Shown: one piece after another, positions 1 through 64,000 of the stretch
Layout of the letters: the number at the start of each line of letters is the position of its first letter
How positions within the stretch are numbered: position 1 is the first letter of the stretch
From: Luteolibacter sp.
GTDB lineage: Bacteria > Verrucomicrobiota > Verrucomicrobiia > Verrucomicrobiales > Akkermansiaceae
DNA length: 64,000 nucleotides
Direction of reading: 5' to 3'
Assembly: GCA_040399845.1 (NCBI GenBank)
Contig: JBBARN010000007.1
Location: 8,071 to 72,070 of the forward strand
Made by a program: the position numbers and the translations under genes
The notes under the pieces: model-generated
Databases searched by the model: none
What the model was told of the DNA's origin: nothing
The model's input: the letters and a program-made list of their open reading frames with translations, nothing else

Positions 1-2
1 GG

Positions 3-659
3 GTGAGCGGCACAGTCGAACAATTCCGCAAACAGAGCGCCTACCTTGCCAGTCGCGGCATGGTGGGACTGCGGGTGGAATATCGCGTCATTCCCAAAGG
101 GGAAAAGGGCCCGCCGGATCTTTGCTGTGCCGATGCGAAATCCGCAATGCGTTATGTCCGGCTGCACGCCGCCGAACTCGGCATCGACCCCAACCGGATT
201 GCCGGGGCCGGCGGTTCGGCGGGCGGGCACCTCGCCTCTTTCACGGCAATGGTGGAGGGGCGCGATGATCCCAAGGATGACCTCTCCGTTTCCTGCAAGC
301 CCAACGCCCTGGTGCTTTTCAACCCGGTTGTCAACAACGGCCCCGGCGAATGGGGGCATCAACGCGTGGGATCAAACTACAAACAATACTCCCCCGCCCA
401 CAACATCACATCCAAGGCCCCGCCGACGATTGTCTTTCTCGGCGACAAGGATGACTTGATTCCGGTGAAGGTCGTGAAGGAGTTTGAGTCCGAAATGAAA
501 AAGGCCGGCGTTCGCTGCGATACGCATATCTATCCGAATGCAGGCCATGGTTTCTTCAACAAGGAACCTTATTTTGGCAAAACCTTGATCGAGGCGGACA
601 GATTCCTTGCCACACTCGGATGGATCGAAGGCCCTCCAACACTCCCGACCGCCCAATGA
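3..659 (+). CDS. Alpha/beta hydrolase (esterase/lipase, BD-FAE-like), 5'-truncated by window edge
   Basis: GGSAGGHLA nucleophile elbow, GDKDD acid and GHGF His motifs. Confidence 0.85.
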   Translation: MSGTVEQFRKQSAYLASRGMVGLRVEYRVIPKGEKGPPDLCCADAKSAMRYVRLHAAELGIDPNRIAGAGGSAGGHLASFTAMVEGRDDPKDDLSVSCKPNALVLFNPVVNNGPGEWGHQRVGSNYKQYSPAHNITSKAPPTIVFLGDKDDLIPVKVVKEFESEMKKAGVRCDTHIYPNAGHGFFNKEPYFGKTLIEADRFLATLGWIEGPPTLPTAQ

Positions 660-925
660 GCGGAAGTGGCATTGATCGATATCAAGTTGAGGCCATCACC
701 AATCATCCGTGCAGAATGGCGAAGCAGGTTCACCGCCACATGGGCATCGACTGGAAAACCGAGTTTAGGCCGGTGAAGCAAATCGTGAAAAACTGACGAT
801 TTTGTAGTGCCTTTCGGAGAGAGACCCAGGCACGACAATGGACGCTAGACTTTTGAAAAAAACTTGGGCCAGCCACGGCCTCCGTCCGCGCCTCGCTAGC
901 AGCTGCCGGGGTGTCCATCCCAAGC

Positions 926-967
926 CTGCGACAATTCTTGTGACGGCCGTCACGTGAATTGTCGCAG
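926..967. repeat. 42-bp near-perfect palindrome (REP-like or operator)
   Basis: CTGCGACAATTC-tt-GTGACGGCCGTCAC-gt-GAATTGTCGCAG: 12-bp arms around a self-complementary 14-bp core. Confidence 0.75.
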
Positions 968-1027
968 TGGGACCTTTTGCCTTTGCGTTGGGGCGGGAAT
1001 GACCTACCAAGAGCGCCCACCGCCATC

Positions 1028-1780
1028 ATGAGATTGTTCCGCATCCTGACCCTCAAAGAGCTCAAGGGGTATTTCCTCACCCCGTTCGGCTGGGTCGTTC
1101 TGGCTTTTGTGACCATCATGCAGGGCGTCTCGCTCTCGACGGCGATGAAGGGCTTCCGCGACACTCCGGTGAAGGACAGTCTGGTTTACGTGACCTTCCA
1201 CACACCACTGTTCTGGTTCTATTTCCTGTTCATTTTCCCGCTGATCACCATGCGCCTCTTCGCCGAGGAGGAACGCTCGGGCACGCTTGAAACGCTGTTG
1301 ACCGCGCCGGTGCGGACTTGGCAGGTGGTGCTCTCGAAATACACCGCCGCGATGATGTTTTACACGGTGCTGTGGGTGCCGGCGTTGGTGCAGTTCAAGA
1401 TGTTCGAGTGGTTCACCGATCTGCCGCCCGCATGGACGCCGGGGGCGATGCTGGGAACCTTCACGGCCGTGATGCTGATGGGCTGCGCGTTCACCGCGGT
1501 GGGCTGTCTCGCCTCCGCGCTGACCTCCAGCCAGATCATTGCGGGCATCATCACGATCGGCTTGTTGGTGATCCAGTATTTCCTCGGCTTTGTCACCGTG
1601 ATCTGGGGCGAGTCGTTTGTGGGCGCGCCGTTTTTCCATTATATCTCTTCCCAGCAACACCTGCATTACTTCGCCAGCGGATTGTTCGATACAAGACCGG
1701 TGGTGTATTTCCTGAGCGCGGCGGTCTTCGTGCTGTTCCTCACCTATCAGGTCGTGGACTTCCGCCGCTGGAAACGCTGA
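1028..1780 (+). CDS. ABC-2 type transporter permease, GldF-like
   Basis: KELKGYF..P.GW start, LITMRLFAEEERSGTLETLLTAPV...VVLSKY motif, about 6 TM segments; ATG at 1028 preferred over track start 959. Confidence 0.85.
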   Translation: MRLFRILTLKELKGYFLTPFGWVVLAFVTIMQGVSLSTAMKGFRDTPVKDSLVYVTFHTPLFWFYFLFIFPLITMRLFAEEERSGTLETLLTAPVRTWQVVLSKYTAAMMFYTVLWVPALVQFKMFEWFTDLPPAWTPGAMLGTFTAVMLMGCAFTAVGCLASALTSSQIIAGIITIGLLVIQYFLGFVTVIWGESFVGAPFFHYISSQQHLHYFASGLFDTRPVVYFLSAAVFVLFLTYQVVDFRRWKR

Positions 1781-1801
1781 TTCCGATTTTTTCCGTTCCA
1801 C

Positions 1802-3343
1802 ATGACCGACGCTCCTGCCGAACCCGAAACCAAGCCCGCCCGCCCGCTCAATCGCTGGGGGATTGGTTCGCTTTCCGTGCTGCAAACCGTGCTTCTTGCG
1901 GTGATCGTGATCGCGGTCAATTATCTCGCGATCCATCATTACGAGCGTCTCGATCTGAGCCGCAGTGGAGATTATACATTGTCTTCCGCCACGCAAAGAT
2001 ATCTCGCATCGGAAGATCTTTCCAAACGTGAAAAGCCGGTGAAATGGATCATGGCCTTCCGCCGGAGTTCGCCGTTTTATGAGCGGGTGCGTGCACTGGC
2101 CGAGGAGTATCAGCGGATTTCGAGAAACGAGATCGAGCTGGAAATTGTCGATCCGCTCCGCAGTCCGGACCGCATGCAGGAAATCACCGCCGCTTATGGG
2201 CTGAGCCTCGTGCGTGACATCATCATCATCGATGCGCGCACCGATGACAGCGCCGCCACGGTGGAGGATGCCAACAAGGTGAAGTCCCTCAATCCCCATG
2301 TGAAACTCGTGCTGGCGGATGACCTCGGAGTTTTCACGACCACGGATCGCGTTCGCAAGGTCACCGCCTTCCAAGGCGAGGATGTGCTCACCGCGCGCTT
2401 GGTGGAATCCATCGAGGGAAAACCACGGAAAATGGCTTTGTTGGCGGACAAGAGTCAAATCGATTCGGATGATGCGACATCACCGCGCAAGTCGCTTGAG
2501 GAAACCCTGCGTTTTCAGAACATCGAGTTGAGTGAAATCCAGCTCGCGGGTTTGCAGGACATTCCGGCCGATGTTTCCGGCATCGTGTTGGCAGCGCCGA
2601 AGTATGATCTCAACGATGCCGAACTCGCGGTGATCGAGCGATATTGGAACCGCTCGCGGGGGGCGATTCTGGTTTTGTTAGATGGCCAGGCACCGCCGAA
2701 GCTCCGTTCATTCCTGCGGGCCAATGGCATCACGCCGAAGGAAAACCGCGTCGTCGGCCGCGATAAGGACAATCGTCTCATCACTACGGCGAGGGGAAAT
2801 TTTGCTGAAGGCGTTGATTTAATCCGCGATCTTGCTGGTTTGACGACGGAGTTTGGTGGGGCCAGTGCTTCTTTGGAAGTGCGCGAGGGAGCCGACGATC
2901 TTCTCAATCGCCGCATCTATCCGATCGGGCTCATCGAGGTCCAGCCACCGTTCTGGGGCGAGACGAAGTTTGGCAAGGGCAACGAAGCCTTCAACGAAGA
3001 GGAAGACCACGCCGCGCCCTTCAGCATTGCTGCCAGCGTGACCCGCGGAGCAGAGGCGGACGACCGATTCGCCGCCGATACTTCGCGCATGGTGGTGATT
3101 TCCAATACCGACTTTCTCGCCGCCAAAAACCAAAGTGCCGAAAACCTCGACTTCCTCGCCTCATCCGCCAACTGGCTCGTCGGCCGCGAGTCGCTGGCAG
3201 GCATCGGGCCGCGTTCGCTCGGCACCTACAAGCTGCCACTGCTCGATGCGCAGGTTTCCTTCATCAATCGCGTGAACCTGTTTTTCCTGCCCGCATTTCT
3301 CATCGTAATGGGCATCTTCGTTTGGTCCTCACGCCGAGCCTGA
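1802..3343 (+). CDS. GldG-like ABC transporter auxiliary component
   Basis: N-terminal TM, RLDLSRSGDYTLS motif, C-terminal TM; follows the GldF-like permease. Confidence 0.8.
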   Translation: MTDAPAEPETKPARPLNRWGIGSLSVLQTVLLAVIVIAVNYLAIHHYERLDLSRSGDYTLSSATQRYLASEDLSKREKPVKWIMAFRRSSPFYERVRALAEEYQRISRNEIELEIVDPLRSPDRMQEITAAYGLSLVRDIIIIDARTDDSAATVEDANKVKSLNPHVKLVLADDLGVFTTTDRVRKVTAFQGEDVLTARLVESIEGKPRKMALLADKSQIDSDDATSPRKSLEETLRFQNIELSEIQLAGLQDIPADVSGIVLAAPKYDLNDAELAVIERYWNRSRGAILVLLDGQAPPKLRSFLRANGITPKENRVVGRDKDNRLITTARGNFAEGVDLIRDLAGLTTEFGGASASLEVREGADDLLNRRIYPIGLIEVQPPFWGETKFGKGNEAFNEEEDHAAPFSIAASVTRGAEADDRFAADTSRMVVISNTDFLAAKNQSAENLDFLASSANWLVGRESLAGIGPRSLGTYKLPLLDAQVSFINRVNLFFLPAFLIVMGIFVWSSRRA

Positions 3344-3350
3344 AACCGTC

Positions 3351-5234
3351 ATGCGCTCGATTGCTTATACTTTGTTGCTCACGCTGATCGCCGCCGTTTT
3401 CTGCGGGCTGGCGGGTTGGCAATGGCATCAGGGGAATTTCGATTCCATCATTGGCGCTCCCGCCCTGCCGGTGGGGGAGCGGCTTTATACGAATTTCAAA
3501 CCCGCCGATGCCAAAACCATCCGCGTGAATGCCGATGGCGTGAATGCCACATTTTCCCTGGAAAAAAACGGCTGGCAGGCATCCGCCCCGTGGAATGACC
3601 GCATGGACCCGCGGGCGGCGGTTAGCATCATCAACTTCACCCTCGGCATGCGGGTAGAAGACTATGCCGGAGTGGATGAAATCCCCACCAGCCAAACCGG
3701 TCTCGGCGAAACCGCGGTGACCATCCGCATCGAGGATGCAAACCGCAAACCGCTTGCCACCTACAAACTCGGCCGCGTGACGCCATGGAAGGCGGAAGTG
3801 GAAGGCATGGAAGAACCGGTAGCCACGGTGTTTGTGCATCCGCGGGATGAGAACCGCAAAAAACATATCTATGCCTGCACTGGAGATATCACATCCTTGT
3901 TCAAGGACGGGCTGAAATTCCTGCGCGATCACCGGCCCTTTTATTTCAATCCCATCACGCTCCAGAAAATCCGCATCCGCTCGCAACAGGGGGATCTAAC
4001 TCTGGGTCGCGATGATCCCAAGAGCCCGTGGCGGATCATCAAGCCACTTGACCTGCCCACCGATCAACTGGCGATGAAAGCCTTGTTGGAAGGCATCTTC
4101 GAACTTCAAGCCGCCAAGGTGGCGGACCGCTCGACGGTCACACTTCCAGCCAAGGATGCGGCAGTGAAAACCAGCCAGATCGCCCTCGTGAACTTCGGCA
4201 GCGAGGAGGAAACTTTGCTGGAAATTTTCCCACCAGAAACACCCGAGAACAACGATCTCAAGGCGGTAGTGAGCGATCGGCCAGACACCGTTTTCGACCT
4301 TCCCTACAAACCGGAACCGGGACTTGTGTCATTGGCCGACCTGCCGCTTTCCGTCAACGAACTGCGCGATCCCACCCTCACCCACCTCAACGTCGCCTCG
4401 CTGCGCGGCATCTCGATCGAACCCGCCACTGGCGCGCCGATCGTCATCACCCGCCAAGCGCCCAAGCCATGGATGGCCTCGGTGAATGAGGTCGAGTATG
4501 AAGCCAACGAGGAAAACCTGTTTTCGCTTCTCAAAGCCGTCACCACTACCCGCGCTACCGGTTTCGAGAGCGATGCGGCCACGGATTTCACCCCTTGGGG
4601 ACTGCATCGGCCTTTCCTGAAACTGCGATTCCTCGGCGAAAACAACCAGGGCCTCGAGCTCCGCTTCGGCCTCGATGGCAAGGGCGGCATATTCGTCAAC
4701 CGCCTCGGTACCCCCACCGTGATGAAAGTGGACGCCGCGCTCATCGCCGCTATCGCCGTCCGGCCTTACGAGTGGCGGCACGCGCGGCTTTGGTCGCTTG
4801 ATCGCGTGAACCTCTCGGCGATCGAACGCAAATCCAGTGGGGAAGCCCCGCTGTTTCTCAAATACACCTTCAACCCCGAATCTTGGACCGCCACGCGAAA
4901 CGGGCAGAACGTCACCGACCAACTCGACCCCGCCCGGGCCGATTTCATGCTCAGCGTTCTGGAGGGTCTCAAAGTTGATCGTTGGTTGGCCCCGGACGAC
5001 GAAAATGCCGCAACCGCCCTCACGGCCCCGTCGCTCGTTTTCACCGTCACCGAGAAAACCTACGACGATGAAATGAACTTCGCCGGGCTCTCCACCCGCG
5101 GCATTTCCCTCGCTCCGGCCAGCCCGGGAGCCAATCCCGGTTTCTACTACGGTCGCCTCAACAACGAGCCCAACCCGTTCCTGCTCAGCGCGGAAACATA
5201 CCGCAAGCTTGCCCTGGATTTGTTCGAAAAATAG
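3351..5234 (+). CDS. DUF4340-like membrane-anchored protein
   Basis: N-terminal TM anchor, repeated 'DFTPWGL..P' type segments, canonical position after GldG. Confidence 0.7.
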   Translation: MRSIAYTLLLTLIAAVFCGLAGWQWHQGNFDSIIGAPALPVGERLYTNFKPADAKTIRVNADGVNATFSLEKNGWQASAPWNDRMDPRAAVSIINFTLGMRVEDYAGVDEIPTSQTGLGETAVTIRIEDANRKPLATYKLGRVTPWKAEVEGMEEPVATVFVHPRDENRKKHIYACTGDITSLFKDGLKFLRDHRPFYFNPITLQKIRIRSQQGDLTLGRDDPKSPWRIIKPLDLPTDQLAMKALLEGIFELQAAKVADRSTVTLPAKDAAVKTSQIALVNFGSEEETLLEIFPPETPENNDLKAVVSDRPDTVFDLPYKPEPGLVSLADLPLSVNELRDPTLTHLNVASLRGISIEPATGAPIVITRQAPKPWMASVNEVEYEANEENLFSLLKAVTTTRATGFESDAATDFTPWGLHRPFLKLRFLGENNQGLELRFGLDGKGGIFVNRLGTPTVMKVDAALIAAIAVRPYEWRHARLWSLDRVNLSAIERKSSGEAPLFLKYTFNPESWTATRNGQNVTDQLDPARADFMLSVLEGLKVDRWLAPDDENAATALTAPSLVFTVTEKTYDDEMNFAGLSTRGISLAPASPGANPGFYYGRLNNEPNPFLLSAETYRKLALDLFEK

Positions 5235-5321
5235 GACGACTGAGCAGAGCGAACGATCACCAAGCCCAGCGAGTTGGTGTTTTGCCCCGACTGAGGAATC
5301 TTCAAGGAATTTGCTGGTCTC

Positions 5322-5663
5322 TTGAATCCGCTTGGGCTAGGTTTACCCGCTCGATATTCACTAAGGGATGTCGAACTCACCATCTTGAAAATCACACTCA
5401 ACGATTCCATTCCGGAGGCTCGCCGTCAGCAAGTCGAGAAACTGGTCGCCACTTTCGTCCGCAAGCCGGAGATTTCATGGCTGCCCAGTCGTTTTCCGCA
5501 CTTGGTGATGTTCGTGGATCCCGGTGCGGAAGACAGTGCCGAGCCGGAGAAAAGTTCAATCTTCGAATCACCGCGGGCAGGGATGCGATCCACGGCGTCG
5601 CTGACTGCGATGTTGGAAGACCACATCAAGGCCTGCTTGGCAGCGCCCCCGCCGCGGGGCTGA
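5322..5663 (+). CDS. Small hypothetical protein (start uncertain)
   Basis: ORF fills the gap between two + strand genes; protein-like composition. Confidence 0.4.
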   Translation: MNPLGLGLPARYSLRDVELTILKITLNDSIPEARRQQVEKLVATFVRKPEISWLPSRFPHLVMFVDPGAEDSAEPEKSSIFESPRAGMRSTASLTAMLEDHIKACLAAPPPRG

Positions 5664-5739
5664 GGCCGGGCTGTTCTCATTTGGGCAGGAGAGGATTAGG
5701 ACTTGCCCTCGCCCCTCATTGGTGGCGAATTCTGGATCA

Positions 5740-6954
5740 ATGAAAGTCGTTTCCATCCTTCTCGCCTTGGCCGCCACCGTACAGGCCGAGCTGACCGCCA
5801 CCCTTCAGACAACCCGCGGGAATGTTGCCATCGCCCTGCAATACGACAAGGCCCCGCAGGCGGTTGCCAATTTCATCACCCTCGCCCAAGGGACTCGGAC
5901 ACGACTTCATGAAGCCACGGGGGCAGTCACCAATGCCCCGCTTTATGTCGGCGAGAAGTTTTTCCGCGTCCTCAACAGCGCAGGCTTCCGGATTGCACAA
6001 ACCGGTTCCGGCAACGGCACCAATTCCGGCAGTCCGGGCTACACGTTCAAGGACGAGTTCGTCCCCGCCCTCCGCCATGTCCCCTACGTGTTGTCGATGG
6101 CCAACAGCGGCCCGAACAGCAATGGCAGCCAGATTTTCCTGACTGGCAGCGATCCCATCCCGAGTTTGGATGATGTCCACACCGTGTTCGGATTGATCAC
6201 CGATGTTCCCAGCCGGGCGGTGATCGACAGCATTATGGCTGCCGGGAACGATGCCACGACAATCACCGGGGTCACCTTCAACCGCAGCAGTCCGGGTGCG
6301 ACGGCATTCAATGAAATGAATCAAAACCTGCCGACGATCCTGAGGGCCGGTGGCAGCTTGGCCGTTCAGCCGGGAGTTTCCTCAATATGGAATTTCAACC
6401 CAATAATGATCTCCGGGGACGTCCTGCGGGCGCGCCGCTCCACCACATTGGCCAGCGGATCCTGGGCGGCCATCGATCCTTCCGACTTCCATCTCGGGAT
6501 CGGCCCACCCGGCGTGAATTTCATCCTTCCATCGGTCACACTCGACACCGCCACGTCCGCCAAAGCGTTCTATCACCTTGCCGTCGCCCGACACCCGGGC
6601 GCGGTGGCCCCTTCGAGCTTTGCCAACCGCGTCATGTATTTCCTGATTGGTAACCGCTTGTTCGGCTATCAATTCAACGCTAGTGCCACGGGCGGCGTCG
6701 CACTCTACGAAGTTGGGAATATCTCGCTGAACTTCACCTTCAGCGTCCTATCGTTCGATAGCACCGCGCATTCGACTCCCGTCATCCTCCGAAACATCGG
6801 GCTGCCTTATGAACCCGAATACCTGCAAGTTAAGGTCGGCTGGGATTCCGCGAACGACGACGAAATCCTCGGGCATCATTCCACAGACTACTACAATTTC
6901 AGCGAGGGTAAATTCCTGCCCTACTCGCGGGGAGCGGCGACTGTGACTCGATGA
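5740..6954 (+). CDS. Secreted cyclophilin-type peptidyl-prolyl isomerase with C-terminal extension
   Basis: Signal peptide MKVVSILLALAATVQA; APQAVANFITLA, FFRV, SMANSGPNSNGSQ and HTVFG motifs. Confidence 0.85.
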   Translation: MKVVSILLALAATVQAELTATLQTTRGNVAIALQYDKAPQAVANFITLAQGTRTRLHEATGAVTNAPLYVGEKFFRVLNSAGFRIAQTGSGNGTNSGSPGYTFKDEFVPALRHVPYVLSMANSGPNSNGSQIFLTGSDPIPSLDDVHTVFGLITDVPSRAVIDSIMAAGNDATTITGVTFNRSSPGATAFNEMNQNLPTILRAGGSLAVQPGVSSIWNFNPIMISGDVLRARRSTTLASGSWAAIDPSDFHLGIGPPGVNFILPSVTLDTATSAKAFYHLAVARHPGAVAPSSFANRVMYFLIGNRLFGYQFNASATGGVALYEVGNISLNFTFSVLSFDSTAHSTPVILRNIGLPYEPEYLQVKVGWDSANDDEILGHHSTDYYNFSEGKFLPYSRGAATVTR

Positions 6955-7007
6955 TCGCCTTCCGAAGAAAAGCGATCATCTGAGCCGGATTCCGAAGCAC
7001 CTGTGAA

Positions 7008-8744
7008 TCAGGCCTTCGCCTTTTTTCCTTCGAAGTGTTCCTCGATTTCCTCGAGCGTCTTGCCCTTGGTTTCCGGGAGGAAGAAGGCAGCGGTGATGAA
7101 GTAAATCACCGTGCAGGCCGCCCAAAACAGGAACATTGCCGAGTATCCGTGATTGCCGACGATCGGCAGGAAAAACGCCGCAATGCCAGTGGAGACGCCT
7201 TGGTTGATCACGAGAGCCACACCCATACCGATCGAGCGGATCCGGGTGGGCATAAGCTCCGAAAGAGCGAGCCACACACAAACCCCAGGCCCGAGGGCAA
7301 AGCTGGTGATGAAGAGCATGAGGGAAGCGATGACCAGATAGCCGGTGGTCTCGGTGGGAACCGGACCGTATTTAGCTCGCTTGATTTCCAGTTCCTGGGG
7401 AGCCCCATCCTTGCCCATCACTTCGGGAATTTCGAGCACCGGATTCTTGTCGTTGGAAAACACGGAGATCACTTTCTCGGCGTCGCCTTGACGGTACAAG
7501 ACAGCCAACTCCATCGGGCGCCCGTCGATGGCAGGACCAAAGGTTTTCTCATCCACCGGCAAACTGACCGAACTTCCGAACGGAGAAGTCGTCTTGGAAG
7601 TAGTCCGCATCTCGGCATTGATTTTGTCCGAAACATCCACGCGTTTCGACTCGAAGGAATAGAACAATGCCGCTCCGATCAGCAGCGAAACGATGATGCC
7701 GGCGGTCCCGGTTTTCAGCAAAAACTTGCGCCCCATCTTGTCCACAAGCGCCACGCCAATCAGGGTGGCCACCACGTTGAGGACCTTCACGGCAAAGTCA
7801 CCGTTGGAGGCGAAACTGGCGCTCAATCCCGCTTTTTGGAGGATGAGGGTGAGGAATTGCAGGATGGAATTGATACCGGTGGCCTGATTGCAACCGAGAA
7901 TCACACAGGCGATGATGAAGGGCAGCACATACTTGCGCTGAAAAAGCGCGCCGCCGGAATGGGATTTTCCATCGGAGGATTTCGACTGGCTGAGATGCTC
8001 GGCCATTTCCTTGAGTTCCATCTCCGCTTCCTCCGGATCGCGAGACTTGAGCAAGGCCACTTTCGCCTCGGCAGTGCGCCCCTTGCGGTAAAGCCAACGC
8101 GGGGACTCCGCAACGATGAAGGTTCCGGCGAGGAACACGAAGCCCGGCCACATCACAAACAGGAACATCGAACGCCAGGCGGCGTTGGACGCGGCCAGAA
8201 TCAGCTCTTCATTGCCATTTGCCGCCTTGATCGCCGTTTCCGCGATATCGATGTAATACTTGCCCACCAAGGCCGCGAGGGCGATGCCGATGGTGAGGAA
8301 AAACTGGAACATCGCCGTGCTCCGGCCCCGCGAGGATGCCGGCACGCACTCCGCGAGGTAAAGCGGCACCACGACCGCGATCACGCCGCCTGAAGCTCCT
8401 TGCAGCAAGCGCCCGATGAGCAGGGGCACGAAGCTGTTGGAAATGTAAATGATCCCCACCGAGAGCACGAACAACAGCGCGGAAACGATCATCATTTTCT
8501 TGCGTCCCACCAGATCGGCCAGCGCGCCGGCCACAATCGATGAAACCGCCGACCCCGCCAAGACGGCAGCGACCACGAGGGAGGTTTGCTGCTCGGTGAG
8601 CTTGATGGTCTTGTCCAGATAGAGCAGGGCACCGGCGATGATGCCGATATCGATCCCGTAAAGCAGCCCTCCGAGTCCGGAGATGGAGGCAAGCAACTTG
8701 TTGTACAGCTTGGGGCTGCCCGATGATTCTGGAGCGGTAGTCAT
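7008..8744 (-). CDS. MFS sugar porter family transporter
   Basis: GGLLYGIDIGIIAG, GRKK, PLYLAE, ESPRWL, QATGIN, DKMGRK and PETKGKTLEEIE motifs; start at ATG 8744. Confidence 0.92.
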   Translation of the reverse strand: MTTAPESSGSPKLYNKLLASISGLGGLLYGIDIGIIAGALLYLDKTIKLTEQQTSLVVAAVLAGSAVSSIVAGALADLVGRKKMMIVSALLFVLSVGIIYISNSFVPLLIGRLLQGASGGVIAVVVPLYLAECVPASSRGRSTAMFQFFLTIGIALAALVGKYYIDIAETAIKAANGNEELILAASNAAWRSMFLFVMWPGFVFLAGTFIVAESPRWLYRKGRTAEAKVALLKSRDPEEAEMELKEMAEHLSQSKSSDGKSHSGGALFQRKYVLPFIIACVILGCNQATGINSILQFLTLILQKAGLSASFASNGDFAVKVLNVVATLIGVALVDKMGRKFLLKTGTAGIIVSLLIGAALFYSFESKRVDVSDKINAEMRTTSKTTSPFGSSVSLPVDEKTFGPAIDGRPMELAVLYRQGDAEKVISVFSNDKNPVLEIPEVMGKDGAPQELEIKRAKYGPVPTETTGYLVIASLMLFITSFALGPGVCVWLALSELMPTRIRSIGMGVALVINQGVSTGIAAFFLPIVGNHGYSAMFLFWAACTVIYFITAAFFLPETKGKTLEEIEEHFEGKKAKA

Positions 8745-8927
8745 GATTTCAAAAGGAACGGGCGCATGATAGAAATCCCGCCCTCTCCGGCAATGCCGAA
8801 TTTCGACCCGGCTTTGGAGCAGTTTCGTGAATTCAAGGGTGAGTAATGTCGGGAATCGCCCCCACCCGGCTTCGGGCCGCAATTTTTGCGCAAGTCAGCG
8901 CGGGACTGCGCTTTTCGAACACCCCGT

Positions 8928-8957
8928 TTGACAAGCGGCATGGGTTTCCTCTAGCTT
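8928..8957 (+). promoter_or_regulatory. Putative sigma70 promoter for tig-clpP-clpX
   Basis: TTGACA at 8928-8933 and TAGCTT at 8952-8957 (18-bp spacer), about 35 bp upstream of tig ATG. Confidence 0.5.
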
Positions 8958-8992
8958 CCTCGCCCCGGCGCTGATGCCGGTCCCCATTTACC

Positions 8993-10324
8993 ATGAACAT
9001 TGTTGTCGAGAAGCAGCCGAAATGCGTCGCCACCCTGCGTGTTGAGATCCCAGCGGAAAAAGTCCAGGGTCAACGTGATCAAATTGTCCGCGGCTATGCC
9101 AGCAAGGCCCGCGTTCCGGGCTTCCGGCCTGGAAAAGCGCCCCGGGCCATCATTGAAAAGCGCTTCGATAAGGAAATCACCGAAGAGCTCAACGAGCTGC
9201 TTTTCAACGAGGCTTTCGATGAGGCCATGAAGCAGGAAAACCTCAAGGTGCTGGATTTCGGGATTCCGGAAGGCCTCACCACCACTGCCGACGGCGGCAT
9301 TTCCTTCAGCTCCAAGCTCACGCTCGCACCGGAAGTCACCCTCCCCGCATACAAGGGAGTGACGGTCACGGTTCCACCGCTTGAGGTTCCGGAAGAGGAG
9401 ATCGATGCCCAGCTCACCGCCCTGCGCGAGCGTTTTGCCGATTTCAAGGACATCGAAGGCCGCTCTGCCGCCATGGGCGACTTCGCCGTGATCGACTACA
9501 GCTCGACCGTCGAAGGCAAACCCACCGAGGAATTTCTCGGAAAATCCGCCGGATACCTCTCCGGCCGCGAAGGTTTCTGGGTGCGCCTTGACGAAAAAGC
9601 ATTCCTTCCCGGTTTCGCGGCTCAACTGGTCGGCATGGCCGTGGGCGACAGCAAGGAAATCACCATCACCCTTCCCGAGGATTTCCCTGTGGCGGATCTG
9701 CAAAACAAGGAATTGCTCTTCACCACCACGGTGAAGGAGCTCAAGGAAGCCCAACTCCCCGACTTGGACGATGAGCTCGCCGCCCGCCTCGCCCCCGGTA
9801 AGACGATGGACGAGATCAAGGAAATCATCCGCGAGAACATGCAGACCGAGCGCAAGCGGAAGATCGACGACATGAAGGTCAACCAAATCGTCGCCCACTT
9901 CAACAATCAGGTGGATTTCGAACTTCCCGACGAACTCATCACCCAGGAGACCCAATCACAGGCCGATGCCATGGTGAAGCGCGGCGTGCAATCCGGCATG
10001 ACGGAAGAGGAAATCTCGTCCCAACAAGCCGAGATCTTCGCCAGCGCCGGCCATCAGGCAGTGACCAATCTGCGCACGAATTTCATCCTTCAGGAAATCG
10101 CACGGATTGAAAACATCACTGTCTCGGACATGGAACTCGTCAACCACCTCGCCCGCATTGCGCAATCCCGCAAGGTGGCTCCGAAAAAGTTCATCAAGGA
10201 CATGCAGCGCTCCGGCCGGCTTTCGTCGGTCCGCAGTTCGATCGGTATCGGCAAGGCCATTGACTTCCTAGTCGAGCACGCGAATGTAGTGGAGTCAGCC
10301 GAAACCAATCTCACCGAAGAATAA
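8993..10324 (+). CDS. tig: Trigger factor
   Basis: [10 protein letters not shown] signature, FKBP-like middle domain, tig-clpP-clpX synteny. Confidence 0.96.
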
Positions 10325-10325
10325 C

Positions 10326-10997
10326 ATGACTTTCAATTCCGCCAGTTCACCTGCTCCCCGCAACAGTTACTATGTTCCGGTCGTCATCGAACAAGATGGA
10401 CGGGGCGAGCGTTCATTCGACATCTACTCGCGCCTTCTCAAGGACCGCATTATCTTCATCGGCACGCCGATCGATGATTTTGTGGCCAACTCGGTGATCG
10501 CGCAGCTTTTGTTCCTGCAGATGCAGGACCCGAAAAAGGACATCCACATCTACATCAACTCCCCGGGTGGCTCCGTCACCGCGGGTCTTGCGATGTATGA
10601 CACGATGCAATTTCTCACCTGCGACGTGAATACCTATTGCATCGGCATTGCCGCTTCGATGGGGTCCGTGCTGTTGACCGCAGGCACCAAGGGCAAGCGC
10701 TTCTGCCTTCCCAACTCCCACGTGATGATCCACCAGGTCTCCGGCGGTGCGCAAGGCACAGCCTCCGACGTGGAGCGGACCATCGGTTTCATGTTCAACT
10801 TGAAAAAGCGCCTCAACGGGATCCTCGCCAAGCACACCGGCAAAACGGTGGAACAGGTCGAGCATGACTCGGACCGCGACAACTACATGACTGCCGAGGA
10901 GTCGGTGGCCTACGGTCTCGTGGACAAGGTTCTCGAAAGCCGCAAGCAACTCCCCGACACGGTCGCGGGATTGTTGGACAACAAGAAGGCGGAGTAA
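10326..10997 (+). CDS. clpP: ATP-dependent Clp protease proteolytic subunit
   Basis: [24 protein letters not shown] (Ser) and MIHQ (His) motifs. Confidence 0.97.
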
Positions 10998-11039
10998 TCC
11001 GTTGTTTCCACTCGTTTCAGATTTCATCACCACATCATC

Positions 11040-12320
11040 ATGGCCCGCGCTTCCAATCTAACGATGTGCTCCTTCTGCGGAAAGAGCCATTCGGAGGTCA
11101 AAAAACTCATCGCAGGCCCCGGGGTCTATATCTGCAACGAGTGCATCGAAGTCTGCTCGAACATTCTTGAGAAGGAATTGGGCACCGCGCCCAGCAAGGG
11201 CAAGACACCTGCGGAGAAGCCTGGGTTCAAGATTCCCGCGCCTTCGGCCATCCTTTCCAAGCTCAACGAGTTTGTCGTCGGGCAGGAGAATGCAAAAAAG
11301 GTCCTGGCTGTGGCGGTTTACAATCACTACCAGCGCCTCCGTCAGGATCAGGCAAAGGTGGACGAGGAGTTCAAGGATGTGGAAATCGAGAAGTCCAACA
11401 TCCTGTTGCTCGGCCCAACCGGTTCCGGCAAAACCCTGCTGGCCCGCACTCTGGCGCGGGTCTTGGATGTGCCATTCTGCATCGTGGACGCCACCACTCT
11501 CACCGAAGCCGGCTACGTTGGTGAGGATGTGGAAAACATCATCCTGCGCTTGCTTCAGGCCTCCGATTTCGATGTCGCCCGCGCCGAACGGGGCATCATC
11601 TATGTCGATGAAATCGACAAAATCGGCCGCAAGACCGAGAACGTGTCGATCACCCGCGATGTTTCCGGCGAAGGCGTGCAACAGGCTTTGCTGAAAATCC
11701 TCGAAGGGACCGTCTGCAACGTTCCGCCCCAAGGCGGCCGCAAGCACCCGCAGCAGGAATACATCCAAGTCAACACCGAGAAGATCCTTTTCATCGTGGG
11801 CGGTGCCTTCGTAGGCCTCGAAGACATGGTGAAGCGCCGTCTCGGCAGCAATACGCTTGGATTCCATTCCGGTGGTGGCGCGGAAGACCTCGACGCCCCT
11901 TCCATCAACGTGTTGGAACGCGTGCAACCCGAGGATCTCCTCCACTTCGGTCTCATTCCTGAATTCATCGGTCGCCTGCCGGTCATTTCCTCCCTCCGCA
12001 AGCTTTCCGAGGACGAACTCATGTCCATCCTCACCGAGCCCAAGAACGCGCTGGTGAAACAATACGGCAAGCAGCTTGCGATGAATGGAGTGAAACTTCA
12101 CGTCAAACGCGATGCCCTCCGTGCCCTTGCGGAAGAAGCCGTTCGCCGTGGTACGGGTGCACGCGCGCTGCGCTCGATTTTCGAACGGATGATGCTCGAA
12201 GTGATGTTCGACATCCCATCCCGCGAGGACATCGAATCAGTGACGATTACCCGCCAGGTCGTGCTTGGCGAAAAACCGCCGACCATCCGCCGCAAACGCG
12301 CGGATCAGGACGCGGCGTGA
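11040..12320 (+). CDS. clpX: ATP-dependent Clp protease ATP-binding subunit
   Basis: CSFC...CNEC zinc finger, GPTGSGKT Walker A, DEIDK Walker [14 protein letters not shown]. Confidence 0.97.
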
Positions 12321-13340
12321 TCAACGCATCCCGGGAAGACCCACGCGGATTTTCTCCGAGAAGTCCGCATCTTGGTCGGCTGCTTTGGCGCGATCATTGA
12401 TATGCGAGAGTTTCTTCAAGTCCGGAAATGGCATGGAGGTGTCGATCCCCTTGCGTTCATATAACAACTCATCGCCCAATCCGTTGACCAGCATCCGCCA
12501 ATCCCAGGGAGCCCTCTCATCAGAAGCCCGCTGATGGCGGATGGCGGTGGTGCAGTTGTTGGTAATGGCATTGTACCATCGGGGAGTCTCATGCAGTTCG
12601 TTAATCGTGCGGACGTATTCCATGAAACTTGCCTTCACCAGCGGAGCCTTGAGCCGATAAAGATAAACATCCTCACCCTTCCGGTAGTTGGAGCGGACGC
12701 GGATCACATCCCGCTCATCCGCCACCACATAAGTCAGTTCAAACTGCCGATAAAGCCCTCCCAGCGCCGAGTAGGCTTCACCTTTTTCCGGTCGTGTCTC
12801 AATGCTGAAACACACGCGACCATCCACGCCGAAGTCATAGGAAACAATCGGATGCGCCATGTAAGGGGATCCCCAGTAGTTGATGAACACATCCACACCT
12901 TTGAGATTCTTCATATCCAGCCGCCTCACCTCATAACGCGGGGTGAAATCCGTTTCGCTACGATAATCGAAATTCCGCACATTGTGGATCGTCACGATAT
13001 CTCCCTCGATCACAGCGTGAGGGACGATGGCGACCTCGGTTTTCCATTCACGATACTGCCGAGGTTGAAGGGTGAACCACCAGGTCATCACCAACAAGAT
13101 CATGACCACGATCACCATTTTGGCCCGCCAACGCGGTCGCAAAAAGAATGGGATCAACACCACCCCGGAGCCAAACAGGATGGCGGGCCATGGTTTCATG
13201 CTCGCTTGTGGAAAATCGAACCACAAGGCACCAAACGCCCACAGGGCACCGATCAAAATCAGGCCCCAAGTGATTGCTGAAACCACCCAAGCAAAGATCC
13301 TGAAACATAAATTCCGGGGTTGTGGCGCGTCATCCTGCAT
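12321..13340 (-). CDS. DUF4105 (Lnb N-terminal-like) membrane protein
   Basis: Three N-terminal TM segments; IHNVRNFDY, AHPIVS, ETRPE and WYNAITNNCTT motifs; start uncertain (13340 or 13367). Confidence 0.75.
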   Translation of the reverse strand: MQDDAPQPRNLCFRIFAWVVSAITWGLILIGALWAFGALWFDFPQASMKPWPAILFGSGVVLIPFFLRPRWRAKMVIVVMILLVMTWWFTLQPRQYREWKTEVAIVPHAVIEGDIVTIHNVRNFDYRSETDFTPRYEVRRLDMKNLKGVDVFINYWGSPYMAHPIVSYDFGVDGRVCFSIETRPEKGEAYSALGGLYRQFELTYVVADERDVIRVRSNYRKGEDVYLYRLKAPLVKASFMEYVRTINELHETPRWYNAITNNCTTAIRHQRASDERAPWDWRMLVNGLGDELLYERKGIDTSMPFPDLKKLSHINDRAKAADQDADFSEKIRVGLPGMR

Positions 13341-13483
13341 TGGCAAGGACGATGGAAGATACGCCATCGATTTGCAATCCGATAACCGTGAGGTGAATCG
13401 AATCACAAGCCGGCGCCCGCGAGATTTGCAGGTTGGTGAGTTTTTGATTTCCAGACAGCGGGTGAAAAGAGACCCTACGCCCG

Positions 13484-16234
13484 ATGCTTGAGCGCGTATT
13501 TCTTGGGTGGGATCGGCCGTTTCTTCATGCGGCAGCGGAATGGCTGCTCGCCTGTGGCGACGATCTTCCGCACTTGCTTGTTGTGGTTCCCACCTCGCAA
13601 GGGGCGCGTCGCCTCAAGGAGGCTTTGGCAGAGCGCGTCGGGGCCATCCTTTCGCCCCGGATGATGACTCCCGGTTCGTTTCTCCGCACGGATGCGCCGG
13701 ACGTCGCTCCGGATTGGATGGAACGGGTGGCCTGGCTGGAGGTCATGGAAGCCATCAGCGATTGGAGTCCGTATGCAGAGCTGTTTCCGGAGCCGCCGGC
13801 AGGAGATGATTGGGCATTGGGACTGGCGGGAGAATTGGCAGGCGTGCGTCGGGCGCTTCAGGAAAATGGTCACACCCTCGCATCCGCGGCCCGGGTCCTC
13901 GCCAATAGCGTTGAGGCAGGTCGCTGGGAGGCACTCGCACGGCTTGAGGTGGCTGTGGAAAATCATCTGCGCGACTGGGGCTACAAAAGCCGCAGCCGAA
14001 CCCTCGCCGCAGGCATTTCACTGCCCGATGGCTGCACCCGGATCGTGCTGGTGGGAATCACCGAGATGCCACCTCTCGTGGAGCGCATGCTGAACAATTC
14101 ACCCCATACCGTCCACTCACTGATCGGCGCTCCCCGTGATGAGGAATCGGCATTTTCCCCCATCGGCAGACCGCTGCCTGTATGGAGTGAGCGCAGCCTG
14201 CCCTGGCCGGAAGAAAAATGGGGCTCGGTGCGCCTCGTGGCGGATGCGCGGCAGCAGGTGATCGAAGCCTACCGCATCGTCTGTGAGGCGGCCACACAGT
14301 CCGATCAAGTCGCGCTGGGATCAGCCGATACGGCCATTGGAGATGAACTTGCACGTACCTTCACTCAAGGCGGATGGACCGCATTTCATCCGGCCACCGT
14401 CAGCCTGCGAACCGGACTGGCGAGATGGTTCAAAGCGCTTTCCGCATGGATCGCGGATCCACGGCTTACCCATATCTCGGTGTTGCTCGCCCTTCCGGAA
14501 ACCGAAGCACTCGTTGGCAAACGCCGCGCCTTCATCGCCCGGGAGCTGTCCAAATTGCGCAATCAGTGGATGTCCACCAGGCCAGAGGATCTCAAACACC
14601 GCGCCGCCACCACCGATTTTCGAAAGGACAGTCATCGGGAACTCGCCCAAGATGTCATCCGGGCCGTCGATATCTTCGAGTCGGTTCGGTCTGAATTTCT
14701 CTCCGGCTCCACAGCGGATGCCCTGCGACGGATTCTGGACCTGTTTGACCAGATCTCGGATGCAGATCGGAACCGAACCATGGCCTATCATGATTGGCTC
14801 GATGCAGCGACCATTCTGATCCATCAAGTGGAACGCAAGGCTTCCTATTGGATTGACCTGATGCTGTCCTCCATCCCCCCTGCCCCGCCAACGCCTCCGC
14901 CGGGGCGGGTGATCGATGTGCATGGCTGGCTTGAGTTATATCTTGAACCCGGCTCCCACCTGGTGATTTGCGGGATGAACGAGGGGGCCGTCCCCGCTCG
15001 GAACAGCGCGGATCCATGGCTAGGAGAAAACGCGGCAAAACTGTTAGGTCTCAATATCAACTCCTCCCGCGCCGCCCGCGATACGTTTTTATATCAATCG
15101 ATGCTTCTCGCCCGCAAAGATATTGGCCGGGTGGATCTGATCTGCGCCAAGTCGGGAGCGGGCGGCGAGGCACTGTTGCCATCGCGCCTCCTGCTCGCCG
15201 CCGAGAGGGATCAGCTGCCGGAGCGGGTGGCGTTCCTTTTCCGTGGCATCGAACCGCCGGAAGCAGGCTTGCGCTGGCATGCGGATTGGAAATGGCAACC
15301 ACGCCTCATCGAAGTCACCAACCGCCTCAACGCCACCGCCCTTTCCACCTATCTCGCCTGCCCATTCCGCTTTTACCTCAAACACGCAGTGGGCATGCAG
15401 ATGCCGGAGCCCGAGCGAGTGGAATGGAACCACCGCGATTTCGGCAACGTCGCACACGAGGTACTCGAACGCTGGGGCCGTGATGAAGAGGCACGTGAGT
15501 TTTCAAAAAGCGAAGCGGTCCATGCCTGGATGTCGGCCGAACTGGACAAGGTGGTCGCTGAATGGTTCGGCAAACGAATCCCGCTCTCGATTCGGGTGCA
15601 AACCGAGGCACTCCGCCAGCGCCTTTCATGGCTAGCACGCATCCAAGCCTGCTCGCGGGCCGAGGGCTGGCAGGTCATCGACATCGAGCACAAATTCGAA
15701 TTGGAATTCAACAATACCATCATTGTGGCGAAGATCGACCGCATCGATCGCCATCGCGAAACAGGCCAACTCCGGGTGCTTGACTACAAGACCGGCCGGG
15801 TGGAAACCGTGGAAAAATCCCACCGCAAGCGGATCACGGCAAGGACAACCCTGCCACCGCATATTCAACCGGGCAGCCCGCCTGTGTTCAGCGGTGAGGA
15901 GAAAGGCAAACCCGCTGATTTTCTATGGTATAATCTCCAATTGCCGCTCTATGCCACCGCGGTCGCAAAACGCGATGGTGTGATTCCAGTCCCATGTTAT
16001 TTCGCGCTCGGAGTGACCGAAGCGGACGTCGAAATCCGCGAGTGGCAGAATTTCTCGGAAGCGGAACTGCGCTCCGCGGAAGCTTGCGCCGCATGGATTG
16101 CCGATCAAGTCACAGCCGGTGTTTTCTGGCCTCCGGCTGAAAAAGTGACCTACGACGACTTTGCTGCGCTTACCTCGGGACGCGACATCGAGGAGGTATT
16201 CGAAGCTCCTGCCCTCCCCCTTATCGCAGATTGA
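13484..16234 (+). CDS. AddB/RexB-like protein with C-terminal PD-(D/E)XK nuclease
   Basis: Degenerate helicase-like N-terminus; CPFRFYL, DRID, DYKTG and LQLPLYA nuclease motifs. Confidence 0.8.
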   Translation: MLERVFLGWDRPFLHAAAEWLLACGDDLPHLLVVVPTSQGARRLKEALAERVGAILSPRMMTPGSFLRTDAPDVAPDWMERVAWLEVMEAISDWSPYAELFPEPPAGDDWALGLAGELAGVRRALQENGHTLASAARVLANSVEAGRWEALARLEVAVENHLRDWGYKSRSRTLAAGISLPDGCTRIVLVGITEMPPLVERMLNNSPHTVHSLIGAPRDEESAFSPIGRPLPVWSERSLPWPEEKWGSVRLVADARQQVIEAYRIVCEAATQSDQVALGSADTAIGDELARTFTQGGWTAFHPATVSLRTGLARWFKALSAWIADPRLTHISVLLALPETEALVGKRRAFIARELSKLRNQWMSTRPEDLKHRAATTDFRKDSHRELAQDVIRAVDIFESVRSEFLSGSTADALRRILDLFDQISDADRNRTMAYHDWLDAATILIHQVERKASYWIDLMLSSIPPAPPTPPPGRVIDVHGWLELYLEPGSHLVICGMNEGAVPARNSADPWLGENAAKLLGLNINSSRAARDTFLYQSMLLARKDIGRVDLICAKSGAGGEALLPSRLLLAAERDQLPERVAFLFRGIEPPEAGLRWHADWKWQPRLIEVTNRLNATALSTYLACPFRFYLKHAVGMQMPEPERVEWNHRDFGNVAHEVLERWGRDEEAREFSKSEAVHAWMSAELDKVVAEWFGKRIPLSIRVQTEALRQRLSWLARIQACSRAEGWQVIDIEHKFELEFNNTIIVAKIDRIDRHRETGQLRVLDYKTGRVETVEKSHRKRITARTTLPPHIQPGSPPVFSGEEKGKPADFLWYNLQLPLYATAVAKRDGVIPVPCYFALGVTEADVEIREWQNFSEAELRSAEACAAWIADQVTAGVFWPPAEKVTYDDFAALTSGRDIEEVFEAPALPLIAD

Positions 16235-16309
16235 CTGGGAGGGAAATCCGGGCAATTTGCACAAGGTCCGCTTGTTCCTGCCTTTGGCCTTGCTCCAGTT
16301 TCCTCCTCC

Positions 16310-19300
16310 ATGAAATCCAACCCGCCACTTGCTGGCAGGATGTTCCACATCCTCTGCGCAATCCCGGCCATCGCGGCCTTGGTTTCTATTTCCGCACTCC
16401 TCGCGGCCCCGGTAAGCATTGGCGATCCATCATTCGAGGGCAACTCTCTCAACGCAGGCGGATCCAACTACAATCTCGGCCCGGAGTGGCAGGAAACCAA
16501 CGGTCCGAACAACGGGGGGGGATTCGAAGAATATGTGCCCGGATTCTCCGCCGCTGGCACCGACCATCTTGGCATGGAACTCGGCCATGATGTCTGGCAG
16601 AATCTTTCCGGCACCTATCAAGCCAATACCCGCTACACCCTCACCGTTGCAGTTGGCAGGCGCACGGATACTCAAACCGTGATCGGCAATCTCAGCACCT
16701 ACTCGCTTGCAGACAGTACCGGCACTGTCCGCGCATCCAATTCGTGGGATGCCCGGGCAAATCTTTCTCTCTCCACTTTTGCTGATGCTCCCCCGCTTGT
16801 TTTCGACACTCCGAACGATCCGTCCGCTCTAGGGAAAACCATCCGCATCCTCCTCCAAGCCCGTGGTGTCGGCCGATCTCATTTCGACAATATCCGACTG
16901 GATGCCGTTTCCCTTATCCCTCCCGGTGCGGCGACAATTACCCTTCTGCCCGCAACCAACGTCGGTGGCAATTCCCTCACCCTCAACGGTCAGGTCAACC
17001 AAATTGGAAATGCGGCACCTGCCATCACCTTCTTCTGGGGCCCTGCCGACCGCGGAATCCAACCAAGCTCCTGGGCGAACAGCTTCACCTTACCCGGCAC
17101 CCAGTCCGGCGCTTTCTCCACGACGATCTCAGGCCTCTCGCCGATGAGCATTACCCACTTCACCGTGCGCGCCACCAACTCCGCTGGCAGTTCCTGGGTC
17201 ACTCCCGCGGCGCAAGTCCAGACCCAGCCCCTCGCTCCCACCCTCACCACCGGGACCGCCACACAAATCCAACCCACATCCGCACAACTTTCCGCCTCTG
17301 TCACTTCCACCGGCGGCGAGCCACCCGCAGTCACGATTTACTACGGGCCGAACGACGGAGGGACGGACCCAACCGCGTGGGCATCCGCCCTCGCACTTGG
17401 CGTGAGTTCGGGAAATGCCAGCAACATCGCAAGGAACCTCGCCCAAGGAACCCCTTACTTCTTCCGCGCCTTCGCCCAGAACACCGGCGGTGGCGTCTGG
17501 GCGCCCAATACAGGCACTTTTTCCACCCTTACGATCTCTTTGCCGGAAATCGTCAATCAACCAGCCACTGGCATCACCGGAACCACTGCCACCCTGCGCG
17601 GAGAAGTCACTTCCGACGGCAACGACGCTCCTTCCATCACGGTGTTCTACGGCCCCAGCGATGGAGGCACCATCACCGCCAATTGGGCCTCATCGGCAGC
17701 CGTGGGAACGGACTCGGGAAACTTCACCCGCTTTGTCGCAGGCCTTTCTCCCAATACCTTGTATTTCTTCAGATGCCGCGCCGTCAATGCGGCCGGCACA
17801 AGTTGGGCTCCCACCAGCGAGACCTTCAACACCTCCGCCTTGATCAATTCCACACCGGTGATCAACGAGATTCACTACCATCCTGCGGACGATGCCACCC
17901 AAGGACCGCTTCCTCTGGAATTCATCGAACTCCACAATCCCGGCGACAGCACCGTCAGCCTTGCCGGATGGACCATCACCAATGCTGTGACTTATACGTT
18001 TCCCGCTGGCGTCAATCTCGCTCCCGGAGCCTATGTCGTGATCGCACAGAACCCCGCCACGCTTCTCTCGAAATACGGCATCTCCACCTATGGCCCATGG
18101 GTCGGAAAACTCTCCAACACCGGTGAAACCATCGAACTCAGAAACGCTGCCAACGTCATCATGGACACCGTTTCCTATGGCACCGGCTACCCTTGGCCCA
18201 CCGCCGCTGACGGGGCAGGCCCTTCCTGCGAACTCATTCATCCGGCGCTCGATAATGACCTCGGAGGTTCCTGGCGCTCGTCAGGCATCGCCGGAGTTCC
18301 AAGCGCCACCTATATCAGCCCCTCTTCCGCAGGTTGGAAGTTCAGGAACGGGACGGCCGAAGCCTCAACGCCGGTCACCGCCTGGCGCGATCTCGCTTTC
18401 AATGATTCCACCTGGAGCACAACTTCCACTTCAGTCGGCTACGGCAGCGAATACACTCCATCGGTCACCCTGACCGCCATGAGGAACAGCTACCGTTCCA
18501 TTTACTTCCGCAGACCCTTTACCATCGCCTCCTCCCTGCCCACCCAGTTGAGCTTGAGATTGAGATATGATGACGGCTACGTCGCATGGATCAATGGCGT
18601 GGAAGTTTCCCGCAACAATGCACCCGCAGGCCAGGTGCCATTCAATGTCACCTCGGGCACAAGCTTGCAGGACCACCCGGCATCGGCTTGGGAAACCATC
18701 ACCATCAACACCGTCATCGACGGCGTGAACATCCTTCGGGGAGGCAGCAATGTGCTTTGTGTGCACGCACTCAACCAAAGCACCGGCAGCAGCGACTTCT
18801 TCTTCGATGCCGAACTCGGCTTTGCCGGGAGCAGTGCCACCAACAACCCCACACCCGGTGCGCCAAATGCCAGCCGTTTGATCGCCTCGCGAGTCCCCCC
18901 GCAAAGCCGGCAGGTCAGCCACAGCCCCACCCAGCCCACTGCCGGGCAAGCTGTCACCATCACGGCCCGCGTCACCGATCCGGATGGTATGGGAAATGTC
19001 ACGCTCTCCTATCAAACGGTGAACCCCGGTACCTATATCCCACTTAAAACCTACGATGATTTCAACCGGATTCAGGTAGACAATCCGACCTATTCTCGGA
19101 CATGGACCACCGTCCCCATGTATGACAATGGAACCAACGGAGACATAGTGGCAGGAGATTTCACTTATACGGCCGTCCTCCCCGCGTCCCTGCAAACCCA
19201 CCGCCGCCTCGTCCGCTACAAGCTGAACCTTGCCGATGCCTTGGGAAACACCCAGACGATTCCTTACAGGGACGACGAACAACCGAACTTTGCCTATTTT

Positions 19301-22117
19301 GTTTACAACGGACTGCCCTCGTGGACCGGTGCCTTCCGGCCCACCTCATTCGGATCCTACAGTGCCACACCCGCCGTCACCTATCCGGCTGCCACCATCG
19401 GCTCCCTCCCACCCTATCATCTCATTGCCAGTTGGATAGATGTGGCGAGTTCGCAATACTCTCAGGGCTTCAACGGTGTCCGATACCGCGGCACGCTCGT
19501 TTATAATGGCGTGGTCTATGATCACATCGAGTTTAAGAACCGCGGAATCGGCTCGACCTACGTGGCAGGGAAAAACAAGTGGAATATCTTCTTCAACCGC
19601 AGCCGCGATTTCTACCCGCTCGACAACTGGGGCCGCAAATACGCGGAAGGCTGGAACAATCTCATCCTCAATGCCAACGCCTCGCCCTGGGCCCCCGTCA
19701 ACCGCGGCTCGGCAGGTATCGAAGAAGCCTCATCCGCACGCATTTACGAACTTGCCGGCAATCACAACTTCCGCACCCATTATGTGCATTTCCGGGTGAT
19801 CGACGAAGCCACCGAGGCCTCCCCTACCAGTCAATTCAATGGCGACCTGTGGGGACTCTATCTCGCCATCGAACCCACCGAAGGAAACTTTCTGGATGAG
19901 CGCAAGCTTCCGGATGGAAACATCTATGCCATCGAGGGAAACAACGGCGACAAGAAACATCAGGGCGAAGGTCAACCAGTCAACTCCTCCGACTGGACCA
20001 CCTTCCTCGACGCACTGAACTCAAGCGGGCAGACCGAAGCATGGTATCGGGCAAACCTCGATCTCGATAAACTCTATACCTTCCTCGCTCTCAACCGCCT
20101 CATCGGCAATGTGGACGTCCGCCCCGGCGACAACTATCGTTTCTATCACCGCGTGAGTGATAACAAATGGGAGATTCTGGGATATGATTTCGACATGCAG
20201 TTCATCCCCGCCCACCACTGGGGAGGAACCATGGACGGAACGGTCGTGGCAGGCCAGCCATCAAGCATCCTCGCGATCATGCGTCATCCCGCACTCGCCA
20301 GGGAATACCGAAATCGCTGTCGCGAGTTGTTGGATCTGCTCGCTTCCGATGCCGCTTCCAACGGTGGGCAGGTCGGGCAGTTGCTGAACGAGTATGCCTC
20401 CATGATCCACCCCTCGGGCACGACCGCTACATGGGCCAACCTCGATGCAGCCATGTGGAACCTGCATCCCAACACGCCATCCGGGCATCGGGGAAATTTC
20501 CTTATCGCCAATATGACCGACAGCCGCGGCGGACTGGGCGGCACCGTGGCCACGGGCTCATGGATCCGCAACCTGACGGACCCGGATGGCGATGGCTTTG
20601 CGGACTTCAAGGCACGCACCGACTGGTTCATCAACTTCGCCACCAACACCTATCCATCCAACGCCGCCCCATGGGTCCGCAAGGCGACCAACTCCGCGGG
20701 AAGCGGCACCGATACGGATGTGAACCGCCAGAAAGGTTATGGCTACAAATATCTCGAATGGGAATCACGCTACGGCGGATATGCCAATGCGAATGAGGAG
20801 CCAAGCATCGCTCCTCATTTGGATTTCCCTTCCAGGCCGGTGCTGACGGCCACGGGCAACGCGGCATTTCCCGTCAATGATCTCACCTTTTCATCCTCCG
20901 CCTTCTCGGATCCGCAAGGCAGCGGGACATTCTCCGCTTGGCAATGGCGCATCGCAGAGATTTCCGCTCCAGGCATCCCCGGCCATATCGCGGGATCACC
21001 CTGCAAGTATGAGATCGAAACCCTCTCCACATCCGGAGCCCTCACCAACCCGCCCACCACATTCAAGATCCCGTTTGGCGTTGCAAAATCCGGCAAAACC
21101 TACCGCGTGAGGGTCCGCCACAAGGACACCACAGGAAACTGGAGCCACTGGTCCGCCCCCGCGCAGTTCCTCGCGACGACCGCACAACTCGACCTCATCC
21201 ATTACTGGAACTTCAACAATCCTTCCAGCCTCCTCACGCCCACCCGAAGCACCGGAGCTACAGCTCTCGCCGTCACGGGCGAAGGAGTCTCCGGAACAGG
21301 TCAGGATTTCACCGCCATCAATGCCCGCAACAGCGATGTCGCCGGCTCCCATCTCCGCGTCAACAATCCCCTCACTCCCGGAACGCAGTTGAACCTGGCC
21401 ATTCCCACCACGGGATTCGAAAACATCGTCGTCCAGTATGAATCCCGACGCTCCGGCCAAGGCGCGGGGACCCAGAATGTTACCTATACTCTCGACGGAA
21501 CGACCTTCATCAACTTCGCCCAACTCACCATCGCGGATTTAGCACCTGCCATCCAGATCCTCGACTTCTCGACCGTCACTGGCGCGAACAACAACCCGAA
21601 GTTTGGCATCCGCATCCAATTCAATCAAGGACTCGGCGGACTTGGCGGAAACAACCGATTCGACAATCTAACAGTAGAAGGCAACGCGCTGCCCTTGACC
21701 GGATACGATGCATGGAAACTCGCCCAATTTCCCAATCCGGCCGATTTCGCCAACGAGGCAGTTTCCGGACCCAATGCAAATCCATCCGGCGACGGCATCG
21801 TCAACCTCATCCGCTACGCCCATGGCGTGGGACCTTATGATCCGGTGATGTCCTTGCTGCCCAATCTCGTCAAAGCCGGCGGCGGATTTGTCTATCGCAT
21901 CCGTTATGATAACTCGATTCCCGGCATCTCGTGGCGAGTGGTCGCATCGAACAACCTGACGGCTTGGTCACAGGTCTTGTTCGATTCGGAAGCCAGCACC
22001 ATTCCGCCGCTGGAACAGGGATGGCTCTCAGTCACGATTCCCGCGCATCTCGGAGTTGGACCGGAAGCAGACCCGAGAATCTTCACCCGATTGGAGATTC
22101 GCAAGACGACACCCTGA
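16310..22117 (+). CDS. Large secreted multidomain protein: three FN3-like repeats, lamin-tail domain, CotH kinase domain, C-terminal domain
   Basis: Signal peptide; three 'AT.I..T.A.L...V.S.G....T.YYGP.DGG' repeats; VINEIHYHP..EFIELHN (LTD); RGIGS..AGKNKW and YDFDM (CotH). Confidence 0.8.
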   Translation: MKSNPPLAGRMFHILCAIPAIAALVSISALLAAPVSIGDPSFEGNSLNAGGSNYNLGPEWQETNGPNNGGGFEEYVPGFSAAGTDHLGMELGHDVWQNLSGTYQANTRYTLTVAVGRRTDTQTVIGNLSTYSLADSTGTVRASNSWDARANLSLSTFADAPPLVFDTPNDPSALGKTIRILLQARGVGRSHFDNIRLDAVSLIPPGAATITLLPATNVGGNSLTLNGQVNQIGNAAPAITFFWGPADRGIQPSSWANSFTLPGTQSGAFSTTISGLSPMSITHFTVRATNSAGSSWVTPAAQVQTQPLAPTLTTGTATQIQPTSAQLSASVTSTGGEPPAVTIYYGPNDGGTDPTAWASALALGVSSGNASNIARNLAQGTPYFFRAFAQNTGGGVWAPNTGTFSTLTISLPEIVNQPATGITGTTATLRGEVTSDGNDAPSITVFYGPSDGGTITANWASSAAVGTDSGNFTRFVAGLSPNTLYFFRCRAVNAAGTSWAPTSETFNTSALINSTPVINEIHYHPADDATQGPLPLEFIELHNPGDSTVSLAGWTITNAVTYTFPAGVNLAPGAYVVIAQNPATLLSKYGISTYGPWVGKLSNTGETIELRNAANVIMDTVSYGTGYPWPTAADGAGPSCELIHPALDNDLGGSWRSSGIAGVPSATYISPSSAGWKFRNGTAEASTPVTAWRDLAFNDSTWSTTSTSVGYGSEYTPSVTLTAMRNSYRSIYFRRPFTIASSLPTQLSLRLRYDDGYVAWINGVEVSRNNAPAGQVPFNVTSGTSLQDHPASAWETITINTVIDGVNILRGGSNVLCVHALNQSTGSSDFFFDAELGFAGSSATNNPTPGAPNASRLIASRVPPQSRQVSHSPTQPTAGQAVTITARVTDPDGMGNVTLSYQTVNPGTYIPLKTYDDFNRIQVDNPTYSRTWTTVPMYDNGTNGDIVAGDFTYTAVLPASLQTHRRLVRYKLNLADALGNTQTIPYRDDEQPNFAYFVYNGLPSWTGAFRPTSFGSYSATPAVTYPAATIGSLPPYHLIASWIDVASSQYSQGFNGVRYRGTLVYNGVVYDHIEFKNRGIGSTYVAGKNKWNIFFNRSRDFYPLDNWGRKYAEGWNNLILNANASPWAPVNRGSAGIEEASSARIYELAGNHNFRTHYVHFRVIDEATEASPTSQFNGDLWGLYLAIEPTEGNFLDERKLPDGNIYAIEGNNGDKKHQGEGQPVNSSDWTTFLDALNSSGQTEAWYRANLDLDKLYTFLALNRLIGNVDVRPGDNYRFYHRVSDNKWEILGYDFDMQFIPAHHWGGTMDGTVVAGQPSSILAIMRHPALAREYRNRCRELLDLLASDAASNGGQVGQLLNEYASMIHPSGTTATWANLDAAMWNLHPNTPSGHRGNFLIANMTDSRGGLGGTVATGSWIRNLTDPDGDGFADFKARTDWFINFATNTYPSNAAPWVRKATNSAGSGTDTDVNRQKGYGYKYLEWESRYGGYANANEEPSIAPHLDFPSRPVLTATGNAAFPVNDLTFSSSAFSDPQGSGTFSAWQWRIAEISAPGIPGHIAGSPCKYEIETLSTSGALTNPPTTFKIPFGVAKSGKTYRVRVRHKDTTGNWSHWSAPAQFLATTAQLDLIHYWNFNNPSSLLTPTRSTGATALAVTGEGVSGTGQDFTAINARNSDVAGSHLRVNNPLTPGTQLNLAIPTTGFENIVVQYESRRSGQGAGTQNVTYTLDGTTFINFAQLTIADLAPAIQILDFSTVTGANNNPKFGIRIQFNQGLGGLGGNNRFDNLTVEGNALPLTGYDAWKLAQFPNPADFANEAVSGPNANPSGDGIVNLIRYAHGVGPYDPVMSLLPNLVKAGGGFVYRIRYDNSIPGISWRVVASNNLTAWSQVLFDSEASTIPPLEQGWLSVTIPAHLGVGPEADPRIFTRLEIRKTTP

Positions 22118-22135
22118 GGCAGTTTCGCGGCGCGA

Positions 22136-23257
22136 TCAGCCAAGGAAAATCCGCTCGATCATCCAGCCAAGTCCGGCGCATGTGACCAGAATCGAGCCCA
22201 GCACCTGCACTTTGTTTTCCCATTTGCGGAGTGGCCAAAGGACCAGGAAGGCCAAGCACAACACCGTGATCTGCGCCAGCTCGACGCCCACGTTGAAGCT
22301 CACCAACGGCACCGTGAGCCGCTGCCGCGGAAGACCTTCCAGCTTCTCCGCAAGCACGCTCGCAAAGCCCATCCCGTGAATTAGGCCGAAAGCCAGCACA
22401 AGTCCCAGCCGGAGATTGCCGACTTTTTTGGAAACCAGATTCTCCACCCCGATGAAGGCGATGCTGAACGCGATGAGGATCTCGACCAGCTTGGACGGCA
22501 GACTGATGAATCCCAAAATCGACAAAGCCAACGTCACCGAGTGGGCGAGCGTGAACATCAGGGATTGCTTCAACAAGGGCTTCCATTGCGGCACCATGAG
22601 AAACAGCCCGAGGATGAAAAGCATGTGATCCAATCCCAGCGGAACCACATGATGGAATCCTGATAGAATCCAACTCATCGCCGAGGATTGTGGGACCTCC
22701 ACACTCTCGCCGGAAGCTTCCACCTTTACGAGGGTCACCGTGTTGCCGGGCAGCACGCTCACCAATTTGCCTTCCTCACCCTCTTCTGTTAGAACGATCA
22801 GTTCGGATTCCTCCTCTCCACTCCAATGGATCTTTAACTCGCCCGGAGCACTCTGTTTCTCCATCACCACCCGCGTGGAAATGAGGGCCCAGTCCGCAGC
22901 TTCCTCGGGCAGGCTGAATGGCTGTTTTTCGAAATCAGGAAACTCGATTTTCCATGCAATTTCATCATCTGAAAAGGTAAAGCGCATCAAGGAACGCAGC
23001 GTGTTCTCAGTCTCCCGGCGGATGCGCTCAAGTTCCTCGGGGGGGGCCTTCATTGTGGTCTCACGGCTCAGTGGCTGGCCGCCGGGCACCTTGCGCGTCT
23101 CTGGCAACATGTAGGCAATATCCATTTCCCCCAGCAGGCGCCATTGATCGTCCAGATTCTGGAATTCAAACTCCACGGATTCGACCTGATGGGCGGCGGA
23201 GCGGGCCATCAGACCGATCCAGACGAGAAACAGCAGAAAAACGCGGACGAGCCTCAT
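22136..23257 (-). CDS. HupE/UreJ family membrane protein
   Basis: GFHHVVPLGLDHMLF, FTLAHSVTL, GLIHGMGFA and FNVGVELAQ motifs; start 23257 preferred. Confidence 0.85.
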   Translation of the reverse strand: MRLVRVFLLFLVWIGLMARSAAHQVESVEFEFQNLDDQWRLLGEMDIAYMLPETRKVPGGQPLSRETTMKAPPEELERIRRETENTLRSLMRFTFSDDEIAWKIEFPDFEKQPFSLPEEAADWALISTRVVMEKQSAPGELKIHWSGEEESELIVLTEEGEEGKLVSVLPGNTVTLVKVEASGESVEVPQSSAMSWILSGFHHVVPLGLDHMLFILGLFLMVPQWKPLLKQSLMFTLAHSVTLALSILGFISLPSKLVEILIAFSIAFIGVENLVSKKVGNLRLGLVLAFGLIHGMGFASVLAEKLEGLPRQRLTVPLVSFNVGVELAQITVLCLAFLVLWPLRKWENKVQVLGSILVTCAGLGWMIERIFLG

Positions 23258-23374
23258 GGTATGCACGATGGACGAGAGCCTTGTCAGCCACGGAAGATTT
23301 GCAAGGAAACACCGACCGCAGATTGGCAACATCCGGCGGTTGCACAGCGGTGGCGGAACCGCTAGCGTCCCGCC

Positions 23375-24277
23375 GTGCCCCGTCCAGTCGATGCCGTGAT
23401 CGAATTCCTCGAAGCCGAAAAGGCGCGGGGCGTGAGCCATGTTTTTCTCGACGAAAGCGCCCGCGACGGCCTCCGCGATCTTTACCGCAAGGCCCAGAAC
23501 GGTGGCGTGGCAAGGCCTTCGCCCGCCCCAGCAAGCACTCCCATTGCGGCGCACAAGCCATCCGCGCCAGCCCCCGGGATCCAAGTTCCCACCATCACTC
23601 TGGATAATCCGCCAGCCGCTCCGCCAGCCAGGATCACGGCTGAAGGCTCATCGAAACAGGAGCGCCTCGATTCCTTGCGCCGTCAGGCGGAAAAATGGGC
23701 ACCTGCGCGCTCACTCGGCACCCTGCGGGACGTGATGGTCTTCGCCACTGGGAATCCGGATGCCCGCGTGATGCTCGTCGGTGAAGCTCCAGGCTATCAG
23801 GAGGAAAGGGAACGCGAACCCTTCGTCGGCCCCGCCGGACAAAAGCTCAATGACATCCTCAAGGCGATGGGACTCCCGCGCGAGGAGGTTTATATTTCCA
23901 ATATCGTCAAATTCCGCCCAGCGACTCCACGGCAAACGACCAACAATCGCAAGCCGACCCCCGAAGAAATGGCATCCTGCATGCCCTTTGTTCGTAACGA
24001 AGTGGAAATCATCCGTCCCGAATGCATCGTCGCCCTCGGCGGCACGGCCGCGGAAGGACTGCTGGGACTCGATGGCACCGTCGGATCCATGAGGGGAAAA
24101 TGGCATCAGTTTGAAGGCATCCCGGTGCGAGTCACTTATCACCCGAGTTACCTGCTGCAATCCGGTGCCAATCTCTCGATCAAACGCCAACTCTGGGAGG
24201 ACATGTTGGAAGTCATGGCAAAACTCGCCATGCCCATCTCGGACAAACAACGCGGATTTTTCCTGCCGAAACCCTGA
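23375..24277 (+). CDS. Uracil-DNA glycosylase, family 4-like
   Basis: VGEAPG, PFVGPAG, YISNIVK.RP and TYHPSYLL motifs. Confidence 0.88.
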   Translation: MPRPVDAVIEFLEAEKARGVSHVFLDESARDGLRDLYRKAQNGGVARPSPAPASTPIAAHKPSAPAPGIQVPTITLDNPPAAPPARITAEGSSKQERLDSLRRQAEKWAPARSLGTLRDVMVFATGNPDARVMLVGEAPGYQEEREREPFVGPAGQKLNDILKAMGLPREEVYISNIVKFRPATPRQTTNNRKPTPEEMASCMPFVRNEVEIIRPECIVALGGTAAEGLLGLDGTVGSMRGKWHQFEGIPVRVTYHPSYLLQSGANLSIKRQLWEDMLEVMAKLAMPISDKQRGFFLPKP

Positions 24278-24280
24278 TCA

Positions 24281-25117
24281 TCAAGCGAGCGACTTCTCGC
24301 CGAGCACCTTGATCGCCTTGGGCGTGCGCTTGCGTCGGAGCCCGAACTGGCGCACGGCATGGCGTTGCAAATGAGCCACCGCATCCTCAATGTCGTCGGT
24401 GAAAAAGATCAACTCCGGATCGTCAGGGCTGATCATTCCTTCATCCGCCATCTTGTAAACAAAGTCCATCAGCGGCTGCCAGTAGTCCTTGCCCATCAGG
24501 ACGATGGGAAAACCCTTGAGTTTTCCGGTCTGAATCAGAGTCATGGTTTCAAACATCTCATCCATGGTCCCCGCTCCACCGGGCATGACGATGAATGCAT
24601 AGGAATACTTCACGAGCACCACCTTGCGGGTGAAAAAATAGCGCATGGTGATGGATCGCTGCACGAAGGGATTGAGATGCTGTTCGAAGGGCAATTCGAT
24701 GTTCACCCCGATGGATCGTCCGCCGATTTCAAAAGCGCCCTGGTTTCCAGCCTGCATGATACCCGGGCCGCCGCCAGTCATCACGGTGAATCCAAGACGT
24801 GCGCAGGCAGCCCCCATCTGGCGGGCCATTTCATAATAACGCGTGCCTGGCTGGGTCCTCGCAGAACCAAAAATAGTCACACAGGGGCCGGCGAAATGCA
24901 GTGCACGGAATCCGCGCAGCAAATCCCGGCTCACCCGTAGCAAGGTCATCAGGTTGTGAATGCGCGAGCTCGGCCCGGACAAAAGCCCGCGGTCGCCCGC
25001 CTCCAACTCAAATAACTCCTGCTTGCGGATTTCCTCCTCCGTGATGTTGAGGTTCGCCGTTGGCTGGGGCAATGTAGGGCATTTCAAATCGCTCACAACT
25101 CCGGTCCTATCACCCAT
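24281..25117 (-). CDS. LOG family protein (TIGR00730-like; start uncertain)
   Basis: FGSAR, TGGGPGIM and PGGAGTMDEMFE motifs. Confidence 0.88.
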   Translation of the reverse strand: MGDRTGVVSDLKCPTLPQPTANLNITEEEIRKQELFELEAGDRGLLSGPSSRIHNLMTLLRVSRDLLRGFRALHFAGPCVTIFGSARTQPGTRYYEMARQMGAACARLGFTVMTGGGPGIMQAGNQGAFEIGGRSIGVNIELPFEQHLNPFVQRSITMRYFFTRKVVLVKYSYAFIVMPGGAGTMDEMFETMTLIQTGKLKGFPIVLMGKDYWQPLMDFVYKMADEGMISPDDPELIFFTDDIEDAVAHLQRHAVRQFGLRRKRTPKAIKVLGEKSLA

Positions 25118-25327
25118 TCACACCGATTCCAACGCGAAATCGATATGGACCGTTGTGGCTTGCCATCCAAATGCTTTCGCCAAGCTTCACCGGTTGAAAG
25201 CGTGGGCCGTAGGCAGTGCCGATATCCAGACTATTGAAGGATTGGGCCCCGACGGGGAGGCGACTGAGATGACGGCTCCGATTTCGGATTCGACAAATCC
25301 CCCGTGCCTACGCCAGATTGCCGCCCC

Positions 25328-26488
25328 ATGGCAGGTCTCATCATCGCTCCACGAGCACGCATTTTTCACGGTCACGAGTGGGTTTATGCCACCGAAATCA
25401 AAAAATCCTTCGGGGACCCCCAGCCAGGCGACGTGGTGACTCTCAAGGATTTCCGAGATCGCCCGCTGGGATCGGCCATTTACAACCCGCAATCACAAAT
25501 TGTGGCCCGGCGATTCTCCCGGCGTCGTCAGGATCTCGATCTCGATTTTTTCACCCGTCGCATCCGCCAATCCCTGGAATACAGGCAGCGCTCGGGAATT
25601 GATGAACGCCTCTGCCGGGTGGTGTGGTCGGAGTCCGACGGCATCCCGGGGCTGATTGTGGATCGTTACGGTGATCATCTTTCCGTTCAGACGCTCACCT
25701 TGGCGATGGATCTGCGGAAGGAAATCATCCGCGATGCACTGGTGGCCCTTTTTTCGCCGAAATCAATCGTGCTGAGGAATGATTCCCCATTTCGGAAGGC
25801 GGAGGGAATGGAACCGGGCATCGAAATGCTATATGGTGAGAACCCCGGTTCATTCGGGGTGCGGGCGAATGAACTGGATTTTGAAATCGACCTCTACGAC
25901 GGACAGAAGACCGGTCTCTACCTCGATCAACTCCAATCCCATGCCGAAGTCGCCAAACTCGCCAAAGGCAAGCGGGTGCTCGATTGCTTCACCAACCAGG
26001 GCGGATTTGCCCTTGCCTGTGCCAAGGCCGGGGCGGCGCACGTCACGGCGGTGGACGTTTCTGCCAGTGCCTGTGAGGCTGCCCGCCACAATGCCAGACT
26101 CAATGGCTTGGAAATCGAAGTTTTGGAACACAATGTCTTCGATTTCCTCAAGCATGCCAAACCGGAATACGACCTCATCATCCTCGATCCGCCGAGTTTC
26201 ACCCGCAACAAAAAGACGCTGATGGATGCCATGCGCGGATATAAGGAAATCCATCTTCGCTCGTTGAAGTTGTTGGATAGAGGTGGCATCCTATCCACCT
26301 TTTGCTGTTCCCACCATGCATCGCGCGAGTTGTTCTTGGAAAACCTCGCGGATGCCTCGGTGGATGCCAAGAAATCGCTGCGCCTCCTCGCGGAACATGG
26401 CCAGCGCGCGGATCACCCGGTGCTCATCACCCTTCCCGAAACCGGTTACCTCAAAGGCATCACGGTGGAAGTGATTGCGACACGGTGA
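25328..26488 (+). CDS. PUA-domain class I SAM-dependent rRNA methyltransferase (RlmI-like)
   Basis: GHEWVY PUA start, SESDGIPGLIVDRY, GQKTGLYLDQ and ILDPPSF motifs. Confidence 0.88.
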   Translation: MAGLIIAPRARIFHGHEWVYATEIKKSFGDPQPGDVVTLKDFRDRPLGSAIYNPQSQIVARRFSRRRQDLDLDFFTRRIRQSLEYRQRSGIDERLCRVVWSESDGIPGLIVDRYGDHLSVQTLTLAMDLRKEIIRDALVALFSPKSIVLRNDSPFRKAEGMEPGIEMLYGENPGSFGVRANELDFEIDLYDGQKTGLYLDQLQSHAEVAKLAKGKRVLDCFTNQGGFALACAKAGAAHVTAVDVSASACEAARHNARLNGLEIEVLEHNVFDFLKHAKPEYDLIILDPPSFTRNKKTLMDAMRGYKEIHLRSLKLLDRGGILSTFCCSHHASRELFLENLADASVDAKKSLRLLAEHGQRADHPVLITLPETGYLKGITVEVIATR

Positions 26489-26665
26489 ACCGCTTGGTGC
26501 TCAGGAAGCTCGGTTTGAATCAACACAGGATTCTCGGACGGTATCACGATGCAACACGTTGATGAACAATTTCCGAGCAATTCAGCGCACTTCTGAATCC
26601 GCAAATCTTGCTTTTCCACCAGAAGAAACCAAGCCGCAAATCACTGATTGCCAACAAGTTCCAAC

Positions 26666-26712
26666 TGGTAGTCCCGACAGGAATCGAACCTGTACCTACG
26701 GCTTCGGAGGCC
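26666..26712 (-). tRNA. 3' fragment of tRNA-Arg(CCG), an att core rather than an intact gene
   Basis: Reverse complement GGC-CTCCGAA-GCCGT AGGT ACAGG-TTCGATT-CCTGT CGGGACT ACCA; no D arm or 5' acceptor strand upstream. Confidence 0.85.
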
Positions 26713-26729
26713 ATGTTTGCGACTTAGAT

Positions 26730-26768
26730 TATCAATGAGTTACGTCTTTTGGGTAGCACGAGGTAGCA
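26730..26768. promoter_or_regulatory. att arm: IHF-consensus site and GGTAGCA direct repeats (putative integrase arm sites)
   Basis: TATCAATGAGTTA (26730-26742) matches WATCAANNNNTTR; GGTAGCA at 26752-26758 and 26762-26768. Confidence 0.6.
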
Positions 26769-26811
26769 GATTGATCTTGAGTCGCAACGAGTGGAATGGT
26801 AAGGAATACGC

Positions 26812-28053
26812 ATGAAAGATCCCGTCACGGTCTCCGAAGTTTCTCACCCGAAATGCTCTCATGCGTGCTTGTATCCAGGCGAGGATGGCAGACGCAAGCG
26901 GAAGTATTTCACCAACGAAACCGATGCCCTCGACTTCGCCAATAAACGGCGGGAGGAACTTGGCATCAACGGCTCCGCCTTCGGAACGATCAACGCCGAT
27001 GAACGCGCCGCGCTGGCATGCTGGCGAGCCTTCGCTACGGACCATGCCGCGCCCGACCTGCTGGTTGTTATCCGCCACTACGTCAAAGAGTGGAAGACCA
27101 AGAGTGGATCAGTGACCATCACCAAAGCACTCAAACGCTACGTCGAACACATCGAGGCGGAAGGCGCGAGCGACCGCCACGTCACCAGTGTCAAGAGCCG
27201 GATTGGTCGTCTCGTCACCGACCATGGCGAAAAGCTTGTCGCCAGTATCGACGAGGGCACGTTCGCCGACTGGCTCAACGGATTGCGCGGCACCCGTGCG
27301 GACAAGGCGGGTGACAAACTTACGCTCACCACGCGGGACAATCTCAAAAAAACCTGCCGCACGTTCTTCGCCTACTGCATAGGCCGCGGGTGGGCATCGA
27401 CCAACCCGGTCCCGTTAGCCTCCAAGAAGCAGACCCGCCAACACCGCATCGCCAAGCGCAAGGCACCAGCGATCATGCTGCCGGAGGATGTGAAGAAGTT
27501 CCTCCACAAGATCGAGGAAGTCGCCGCGCCCATCCTGCCGTTCTGGTTGGTCAAGTTCTTCGCCGGCATTCGCGATGCCGAGGCAGACCGGATGGATTGG
27601 AAAATGATCGATCTGAAGTCCGGCTTCATCCACCTGCCCGCCGCGATCACGAAAACTGGGGATGCCCGCAAGGTGAAGATCGAACCGACGCTTGCGGAAT
27701 GGCTGACACCGCTGGCCAAGAAATCCGGTCCCATCGCCCCAGCCACCACGCCTCGTCGCTACTGGTATAAGAAAGTCCTCCGCCACCTTCGCGCGCCGAA
27801 GACGAAAGGCGGCAAACCGCAGGTGTTCGTTTTTCCCTCTAACGCCGCCCGCCATAGCTTCGGGACCTATCACCTGTTTCACTTTCGCGATCCCGGCGAG
27901 ACGGCGATCCAACTTGGCCACAAAGGCAATCCGTCGATGCTTTGGGAGCACTACGCCAACTCGGCAGCCGAAGAGCACGCCGGGGCATTCTGGGAGATCC
28001 GCACGAGCAAGGAGAAGGTTGTGAACATCAGCAAGGGAAGGAGGACGGCGTGA
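26812..28053 (+). CDS. Tyrosine recombinase/integrase
   Basis: FFAGIRDAE (R), KTGDARKV (K), ARHSFGTY (H..R region), LGHKGNPSMLWEHY (H, Y). Confidence 0.9.
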   Translation: MKDPVTVSEVSHPKCSHACLYPGEDGRRKRKYFTNETDALDFANKRREELGINGSAFGTINADERAALACWRAFATDHAAPDLLVVIRHYVKEWKTKSGSVTITKALKRYVEHIEAEGASDRHVTSVKSRIGRLVTDHGEKLVASIDEGTFADWLNGLRGTRADKAGDKLTLTTRDNLKKTCRTFFAYCIGRGWASTNPVPLASKKQTRQHRIAKRKAPAIMLPEDVKKFLHKIEEVAAPILPFWLVKFFAGIRDAEADRMDWKMIDLKSGFIHLPAAITKTGDARKVKIEPTLAEWLTPLAKKSGPIAPATTPRRYWYKKVLRHLRAPKTKGGKPQVFVFPSNAARHSFGTYHLFHFRDPGETAIQLGHKGNPSMLWEHYANSAAEEHAGAFWEIRTSKEKVVNISKGRRTA

Positions 28054-28589
28054 GCGATTCCCTTGAAAAGAAAGTGCGGGCGATCTTCACGCCCGACTGG
28101 AGGCGTTTTCTAATGGCCAGCCTGCAGTTGCAGGAAATCGATATGCAACCACCGGTCACCGACAAGCGGCGAACCAAGAAGCAGGAAACCCTCACCAATG
28201 AAGAAAAGAGACTTCGCGCGGAAGCGATTCTCGCGTTCCAATGGAATGATATCGATATGATCATGCCCATCATCGAGGATGCATTCACCCGCCGGGATCC
28301 AACGCCGTTTCTCATGCTGGCACGAGTAGCACATGAACTTGGGACTATCCCCAGCGAAACCAAAAAACGCGTGAAACGTGCCCTGGAAGCGGAAATACGA
28401 CTGCTGAACAAGATGGAAAGAATTCCAACGAAACAGGAAATCCAGGAGGAAAGCGGAATGAAGATGGAGCCGCAGCGATGGACTGAAATTCACAAGGCGG
28501 CCGGCCAGGCGAAAAACCCCACCGGCAAGCCCAAGCGCGGGCAGGAAAGGCGCGGCGGCATTGGGCGGAAAAAGCTACCGCTGAAGTAA
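28050..28589 (+). CDS. Hypothetical protein, possible C-terminal DNA-binding helix pair
   Basis: GTG start overlaps the integrase TGA; basic C-terminus. Confidence 0.55.
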   Translation: MSDSLEKKVRAIFTPDWRRFLMASLQLQEIDMQPPVTDKRRTKKQETLTNEEKRLRAEAILAFQWNDIDMIMPIIEDAFTRRDPTPFLMLARVAHELGTIPSETKKRVKRALEAEIRLLNKMERIPTKQEIQEESGMKMEPQRWTEIHKAAGQAKNPTGKPKRGQERRGGIGRKKLPLK

Positions 28590-28650
28590 CGGCAATTTTC
28601 CTGATACGCCGTTACGACATAGGGTCGCACCGGGGCGCACGCTCTGCGCC

Positions 28651-28863
28651 ATGCTTGCAAACGCACAACTTCTGACGCGCCGGGAGGCCGCTGAATGCCT
28701 CCGCCAATCCGTCCGCATGGTGGACATGCTGATCGCCTCCGGGGAACTGCCCGCTGTCCACATTGGACGATCCGTCCGCATCCGCCCGTCCGCCATCGAG
28801 TATTTCATCTCGGCGCGGGAATCACGGACCAAGATCAAGATCAACCGGAGGGCACGGTCATGA
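28651..28863 (+). CDS. Excisionase-type HTH protein (Xis/AlpA-like)
   Basis: LLTRREAAECL...GELPAVHIGRSVRI pattern of excisionase HTHs. Confidence 0.85.
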   Translation: MLANAQLLTRREAAECLRQSVRMVDMLIASGELPAVHIGRSVRIRPSAIEYFISARESRTKIKINRRARS

Positions 28864-28937
28864 ATAGGGTAACCACCGCAGCCAGCGCCAACGATGCGTC
28901 TGGTTTCCACCACTCACCCCGAAATTGAGACCGACCG

Positions 28938-31220
28938 ATGGCCCGATACAAATCATCTACGGTTACTGCGCCGCTGCCGCAGCGCACGCTCGATTACCTG
29001 GAGCGTGGTGCGCCCGAGGGTCAGCGCAACGCCGAACTCTTTGACGCCGCTTGCCAGATGCGCGACGCCAGCCAGTCCATCAAGGAGGCCGAGTCCAACT
29101 TGGTGGCGCGCGCCGTCGCCGATGGATTGAGCGATGCCGAGGCCAAGAAGACTATTCAATCCGCTTACAACCACGCGGCCCGTGAGCCGGTGTCACTGGC
29201 TGCGGAGGGTCCTACCATCCCTCCGGAGCCGCGGTGCGTCACCAGGATGCCTGAGCCGATCAACTCTGGATTGCCAATGCTTCTAGCCACCTGCTTCCGT
29301 CCCGACGAGTTCGTCGCTATTGCTCCTATGGCCGAGGATCTTGGTGGTGAAGTCGCACCGCGTCGTGGCGTAACACTCACCGCGTCCGTGTGGGAATCCA
29401 AGATGGCCACCAAGGGCGGAATCGAAAAGGTTTTCGGCACCAAGCTCTGTCTGTTCATTCGGATCAATCCGATGATCAAGGACGGGGCTAAAAACGAAGA
29501 CGTCACCGCGTTCCGCCATGTATTGGTCGAGTTCGACTGCGACAAGGACGGCAATGTGATTCCCAAGGAAAAGCAGTATCAGGCAATTCTCGACAGCGGC
29601 ATGCCGGTCGCCGTGTTGATCGACTCAGGCAACAAGAGCCTCCACGCATGGATCCGCGTCGATGCGCCCAATGCCGATGAATACAAGCGCCGTGTGGACA
29701 TCATCTGGAAGTATTTCGAAGGCAGGAATCTCGACAGGCAGAACCGCAATCCGAGTCGCCTCTCACGCTGCCCGGACGGCTGGCGCACCGTCGATGGAGA
29801 GGTTCGCCGCCAATCGTTGCTGGCCATGAATTTCGGAGCCGCATCATGGGATACATGGGAAACTGACCACGCCAAGGTCGATCCACCGTCTGGCTCTTCG
29901 TCTTTGAGTCCCTCGCCGTCCAGAAACGAAGCCATCGAACGGTTTTATTACGATGGCAACGCCCGCTTCCACCTCGATACCGGTGACACGCTTATCCCGT
30001 TGGACCTGCGCAGCGTCGAGAACCATCTCAAATCGTGGGGCATCACCGAAGGGAAATCGATTGCTGATATGATTTGTTCGATCCAGACCGGACGTTTTGT
30101 TCGGCGGACCGAGGATATTCACCGCTCGGGAGCCACAGAACTGCTTGATCGCGCCTATGCTTTGGCATTTGACCCGCAGCAGGCTCCCCCGGAAGACGAA
30201 CTTTGTCTGTGTCTCGGCGTCTACCCGGTCTCAGCCCGCGGCAACCTGACGTGTATCCAGGGAAAATCGAAGGTCGGGAAATCCGCCGTCATCGCCGCCA
30301 TTCTGGGTGCATGCCAACGTGGGAACTACGCATGTTCGGGCGATACCCTTTGCTTCGAATGGCAGGGCAACGACAGTGGCGCGATCATTCATTTGGATAC
30401 TGAACAGAGCGGCGGCGACTGGCATGCATTGGTCCGTCGTTCGGTGAAGCGTTCCGGACTGCCGGCTGTTTCAACAAGGCTTGTTTCCCTGCCGCTGGTT
30501 CGCTTTGCCAGAAGTGAGCGTCTGGCCATTCTTGAGCTGGCACTTGAAAAGGAACTTCAGCGGCAGGGCGGCATCGACATCGTGATCATCGACGGAGTTG
30601 CCGACTTGTGTAGCTCGCCGAACGATGAGGCCGAGTCGCTTGAGCTGATTTCCAGGCTGCACGCTCTCGCCCAAGAGTATCGCGCCGCCATCATCTGCGT
30701 GCTCCATGAGAATCCATCGTCGGTCGAGGGCAAAACGCGAGGCCACCTCGGCAGCGAGCTCAATCGCAAGGCCTTCGCCAACCTGAGAATCGAGAAGGAT
30801 CCGGAAAACTCGATCTCCACCATGTGGGGCATGGACATGCGCAAGCGGGACATCCCTCGTGAGCAGGGTTTCTGTTTCGCATGGGATGAGTCCCGCAAGA
30901 TGCACACCTACTTCGGCCGCTGGCTTTCCCTCAAGATAGACGCACGCAAGCAAAAGTCGGCTGACAACGCCCGTGAGAAGTGGACCACGATCTTTGCCAA
31001 AGCGGCTGAAAGCGGGACGGATGACTCGTGTCCTGTTCTATCGGCGGAGCAAGCGCTTCTGATCATGCGGGACATCGACGGGACAGAAAACACGCCCAAG
31101 GAAGAGACGGTCAAAAAGCAGATGCAGCGTGCTGAAGTCGTTGGTGTCCTGAGAAAAACGGAGCGTGGCAAGTGGGCGCTCAATCCATCGGGACAAACGG
31201 GACAAGATCAGGACACATAG
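28938..31220 (+). CDS. Primase-helicase (PriCT-like, RepB-like primase and AAA_25-like helicase domains)
   Basis: GQRNAELFDAACQ; RHVLVEFD, DSGNKSLHAW, NRNPSRLSRCP; GKSKVGKS Walker A, IIDGVADL Walker B, HENP. Confidence 0.8.
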   Translation: MARYKSSTVTAPLPQRTLDYLERGAPEGQRNAELFDAACQMRDASQSIKEAESNLVARAVADGLSDAEAKKTIQSAYNHAAREPVSLAAEGPTIPPEPRCVTRMPEPINSGLPMLLATCFRPDEFVAIAPMAEDLGGEVAPRRGVTLTASVWESKMATKGGIEKVFGTKLCLFIRINPMIKDGAKNEDVTAFRHVLVEFDCDKDGNVIPKEKQYQAILDSGMPVAVLIDSGNKSLHAWIRVDAPNADEYKRRVDIIWKYFEGRNLDRQNRNPSRLSRCPDGWRTVDGEVRRQSLLAMNFGAASWDTWETDHAKVDPPSGSSSLSPSPSRNEAIERFYYDGNARFHLDTGDTLIPLDLRSVENHLKSWGITEGKSIADMICSIQTGRFVRRTEDIHRSGATELLDRAYALAFDPQQAPPEDELCLCLGVYPVSARGNLTCIQGKSKVGKSAVIAAILGACQRGNYACSGDTLCFEWQGNDSGAIIHLDTEQSGGDWHALVRRSVKRSGLPAVSTRLVSLPLVRFARSERLAILELALEKELQRQGGIDIVIIDGVADLCSSPNDEAESLELISRLHALAQEYRAAIICVLHENPSSVEGKTRGHLGSELNRKAFANLRIEKDPENSISTMWGMDMRKRDIPREQGFCFAWDESRKMHTYFGRWLSLKIDARKQKSADNAREKWTTIFAKAAESGTDDSCPVLSAEQALLIMRDIDGTENTPKEETVKKQMQRAEVVGVLRKTERGKWALNPSGQTGQDQDT

Positions 31221-31285
31221 CATTTGTCCCGCCGCGAAAACGGGACAGGGACACGGCCCCCCTTCTATAAGGGGCCAAGTGTCCC
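31069..31285. repeat. Cluster of GGGACA/TGTCCC hexamers with a central hairpin (putative replication origin)
   Basis: GGGACA at 31069, 31080, 31190, 31199, 31242, 31248; TGTCCC at 31225, 31280; GGCCCC-N10-GGGGCC at 31255-31276. Confidence 0.6.
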
Positions 31286-31925
31286 GCTTCGTTATTCGTC
31301 AGGGAATCAGCAGATCTACCCCCCGAAACTCATACGTCACCAGTACCGACATCAGCGCCATCATCCATCGAACCTCTGGACAACTCCCGAGAAAGAACGA
31401 AACAGCCAAAGGCTGTAACCCATGCGGATCTCGTCAAGGAATTGGCTCAACCGCGTAGAATCAAGGCACCGATGCGGAAGCCGGATGCCTGACCATCAAA
31501 GGAGCGATCTGCCGTCGATCTGACGCGCGGGAGACGATAGGAAGTCTTCTTACCCTCCCACTGCTTTCGGGGATGTTCCGACCCTCGTCCAATTCCCGTG
31601 CAATATTATTTTTTCATTTCCCACATAACGGAGGGTCGAACGGCATCGCCAGGCACTCATTAAACATTGTGAAATCAATGGCTTCCGCTGATTTCGGTTC
31701 TGGGGAAAACGCCCGAAAATGTGGGAAGTTGGGGTTTCTGCTTCCCATTGCTGCGCGCCCATTTGCAAGCGACTGGTTCCAGGGATTTTACTCGAAACAG
31801 GAATTCTCACTGGTCAGTAAAAAATGCATTTCCCATTGAGAACGCAGGATCTCAGTGCCCCTGACTCAGTGTGGGTGAACCGGAATGCTCGGCGACCAGC
31901 GGTTTGCATGGGACCTTGAAGCCGC

Positions 31926-31953
31926 CGCCCAGACCTCGATTTCACCGGCTCAT
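31926..31953 (-). pseudogene. Possible relic of a HipA-family toxin N-terminus
   Basis: ATG overlaps the stop of the upstream XRE gene; removing one base gives MSREIEVWA, then similarity is lost. Confidence 0.3.
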
Positions 31954-32276
31954 GGCTGGGACTTACGTTTCGGCGCGCGCCGCCGTGTTTGACTCAGTCG
32001 GGCATCCTCCAGCTTGCGCCCCAGCACGTCGTCAGTGGCAACCTGAGAGAGGTCGGATTCGAGGCCCAATACCACGAGCACTTGCAGGAGCTTCCCAAGT
32101 GAAGTGCCCGACGATCCTTTCTCCATGAGGTGTAGCGTTGAGCGGCTGATACCAGCCCGCTCCGAGACCAAATCGGCGCTCAGCTGTCGCCGCAGCCGCG
32201 CCAACCGTAAGTTTTCTCCTATCTCGGCCAGCAGACGCCTGTGCTTGGGCAATAAGGTGGTGGTTTCTCTCCCCAT
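31950..32276 (-). CDS. XRE-family HTH protein (HipB-like antitoxin type)
   Basis: GENLRLARLRRQLSADLVSERAGISRSTL..MEKG HTH_3 pattern. Confidence 0.85.
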   Translation of the reverse strand: MGRETTTLLPKHRRLLAEIGENLRLARLRRQLSADLVSERAGISRSTLHLMEKGSSGTSLGKLLQVLVVLGLESDLSQVATDDVLGRKLEDARLSQTRRRAPKRKSQP

Positions 32277-32398
32277 AATGTTTGATACTCTGGACGAAAA
32301 ACTTACTTAATGTCTGAAATGTCAAACATTTTTGATCCGACATTTATTTAAGCTTCGATTGACCATCTGAAAATGACGATGCCAGATAGCGCCTTGAA

Positions 32399-32491
32399 CG
32401 CTTGAAATATCAGGCAATAGTTGGCTGAATGCATTGGTCGTGGCCAATTTTTGGATTATAAGGCCATTTACGCTTGAATTATCGAGCAATA
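32399..32491. promoter_or_regulatory. Two imperfect 21-bp direct repeats (putative operators)
   Basis: CGCTTGAAATATCAGGCAATA (32399-32419) and CGCTTGAATTATCGAGCAATA (32471-32491), 18/21 identical, each with a TTG-N10-CAA dyad. Confidence 0.5.
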
Positions 32492-32556
32492 TGACGATGA
32501 TTTAGCCACTCTTTCCCAAAGGATTCAGATTCTATCCCTTTTTCGCCTGAAAAATC

Positions 32557-32799
32557 ATGCAAACCGAGCAATTGGCTTCCTTAATCAGCTGGCATCGCCG
32601 TCGGGCGGGGCTGAGTCAGGTTGAGCTTGCCCGCCATGCCGGAGTGAGCCGATACGTGGTGCAGGATCTGGAGGCTGGGGCAGGTCGGACCACTTGGGCA
32701 CGGATGCTGCCGGTCCTTCACGCCTTGAATATCCAACTCGTGCCGCAGGGACCGCTAGTGGATGAATGGCTTTCGGAGACGAAGGAGGCTGGATCATGA
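32557..32799 (+). CDS. HipB-like HTH regulator
   Basis: RRRAGLSQVELARHAGVSR...LEAG; first gene of a three-gene coupled operon. Confidence 0.82.
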   Translation: MQTEQLASLISWHRRRAGLSQVELARHAGVSRYVVQDLEAGAGRTTWARMLPVLHALNIQLVPQGPLVDEWLSETKEAGS

Positions 32800-33134
32800 A
32801 CCCGCAACGCAGGGCCATCATTCGCCAGCACAACATCCCGGCCGGTCATCTGGCCGAGTTGGCCACCGGTGGTTGGGGCTTCACTTACATGCCGGGCTAC
32901 GATGGCCCACCGGTGTCGCTGGCGCTGCCGGTGCGGGATGAGCCTTGGATTTTTGCGGATTTTCCGCCGTTTCTGGAAGGCTTGCTACCGGAGGGGCCGC
33001 AGTTGGAAGCCATCCTGCGCAAGCACAAGATCGACCGCGGCGATTGCTTTCGTCAGTTGATGGTTGTGGGGCAGGACGTCGTGGGATCACTCACGGTAGA
33101 GGAATGGTCGGCGGAGGAAGGAGGCGCGGAATGA
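32796..33134 (+). CDS. HipA N-terminal-like protein (HipS-like antitoxin)
   Basis: AG.L....G..FTY...Y.GPPVSLALP...FPPFLEGLLPEG...D.VG motif; ATGA overlap with upstream gene. Confidence 0.8.
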   Translation: MNPQRRAIIRQHNIPAGHLAELATGGWGFTYMPGYDGPPVSLALPVRDEPWIFADFPPFLEGLLPEGPQLEAILRKHKIDRGDCFRQLMVVGQDVVGSLTVEEWSAEEGGAE

Positions 33135-34063
33135 ATATCTGCCCGATCACACTGGAACCAGCGGAAGGTGGCGGGCTTTATTCCCGAGCGGGCTTGCGAT
33201 CTGTGCATCCCCGTTTGGAAAATCTGCTGCCGTTGTATCTGACCCAGGAAGAACAACTCCGAGAAGCGCGGTTGCGTGCGGACAAGATGTCGATCCAAGG
33301 TGTGCAGCCCAAGCTTTCCGCTGTGCTCAAACCGAAGGAAGGCCGCTTCGAGATCGTGGATCGCGGTGGACAATTCATTCTCAAGCCCAACCCACCACCC
33401 TTCGAGGAAGTGCCAGCCAGCGAGGCCTTGACCATGACACTGGCGGAGATCGCCGGGCTCGAAGTGCCGCCTCATGGTCTGGTGCCTGCCAGCGACGGAT
33501 CATGGGTGTATTTCGTCCGGCGCTTCGATAGGGCTGATAGAAACCAACGGCTGCACCAGGAGGACTTCGCGCAGCTCACCGGAGCCGTGCGAGATACCAA
33601 ATACAACAGCTCGCTGGAGCAGATCGCCAAAGTGGTGGAAACTCACTGCACCTTTCCGGCCATCGAGAAAGCCAAGCTCGCGCGCCTGCTGCTGTTCTGT
33701 TTTTTAACCGGAAACGAGGACATGCACCTGAAGAATTTCTCGCTGGTGGTCCGGAAGGGCGTCGTTTGCCTGTCGCCCGCCTACGATCTGCTCAACACCA
33801 CGCTGGTCCTGGGCAATGCATCCGAGGAAAGCGCACTGCCACTGCGGGGCAAAAAGCGCAAACTCACCCGAAGCGACTGGGTGGATTACCTCTGCCGCGA
33901 GCGGCTGGGGCTGCCCACCGCGATCCTCGATCCCATCCTTCACACTCTGGATGCCTCCCGGGATGCGTGGGTTCAGAAAATCGAAAACTCCTATCTCTCC
34001 GCTCCTGCCAAGGCCGGCTACTTGGAAATACTGAACGACCGCCGCTCGCGGTTGTTCGGTTGA
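33131..34063 (+). CDS. HipA-family kinase toxin (HipT-like)
   Basis: MSIQGVQPKLS, FILKP, RRFDR, GNEDMHLKNFSL and LSPAYDLL motifs; ATGA overlap. Confidence 0.88.
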   Translation: MNICPITLEPAEGGGLYSRAGLRSVHPRLENLLPLYLTQEEQLREARLRADKMSIQGVQPKLSAVLKPKEGRFEIVDRGGQFILKPNPPPFEEVPASEALTMTLAEIAGLEVPPHGLVPASDGSWVYFVRRFDRADRNQRLHQEDFAQLTGAVRDTKYNSSLEQIAKVVETHCTFPAIEKAKLARLLLFCFLTGNEDMHLKNFSLVVRKGVVCLSPAYDLLNTTLVLGNASEESALPLRGKKRKLTRSDWVDYLCRERLGLPTAILDPILHTLDASRDAWVQKIENSYLSAPAKAGYLEILNDRRSRLFG

Positions 34064-34081
34064 TGTGAAATAGACAGGAAT

Positions 34082-34360
34082 TCAATACTCCTCGGGGAGC
34101 ATGACACAGGTCGAGGCCCGGTCCCATTCGGTGATGATGTAGATGCGCCGGCCTCCGCCGAGCTTGTAGTAGCTGAGGATGCGGTCGCCGTGGATCAGGG
34201 CATCCTCGTTCGCCTGCTTGTCGCATTCGTCGAGATCACCCCAATCGCCGCAGTGGTGGCGGTGCATGTAGGATGCCAAGTCGATTCCGAGTGCCATCGC
34301 TCCGGGTGTAGCCACGGTTTTCCCGAGCGGGAAACGCGGTTCCATGATTCGGTATGCCAT
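34082..34360 (-). CDS. Conserved mobile-element hypothetical protein
   Basis: FPLG.TVATPGA...RH..GDWGDL...D...NE.AL..G.RILS.Y...IYIITE.DR..T...LPEEY pattern typical of plasmid/ICE small proteins. Confidence 0.75.
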   Translation of the reverse strand: MAYRIMEPRFPLGKTVATPGAMALGIDLASYMHRHHCGDWGDLDECDKQANEDALIHGDRILSYYKLGGGRRIYIITEWDRASTCVMLPEEY

Positions 34361-34366
34361 GGCCGT

Positions 34367-34645
34367 TCAGTCGTTGGTGGTCCCCCATTCCGGATGGCGC
34401 TTGCCGGTGGCGATCAGGCCAGAGGCGAGCATGTCTTCGACCAGTGCCTTCGGCGGCCACTGGCGATGCGGTTTTCCGGTCTGCATCTTGGACGCTCGTG
34501 CTGTGGCCCGACAGTAGGATGGCAGGTCGGCTTCCGGGTTGAAACTGTCGGCCCGCAGTTGGGTCATCAGGTCGGTGGCATCGGTGGCGGAGAATGTCGC
34601 GCCGTCGATGGTGTGGTATTCGGTGTTCATGGTGGTCATTGTCAT
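34367..34645 (-). CDS. Hypothetical protein
   Basis: Tightly spaced in an operon downstream of the amidoligase. Confidence 0.6.
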   Translation of the reverse strand: MTMTTMNTEYHTIDGATFSATDATDLMTQLRADSFNPEADLPSYCRATARASKMQTGKPHRQWPPKALVEDMLASGLIATGKRHPEWGTTND

Positions 34646-34654
34646 TGGTGGAAA

Positions 34655-35461
34655 TCAGGCGGCCAGTTTTTTGGCGCGGGCGGTATAGAATTTGGTGAGC
34701 CCCCTGGCGTCGATGGATTGGAAGAACCACTTCATGCGGTTCATCCCGAGGCCGGTGTCCACCGGGCGGTTGCGGACAGTGGCGGCGGCTTCGGCGGCAT
34801 CGAACATGCGGGCCATCAGACGCACCCAGTTGGTGATCTTAGAGGGATCAGTGGTTCCCGAGTGATGGCGGACCTCCAGCGTTTGGTGGCGGAAGTAGGA
34901 TTGGATGTTCAGCTTTCGATAGCGGCAGGGGTAGAGCTGCTTCATCTGATCCATGTTCCGGCAGGCGTCGATCTTCTGAAAGACCCGGTAGCATTGGCCT
35001 CTGTGATCCTCGCTATCAGAAACGCCGCCCTCAAGGTTCGTGCGGCAGTAGGTGTTGTTGTTGCCCCGGCGTGACTGCGGCTGGAACGTGTCCAGAACAT
35101 CCTCGAATTTGAGCCAGAGCTTGAAGAGATTCTTCACCGCTTTGAGATTCATCGAGCGGGCGTCGAAATGGACGTGAAGTCCGCAGCGCTTGTCCACTTG
35201 GGCACCAGCGGCTTCGAGTGCGGCGGCGGCGATTCTGACTTCCTCGATACCGGCCTCACCTTCGAGAACCGGTGAAACGAGTTCCAAACCGCAGGAGCCG
35301 TCGGTTACGATCTTCCAATACGGAGTGGTGTCGTGGGTGTAGTAGGAGGATTCGACCCGGATGCCTGCGGCTCTCAGGCCCATGACGGCCTGCTCTTTGG
35401 TGATGGTGGAGAGGAATTCAATCTCGACTCCGAAGCGGCGGGACATCAATGGCGTTGTCAT
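34655..35461 (-). CDS. Putative amidoligase (Amidoligase_2 / COOH-NH2 ligase family)
   Basis: RFGVEIEF, WKIVTDGSCGLELVSPVL, CGLHVHF, RYRKLN and EVRHHSGT motifs; ATG 35461 follows the repeated motif. Confidence 0.85.
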   Translation of the reverse strand: MTTPLMSRRFGVEIEFLSTITKEQAVMGLRAAGIRVESSYYTHDTTPYWKIVTDGSCGLELVSPVLEGEAGIEEVRIAAAALEAAGAQVDKRCGLHVHFDARSMNLKAVKNLFKLWLKFEDVLDTFQPQSRRGNNNTYCRTNLEGGVSDSEDHRGQCYRVFQKIDACRNMDQMKQLYPCRYRKLNIQSYFRHQTLEVRHHSGTTDPSKITNWVRLMARMFDAAEAAATVRNRPVDTGLGMNRMKWFFQSIDARGLTKFYTARAKKLAA

Positions 35462-35466
35462 GTCTA

Positions 35467-35497
35467 TCATCTGCCAGATCGATACCAACTGTCCATG
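35467..35497 (-). promoter_or_regulatory. Repeated promoter-like motif, copy 1
   Basis: CATGGAC-N15-GGCAGATGA, 5 nt before the amidoligase ATG. Confidence 0.65.
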
Positions 35498-35621
35498 GCT
35501 TTCTATCCTTACTAACAAAAAGACGAAAGCCGCTTGATTGGCATTGATCGTGACGCTTAAGCACCGTGCCAATGTGGCATCTTTCGGAGATTCGATAACT
35601 CCGACAGAAAGACAAAAAAGA

Positions 35622-35652
35622 CATGGACAGTGGTGATGGGACTGGCAGATGA
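35622..35652 (+). promoter_or_regulatory. Repeated promoter-like motif, copy 2
   Basis: CATGGAC-N15-GGCAGATGA, 6 nt before ATG 35659. Confidence 0.65.
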
Positions 35653-35658
35653 GGGACG

Positions 35659-35877
35659 ATGAAAGGGACTGCCCACACTGGAAATGACACCACCTACGTC
35701 ACCGGAATGTTGGTCCTGATCCGCCCCGAGTGGGATGGAGACGAAACGCTTCATGTGATTGCCGAATGGAACGGCGACCGCGGATTCATCCGGCCTGTCG
35801 AATGGCCGCACGGCGGGATCATCCCGACCGAACTCGTCACCGCTGAGATGATCCAATCCGCAACCATAAACCCCTGA
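35659..35877 (+). CDS. Small hypothetical protein
   Basis: Directly follows motif copy 2. Confidence 0.6.
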   Translation: MKGTAHTGNDTTYVTGMLVLIRPEWDGDETLHVIAEWNGDRGFIRPVEWPHGGIIPTELVTAEMIQSATINP

Positions 35878-35884
35878 AAACACC

Positions 35885-36076
35885 ATGTACACCGCCAGTG
35901 AAATAGACGCCATGACCATCGAGGAAATCGAACAAGTCGCCGAACTGCTCACCGATGAAGCCCGCGAGGAATGGGCTGCCGCCGGATATTCCGGCGAGTC
36001 CTACTGCAATCTCGGAATGAACGACGCCGAGAAATCCATCAACTCCCCGACGAAGACATCTAACTCCAACCCCTGA
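35885..36076 (+). CDS. Small acidic hypothetical protein
   Basis: 7-bp gaps to both neighbours; strongly acidic. Confidence 0.55.
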   Translation: MYTASEIDAMTIEEIEQVAELLTDEAREEWAAAGYSGESYCNLGMNDAEKSINSPTKTSNSNP

Positions 36077-36082
36077 GATCCC

Positions 36083-36784
36083 ATGAAATCTGAATCAGAC
36101 ATCCTCGATAAAATCCGCAAACTCCTGCGACTGGCCGACCGCTCCCGCGGGTCCACCGAGAACGAAGCGAAAGTGGCGCTGGCCAAGGCGCAGGAATTGA
36201 TGACCCGCCACAACATCGACTCGGCGCTGCTCCGCATGGAACGTGGCGAATCGGGCGGCGCGGGTTTCACCGTCAACAAGGGCAAGGTCGATCTGCCGAA
36301 GACCCTCAACCCTGCCGACCTGATGATCCTCTCGATCCTGCAGGCGCACTTCAACGTGAAGACAATCCTGATGCCCAATGGTAGGGGAACTCCGGTGGAC
36401 ATCATCGGTGCCGCCGCCGACATCGACTTCGCAATCTACGCTTTCAACTACTTGCGGCAGACATTCTTCCGCTGTTGGAACGAGTTCAAACGGACCCACG
36501 CCAACCCGGACAAGGCATCTTACTACCGGGGCCTGCGCGACGGACTGAACTCCGAACTCAAGGCGGCGAAACAACGCGCCGAGCAATCCTACGCCGCCGA
36601 CCAGCGCCAGGCATACGGACTGGTCGTCGTGGATCAGGAAGCGGCGATCACCCGCTATGTCGAAGATGCATACGGCAAGCTCCGCACCCTTTCGCAACGC
36701 CGCCGCCACCTCCATTCCGGCAGCTACGTCGCCGGAGAAACCAAGGGTCGCACCATCCAAATCAACCGCCCACTACCATCATGA
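36083..36784 (+). CDS. DUF2786-like domain protein
   Basis: ILDKIRKLLRLA...ENEAKVALAKAQELMTRHNI N-terminal motif. Confidence 0.78.
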   Translation: MKSESDILDKIRKLLRLADRSRGSTENEAKVALAKAQELMTRHNIDSALLRMERGESGGAGFTVNKGKVDLPKTLNPADLMILSILQAHFNVKTILMPNGRGTPVDIIGAAADIDFAIYAFNYLRQTFFRCWNEFKRTHANPDKASYYRGLRDGLNSELKAAKQRAEQSYAADQRQAYGLVVVDQEAAITRYVEDAYGKLRTLSQRRRHLHSGSYVAGETKGRTIQINRPLPS

Positions 36785-36813
36785 AAATCATCCAACAGAA
36801 AGACGAAAAAAGA

Positions 36814-36844
36814 CATGGACGTGCCCGATCAGACGGGCAGATGA
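36814..36844 (+). promoter_or_regulatory. Repeated promoter-like motif, copy 3
   Basis: CATGGAC-N15-GGCAGATGA, 8 nt before ATG 36853; upstream ACAGAAAGAC(G)AAAAAAGA shared with copy 2. Confidence 0.65.
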
Positions 36845-36852
36845 GGGATGCT

Positions 36853-37083
36853 ATGACAACAATATTCATTTCTAACACCTATTTGAACAAGGCGATGCAG
36901 CGAAGTATTCGCGGTCTTGAGAGGAACGGCTTCACCGCCCGGCGCATCATGCCGGTCGATCCGATGGCCGGCATTCATGCCCGCGAGTTCCACGCCAACT
37001 TCGCCAAGCAAACTCCCACTGGACTGCTGGTGTTCAGCGTCCGGATCGACACCGACGGCAACGTCACCAACCCCAAACCATAA
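36853..37083 (+). CDS. Small hypothetical protein
   Basis: Follows motif copy 3; in frame with track ORF 36475..37083. Confidence 0.6.
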   Translation: MTTIFISNTYLNKAMQRSIRGLERNGFTARRIMPVDPMAGIHAREFHANFAKQTPTGLLVFSVRIDTDGNVTNPKP

Positions 37084-37089
37084 CCAACC

Positions 37090-37614
37090 ATGAAAAAACT
37101 GTATTGGATCGTCTGCGACGACAAGGATCATACCCTATTCGAAGGCCGCTATCAGGGTCGCACCCGCGGTGAGGCGCTGAAGTTCCTCAAACTAACCATC
37201 GGGCGAAAGAACCTCAATGGATTGGTCTTCACCATCACCGAAATCCCGGTGCCGCTGATCCGCGAAATCGTCGCGGAAATCCTCGCCGGTGGAGACGGGA
37301 ATAATGCCGCGCAAACCTCGAAGGTCGCGCCCATCACCGGGCCTGCGAAGGAGCCGCGATCTGAACGCTTCGATGCATTCGCCGACACTACAAGACCGCA
37401 GCCTGCGACCGCAAAGGCCAGAGCCCCTAAAGCCAAGGTGAAGTCGCCTAAACCCAGCATGAAGTCCTGCAACCCCGGCTATGGAGACGAGTTCTGGGCA
37501 CAGGTCCGCGCCTATTGGCGGGAATGCCGCAGCCTGATGAAAACAGCCAGGCAATTCAAACTTTCACCCAACACGCTGAAAACCCGCATCCGCAGGGAGG
37601 GCTGGAAACAATGA
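37090..37614 (+). CDS. Hypothetical protein with C-terminal HTH-like segment
   Basis: SLMKTARQFKLSPNTLKTRIRREGW resembles an HTH. Confidence 0.6.
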   Translation: MKKLYWIVCDDKDHTLFEGRYQGRTRGEALKFLKLTIGRKNLNGLVFTITEIPVPLIREIVAEILAGGDGNNAAQTSKVAPITGPAKEPRSERFDAFADTTRPQPATAKARAPKAKVKSPKPSMKSCNPGYGDEFWAQVRAYWRECRSLMKTARQFKLSPNTLKTRIRREGWKQ

Positions 37615-37946
37615 GTGCTCCCCATTGGATACCCACTGTCGGTGGTGGTGCGACAGTCTGCCACTACAGCGACCGGACCGCCTGCACCATCATCCGCATC
37701 AGTCCGAGCGGCAAAACCATCTGGATGCGGAAGGACACTGCCGTTCTCGACGACTGGAAATCCGAGTTCGTCGCCGGTGGATTCGCCGGCCATTGCGTGA
37801 ACAACACCGAGCAAGCTTACAAATACTCGCCCAATCCCGAAGGGGCCGTTCATCGCGCCAGCCTCCGCAAGGATGGTTGGTTCCGCACTACCAACGGCGA
37901 GCCGGTCATCCCCGGCCGCCGCCACTTCCACGACTACAACTTCTGA
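37611..37946 (+). CDS. Phage-type hypothetical protein
   Basis: ATGA overlap; VGGGAT...SDRTACTIIRIS pattern. Confidence 0.6.
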   Translation: MSAPHWIPTVGGGATVCHYSDRTACTIIRISPSGKTIWMRKDTAVLDDWKSEFVAGGFAGHCVNNTEQAYKYSPNPEGAVHRASLRKDGWFRTTNGEPVIPGRRHFHDYNF

Positions 37947-38185
37947 TGAAGGTCGAAGTCGAAAAATACCGCAAACCCGATGGCTACGCCACGCGCTACT
38001 GGTCGGTCGTGGTGGATGGCGAACTGCTCGCCGTCACCCTCTACCGCAAGGGCGCGGAGGCCGTCGCCCGGGCCATCACCAACACCAACTCAGATCCCCA
38101 TGTCACGTTCCTTGAAGATTCTGCCAACCCCGCCGCCACGCCCCACAAGCCCACCGCTGGCCTGGCGACCTACCGGACCCGATGA
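37946..38185 (+). CDS. Small hypothetical protein
   Basis: TGATG coupling; its 3' end overlaps the AAA gene start. Confidence 0.5.
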   Translation: MKVEVEKYRKPDGYATRYWSVVVDGELLAVTLYRKGAEAVARAITNTNSDPHVTFLEDSANPAATPHKPTAGLATYRTR

Positions 38186-38768
38186 CCTCTGCGGCTCAGC
38201 CGCTACCATCGCCGCCCGCCTGATCGCCAAAGCCCGCAAGCTCCACGACGATCCGACCGTCCCGTTGAAAATACTGCTCTACGGGCCGCCCGGTGTCGGC
38301 AAAACCAGCATCGCCGACATGGTGGCCGATGGGCTTTCCGGCACCCGCTTCGCCGTCGAAGAGTTCAACGGCAAGCTCGTCACCGTCGAGGTGGTGAAAC
38401 AGTGGATGGGCGCGCTCGGTGCCTGCTCGCTGTTCGGTGTCTATTCCGTGAAGATCATTAACGAAATGGACCGCTGCACGCGGGATGCACAGGACTTGCT
38501 CCTGATTTATCTCGACCGCCTGCCGCCAGGGCGTGCGGTGATCGGCACCAGCAACCTGCATCTCGACCTGCTCACCGAGCGGTTCCAGACGCGCTTCCAG
38601 TCGATCAAGCTCGCGGCCCCTTCCACCGAGGACATCGCCGACCTGCTCCGCCGCCACTGGCCGGTTGATCAGGCCACGGCACTCCGCATCGCGGTCGGCA
38701 GCGGTGGATCCGTGCGGGCCGCGCTTGCCGATCTGGAATCCTGGCTGGATGCGGAGGGACTGTCATGA
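38100..38768 (+). CDS. AAA+ ATPase, clamp-loader/RarA-like core
   Basis: LAWRPTGPDDLCG, GPPGVGKT Walker A, IINEMD Walker B, GTSN sensor-1, FQTRF and GSVRAAL motifs. Confidence 0.8.
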   Translation: MSRSLKILPTPPPRPTSPPLAWRPTGPDDLCGSAATIAARLIAKARKLHDDPTVPLKILLYGPPGVGKTSIADMVADGLSGTRFAVEEFNGKLVTVEVVKQWMGALGACSLFGVYSVKIINEMDRCTRDAQDLLLIYLDRLPPGRAVIGTSNLHLDLLTERFQTRFQSIKLAAPSTEDIADLLRRHWPVDQATALRIAVGSGGSVRAALADLESWLDAEGLS

Positions 38769-39250
38769 ATCAGGACGACATCACTCATTCACGACAGCCG
38801 ATCATCCTGCTTGATCTCAACTACACTCTCGTCGCCAACAGCCCGCTTCACGGTAGAGCACCCAAGCGCATGGAGAAACGCCTTGCCGATGAGCAATACC
38901 GCCAGTGGCTCGTCGATCTTGTTCGTCCCTACACCGTCATCTTGATGACCGCACGCCCGGGAACATGGATGATCAAAACCATCGACCGCATCGAGGATCA
39001 AACCGGCTGGCGACCACAGGACGCGTGCTTCGCGCCTAAAGGCTGGTGGAAGCCGCCTGCGATCAAACAGCACATGCTCATAAAGAATGTGTTCCCGATT
39101 CACGGCGAGGACGCCCGCTACATTGCGATTGAGAGCAATCCCCGGACCCGTGACATGTATGCCAAATTCGGCATTCCTTGTTTCTGGGTGATTGAGCAAG
39201 GCACCTGCCTGACCGAAGGAACGCGCATCGTCAAACGGGTGCCTCCATAG
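38765..39250 (+). CDS. HAD-superfamily protein (PNKP-phosphatase-like)
   Basis: ILLDLNYTLV motif I variant, MTARP motif II, IK, AIESN; ATGA overlap with the AAA gene. Confidence 0.65.
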   Translation: MNQDDITHSRQPIILLDLNYTLVANSPLHGRAPKRMEKRLADEQYRQWLVDLVRPYTVILMTARPGTWMIKTIDRIEDQTGWRPQDACFAPKGWWKPPAIKQHMLIKNVFPIHGEDARYIAIESNPRTRDMYAKFGIPCFWVIEQGTCLTEGTRIVKRVPP

Positions 39251-39575
39251 GCCCCTCACAGATGATGGTGTTACTTATCGTTTGATATGCAGAAGCCGGA
39301 CTGGTCGCCGAAGAAGCTGACCGTTATCTCTTCGATGCCGGCGACGGAACCGGCGCGAGAGTTGGCGGGCAAACCAATCTCGCCGACAAACATTCCGAAA
39401 TAGTCGCGACCCCGCGGGCGTTCTCATACAAAATGAAAGCGGAGTCTGCCGTAAGAATTCGGAAACACGGCCCCCGGCTCACTATTTCAAGAACCCGCAA
39501 AGTCTTTATTCCGTGGTGGACAGGGCCCACGACGGAATGTGAAGTAACCCACTCGATTCAAACGAAAACCAAAAC

Positions 39576-41194
39576 ATGATCACGGAACTCGGAGCTTACT
39601 TCCGTTTCATTATCGTTCTCGCCCTGACCAGTGCCAATGCCGGGCCTCCGAAATCATGGCCTTACTGGCCGGAATATGAAAAAACGCCGTTGAATCAAAT
39701 CCGTCCACAAGAGTGGAACCCGACGGATCATGTCATCGACGGCTGGGATTGGTCATTGCCACCCAGCGTGAGGCCCGCGCCCACGGGCTTGCTCGCAGTG
39801 TATCGGATTTCGAATATCGAGCGTCCGCTGGGCAAGGATATTCAAGCGCTCGATTTACCGGTGAATCCGACGCTTGAGATATGGGTCAAGTGGCGTGACT
39901 TGGAACCCACAGAAGGCGAATACCGGTTCGACCTGCTGCGCAAGCGGATGGAGGAAGCCAAGCAAAGGGGATGTGGCGTCGTGCTGCGCATGCTGAGTTC
40001 AGCGACGATCTTCGCACCGGAGTGGCTGGCAAAATACGAGGTGCCGATTCGCAAGGAAGAAAGCAAGAACAAGCCGAAGGTCACCAATTACGACATTAGC
40101 CATCCGGAGTTCCACAAGCGCTATCGCCTGCTCGTCGAACATCTCGGCAAGAGTGGAGCCCCCCAGATGGACATCCTTAAAGGAGCCTTCGTCGGCTATG
40201 CATCGCCATCGTATGGAGACGAAGGCATCGGCCCGCATGGTGTGGATCCGGATACGGTTCCGCATGTGATCGAGCGGCTTGACGCCTGGGCGCGGGCTTT
40301 TGAAAAGGTCGAGCACAAGGTGTTCATGGGCGGGATTTCCAAGCATGGCTTCAAAAAGGGATTCGGCACCCGGCGCGGCTTTGTGGAGATGTATCTCTAT
40401 CACATTCCCGACGGGGAAATCGGGCAGACCGTGGACAAACAAGGCGACCTCTTCGTGGATGATTCGGTCGAGTTATTGAAACGCGGGGGTTTCACGGAGA
40501 AGAGAACGAGGAGTATGATGAATCGTGGGCAACCGCGGAACGGGGTTTCCGTTTCGGTGAGAATACCGACAGTTTCACCTACCGCTACTTCGTTTCCAAC
40601 CTGCGGACGCTGCAAATGCAGTGCAATCACGTGCTGATGAGTTCGTTCTCCATTTATCCTGAGCAAATGGTGTGGATGGGCCAGACGCTCGGACGCACGG
40701 TTGAGGATTCCCCCGAGGTCTGGTGCGCGCTGCGGGAAAGCCAGGTCCGCCGCGTCGGTCCCGTGAAGAATCTCGAGCGCTGGCTCTATCAGCGGGATTC
40801 GCCGGGTTTCGAGACAAGTCCCGACGTGAAGATCGATCACCCGATCAAAATGTGGATGGTCCAACCCGACCATCAATTCGACTACATCGCCCGCAAAGGC
40901 AGACAGATCGGACTCGCCGTCGATGACCGCTGGGCCGGCGGAGGCCCGGTGGATGTGGCGTTGAAGACCACCTATTTCGACAAGGGCACGGGCACGGTTG
41001 ATGTCGCGGTGAAGACCCGCGGTGGCGATGTGACCCGGCAGATCAGGCTGACAGGAAGCGACAAGCTCAAGACCGCGACGTTTATGATCAAGGATGCGGT
41101 GTTTTCCGCGGAAAAGATGGACTACGACATCACCTTCAAATCCACAGGAGACGAAGCAGTCCTTTCCTTTGTACGGATCATCCGTCTTGATTAA
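39576..41194 (+). pseudogene. Secreted TIM-barrel glycoside hydrolase (GH42/clan-A-like), split by a frameshift near 40485-40490
   Basis: Signal peptide and WRDLEPTEGEYRFD in ORF 39576..40637; frame of 40616..41194 is open and protein-like from 40490 (FHGEENEEY); adding one G to the G5 run joins them. Confidence 0.7.
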
Positions 41195-41516
41195 GGTCAT
41201 AGGAAAAATCCAATCATCACTGCGATTCCGGCGATCTTTATGGGCCTCATCGTCGCACCCGTGGTGGAAAAAGGCGTGCGCTCCCGCAGCGTGGTTTTGC
41301 CGAAAAGGCAATGGAAGGCGGAGGACGGCAGAATCCACAGCGGCGGAGGGTCGGTAAAGATCTAGGTTCCCCTGCAACGCCTGCCCGACTTCGTGAGGAA
41401 GTGAAGTCCGGTTCCTTTGTTTTCCACTGCGGCTGCCGTGGGTATGCTACCTGATTATTGGCAGCATCGGCGAGTGGGGCGACTGAGATTCGTCGGCAAG
41501 CAGCCGGGCAAGGGAA

Positions 41517-42935
41517 TCACTTCTCCGTCACCGGCCGGCGGATCGCCAGGGTGGGAGCAGGCAGGGTGGGATGGCGGCGGCTGGCAAAGCCATGGACCAG
41601 ACCGGTCGATGTGGTCTCCACCGTGTCGCGGGCGACGATCAGGGTGATCTTGGAGCCGGAGTTCTCGCGCAGAAACTCGGCCAGCAGCTCGCCCTGAATG
41701 CTGAAACGTCCCTGGTGCACCCCCTGCTTGACGACGAACTCGCCAACTTCCCGAACCTTGTCCATGTTCAAAATGGTGGGTTTCCCGGCTGCAGGCGCTC
41801 TCCCGGCTTTGATCATTCTATCATTCCAAGGGCTATCTACTAACAAGCCATAAACTTTGAAGGTGGCATCCGGCACATCGGAGGCAAGACCCAGACCCGT
41901 TGGTGCGAAATGAAGCGTCAATTCGGCATCCTCAATGTCACGACCGATTCCTGAGAGATCAAAACCAAGATAGGATTTACGGTCCGAATAGCCATTGATC
42001 GACTTTTTGACCAACAAGAGGGTTTCGGCACGGGGCACTGGGACGCCTTTATCGGTGGCATCGCCAATGTATGCATCTTTGTAGCTTGTGAGATTGGTCC
42101 ACTCCTCTCCTCGCATGGCTGGCCCAACTTTTCCGGCTTGCGAGGATTCCGGACTCCAGGGCCGGGCTTCTCCCATGCTGTTCTTATCGGCCGAATTCAT
42201 TTGTCCGGCCCTGAGTGCGACCACCACTCCCGTCGGTGGATGCTCGACTTCCACGAGGCCCTCGTGCACGTGGGTTTGAGTTCTTCCTGCGGCGGGATCG
42301 ACATTCACGGTGAAACGGGTTCCGAAGTCGATGACGTTGGCGGTTGATGTGGCAATGCGGAAACCAATTGCCGATTCGGGAACATCCGCCAACACGATTC
42401 CACTTCCCAAGATGCAGTTCATATCGTCAACGAGAGTCAGTTCGGCCGGTGCTTCGAGTGAAACTTGTGCGCCGGAGTCGAAGCGCAGCGTCACCAACCC
42501 CTCGGCGAGCCGCAAGGTTCCCTTGCTCAGGCGAGTGCCATCGCTGGTCGGTAAATCGCTACCATCCCAGCGGGCCGCACGGGAATCGACAAGAGTAGCG
42601 AATCCCCGGGGTGCCTCCGCTTGACGAGGCCAGAAGATGGACGCCGCGAGGGCAATGCATGCGGCGGCTGCCAAGCCCGCCATCGAGACCATGGGAAAAC
42701 GGGAAGGTTTACGGGGCTTATTGAGACCCGGAAGAAACTGCGTCACCTCGCCGGCGGTGTAGTCGAGGTGCAAGCTGGCGTGCAGTTCCATGTGTTCGCT
42801 GAAGAAACGGCGCGCATCGGGAGATGTCCTGAGCAATGCGTTGAGAGCCTCGCGGCCAGCATCGTCCAGGCTTCCATCCAGCACCTCGGCAAGAAGCGCG
42901 AGGAGTTGGGCTTGATCAAATTCGGAACGATTCAT
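41517..42935 (-). CDS. FecR-like anti-sigma factor with C-terminal DNRLRE/CBM-like domain
   Basis: N-terminal helical domain, TM, L.EG...LRFDSGAQVSLEAPA and IDFGTRF FecR motifs; KDAYI...RKSYLGFDLS C-terminal domain. Confidence 0.8.
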   Translation of the reverse strand: MNRSEFDQAQLLALLAEVLDGSLDDAGREALNALLRTSPDARRFFSEHMELHASLHLDYTAGEVTQFLPGLNKPRKPSRFPMVSMAGLAAAACIALAASIFWPRQAEAPRGFATLVDSRAARWDGSDLPTSDGTRLSKGTLRLAEGLVTLRFDSGAQVSLEAPAELTLVDDMNCILGSGIVLADVPESAIGFRIATSTANVIDFGTRFTVNVDPAAGRTQTHVHEGLVEVEHPPTGVVVALRAGQMNSADKNSMGEARPWSPESSQAGKVGPAMRGEEWTNLTSYKDAYIGDATDKGVPVPRAETLLLVKKSINGYSDRKSYLGFDLSGIGRDIEDAELTLHFAPTGLGLASDVPDATFKVYGLLVDSPWNDRMIKAGRAPAAGKPTILNMDKVREVGEFVVKQGVHQGRFSIQGELLAEFLRENSGSKITLIVARDTVETTSTGLVHGFASRRHPTLPAPTLAIRRPVTEK

Positions 42936-43450
42936 GGTGTGGCCTCCTCCAGTTTGGATTTGATGCAAATGCGGAGCACCTCACGGATGCGCATCATGGC
43001 CATCTTCAGCGCGCTTTCGTTTTTACCGTGATCCACAGCCAGTTGGCGGATGGGGATTTCCTCGCGGTAGCGTCGGTCGAGCAGTTGCCGGTGTTTATCG
43101 GGCAGGCATGCCAGACAATCGCGCAGGGCGAGCCGGCGTTCGTTTTCGTCCCGGGCGTCACCCGAGTCTTCGTCGGCGAGCAGGGCAAGCACGTCGTCGT
43201 CGAAGAGGTGGCGGTCGCGCTTGCGGTCGCGCAGGAAGGCGAGGGCTTGGTAGTAGGCGCACCTCCGAGCCCATGCGCCGAAGTCGGTCCCGGCCTCGAA
43301 ATCGCCCATCTTCCGCCACAGGACCAGATTGGTCTCCTGCAGCACGTCGCGGGCGTCATGGGTGTTGCTCAGCAGTGTCACCAAGTAGCCGAACAGGCGG
43401 TTCTGCCAGTCGGTCATTTGGAAAACGAATTCTTTGTCGGGTTGGGCCAT
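42932..43450 (-). CDS. ECF sigma-70 factor (Rhodopirellula/Verrucomicrobium type)
   Basis: DARDVLQETNLVLWRK region 2, LRDCLACLP...RIR.VLR.CI region 4; 4-bp overlap with the anti-sigma gene. Confidence 0.88.
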   Translation of the reverse strand: MAQPDKEFVFQMTDWQNRLFGYLVTLLSNTHDARDVLQETNLVLWRKMGDFEAGTDFGAWARRCAYYQALAFLRDRKRDRHLFDDDVLALLADEDSGDARDENERRLALRDCLACLPDKHRQLLDRRYREEIPIRQLAVDHGKNESALKMAMMRIREVLRICIKSKLEEATP

Positions 43451-43511
43451 GACGTCATGGATTGATACCGTGAAACCGCGCGGCGTCACATGATTTAATG
43501 ATTTTCTCCCA

Positions 43512-45131
43512 TCATGGCGACGGGCTGTGGAAATCCTGTGGCAGATCCAAGGCCTGCTTCTGGGCAAGCAGCCGTGGCCGGAGGGTTTCATAGGGAAGGT
43601 TATGCACCGCCACGTCCTGTTTCGCAGCCAGCGCTGCGGCGATGCCCGCGCTTTGGCCGATGAGCATCCAGGTCGCCTCGATCCGCAGCGATGACATGGC
43701 GACGTGCGTGCTGGACAACGCCACCGGAACCAGCAGGTTGTCGCACTCGGCGGGCAGCGGCAGGATCGAGCGGTAAGGAACGTGATACGGATAGCCGATG
43801 CGGTTCTTTTGGCGCACTGGGAAGATGGTGCCCTCGTTGATCACGCCACCGCCTTTCGTGGCGATCCGCTGGCAGTCGTGGGAGTCGATGGGAAACGAGG
43901 CCACCATGATCGGGTCGGGCTTGGTGAAATCTTTGAGGATATCGTCCTGCTTGATGACGTAAACGCCCTTCATCCGGCGGCTTTCGCGAACGTAGAGCTG
44001 GGGTGGAAAATGGCCGGATCCGGCGAACTCGTCCTTGCAGAATCCCCACTCGGCGATGCTCTCGCGGCGCTTTTGGGAAAACACCGGATCATTGGCGAGG
44101 AAGTGGAGAAACTCCAAGGTGTATTGTTTGTGCGCTCGGTAGATGACGGCGCGCCCGGCCTGATCGGCCGTGGCCCAGCCCTTGGCACAGCCAACGAGGC
44201 CGAATGAGAACTGTTTGTAGATGCCGTTGTTGCCATCGATCTTGTTTCCGGGAACTTCATATCGGTCGAAATCCACTTCCTTGTCGCCGTGAGCCTTCAC
44301 GTAGCGGCGCACCACCTCGAAACGGGCAGGATCGTAGTTCTCCGGCGCGGGAAGCTTCACGCGGTTGGCCGGGTCTTTGGTCATGGAAAGCCGGAAGCTG
44401 TAGGTCATGATGTTGTCGTCGCCAGCTTCTTTCGGTCCGGCATCGGTGCCGGTGATAAGGGGCAGTGGCTTTCCTTCGGCGTCGAAGCCATCGATGTTCA
44501 TTTTCCGCTTCTGCTTGGGATATTGTTTCCCGGCAAACGATTCGCCGAACTCCGCAACACCCCCGCGGCCGATGGTCCAGCTCACGCCAGCCGCAGCCAT
44601 CAGATCGCCCTCGTAGCTGCCATCAATGAAGACGCGCCCGGTGAAGGTACCGTTGCTGGTCACGATGCCGGTGATGCGCGGGCCGGTTCTGTTGACGGAT
44701 TTTAAATAGCGTTCGGTAAGCACCTTCACCTTGGCCTCGGCAAGCATGGCATTGGTGATGCGGGTCGCCACAGAAGGCTCGACCGACCATTTCGCCTGGT
44801 CTTTGACATTCACGTCGTAAGGCAGCTTCACGCCCCGGCTTTGATAGTCCTGTTGAATGCGCAGATGCCACTCGTGGAATAAACCCATGAGCTTGTCGCG
44901 GTACATCTGGTCGGAGTCGCTGAAGCTCAAGCCGCCGGTGTTCATGCCGCCGATGTGTTTTGTTGGCTCCAGCAGGATCACCGAAGCACCCTCGCGGGCG
45001 GCGGCGATCGCGGCGCAGTAGCCGCCGGGAGTGGAACCGTAAACGATGACGTCGGCGGTGGTCTGGGCCTGTGTTTGCAGGCTGCCGCCCAGCAGCAGGA
45101 AGGCGGTGGTGACGAGTGCGCGTGGATTCAT
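43512..45131 (-). CDS. Secreted FAD-dependent oxidoreductase
   Basis: Signal peptide; DVIVYGSTPGGYCAAIAAAREG Rossmann motif, FIDGSYEGDL, YVRESRR and SSLRIE motifs. Confidence 0.82.
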   Translation of the reverse strand: MNPRALVTTAFLLLGGSLQTQAQTTADVIVYGSTPGGYCAAIAAAREGASVILLEPTKHIGGMNTGGLSFSDSDQMYRDKLMGLFHEWHLRIQQDYQSRGVKLPYDVNVKDQAKWSVEPSVATRITNAMLAEAKVKVLTERYLKSVNRTGPRITGIVTSNGTFTGRVFIDGSYEGDLMAAAGVSWTIGRGGVAEFGESFAGKQYPKQKRKMNIDGFDAEGKPLPLITGTDAGPKEAGDDNIMTYSFRLSMTKDPANRVKLPAPENYDPARFEVVRRYVKAHGDKEVDFDRYEVPGNKIDGNNGIYKQFSFGLVGCAKGWATADQAGRAVIYRAHKQYTLEFLHFLANDPVFSQKRRESIAEWGFCKDEFAGSGHFPPQLYVRESRRMKGVYVIKQDDILKDFTKPDPIMVASFPIDSHDCQRIATKGGGVINEGTIFPVRQKNRIGYPYHVPYRSILPLPAECDNLLVPVALSSTHVAMSSLRIEATWMLIGQSAGIAAALAAKQDVAVHNLPYETLRPRLLAQKQALDLPQDFHSPSP

Positions 45132-45221
45132 GGTTCCAAACATGGGGCGCGGAATTCAGTCCGCAAGGATAAGGCTACGGAGGATAGACGGGCGGAGCGA
45201 AGTCCGCGCTCCGTTTTCCGG

Positions 45222-45256
45222 AGAAACAGGGCCGCCGGTCCTCCAACCGGCGACCC
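45222..45256 (-). terminator. Putative intrinsic terminator downstream of the PEP-CTERM gene
   Basis: Minus strand GGGTCGCCGG-8 nt loop-CCGGCGGCCC followed by TGTTTCT. Confidence 0.45.
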
Positions 45257-45297
45257 CTTCAAATCCGGAGAACCCATAAACTCAGGGAATCTTTTTC

Positions 45298-46029
45298 TCA
45301 GGCCCTGTGGCGGCGCAGCAGCATCAGCATGCCGAGGCTGCCGAGAAGGGCTGCGCGGGGCTCGGGGACAACGTCGAGAGTGAAGTTCGTGACGGTCGAT
45401 TGAGTTCCATCCAATCGCCCGAAACCGACGTAGTTGATGGTCGGATTGGTGGAGTAGGCAGTAGCGCCTCGTACGGAGACTCCGCCAATGAACCATTCCG
45501 CCGTCCATGCCGCGGCTTGGGTATTCAACACGATGGAAAACGTCTGTGTTCCGGTATGCACTGCTTCGCTCAAGACAAGAGTCGCACCGGGTCCTAATCC
45601 GGAAAAAACCTCGTTGGCGGGGTTGCGTCCGCGCTGAAAATACGGACCAGCATTGTTACCTGTGACAAAGTGCGAAGTGGTGAGCTTGGTTTCTGTGAAT
45701 CCTAGAAAATTCTGGCCCGTGGTTGAAGAGCCGTTGGCGGGCGCGGTCATGGTTAATGAGAGGGTATAGATGTTTCCACTCAGAGGCACGAATGGAAGAA
45801 ACGCGTTGTTGTCCGCGGTGAAATTGACTGAGGGAACCGTTCCGAATTCACGCCAATCAGAAGAACTCCAAGTCTGGGCTCCTGGTCTTACGTCCGGCGC
45901 TATTCCATTGAGACTGCCGTTAGTGCCTGAGCCCGTTCCGAAAGCATCCGAATAAATCACCGCTCCGCATGCAGGAAAAGCCGCGAGTGTGAAACTGATG
46001 ATGGCGATTAGATGATATTTGTTTCTCAT
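45298..46029 (-). CDS. PEP-CTERM sorting-domain protein
   Basis: Signal peptide; C-terminal VPEP-RAALLGSLGMLMLL-RRHRA. Confidence 0.9.
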   Translation of the reverse strand: MRNKYHLIAIISFTLAAFPACGAVIYSDAFGTGSGTNGSLNGIAPDVRPGAQTWSSSDWREFGTVPSVNFTADNNAFLPFVPLSGNIYTLSLTMTAPANGSSTTGQNFLGFTETKLTTSHFVTGNNAGPYFQRGRNPANEVFSGLGPGATLVLSEAVHTGTQTFSIVLNTQAAAWTAEWFIGGVSVRGATAYSTNPTINYVGFGRLDGTQSTVTNFTLDVVPEPRAALLGSLGMLMLLRRHRA

Positions 46030-46109
46030 GGTTTGCTAAGTGGATTTTCGTTTAAGAGGAAATGCCGGCAACCGAGCCGGTTTGGACGGTTGCCAGCATG
46101 ATTGAGGCC

Positions 46110-55255: not shown

Positions 55256-57040
55256 TCATTCAAAAATCTTCTTATCCACGAATTCGTTCGTTTCGAAATG
55301 GTCCTTGTAATTGAGCCCGGAGAGTTTCGCTGCTTTGGAGTTGGCCGATCCGTCCTGAAACATGATGTTCTTGAAGATGGATTGGCCGGCATAGGGCGCT
55401 TCCTTTTTTCCCATGATCAAAGACCTTGCTTGATTCAGAGGCTTGGGGAAAGTCATGTTCTCAAATTTTAGCCCCGAGAATGTCTCGGTAGCGTCCAAGC
55501 TGATGAGATGTCTTGGATTGGATAGCCTGTCGTGGAAGCGGTTGTTTCTGAAGACCACCTCCAGCCGGGTTGTTTTGGGTTTCACTCCCTTTAAACTCGC
55601 AAATTCGAAAATACTTCCAACTCCCCGCGGATCGCGCCAGCGGGCGTAAAGGATATCACAATCTTCCACCCCGCCCGCAGTATGGCCGGCGCAGCGGAAG
55701 ATGTTTGCGTTTGTATCCTTCCAGAAAGTGCATCTGCTGCGCCAGTCGCGGACGTAGGTGGAGTCGTCACTCGTTCTGAAAAAGGTATCTTCGATTTTGA
55801 TATAGCCGCCGCATCCATCACCGTTCACACGCCAGGAGTGAAACTTCGCCCAGCTCAAGAGTCCCTGGTCATTTACCCGTTTGTGCTGGCCGTCGATCTT
55901 GGTATTGAAATTCGCGGGGTCCGTGATGGTGACGCCGGTGATTTTCACGTCCCAAGCGTTTTGGACTTTGATTCCCACGTCGCCGGACTTCTCCGACTTC
56001 AAACCGTTCCATTCTGGATACTCGGGGTTGTCTTTATTATTCTGATAGTGCGGAATTTGAATGCCGCAGATCGTGCCGTATCCATGAATGTTGATGCGGT
56101 CGCCACTACAACGGTAACTGCCCTTGTCCACGTCGCGATTACTCAAATTCCCATAGAGGATCGCGTCTCCGGGAATGTAGTAGTTTTTTCCCGGATACAC
56201 CTTGAAACCCGGGCCGGCATGGTGAACTCCGGGCGCGAAAGCCAGAGTGTCGTAGGTCGAAGGATCAGGCGGCGTTAGATGGACGGTTGGACTGCTGTCG
56301 GCAGGATTTACCGTTACGATCCTGTTCGTTGGGCCCGCGACAGGCTTCGCCATGATCGGATTGGCATACAAGGCGACAGAATGAACCGGTGATCCATCCG
56401 GCATGCGGCCACCCGGCTTGTCTGAAGGGAACGCGGCATTGTGATCATCCATCTGACCGTTGATATCGATGACGATCTGGCAGGGTTTGTTGATCTTGAA
56501 GTAAACTCGCCCGTTCTCGTCCTTCTTGCTGCCGGGAAGAATCTTATGCGCTGGATGGACGGCGGACTTCACGATGCTTGCCGAACCATCGAGCTTCGTG
56601 GCTCCGATCTTACTGATCTCCACCTCCACCGGCGAGTTGTCACTCATCTCGATGTTCGCGTAAGTGTGCGACCAGCCGGCGGTGTGTTTCTGATAGGCGT
56701 GGGTGGCAGTCGCAGTTTTGAAACCGTCCATCACCGGCATTTCCCTGCCTCTGTTGTAGGTCATGTTGGCGAAGCATTGCACCCACTGATTACCGGTCGC
56801 CGCAGATCTAACCCGGATTTCATAGACATCCGACTTGGCGCGGGAGGCGTAATCCTTGATGACGGACTTTTCATGACCCGGCACATCGGTGTAAACGATG
56901 AGTTTCGCGGAGCCTTCTTGATGCATCTTCATGGAAGTTGAAGAATCCGGCATGAGCATGCCGAACAGATTTGAAGTGCTGAGGGAAAAAAGGATTGTGA
57001 ATTTAAGCATCTTGTGGGTCATGTTTATCGGAATCGACAT
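55256..57040 (-). CDS. GH28/GH49-like beta-helix glycoside hydrolase, paralog 2
   Basis: Signal peptide; SWRVNGDG...RTSDD; collinear with paralogs 1 and 3. Confidence 0.72.
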   Translation of the reverse strand: MSIPINMTHKMLKFTILFSLSTSNLFGMLMPDSSTSMKMHQEGSAKLIVYTDVPGHEKSVIKDYASRAKSDVYEIRVRSAATGNQWVQCFANMTYNRGREMPVMDGFKTATATHAYQKHTAGWSHTYANIEMSDNSPVEVEISKIGATKLDGSASIVKSAVHPAHKILPGSKKDENGRVYFKINKPCQIVIDINGQMDDHNAAFPSDKPGGRMPDGSPVHSVALYANPIMAKPVAGPTNRIVTVNPADSSPTVHLTPPDPSTYDTLAFAPGVHHAGPGFKVYPGKNYYIPGDAILYGNLSNRDVDKGSYRCSGDRINIHGYGTICGIQIPHYQNNKDNPEYPEWNGLKSEKSGDVGIKVQNAWDVKITGVTITDPANFNTKIDGQHKRVNDQGLLSWAKFHSWRVNGDGCGGYIKIEDTFFRTSDDSTYVRDWRSRCTFWKDTNANIFRCAGHTAGGVEDCDILYARWRDPRGVGSIFEFASLKGVKPKTTRLEVVFRNNRFHDRLSNPRHLISLDATETFSGLKFENMTFPKPLNQARSLIMGKKEAPYAGQSIFKNIMFQDGSANSKAAKLSGLNYKDHFETNEFVDKKIFE

Positions 57041-57051
57041 TGATGATGTCT

Positions 57052-58176
57052 TCAGTGGGCCGTGACTTTCTTGAGGAGTTGGAAAAACTGTTTTTTGCGG
57101 TCGCTTCGAATACTCCAGTCCACGGGTGGATTCTGGAAACCTTGTTCGTTGGATTCACCCTTTCTTCTGAAATCAAAGTAGCCCCATGAAACACCATTCT
57201 CGATACATACAATCATGTTGTTTCCTTGCTCACCAAAACCCTGGTGTTTGTCCCGCCACGATCGATCATCCTCGTTATTCACGATGGGTTTGTGTTTGTC
57301 GCCGATGCGCTGGCGAGTCGCTTCGATTAATTTCTCCATTTCCCGGGGGTCTTTCACATCGTTGCCGTGGAGCAACACAAAGTCCGAAGCGGCGATGACG
57401 TGCTCGCAGGGGACCGTGCCTCCGCCATACGAGGTGCTGACGAGAAGACGGCGGCCAGCGAGCTGAGTGGATTTCACCTGTTCGATGAGCTCGTGGACCC
57501 GCTTCGGCTTGAGGATCTCATGATCGTATTTGACGTTGCACTCGTTGTTGATTTCAATCAGGACATTATTCCATCCCCCGTTAAGCATCCATTTTGTCGT
57601 CTGATCCACCGCGTTTTTCACTGCGGCTTCATCATCAAGACGTTCATCCTGTCCGAAATAGAAATAGCCGACGATGGCGACCATGCCGAGTTCATCGGCG
57701 CGTTTGAGGATGCGGGCGAGGCGGTTCATGTAGGGTTCGCGGAGGTTTCCTTTGGCGTCAAAGGCCGTGTTGATCCAAGGCTGGTTCTTGGAATAGCCTT
57801 CGGGCGAACCGCCCTGGAGGTTGATGGTGAAGGCGAGCAGTCCGTGCTTCCGCCATGATTCCATCGCCTTGATGAATTCATCGGTGTTGCGTTCCGGGTC
57901 CCATTTGCCGGTGTCCTTGTAGGCCCACTTGTCGCGGGTTTCCGGATTCAAATCATCGAAGATGCCCTGCACGACGCGTGAGTTCATCAGCAGACCTTCC
58001 ATCGGGATGGATTTCCCTTCCGGATTTTTCCATGTGACGCCCTGATAGGTCGGAGCACCGTTGATGAGAAACTGGGAGCCCTTGATGGAGACTTCGGTTT
58101 TCCGTTCCTCCGCGTGCACATGCAAGGAGAGTGGAAGCAGAAATAAACTGAGAAGGAGATGGATGCTGGTTCTCAT
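57052..58176 (-). CDS. Secreted TIM-barrel protein, probable clan GH-A glycoside hydrolase
   Basis: Signal peptide; EINNE and VNNED as candidate acid/base and nucleophile. Confidence 0.6.
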   Translation of the reverse strand: MRTSIHLLLSLFLLPLSLHVHAEERKTEVSIKGSQFLINGAPTYQGVTWKNPEGKSIPMEGLLMNSRVVQGIFDDLNPETRDKWAYKDTGKWDPERNTDEFIKAMESWRKHGLLAFTINLQGGSPEGYSKNQPWINTAFDAKGNLREPYMNRLARILKRADELGMVAIVGYFYFGQDERLDDEAAVKNAVDQTTKWMLNGGWNNVLIEINNECNVKYDHEILKPKRVHELIEQVKSTQLAGRRLLVSTSYGGGTVPCEHVIAASDFVLLHGNDVKDPREMEKLIEATRQRIGDKHKPIVNNEDDRSWRDKHQGFGEQGNNMIVCIENGVSWGYFDFRRKGESNEQGFQNPPVDWSIRSDRKKQFFQLLKKVTAH

Positions 58177-58185
58177 GAATTAGGA

Positions 58186-61100
58186 TCATTTCACGCCCCT
58201 GATGCGGCCGAACACCTTGCCAGAGGCTGCCTCACTGGCTGGAATCGTTGCGACCACCTTGAGCAGGCCTCCGGCAGGTGCGGGATCGGTGATGACGAAG
58301 TCCACGACGCCGGCGGTGTAGGTGCCTGCCGCACCGGGGATGGCGGTTCCGGCCCACGCGTCGAGTTGGCCGTATTGCACCTCGAAGACGGCCGTTCCGC
58401 GATCGGCTGCAGTCAGGCAGTCGAATTCCAGAACCAAAGCGCCGACGTTTTGAGTGGTCTTGGGTAGCCAGGCGGTTGCGTTGACGTTCTCGTCAGCCGC
58501 ACCGAGGAACCAGGCCAAGCCATTGTCCACGCCGTCGTTGTTGGAATCGCCATCGAATGGAATGCCAGCACCCGCCCAGCCGAGGTAAGGGTCGCTGAAG
58601 ACGAGCCAGAGTTCGGTGTTTCCAGCGCCTTGAAGTTGCAAGCTGTAACCGGGGATGGCCGGGGAAAGAACAAACGGGCCAGTGAAGCTGGAGGCCGTCA
58701 TGAGTTTGTAGTTGGAACCGTTGCTCACCGTGCCGGATATTTCCACGGAGCCAGAACTTAGATTCACGTCTGCCGTGGAGGTGGCGTGGCTTCCCAAGTT
58801 GAAACCAAGAGCCGCGCCCGCCTGCACGGTGATCGGCGAGGCATGGGTGCCGCCCACGAGGGCCAGGGTTCCATTTTGTACGAGGGTGGGTCCGGTGTAG
58901 GTCCGGGTTCCCGAAAGGGTGAAGGTGCCGGAACCGGACTTGGTCAGAGCGATTCTGTTTTCGTTGGATCCAGGGCCGCCGAGTCTGCCGTTATAAGCGA
59001 CGTCACTGCTGTTGTTGATCGTGAGTGTGGAGACGCCATTGAATCCGCCAACCACCGCGTTGTCGGTGCCTGTGCCCGAAGTGGCGAGACTGGTCAGCGT
59101 ATGATTGCTGAGGCTACCGAGTGGCGGAGTGATTGTGTTGCCATTGCTCAGCTTAAGGGTGGCGCTATCAGTTCCATTGCCGAGGATGAGCGCGGTGGTG
59201 ACGGGGAGTCGGTCATTGCCGATGACCAACAGCGTGCCTCTTTTGACATGCGTGGTGCCACTGTATCTGCAGGTCCCTGTCAGCGTGAAGATCCCGGTGC
59301 CCACTTTCTCAAGGCTCAGACTTCCGGAGAAATTCACGATTTCCCCTGCAAACCAAGAGCTCACATTGGACTCTCCCACGGTGAGAACCGGCGAGCCTAA
59401 ACCACCATCCACGGTGCCACCCGTGCCGGATAGGTAGCTCACACTTTCGCTGTTTCCATTGAGATTGAGCGTTCCACCCGCTTCGATGCCGTTGACTCCC
59501 TGGTTGGCGGCCGAACCACCGAAAATCTGGTCGTTGCCTGCCCCGGTGAGCGTGACCGTGGCATCATTGGCGATTCTGCGGATGCCTGCGACCGCGCGGA
59601 CTCCTGTGGAGAGGTATTTGCCAAGCTGGATCTCGCCTTCGGATGCGTCCAGAAACAGAGAGGAATTGTCGGTCGAGCCGCTTAAAACCACCGTGCCGAC
59701 TCCGGTCTTTTTCAGGGTGTTACCAGTGACCGAGGCATTCAAGGTCAGGGTGCCGAATTCGCCAGCGGAAACCTCGAAGTCCCCGACCGTGGTCTCGCTG
59801 TTGGTGATGTTGCCGGAAAAGATGGCCGCGGTGGCACCCGTGGCGAGAGCTAAGGATTTCTTATCACCTACATTACTGACTATCAGATTGCGGCTGATGT
59901 TGATGCCATCGGTCAGTTCGAGTGCGGCATCAGTGTTAGCGAGTGTCACGGTGCCTGTGCTGCCAAAAGCGCTGCTATCTCCGGCACGCAGGCTGCCCGA
60001 ATCGACGATGGTGTTGCCGCTGTAGGTATTCGCAGTGGTCAGCGTGAGGTGGCCGCTGCCTATCTTGGTGAGTCCGGTGGTTCCCCCGATGGAGCCGCCG
60101 CTGGTGCTGCCGAGGGTATAGTTCTTGGATGAATCGACCGTCACCGAGCCGGGGGTGAGGACTCCGTCGATGTCCACGTTTTGATTCGTGGATGTGTCAT
60201 TGAAATTGACCAAGCGACCGTTGGTGTAGGCAGCCGGAGTTCCCGATGATTCCTTCCAGTTGAGCGTGGCTGGGTCGGCCTTCCATCGATTGGCCGCACC
60301 ATCACCATTCCAAGTGAATCCTTGCACGGTTAGGGACGAGCTGGTGCCCGGTGACTGAGTGGTCGTGGTCAGGTTGGAGGCTGTTAAAAACGACTTCCCG
60401 GGCGAATTCTGGGTGACCGTGAATATGCCAGTGCCGCCCACAAGCGCCGCATTGGCAGGCAGCATGGCTGCTAAATCCGAGGACGTTATGCGGACGGTGT
60501 CGGTCACCGTTGAAAGAAAGTTCCAGAACGCATCCACGGCGTTCACCGTGATTTGAAAAGGAATTCCAATCCCCACCAAATTGGGCGTTCCGGTTTTGCC
60601 GCTGGGCGTGCCGGGTGCCGAGGTTTCTCCAGGAAGGAGAATTTGTAGCTTGGAGAAAGCTGCTGGGTGGGTCGTGACGGTGGGTGGGTTGAGCGTGGTG
60701 AAGACTTCAGCATCTGCCAAAATCATGGCGGTCTCTGCCTTTTTGTTGCGAGTCTTGAGAATCTTCACCCCCTCCAGAAATGTGCCGCTGTTGTCGCCAT
60801 AGATGCCATCGTTGTTCCAGTCGAACTCCATCAGGCTGCCACCCGGGCTGGTCACGACAAGGGGGTCGACGCTACCAATGACGGGTGCATTTGAAGCGTC
60901 CTTCGCAGTGATGATCACATCGAAGGGGACTCCGGCTTGAGAAGTGGCTGGAGCTGTGACCTCAAAGTGATGCAAGCCCTCGAAGTAGGTAAGCTCGACT
61001 TCTCCCCGCCCGCCCGGACCGCCCGATCTGGCGTTGCCGTTGTTTACCGCTGCACCACCGCCGCCACCGCCGGGTGCGATGCCGGGATTGGTGGCGTTCG

Positions 61101-63741
61101 GGTTCAGTGAAGAGGTCGGATTCAGCACTCCGCGGCCATTTCCTCCGCTACCGCCGCCAGAAACTCCCACACCACCTGTAAGTCCGACTCCATTGGCACC
61201 TGCGGTCGCGCTGCCTGCACCTGCGCCGCCGCTCCCACCCTGGCTGGTCGCCGCAGAAGGGTTTCCGCTGCCTCCGGCAAAAATCACGGTGCCGATGTTG
61301 TTGGCTGATGAACCCGAGCCGGCGGTCGTATTAGTCGTGGTGGTGCCACTGGTCCTCGCAAGGTTGCCGCCTCCCCCACCTCCGACTGCCTTGACGAATA
61401 CCATGGTTCCGTCGAAACTGGTAAATGCCGATGAGCCGCCGTTTTGAATGGGATCGACGCTCTGCGTTGTGGGTATCACCTCGACTGGTTGACCACCCGC
61501 TCCGACTTCTATTTTGTAGATGTTCCCGGGGATGACATCTACCACGGCTCGCGCATAGCTGCCGCCCGCCCCGCCACCACTGCGGACCTGGCCCGTCCCG
61601 CCCACCGCACTCACGCTACCCGCAGCACCGCCGCCGCCACGGGATTCTACGGTAATGGAAGTCACGCCTGGCGGGCATGGCCAGTTATAGGTTCCGGGTA
61701 TGGTGAAAAGATCATTGAATTTGAAGCTGCGCGAAAATCTCGCAGTGATCGTGCCATTGTCCAAAACCCGGATGGTAAGCGGATTGGCGGATTCGTTAGA
61801 CGCGTTGATTCCATAGCCTTCCCAGTGGGAGAACACGTAGTTGGGTTTGGCGACTGCCGACAGCGTGGCAGTGGTGGTTTCCACGTGGGTAGATTGGTTT
61901 GGGCTTTTGTTGATACTGCCCTGATTGGGATCCGCCACCGTGTCGAGTGTGAGATTGCGCGGGTTGTCGAAGAGTAGATTCGCGACGTATTCGTTGGTCT
62001 CGAAATAGTTGTTGAAGTTGGCGGCGGTGAGCAAGGTTCCCGTGTCGTAGGCTTCCTGATTGCTGGTTTTGTAAGTGATGTTTTTGAAGACGAGCCGCTC
62101 ATACCAAGGGGCTGTCACGATGCCTTTGAGCAGGGACTTTTTCCCATTCTTGGGCACATAGAAGGAGATGTTCTCGAATACAAATCCGGTGAAACTTTCT
62201 TTAAGCAAATTGATGTTGATCAGGCGACTCGGGTTGGGATGCTTGTCGTGAAATCGGATGTTCCGCATCTTGATATTGAGTTCCGAAACTCCAGGCTTGG
62301 TTTCACCGCCATCCGCAAATTCAAAAACACTCCCCACACCATTCGGGTCGCGCCAGCGGGCGTAGATGACATCGCAGTCTTCGATCCCGCCGGACTTGAA
62401 ATTGACGAAGCGGAAGATGTTCGCGTTGGTGTCCTTCCACCAAGTGCATCTCCTGCGCGAGGAACGAACGTAGGTTGAGTCATCGCAGGCCCTGAAAAAC
62501 GAGTCCTCGACTGCTTGGTAACCCCCGAAACCATCGCCATTCACCCGCCAGGAATGCAATTTCACCCAACTCACCAAACCTTGGTCGTTGTTGCGCCCCG
62601 CTGCCGGGTCCCACTTGGTGTTGAAGTTCGCGGGATCGATGATGGTCACCCCGGTGAGTTTGGTATCCCATGCCCCAGAAATTTCGACACCTACACCCTG
62701 GCCTTTACCTCCTACCCAGGAGTTCCATTCAGGATATTGCGGGTTATTGTTATCATTTTGATAGTGTGGAATCTGAATGGAACAAATCGAGCCATACCCA
62801 AAGATGTTGATGCTGTCCCCGTTGCTGCGGTAGCCCGTCGAAGGCACGCCACTGTTGCCGATGTTGCCATACACGATCGCATCTCCGGGGATGTAGTAAT
62901 TCCGCCCTGGATACAATTTGAATCCCGGGCCGACAAAGTGGACTCCGGGGGCAAACACCAAGGTTTTGTAGTTGGCGGGATCCGGCTGGATCAGGCGGGT
63001 CGTTGGCGTGCTTTGCGAAGGATTGATTGTTAGAATCGTGTTGGTGGGGCTTGCGACCGGCTTGGCCATGATCGGATTCGCGTAAAAGGCGATCGAGTGC
63101 ACCGGAGATCCGTCCGGCATCCGGCCACCCGGGGTGCTCGATGAGTAAGCGGCGTTGTGGTCATCCATCTGGCCGTTGATGTCGATGACGACCTGGCAGG
63201 GCTTGTCGATCTTGAAATAGACACGTCCATTTTCATCCTTCTTGCTGCCCGGGATGATCTTGTGCGCGGGATGGACTGCGGACTTCACGATGCCAACCTG
63301 CCCGTCCAGTTTGGTGCTGCCGATTTTCCTGATCTCCACCTCGACGGGTGAATTATCGCTCATCTCGATGTTGGCATAGGTGTGGGTCCACCCTGCGGTG
63401 TGCTTTTGATAGGCGTGATTCGCAGTGTTGGTATTGAAGCCAGTGAGAACCGGCATTTCCTTGCCGCGGTTGTAGGTCATGTTCGCGAAACACTGCACCC
63501 AGACGTTGTCGGTAGCTGCGGATCGCACCCAGATTTGATAGATATCCGACTTGGCGCGGGAGGCGTAGCCATTGATCACAGACACACTGTGACCGGGCAC
63601 ATCGGTGTAAACGGTAAGCTTCTCTGTCCCGGTCTGGAAATCCTTCATGGAAGGAGTTTCGGAAATGAGACCGGCAAACAGCAATGGTGAACCGAGCAGG
63701 AGGAGACCGAAGAATCTGAGCGTGATCGCGAAGGTGGACAT
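58186..63741 (-). CDS. 1851-aa secreted chimera: beta-helix hydrolase (paralog 3), InlB-type repeat, glycine-rich and Ig modules, autotransporter-associated beta-strand repeats, C-terminal domain
   Basis: SWRVNGDG...RACDD; ATLSAVAKPNYVFSHWEG; GLTKIGSGHLTLTTANTYSGNT repeats; ends KVFGRIRGVK. Confidence 0.78.
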   Translation of the reverse strand: MSTFAITLRFFGLLLLGSPLLFAGLISETPSMKDFQTGTEKLTVYTDVPGHSVSVINGYASRAKSDIYQIWVRSAATDNVWVQCFANMTYNRGKEMPVLTGFNTNTANHAYQKHTAGWTHTYANIEMSDNSPVEVEIRKIGSTKLDGQVGIVKSAVHPAHKIIPGSKKDENGRVYFKIDKPCQVVIDINGQMDDHNAAYSSSTPGGRMPDGSPVHSIAFYANPIMAKPVASPTNTILTINPSQSTPTTRLIQPDPANYKTLVFAPGVHFVGPGFKLYPGRNYYIPGDAIVYGNIGNSGVPSTGYRSNGDSINIFGYGSICSIQIPHYQNDNNNPQYPEWNSWVGGKGQGVGVEISGAWDTKLTGVTIIDPANFNTKWDPAAGRNNDQGLVSWVKLHSWRVNGDGFGGYQAVEDSFFRACDDSTYVRSSRRRCTWWKDTNANIFRFVNFKSGGIEDCDVIYARWRDPNGVGSVFEFADGGETKPGVSELNIKMRNIRFHDKHPNPSRLININLLKESFTGFVFENISFYVPKNGKKSLLKGIVTAPWYERLVFKNITYKTSNQEAYDTGTLLTAANFNNYFETNEYVANLLFDNPRNLTLDTVADPNQGSINKSPNQSTHVETTTATLSAVAKPNYVFSHWEGYGINASNESANPLTIRVLDNGTITARFSRSFKFNDLFTIPGTYNWPCPPGVTSITVESRGGGGAAGSVSAVGGTGQVRSGGGAGGSYARAVVDVIPGNIYKIEVGAGGQPVEVIPTTQSVDPIQNGGSSAFTSFDGTMVFVKAVGGGGGGNLARTSGTTTTNTTAGSGSSANNIGTVIFAGGSGNPSAATSQGGSGGAGAGSATAGANGVGLTGGVGVSGGGSGGNGRGVLNPTSSLNPNATNPGIAPGGGGGGAAVNNGNARSGGPGGRGEVELTYFEGLHHFEVTAPATSQAGVPFDVIITAKDASNAPVIGSVDPLVVTSPGGSLMEFDWNNDGIYGDNSGTFLEGVKILKTRNKKAETAMILADAEVFTTLNPPTVTTHPAAFSKLQILLPGETSAPGTPSGKTGTPNLVGIGIPFQITVNAVDAFWNFLSTVTDTVRITSSDLAAMLPANAALVGGTGIFTVTQNSPGKSFLTASNLTTTTQSPGTSSSLTVQGFTWNGDGAANRWKADPATLNWKESSGTPAAYTNGRLVNFNDTSTNQNVDIDGVLTPGSVTVDSSKNYTLGSTSGGSIGGTTGLTKIGSGHLTLTTANTYSGNTIVDSGSLRAGDSSAFGSTGTVTLANTDAALELTDGINISRNLIVSNVGDKKSLALATGATAAIFSGNITNSETTVGDFEVSAGEFGTLTLNASVTGNTLKKTGVGTVVLSGSTDNSSLFLDASEGEIQLGKYLSTGVRAVAGIRRIANDATVTLTGAGNDQIFGGSAANQGVNGIEAGGTLNLNGNSESVSYLSGTGGTVDGGLGSPVLTVGESNVSSWFAGEIVNFSGSLSLEKVGTGIFTLTGTCRYSGTTHVKRGTLLVIGNDRLPVTTALILGNGTDSATLKLSNGNTITPPLGSLSNHTLTSLATSGTGTDNAVVGGFNGVSTLTINNSSDVAYNGRLGGPGSNENRIALTKSGSGTFTLSGTRTYTGPTLVQNGTLALVGGTHASPITVQAGAALGFNLGSHATSTADVNLSSGSVEISGTVSNGSNYKLMTASSFTGPFVLSPAIPGYSLQLQGAGNTELWLVFSDPYLGWAGAGIPFDGDSNNDGVDNGLAWFLGAADENVNATAWLPKTTQNVGALVLEFDCLTAADRGTAVFEVQYGQLDAWAGTAIPGAAGTYTAGVVDFVITDPAPAGGLLKVVATIPASEAASGKVFGRIRGVK

Positions 63742-63776
63742 GGTGATTTTCTGGAACGTATTCCGAGTGGAATGGG

Positions 63777-64000
63777 TTATTTTTCAAAGACGCTTTTATC
63801 AACGAATTCGTTGGTTTCGAAGTAGTCTTTGTAATTGCGTTGGGTGAGTTTTGCTGGAGGAGTTCCGTGCAATCCGTTTTGGAATGTGAAATTTTTGAAA
63901 GCCAGATTTTTTCCATTCAAGGGAGCTTCCGCAGTGCCATAAAGTTGGGATTTCTTCTGATCGACCGTCACATAAGCCGAAATGTTCTCAAAGACAAGAT
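63777..64000 (-). CDS. C-terminal part of beta-helix paralog 4 (cut by window edge)
   Basis: KLTQRNYKDYFETNEFVDKSVFEK matches the C-termini of paralogs 1-3. Confidence 0.7.
   Translation of the reverse strand, partial: LVFENISAYVTVDQKKSQLYGTAEAPLNGKNLAFKNFTFQNGLHGTPPAKLTQRNYKDYFETNEFVDKSVFEK

Follow-up and report, generated by a model that had tools for sequence, protein, structure and literature searches.

A motif-headed accessory region with an Amidoligase_2 gene in a phage-derived element of Luteolibacter sp.: a probable mosaic of sub-modules

Iyer et al. reportedly predicted in 2009 that the Amidoligase_2 genes (PF12224) of phages and prophages form cassettes with class-II glutamine amidotransferase and gamma-glutamylcyclotransferase partners, and annotated examples of these cassettes occur in Bacillus and Porphyromonas phages. 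A ligase of the same family was found in the window analysed here, a stretch of 64,000 nt from a genome of Luteolibacter sp., where it belongs to a divergent block of twelve genes. As in the described cassettes, the ligase is phage-borne and scores above the Pfam cutoff. Unlike them, the block contains neither an amidotransferase nor a cyclotransferase in our profile searches, an absence correctly pointed out when the block was first described. Its conserved partners are instead two small proteins, L2 and the plasmid-type L3, in a unit headed by a separate copy of a promoter-like motif specific to the lineage.

The block had been described as three leftward and nine rightward genes, tightly coupled, and all twelve were recovered in that layout and at those positions, with starts corrected for the amidoligase (35461, a conserved ATG), R4 (36853) and the AAA+ gene (38100 or earlier). 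Spacing inside the units ranges from -4 to +9 nt, the exception being an 86-nt overlap between R7 and the start of the AAA+ gene. Comparison with homologues gave dN/dS values of 0.09-0.19 for ten of the genes and of about 0.4 for R4 and R7 when read in the correct frame. The block genes are intact and under purifying selection, and the possibility raised at the outset that they could be decayed fragments of an ordinary prophage found no example among the twelve.

The leftward unit is led by the amidoligase (34655-35461, minus strand; PF12224, E=1.2e-38; phrog_2443, E=2e-43; dN/dS 0.15), a member of a family of carboxylate-amine ligases with the glutamine-synthetase fold, whose ATG at 35461 is kept across loci. 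It is followed by L2 (34367-34645, minus strand), a protein of 92 aa with a conserved core at residues 8-80 and a dN/dS of 0.09, which matched none of the named families in the libraries searched, no PDB entry and no plasmid, and whose family is small, with 56 representative clusters in a set of 1.84 billion proteins. Eight distant contigs with L2 homologues were sampled, all of them short, and in the five with readable upstream DNA (L137-L141; about 38-46% identity in L2) an amidoligase always lies directly upstream. L2 is followed by L3 in contigs L139 and L141, and by a GGACT/AIG2_2 gene in L138, L140 and the contig of protein P0137. Judged by this gene order, amidoligase and L2 make up a conserved and previously unrecognised pair in distant phage contigs, with either L3 or the classical gamma-glutamylcyclotransferase partner as the third cassette gene. 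Moreover, a diverged amidoligase copy on another contig of the same genome (C243) is adjoined by a GATase-like Ntn protein.

L3 itself (34082-34360, minus strand; 92 aa; dN/dS 0.13) carries an invariant RHH.GDWGD...ITE.DR..T..LPEEY signature and had no match in Pfam, NCBIfam, PHROG or PADLOC; its AlphaFold model (pLDDT 88.6) found no fold match in the PDB. The NCBI name of the family, 'type I restriction endonuclease subunit M', is a misnomer. Searches with tblastn located the family on 195 plasmids of PLSDB, of which 82 are conjugative, as well as in six phages, and a Vibrio plasmid copy sits between hok/gef and traI. Since L3 is also found on plasmids that carry no amidoligase, the tie between L3 and the ligase may be loose.

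A single motif had been proposed to head the two divergent arms of the block. The motif is real and stronger than described, and it heads three units, not two, since three copies are present in the window. Its bipartite consensus, GACATGGAC-N15-tGGCAGAT, lies 6-10 nt ahead of an ATG. The first copy (35467-35497, minus strand; CATGGAC-N15-GGCAGATGA) heads the amidoligase unit and can be read as a sigma-70-like pair, TGGACA-18-GATGAT, and a consensus promoter scan called a promoter-like site exactly there. The second (35622-35652, plus strand) ends 6 nt before the ATG of R1, and the third (36814-36844, plus strand) lies 8 nt before the ATG of R4, within the 68 nt that separate R3 from R4. Nearly all related loci have the motif at these three kinds of site, which delimits, at the sequence level, an amidoligase-L2-L3 unit reading leftward and two rightward ones, R1-R3 and R4-HAD. 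No RNA consensus structure was found at the motif, and its second box is a poor match to the sigma-70 -10 element. A promoter-like motif common to all units makes a co-expressed programme of the block genes plausible.

The first rightward unit opens with R1 (35659-35877, plus strand; 72 aa; dN/dS 0.19) and R2 (35885-36076, plus strand; 63 aa; dN/dS 0.09), which form a variable slot: they occur in only some 20 of the 59 related loci compared, and elsewhere the slot is filled by a gene resembling ATP-dependent DNA ligases or by other small genes. R3 (36083-36784, plus strand; dN/dS 0.10), found in 52 loci, matches DUF2786 (PF10979, E=1e-16) and DUF7168 (PF23771, E=2.4e-12), and DUF2786 typically belongs to the replication modules of phages (PMC9206674). 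In the second unit, R4 (36853-37083, plus strand; 76 aa; 47 loci) has a dN/dS of about 0.38 in the called frame, whereas each of the five remaining frames gives about 1 or more. R5 (37090-37614, plus strand; 174 aa; 49 loci; dN/dS 0.16) has a conserved domain at its N-terminus, joined by a variable linker to a helix-turn-helix at the C-terminus (HTH_30, E=7e-4, below the Pfam cutoff), and is a candidate regulator. R6 (37611-37946, plus strand; 111 aa; phrog_19789, E=3.7e-21) corresponds to the C-terminal half of PHROG 19789, a domain that in cultured phages makes up the C-terminal half of 184-aa proteins, behind unrelated N-terminal halves. R7 (37946-38185, plus strand; about 80 aa; 46 loci) has a dN/dS of 0.40 over 37950-38100, and in its tail, which overlaps the AAA+ start (38100-38185), it is the AAA+ frame that is constrained.

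The AAA+ ATPase (38100-38768, plus strand; PF00004, E=1.3e-8) has its best profile matches among bacterial and archaeal clamp-loader subunits such as DNA polymerase III delta' (NCBIfam, E=4e-10) and the small subunit of RFC, with PDB matches to 8g28 and RFC 1sxj_C. It shares with them the Walker A motif (GPPGVGKT) and an arginine at the SRC position, here ERF, but is only about 200-220 residues long, lacks a collar domain and has a variant Walker B (IINEMD, with NEMD); these motifs are invariant. As its scores fall far below the family cutoffs, we have not filed it as a clamp-loader member, and it looks like a minimal, collar-less ATPase of the delta'/RFC clade. Together with the DUF2786 protein, it resembles the companions of replication modules.

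The last gene (38765-39250, plus strand), a HAD-like 'phosphatase', matches phrog_32036 (E=7e-25) and, weakly, PNK, with no match in Pfam or among PDB sequences. Its membership of the HAD superfamily is weak: the protein has DxNxT where DxDxT is expected, and its poor AlphaFold model (pLDDT 54) has the T4 Pnkp phosphatase as best Foldseek match (E=8e-3). It is 37% identical to gp4 of Gordonia phage Evaa, in which gp1-gp6 encode ParB, ParB-N/methylase, 'phosphatase' and methylase proteins; in the full Verrucomicrobial relatives these neighbours recur ahead of the terminase, their order unchanged, with 46% identity for the ParB-N/methylase (E=2e-155) and 26% for the methylase (E=2e-18). By homology, then, the HAD-like gene is part of a pre-terminase ParB/methylase module, of which the window retains this gene only, with no terminase, no ParB genes and neither of the methylases.

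The neighbourhood comparison covered 59 related loci from Verrucomicrobial MAGs and IMG/VR contigs, and the predicted co-occurrence elsewhere holds, as L3, L2 and the amidoligase are found in 56-57 of them and R3-R9 in 39-52, with their order unchanged throughout. The full-length relatives carry the block between a replication module (AAA_24, DUF2800-type nuclease, SNF2 helicase, primase) and a packaging module (ParB-like, ParB-N/methylase, CmoA-like methylase, gpA terminase, lambda-type portal). Locus L001 carries gpA terminase, methylase, ParB_N, ResIII helicase, DUF2800 and AAA_24 genes, and L051 a lambda-type portal and an M15 peptidase. The idea of a single undescribed module did not survive this comparison. 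Amidoligase identity is at least 74% across all 59 loci, so that the synteny seems to reflect largely shared ancestry within one phage family; among 20 more distant Amidoligase_2 loci of the same phylum, with flanks, other block genes are neighbours only in L115, which retains L3, amidoligase and L2 with L3 relocated upstream; and the amidoligase-L2 pair (with L3 or GGACT), the DUF2786 gene and the HAD-like gene with ParB/methylase each have affinities of their own. We therefore favour, with a probability of about 0.6, a real and co-regulated accessory region that is a mosaic of sub-modules in motif-headed units, and not one pathway or a new system.

The element that carries the region spans ~12.7 kb and has an integrase, a primase-helicase and a HipBST-like set, with no late genes. 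A 3' fragment of tRNA-Arg(CCG) (26669-26714, minus strand) is followed by a tyrosine integrase (26812-28053), a primase/AAA_25 helicase (28938-31220), an Xre-type HTH gene (31950-32276, minus strand), HipB (32557-32799), a HipA N-domain ORF (32766-33134) and a HipA kinase (33131-34063). Phage contig L051 and the window are colinear over 28973-39243, at the end of which the similarity stops, the HAD-like gene being the last with similarity to related phages. An element colinear with a full phage and ending at this gene is either a prophage that lacks late genes or a satellite. That it is a P4- or PICI-like satellite exploiting an L051-type helper, and not a deleted prophage, is unlikely in our view, even if several features invite the idea: an integrase by a tRNA fragment and an all-in-one primase/AAA_25 gene without capsid, terminase or portal genes, as in such satellites and in defective prophages alike; intact genes throughout; a phage-homology boundary falling cleanly at the HAD-like stop codon, with the similarity of locus L015 also stopping, 20 nt past the HAD-like gene, before non-phage genes; and another small integrase-primase element at the same tRNA in this genome. 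However, a second att copy was found neither in the window nor on contig C7, capsid-redirecting or packaging genes were not recognised, the assembly holds no helper of this phage family (terminase and methylase homologues are absent), and a complete phage, L051, is colinear with the backbone between the primase and HAD-like genes. Of the other candidate short forms, L013 turned out to be a prophage of 56 kb between two att copies and L015 has no definable ends. An incomplete prophage is therefore the preferred reading of the element.

Distinctly improbable is a role of the block in phage DNA hypermodification, in which the amidoligase would attach a group of amino-acid type to a modified base, and the HAD-like and ParB/methylase proteins would act on DNA before packaging. 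There are indeed viral contigs in which genes for thymidine hypermodification accompany amidoligase and amidotransferase genes (PMC8989533), and the block of full relatives continues into ParB-like, ParB-N/methylase, HAD-like, CmoA-like methylase and terminase genes. Nevertheless, dUMP hydroxymethylase, 5-HMUDK kinase, aGPT-Pplase and TET/JBP were not seen in the 20-kb loci, the amidoligase unit is divergent, with about 3 kb separating it from the ParB genes, three sequences (the window, L051 and L015) keep the amidoligase without ParB genes, and the conserved partner of the ligase is the small L2, not a DNA enzyme. About equally improbable is the original reading of the twelve genes as one dedicated anti-defence or host-takeover pathway with a single substrate, for, despite the motif at every unit, a constant order in about 40 or more loci, a single metagenomic protein (P0142) whose L2-R6 domain fusion bridges both arms, and the enrichment of L3 on conjugative plasmids, the 59 loci are all close relatives whose synteny may be inherited, R genes are absent from distant amidoligase loci, R1 and R2 are replaceable, the HAD-like gene accompanies ParB/methylase/terminase in an actinophage with no amidoligase in the fetched region, and block proteins match no known defence family beyond P-loop-only hits.

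Returning to the mosaic, the motif would act as a promoter whose fixed and very short distance to the ATG yields leaderless or near-leaderless mRNAs, a strictly leaderless form being disfavoured by the Shine-Dalgarno-like GAGGGA in the rightward copies, and the three units would then come on simultaneously, perhaps under the control of R5, with its HTH, or of a factor from the host. The amidoligase, with L2, is predicted from its fold and from the classical gamma-glutamylcyclotransferase partner to form an ATP-dependent amide bond, probably of gamma-glutamyl type, and L3, typical of plasmids and phage early regions, may replace that cyclotransferase in the lineage of the window; counter-defence or host modification would be the likeliest role of this cassette. 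The DUF2786 protein, the small proteins and the collar-less AAA+ may serve as DNA-replication accessories, and the HAD-like protein, an orphan in the window, would act with the ParB/methylase genes ahead of packaging. Altogether, the block represents the accessory or middle region of an uncultured family of temperate tailed phages of Verrucomicrobiaceae.

All twelve ORFs of the block at 34082-39250 described in the original prediction are present in the window: three leftward, on the minus strand (the amidoligase at 34655-35461, followed by L2 at 34367-34645 and L3 at 34082-34360, each of 92 aa), and nine rightward (R1, R2, the DUF2786 gene R3, R4 to R7, an AAA+ gene at 38100-38768 and a HAD-like gene at 38765-39250). 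Pairwise comparisons with homologues gave dN/dS values of 0.09-0.19 for ten of them, and a six-frame test placed the start of R4 at 36853, with a dN/dS of ~0.38, and also showed that R7 shares its last 85 nt with the constrained 5' end of the AAA+ gene, which begins at 38100; therefore, all twelve look like real genes. R3 matched both DUF2786 (61 bits, cutoff 23.9) and DUF7168 (47.1 bits, cutoff 25.5) in Pfam, and DUF2786 proteins are found in phage replication modules (PMC9206674). Searches of NCBIfam and PADLOC gave no matches for the small proteins of the block. The eighth rightward gene encodes a protein that Pfam identifies only as AAA+; its best family matches, DNA polymerase III delta' and RFC, fell far below cutoffs (39.5 bits against NCBIfam delta', where the cutoff is 300, over profile positions 39-208 of 394). 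Its motifs GPPGVGKT (Walker A), IINEMD (Walker B) and ERF for SRC are invariant in 33 sequences. Unlike the delta'/RFC clamp loaders, it lacks the C-terminal collar domain that serves pentamer assembly and stops after the lid domain, at ~222 aa. In PADLOC it matched just the P-loop stretches of IetA, DolB and TRIP13, and no known anti-phage system beyond the P-loop.

A protein search with the amidoligase recovered 17 loci in Verrucomicrobial MAGs, labelled Luteolibacter, Haloferula or Akkermansiaceae, and 42 loci in IMG/VR, all at least 74% identical. By tblastn, 56-57 of the 59 loci have L3, L2 and the amidoligase and 39-52 have R3-R9, with R1 and R2 confined to ~20. These last two genes belong to a variable cassette slot between the second motif copy (see below) and the DUF2786 gene (35659-36076 in the window), which in other loci is occupied instead by a gene resembling ATP-dependent DNA ligases (C32, 259 aa) or by other small genes; in some loci an extra motif copy is also seen there. 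Clustered gene maps and Pfam assignments showed that the block of the relatives sits inside phages, downstream of genes for AAA_24, a DUF2800/PD-(D/E)XK nuclease, a ResIII/SNF2 helicase and a primase. In most loci the AAA+ gene is followed by ParB_N, a 530-aa ParB-N/methylase, the HAD-like gene, a methylase, a 219-aa gene and a gpA-type large terminase, to which the full phage L051 adds an M15 peptidase and a lambda-type portal. The genes flanking the block in the window do not recur among the 59 loci, save the primase and Hip genes in L051. Another full phage of the family, L005, carries an inserted integrase plus Prim-Pol/DUF5906 element beside its DUF2786 gene (1100-9100), and its second DUF2786 copy has exact stretches of up to 72 nt in common with the first.

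The motif proposed to head both gene groups was borne out, and sites of the same three kinds recur in nearly all of the related loci. In the window, a 43-nt repeat occurs at 35614-35656 and 36806-36848, and a pattern search found a third copy before the amidoligase, on the minus strand. The consensus is aaaGAcGAAAAAaGACATGGAC-N15-tGGCAGAT, with a spacer fixed in length at 15 nt and variable in sequence, and an ATG 6-10 nt downstream; in the amidoligase copy a simple sigma-70 scan called TGGACA-18-GATGAT. A relaxed pattern search through the rest of the 6.9-Mb genome gave scattered one-mismatch matches only, none of them in such a context, and the motif was not found in two more distant relatives, the locus L115 and C243, a contig of the same genome. 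A role as an RNA structure was dismissed, as alifold found no consensus structure. We read the motif as a putative promoter or operator heading three units, and the fixed and short distance to the ATG suggests that the mRNAs may be leaderless or carry a very short leader. A search for terminators gave no convincing ones. To our knowledge no promoter has been described for Verrucomicrobial phages, and the motif would offer a handle on gene regulation in them.

Putative common control does not make the block a single undescribed module, as had been suggested. We retrieved with their flanks 20 more distant Amidoligase_2 loci from other Verrucomicrobiota, and their amidoligase neighbourhoods contained no L2, L3 or R genes, save for L115. 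That locus retains all three leftward genes, with L3 in an upstream position, and has R5, ParB/methylase genes and the HAD-like gene as well. Cultured phages have lone amidoligases at varied places, as well as lone homologues of R6 and of L3. Most of the synteny is therefore inheritance by lineage. Altogether, the block is a mosaic, probably co-regulated region in a family of phages: the co-expression of the original interpretation is plausible, the single module is not supported, and taken as a whole the block represents ordinary phage mosaicism. In the same genome, C243 (4449 bases) holds part of the block a second time in diverged form; there, one strand encodes, in order, homologues of R5, R7 and AAA+, a GATase-like protein of the Ntn type (MC...), an amidoligase of 331 aa and an ATP-dependent DNA ligase.

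In the window, the block is carried by an element of ~12.7 kb. A 46-nt 3' fragment of tRNA-Arg(CCG) at 26669-26714 is followed by genes for a tyrosine integrase, primase/AAA_25, an Xre-type regulator, HipB, an ORF with the HipA N-terminal domain, the HipA kinase and then the block. The Hip locus (32557-34063), which comprises HipB, a 122-aa HipA-N-terminal-domain protein and a 310-aa kinase as three ORFs, is closer to the tripartite HipBST than to classical HipBA and is 89-95% identical in L051. The window is colinear with L051 DNA from 28973 to 39243; similarity ends with the intact HAD-like gene, after which come GH42-like and FecR/ECF genes. No homologue of the terminase or methylase of the phage family was found in the assembly. 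In a search for att sites, the two presumed ends had no direct repeat of 9 nt or longer in common, and the tRNA fragment occurred only once in the window. An intact tRNA-Arg lies on another contig of the genome, C86 (166-329), and the sequence beside it is 89% identical over 89 nt to window 26577-26668, which precedes the tRNA fragment. The arrangement of the tRNA fragment resembles an unrecombined attP or a tandem remnant. A second integrase plus primase element, on contig C108 (13999-21588), also starts at a copy of the tRNA fragment, and C108 ends in tandem GTCACGCTGCCTCCCG repeats that match the first bases of C86. In an empty-site comparison with 40 relatives, the RlmI-like gene on the left was alone syntenic and the right flank had no homologue; the tRNA is not beside the RlmI-like gene in relatives. 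As expected of a satellite, the element has an integrase and its own replication gene and no structural genes, but an att-bounded discrete element of the same size was not found in other genomes. The locus L013, considered as a short satellite-like form, proved to be a prophage of 56 kb between two tRNA-Tyr end copies; L015, another such candidate, lacks definable ends. The element is thus either a prophage without late genes or, less likely, a satellite.

The HAD-like gene at the right end had no match in Pfam and no sequence match in the PDB. It matched PHROG 32036 and, weakly, PHROG 415 (PNK, E=0.0023). Its motif I is D17-L-N19-Y-T21, in which N19 does not vary among 14 sequences, and so departs from the DxDx(T/V) of HAD proteins. 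The predicted model was poor (pLDDT 54), and its best Foldseek match, the T4 Pnkp phosphatase (E=8e-3, TM 0.21), is only suggestive. The sole cultured relative is gp4 of Gordonia phage Evaa, annotated as 'phosphatase', with motif I DLHYT (DxHxT) and surrounded by a ParB-like gene, a ParB-N/methylase, a methylase and a terminase. The ParB-N/methylases of Evaa and the Verrucomicrobial phages are 46% identical (E=2e-155), and the methylases share 26% identity (E=2e-18). Since these neighbours match the Verrucomicrobial genes, the HAD-like gene belongs to a pre-terminase module, the rest of which is missing from the window. The same set of ParB-like, ParB-N/methylase, HAD-like and CmoA-like methylase genes is common to the related locus L001 (2688-6163) and Evaa (226-5606), and the 46% identity of the ParB-N/methylase spans phyla, from Verrucomicrobial phages to an actinophage.

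L3 has homologues on plasmids and in phages. A word-based homologue search returned close relatives only. With tblastn, homologues of ~45% identity were detected on 195 plasmids, of which 82 are conjugative; they often bear the misleading name 'type I restriction endonuclease subunit M'. One jumbo phage and Bacillus phages have homologues too. On a Vibrio MOBF plasmid the gene lies between hok/gef and traI, a position that we read as the leading region, and, as background, anti-defence genes are enriched in plasmid leading regions (PMC11541004). In another plasmid (NZ_CP063359.1, 15287-15556) the homologue falls within a gene whose annotated product is a DUF6094 domain-containing protein, possibly a fusion. 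The AlphaFold model of L3 reached a pLDDT of 88.6 and had no significant Foldseek match and no PDB neighbour (best E=0.14); sequence searches against the PDB gave no match either. The family, frequent on plasmids, many of them conjugative, combines a confidently predicted fold with the lack of a solved relative and is a reasonable candidate for an anti-defence role.

The first leftward gene belongs to Amidoligase_2 (PF12224), which it matches over positions 2-244 of 245 (E=1.2e-38, 133.8 bits against a cutoff of 22), and its product would be an ATP-dependent carboxylate-amine ligase. Classical phage amidoligase cassettes have an adjacent class-II glutamine amidotransferase and/or gamma-glutamylcyclotransferase, whereas the block, as first noted, has a Pfam match to neither. 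The GATase-like protein, and with it the classical amidotransferase partner, is found only on C243 and not in the window block, and GGACT only in distant contigs linked to L2. In an exhaustive search, the L2 family amounted to 56 representative clusters only. Eight distant members were looked up. Five of them (L137-L141) had 390 nt or more of readable DNA upstream, and in each of these an amidoligase directly preceded the L2 homologue (own HMM, E 1e-31 to 2e-85). L2 is followed by an L3 homologue in L139 and L141, and by a GGACT/AIG2_2 gamma-glutamylcyclotransferase-like gene in L138, L140 and the contig of the protein P0137. L140, a 55.7-kb phage-like contig, has a serine recombinase and so represents a different lineage. 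In the metagenomic protein P0142 an L2 domain (residues 3-80) is cleanly fused to an R6 domain (residues 81-173); in cultured phages the R6 domain comes after unrelated N-terminal halves. An L2-like N-terminal half in PHROG 19789 proteins was tested and ruled out. Sequence searches with L2 and R6 against the PDB found no match. Three large proteins, P0146 (2032 aa), P0160 (641 aa) and P0176 (591 aa), contain four to six weak L2-like domain repeats.

Within the block, only the amidoligase-L2 pair shows evidence for a functional link that goes further than common descent, and the block holds an amidoligase-L2-L3 form of the amidoligase cassette that differs from the classical one. A bolder reading, to which we give a probability of roughly 0.15, is that amidoligase and L2 would be the core of an unrecognised phage-borne system for protein or peptide ligation, with L2, together with the fusable R6 domain, as substrate or adaptor, and with a gamma-glutamylcyclotransferase or L3 as third gene, where L3 would tie the system to the large 'GDWG' family of plasmids and phage early regions as a counter-defence device. 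Phage amidoligase cassettes were reportedly predicted in 2009, and we know of no product assigned to them since. In this regard, a small L2 beside one ligase subfamily, with L3 and gamma-glutamylcyclotransferase alternating behind it, offers a concrete pair for purification and mass spectrometry.

What the first reader, a model, noticed from the sequence alone, without database searches (positions are those of the whole stretch)
35459..36855. Three copies of a CATGGAC-N15-GGCAGATGA motif, each 5-8 nt before an ATG
Seen: copies at 35467-35497 (minus), 35622-35652 and 36814-36844 have identical 7- and 9-bp boxes, an exact 15-bp variable spacer and an A-rich upstream tract. Two copies are back-to-back. 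Inference: a dedicated promoter class (TGGAC as a -35-like box, non-canonical -10) giving leaderless or near-leaderless mRNAs, i.e. an element-specific regulon needing an activator or alternative sigma. The GAGGG after copies 2 and 3 could alternatively serve as an RBS.
Basis: partly seen in the sequence, partly recalled or inferred. Interest (0 to 1): 0.75.

Follow-up and report, generated by a model that had tools for sequence, protein, structure and literature searches.

The report
Phage-family promoter cassette, probably leaderless
The three repeats are real copies of a strongly conserved gene-start cassette, most likely a special promoter sitting right against the start codon, that a family of uncultured Verrucomicrobia phages and their small parasitic relatives place in front of many different genes; what reads it is unknown.

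Summary
CATGGAC-N15-GGCAGATGA occurs exactly three times in the window and nowhere else in the 6.9 Mb genome. Each copy lies 5, 6 or 8 nt before an ATG.

The copies sit in a 5-kb module of an integrase/primase-helicase element in an Akkermansiaceae-type verrucomicrobial genome. The same cassette turns up at 272 sites in 123 related loci. These include 50-58 kb phages that carry terminase genes and small int-primase elements that do not. In every exact instance the spacer is 15 nt, and nearly all sites lie 3-8 nt before a start codon. At least 15 unrelated gene families follow it.

If transcription starts at the ATG, the boxes fall at -37..-31 and -15..-9, behind an A-tract. The cassette does not match the host's own TTGCC-N17-TA promoters, sigma-54, or a conserved Shine-Dalgarno, and it has no consensus fold. 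Divergent pairs can be only 41-44 bp apart, which leaves no room for separate promoters.

Best reading (about 0.6): a phage-family promoter giving leaderless or near-leaderless mRNAs, read with a dedicated factor that is still unidentified. A 35-bp palindrome lies between copies 1 and 2.

The parts
35467..35497 (-). Motif copy 1 (P1): CATGGAC-N15-GGCAGATGA, followed by TAGAC and the ATG of the amidoligase gene
   Evidence: orthologous sites in about 70 related loci, always 5 nt before the ATG
35622..35652 (+). Motif copy 2 (P2): followed by GGGACG and the ATG of a 72-aa gene
36814..36844 (+). Motif copy 3 (P3): in the 68-nt gap after the DUF2786 gene, followed by GGGATGCT and the ATG of a 76-aa gene
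   Evidence: 68 orthologous sites, always 8 nt before the ATG
35606..35621 (+). A-tract AGAAAGACAAAAAAGA directly upstream of copy 2 (about -53 to -38 if the ATG is +1); UP-element-like
   Evidence: logo positions -16 to 0
36797..36813 (+). A-tract AGAAAGACGAAAAAAGA directly upstream of copy 3
35538..35572 (.). 35-bp palindrome TTGGCATTGATCGTGACGCTTAAGCACCGTGCCAA between copies 1 and 2; probable operator or upstream binding site, centred about 95-105 bp from either predicted start
   Evidence: 1-2 copies at this place in about 100 related loci, with fixed 23-nt inner spacing
34082..35461 (-). Leftward operon behind copy 1: Amidoligase_2 protein (34655-35461) and two 92-aa ORFs (34367-34645, 34082-34360)
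35659..36784 (+). Rightward operon behind copy 2: 72-aa and 63-aa ORFs, then the DUF2786/DUF7168 protein (36083-36784)
36853..39250 (+). Rightward operon behind copy 3: 76-aa ORF, 174-aa protein with a C-terminal HTH (37090-37614), a ~111-aa ORF, AAA+ ATPase (37980-38768), HAD-like protein (38765-39250)
37090..37614 (+). 'HTH174': the only DNA-binding candidate found with the motif in every element type (phage, window element, small int-primase elements, divergent variants)
26812..31220 (+). Backbone of the element: tyrosine integrase (26812-28053) and PriCT/AAA_25 primase-helicase (28938-31220); no terminase or structural genes in the element

Best explanation
The three copies are instances of a conserved promoter cassette. 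It belongs to a family of temperate phages of Akkermansiaceae-type Verrucomicrobiota, and to integrase/primase elements that share a gene module with them. The proposed anatomy is an A-tract at about -55 to -38, a -35-like box CATGGAC at -37 to -31, a rigid 15-bp spacer (with conserved CA at motif positions 17-18 and T at 22), a -10-like box GGCAGAT at -15 to -9, and a start codon 5-8 nt further on. Transcription would then start at the A of the ATG or within about 3 nt upstream of it, giving leaderless or near-leaderless mRNAs. Their CA-rich, G-poor first 30 nt would support ribosome loading without a Shine-Dalgarno. The cassette does not look like the host's housekeeping promoters, and the host genome has no other copy. 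RNA polymerase is therefore inferred to need a dedicated specificity factor, either a sigma or an activator bound over the -35 region, supplied by the element or by a related infecting phage. Copies 1 and 2 are additionally controlled through a 35-bp palindrome between them. What is shown: the sequence anatomy, its conservation, its uniqueness to the element, and its placement. What is inferred: that it is a promoter, where transcription starts, and the need for a dedicated factor.
For: The motif is unique to the element in 6.88 Mb and absent as an exact match from 400 other genomes of the phylum. It is present at the same positions in 42 protein-selected related loci and in 82 IMG/VR stretches, for 272 sites in 123 loci. 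All 230 exact instances have a 15-nt spacer, never 8-14 or 16-23. The start codon follows at +3, +5, +6 or +8 in 233 of 263 sites, in front of at least 15 unrelated protein families. The boxes are near-invariant while the spacer varies, and unselected flanking positions are also conserved (G-1, A0, C17, T22, T29, A35). Complete 50-58 kb phages carry only 3-4 sites, all within one 3-kb region. With the ATG as +1, TGGAC falls at -35 to -31 behind an A-tract. Divergent pairs can have only 41-44 bp between their 5' boxes, leaving no room for separate upstream promoters. The host pattern TTGNNN-N16-18-TA is found in 13 of 37 tRNA upstream regions against 4.8% background, but in only 1 of 84 motif sites. 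There is no consensus RNA structure (0 pairs). Nucleotides +4 to +33 of motif-driven genes are 73% A+C with 14% G, against 56% A+C and 27.5% G in gene bodies.
Against: The -10-like box has neither the A-11/T-7 signature of sigma-70 promoters nor the CGT of most ECF promoters, so no known sigma class is matched. No recognising factor was identified. The sigma-r4-like 186-aa protein of the phages keeps an invariant HTH in distant phages that lack the motif entirely. An ECF-like sigma occurs in only 4 of 25 phage records. The window's genome has neither protein. For copy 1 (5-nt gap) and copy 3 (8-nt gap), a fixed start distance from the -10-like box cannot put +1 exactly on the A in both, so at least some transcripts would carry a 1-3 nt leader or start inside the ATG region. 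Many of the sites are orthologous, so the counts overstate the number of independent observations.
Confidence: 0.6

Rival explanations
1. The cassette is an ordinary host sigma-A promoter, unusual in sequence but needing no dedicated factor, serving as a constitutive or early phage promoter.
For: Copy 1 scores 9/12 as TGGACA-18-GATGAT in the sigma-70 consensus scan. TGGAC resembles TTGAC, and the A-tract could act as an UP element that compensates for weak hexamers.
Against: The host's own promoters keep TTG at -35 and TA at -10, and the cassette conserves neither. Conservation also covers positions sigma-A does not read (C1, A2, G23-C25). Copies 2 and 3 are not picked up by the consensus scan. 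Only 1 of 84 sites holds a host-type pattern.
Confidence: 0.12
2. The boxes are mainly an operator. A repressor or other regulator of the element binds CATGGAC and TGGCAGAT, possibly the same protein that binds the TTGGCA half-sites of the palindrome, and so occludes a weak promoter or the start codon.
For: The 3' box shares TGGCA with the palindrome half-site ATTGGCAYG. A palindrome lies about 40-57 bp from many sites.
Against: The two boxes are neither a direct nor an inverted repeat of each other. Copy 3 and most single sites have no palindrome nearby. The strictly directional placement 3-8 nt before start codons, with an A-tract upstream, is what a promoter needs and an operator does not.
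Confidence: 0.12
3. The cassette acts at the RNA level as a 5'-UTR translation-initiation signal (a Shine-Dalgarno substitute or a site for a translational regulator), with the true promoters further upstream.
For: The distance to the start codon is fixed. GAGGG follows the box in the copy 2 and copy 3 classes. The genes in this element generally lack Shine-Dalgarno sequences.
Against: Divergent pairs with only 41-44 bp between the 5' boxes leave no space for upstream promoters. There is no consensus fold. GAGGG is not conserved across classes. The A-tract plus a box at -35 is DNA-level promoter anatomy.
Confidence: 0.1
4. The cassette is a recombination site at which gene cassettes are exchanged, which would explain why many unrelated genes follow it and share their first codons.
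For: At least 10 unrelated families behind the motif begin with the same ~20 nt (ATGAAAGCAAACAC.., MKANTP).
Against: The slot has no recombinase and no second site flanking the cassettes. Shared ends are expected from ordinary homologous recombination at any conserved regulatory sequence. The feature does not explain the A-tract or the fixed distance to the ATG.
Confidence: 0.04

Closest known systems
Promoters of leaderless mRNAs (Actinobacteria, Deinococcus, phage lambda PRM-cI); from established knowledge
   Same: A -10-type element ends about 6-8 nt before the start codon, no Shine-Dalgarno is required, and the 5' coding region is A/CA-rich. Downstream CA repeats are known to enhance translation of leaderless mRNAs in E. 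coli (own knowledge: Martin-Farmer and Janssen 1999).
   Different: Those promoters use the housekeeping TANNNT -10. Here the box is GGCAGAT with no conserved TA, and the start site is not mapped.
ECF (group 4) sigma-dependent promoters, GGAAC-N16/17-CGT type
   Same: Both are bipartite and strictly spaced, with a GGAC/GGAAC-like -35 preceded by A-rich DNA, and both define a small dedicated regulon. Some related phages do encode an ECF-like sigma.
   Different: There is no CGT/GTC -10 and no autoregulated sigma gene beside the sites. The phage ECF-like sigma is present in only 4 of 25 records and absent from the window's genome.
Phage middle/late promoter classes read with a phage factor and shared by helper and satellite (P2 Ogr / P4 Delta late promoters; T4 MotA-AsiA middle promoters; Mu Mor/C); from established knowledge
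   Same: A few copies per genome are clustered at operon starts. The -35 region is non-host, so an activator is presumably needed. The identical promoter occurs in full phages and in small int-primase elements without structural genes.
   Different: The sequence is unrelated. Those promoters keep a host-type -10 and make leadered transcripts. No activator has been identified here.
Sigma-28 (FliA/SigD) -10 element GCCGATAA/GCCGATAT; from established knowledge
   Same: GCAGATAT or GCAGATGA matches 6-7 of 8 positions, and the spacing to the upstream box is similar (about 15-16 nt).
   Different: The -35 TAAA is absent, the critical CGA core reads CAGA, and the host has no other site of this type.

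Membership tests
Housekeeping sigma-70/sigma-A promoter of the host | -35 TTGNNN and -10 TANNNN separated by 16-18 bp | tested here: not met
   The host consensus was derived from tRNA genes: TTGCC/TTGAC-N17-TA in 13/37 regions against 4.8% background. Only 1 of 84 motif sites contains such a pattern.
Sigma-54 promoter | GG-N10-GC (TGGCAC-N5-TTGC) with the start about 12 nt after the GC | tested here: not met
   Taking TGGCAG as the -24 element, the -12 position reads AC or AT, not GC (logo positions 35-36). The start would also fall inside the ORF. CATGGAC gives no GC at +10 either.
ECF sigma-dependent promoter | GGAAC-like -35, CGT/GTC-like -10, 16-17 bp apart | tested here: inconclusive
   The -35-like GGAC and the rigid spacing fit. 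The -10 GGCAGAT has no CGT.
ECF sigma-dependent promoter | A cognate sigma gene co-occurring with (usually next to) its target promoters | tested here: not met
   The window's ECF/FecR pair lies outside the element and has no motif. The phage ECF-like sigma P0001 is in 4 of 25 phage records and not in this genome.
Leaderless-mRNA promoter | -10-type element ending about 5-8 nt before the start codon | tested here: met
   233 of 263 sites have the start codon 3-8 nt after the 31-mer.
Leaderless-mRNA promoter | Transcription start coincides with the A of the AUG | not testable with these tools
Structured cis-regulatory RNA | Conserved secondary structure with covariation | tested here: not met
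   RNAalifold on 12 diverse sites gave 0 pairs and 0 kcal/mol.
Phage satellite (P4-like / PICI-like), for the window's element | Integrase plus own replication gene, no terminase or structural genes, with sequence or regulatory links to a helper phage | tested here: inconclusive
   Integrase and primase-helicase are present, and the element has no terminase or capsid homologues. It shares a 5-kb module and all three promoters with 50-58 kb phages. No second att site was found, so a decayed or chimeric prophage is not excluded.

The most novel reading that the evidence does not exclude
The cassette is a new promoter class, with a non-sigma-70-like -10 box, a rigid 15-bp spacer and leaderless output, read by an as yet unrecognised specificity factor. 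It is shared, together with a 35-bp operator, between complete temperate phages and small integrase/primase elements that lack structural genes. Some of those elements are inserted into the phage's own HTH174 gene. On this reading the small elements, and the window's HipA-carrying island, are satellites or phage-triggered islands wired into the helper's transcription programme by promoter identity.
Probability: 0.3. Interest if true: 0.65.

Novelty: new variant of a known kind. Interest (0 to 1): 0.45.

Why it matters
Little is known experimentally about transcription signals of Verrucomicrobiota or their phages. I found no paper describing this motif or these phages, and no GenBank phage matches the region. 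A compact, portable, strongly conserved cassette of promoter, start codon and first codons would be a ready-made expression part for Akkermansiaceae-type bacteria. It would also be a marker for finding this phage family and its satellites in metagenomes. If it really gives leaderless mRNAs from a non-canonical -10 box, it would extend the known range of bacterial promoter recognition. Its sharing between full phages and int-primase elements offers a testable case of satellite-helper regulatory coupling outside the Proteobacteria and Firmicutes.

Tried and rejected
- **Sigma-54 reading of either box:** rejected because there is no GC at -12 and the start would be misplaced. The palindrome's half-site ATTGGCAYGnnTCnTG also looks sigma-54-like but has C at the -12 position in only 8 of 162 half-sites.
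- **Sigma-28 reading:** only the 3' box resembles it.
- **Host ECF sigma at 42932-43591 as the reader of the motif:** it lies outside the element and has no motif.
- **Sigma-r4-like 186-aa phage protein as the specific recogniser:**
  - For: Foldseek gives weak but consistent sigma domain-4 hits, and it sits at the end of the early operon just before the module.
  - Against: its HTH is invariant in distant phages whose whole records lack the motif, and it is absent from the window's genome.
- **Phage ECF-like sigma P0001:** present in only 4 of 25 records.
- **HTH174 covariation with box variants:** only three lineages are available, so the test is suggestive at best. Its fold search was uninformative apart from a confident C-terminal three-helix bundle.
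- **Profile searches of both candidate families:** nothing against the PDB. PHROGs, searched with one member of each family plus eight other small proteins, matched only the HAD-like protein.
- **RNA structure:** none.
- **Exact-protein look-ups:** these found only two short Logan contigs, which do not bear on start sites.
- **GenBank phages:** no match.
- **My own de novo search for alternative motifs in distant phages:** too insensitive to use, since it missed even the window's three copies.
- **Earlier scan notes:** only first-reader notes were available.
Full report
**Observation.** The pattern CATGGAC-N15-GGCAGATGA matches exactly at 35467-35497 (-), 35622-35652 (+) and 36814-36844 (+). 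Allowing two mismatches adds nothing in the window. Dinucleotide-preserving shuffles expect 0.05 matches, and none of 100 shuffles reaches three. In the whole assembly (6.88 Mb, 384 contigs) these are the only exact copies. Looser forms such as TGGAC-N14-16-GGCAGATGA or TGGAC-N17-CAGATGA recover only the same three. The next ATGs lie 5, 6 and 8 nt downstream. Copies 2 and 3 also share the upstream AGAAAGAC(A/G)AAAAAAGA tract and the GGGA after the box.

**Context.**
- The host is a verrucomicrobium of the Akkermansiaceae type. The closest loci come from MAGs labelled Haloferula, Luteolibacter, Akkermansiaceae and Verrucomicrobiaceae.
- The copies lie in an element that starts near a tRNA 3' fragment (about 26660-26705; ARAGORN finds no intact tRNA in the window).
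- The element encodes a tyrosine integrase (26812-28053), a PriCT/AAA_25 primase-helicase (28938-31220), an XRE-type HTH (31950-32276, -) and a HipA-like kinase (32945-34063).
- A 5-kb module follows. It holds a leftward Amidoligase_2 operon behind copy 1; rightward 72-aa, 63-aa and DUF2786/DUF7168 genes behind copy 2; and a 76-aa gene, a 174-aa protein with a C-terminal HTH ('HTH174'), an AAA+ ATPase and a HAD-like protein behind copy 3.
- The ECF sigma/FecR pair at 41517-43591 lies beyond the element among host genes.

**Comparative evidence.**
- A protein search with the DUF2786 gene fetched 42 related loci from verrucomicrobial genomes. Nearly all carry the motif at the same places: a divergent pair, plus a copy before the 76-aa gene homologue. 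The boxes are conserved and the spacers differ.
- A pattern scan of IMG/VR gave 82 stretches, many with 3-4 copies.
- Over 123 loci I counted 272 sites. The start codon of an ORF of at least 40 aa follows at +3, +5, +6 or +8 in 233 of 263 cases. The downstream proteins fall into at least 15 unrelated families.
- All 230 exact instances have a 15-nt spacer; no other spacing from 8 to 23 nt occurs in 1.1 Mb. The viral loci were selected with N15, but the 42 genome loci were selected by protein.
- The logo of 84 distinct sites shows conservation beyond the selected positions: A-tracts at -16 to -2, then G-1, A0, T16, C17, A18, C21, T22, T29 and A35.
- Variants of the 3' box (GGCAGATAT, GGCAGATCA, GGCAGATGT, GGCAGAGCG) keep GGCAGA. 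More distant phages keep GGCAGAG with a changed 5' box: CATAGAC in L223/L224, and ATTACTCT shifted 3-4 nt upstream in L222.

**What the elements are.**
- Complete relatives are 50-58 kb temperate phages, with CheckV completeness of 87-100% as reported by the tool. They carry GpA-type large terminase, structural genes, DNA polymerase A and helicases.
- They hold only 3-4 motif sites, all within one 3-kb region. This region lies between an early replication operon (DEAD helicase, primase-helicase, a 186-aa sigma-r4-like protein, a DUF1016-like protein, a nuclease) and a long rightward operon running through ParB-like and methyltransferase genes into the terminase genes.
- The window's element shares only the 5-kb module with these phages. 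It lacks terminase, structural genes and the 186-aa protein.
- A second, smaller element type has a single motif copy and no structural genes: int, AlpA-like, primase, palindrome, motif, DUF2786, HTH174.
- In two loci (L038, L083) such an element is inserted after codon 6 of a phage's HTH174 gene.

**Why a promoter, and why probably leaderless.**
- If the A of the ATG is +1, TGGAC of copy 2 lies at -35 to -31, the A-tract at about -53 to -38, and GGCAGAT at -15 to -9.
- In five loci (L050, L063, L065, L067, L093) the 5' ends of the divergent pair are only 41-44 bp apart. The whole intergenic region then consists of two cassettes back to back, with no room for other promoters.
- Twelve diverse sites have no consensus secondary structure.
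- The GAGGG that could serve as an RBS is absent from the whole copy-1 class and from several other variants.
- The first 30 nt after the ATG are 38% A, 35% C and only 14% G, against 27.5% G in the bodies of the same genes. That composition fits translation from an unstructured 5' end.
- At least ten unrelated families share the first ~20 nt (ATGAAAGCAAACAC.., MKANTP). Either this stretch is part of the functional cassette, or the conserved cassette serves as a recombination anchor, or both.

**Why not the host's housekeeping sigma.** Upstream of the genome's tRNA genes I find cTTGCC/TTGACA-N17-TAnnnn followed by a GC-rich discriminator. The pattern TTGNNN-N16-18-TA occurs in 13 of 37 such regions against 4.8% of random 90-mers, but in only 1 of 84 motif sites. 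The cassette conserves neither TTG nor TA. Only copy 1 scores in a sigma-70 consensus scan, as TGGACA-18-GATGAT with 9/12. The host genome has no other copy, which argues against a host alternative sigma with its own regulon.

**Who reads it: unresolved.**
- *The 186-aa protein.* The model is modest (pLDDT 69). Its best Foldseek hits are sigma factors and isolated sigma domain 4, for example 3vfz_B with TM 0.71 over 66 columns, but all E-values are at least 0.1. Its position at the end of the early operon recalls late-gene activators. However, its recognition helix (TRAAVSKRCV) is invariant down to 39% identity, in phages whose whole records lack the motif.
- *The ECF-like sigma.* G403 encodes one (P0001, with weak Sigma70_r2 and HTH_8 hits). 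Only 4 of 25 phage records have it, and the window's genome does not.
- *HTH174.* This is the only DNA-binding candidate present in every motif-bearing element type, and it is itself always downstream of a motif copy. That would fit autoregulation but proves nothing.
- *An infecting relative.* A factor supplied in trans by a related phage is equally possible for the window's element.

**The palindrome.** Between copies 1 and 2 lies TTGGCATTGATCGTGACGCTTAAGCACCGTGCCAA (35538-35572).
- Related loci carry one or two such 35-bp palindromes at this place. Of 122 matches, 106 lie within 300 bp of a motif site, and 101 have exactly 23 nt between TTGGCA and TGCCAA.
- The half-site logo is ATTGGCAYGnnTCnTGa.
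- Its centre lies about 95-105 bp from either predicted start. It is most simply the site of a dimeric or tetrameric regulator of the divergent pair.
- It resembles a sigma-54 promoter but lacks the -12 C. Copy 3 has no such site.

**Comparison with known systems and novelty.** The cassette works like a promoter for leaderless mRNAs, and like the dedicated middle/late promoters that some phages and their satellites share (P2/P4, from established knowledge). It fails the membership tests for sigma-A, sigma-54 and sigma-28 promoters and only half fits ECF promoters. No GenBank phage matches the region. PHROGs, searched with one member of each candidate family, and PDB profile searches of both family alignments gave nothing for the candidate regulators. 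I found no paper on these phages or this motif. I class it as a new variant of a known kind: a phage-family-specific promoter.

**Limits.**
- All functional statements are inferred from sequence anatomy and conservation.
- Many sites are orthologous, so the counts are not independent events.
- The boundaries and status of the window's element (satellite, chimera or decayed prophage) are not settled, because no second att site was found.

Noticed in passing
window 35538-35572: A 35-bp palindrome TTGGCAYG-N19-CRTGCCAA lies between the divergent motif copies. It is conserved in one or two copies, with fixed spacing, in about 100 related loci. Its half-site looks like a sigma-54 -24/-12 element but lacks the -12 C. 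It is probably the binding site of an unidentified regulator.
   Followed up: partly
L038 7014-7031 and L083 8921-8938: An int-AlpA-primase element is inserted exactly after codon 6 (ATGAACAAACTGTATTGG) of a phage's HTH174 gene. This suggests the small elements can integrate into the prophage itself, at a sequence they also carry.
   Followed up: partly
L243 (G403:33648-34241) and homologues in G401, G406, G407: Some complete phages of the family encode an ECF-like sigma of about 190 aa (weak Sigma70_r2 plus a C-terminal HTH) at the head of the replication operon. Most relatives and the window's genome lack it.
   Followed up: yes
related loci, first 20 nt after motif copies (e.g. L085, L047, L056): At least ten unrelated protein families behind the motif begin with the same ATGAAAGCAAACAC.. 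(MKANTP). The slot between copy 2 and the DUF2786 gene is hypervariable in gene content.
   Followed up: partly
window 26660-26705: The 3' part of a tRNA gene (minus strand) lies next to the integrase. No intact tRNA and no second repeat were found in the window, so the element's right end (about 39250-39570) is not defined by an att repeat.
   Followed up: partly
window 31950-34063: An XRE-type HTH gene and a HipA-like kinase gene stand where complete phages carry the sigma-r4-like, DUF1016-like and nuclease genes. This is a toxin-like cargo in the element.
   Followed up: no
L161-L162 (G403:19312-28738): The complete phage G403 carries three very large ORFs (1021, 1001 and 909 aa) and an SMC/AAA_23-type ATPase between its structural and replication regions. 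These are possibly defence or counter-defence cargo. Only the AAA_23/SMC-type ATPase (G403:30917-32809) was run against Pfam; the three large ORFs were not annotated.
   Followed up: no
genome contig C243: A second, more divergent copy of the HTH174 and AAA+ genes (30% and 63% identity to the phage proteins) sits on a small contig of the same assembly. It has no exact copy of the motif.
   Followed up: no
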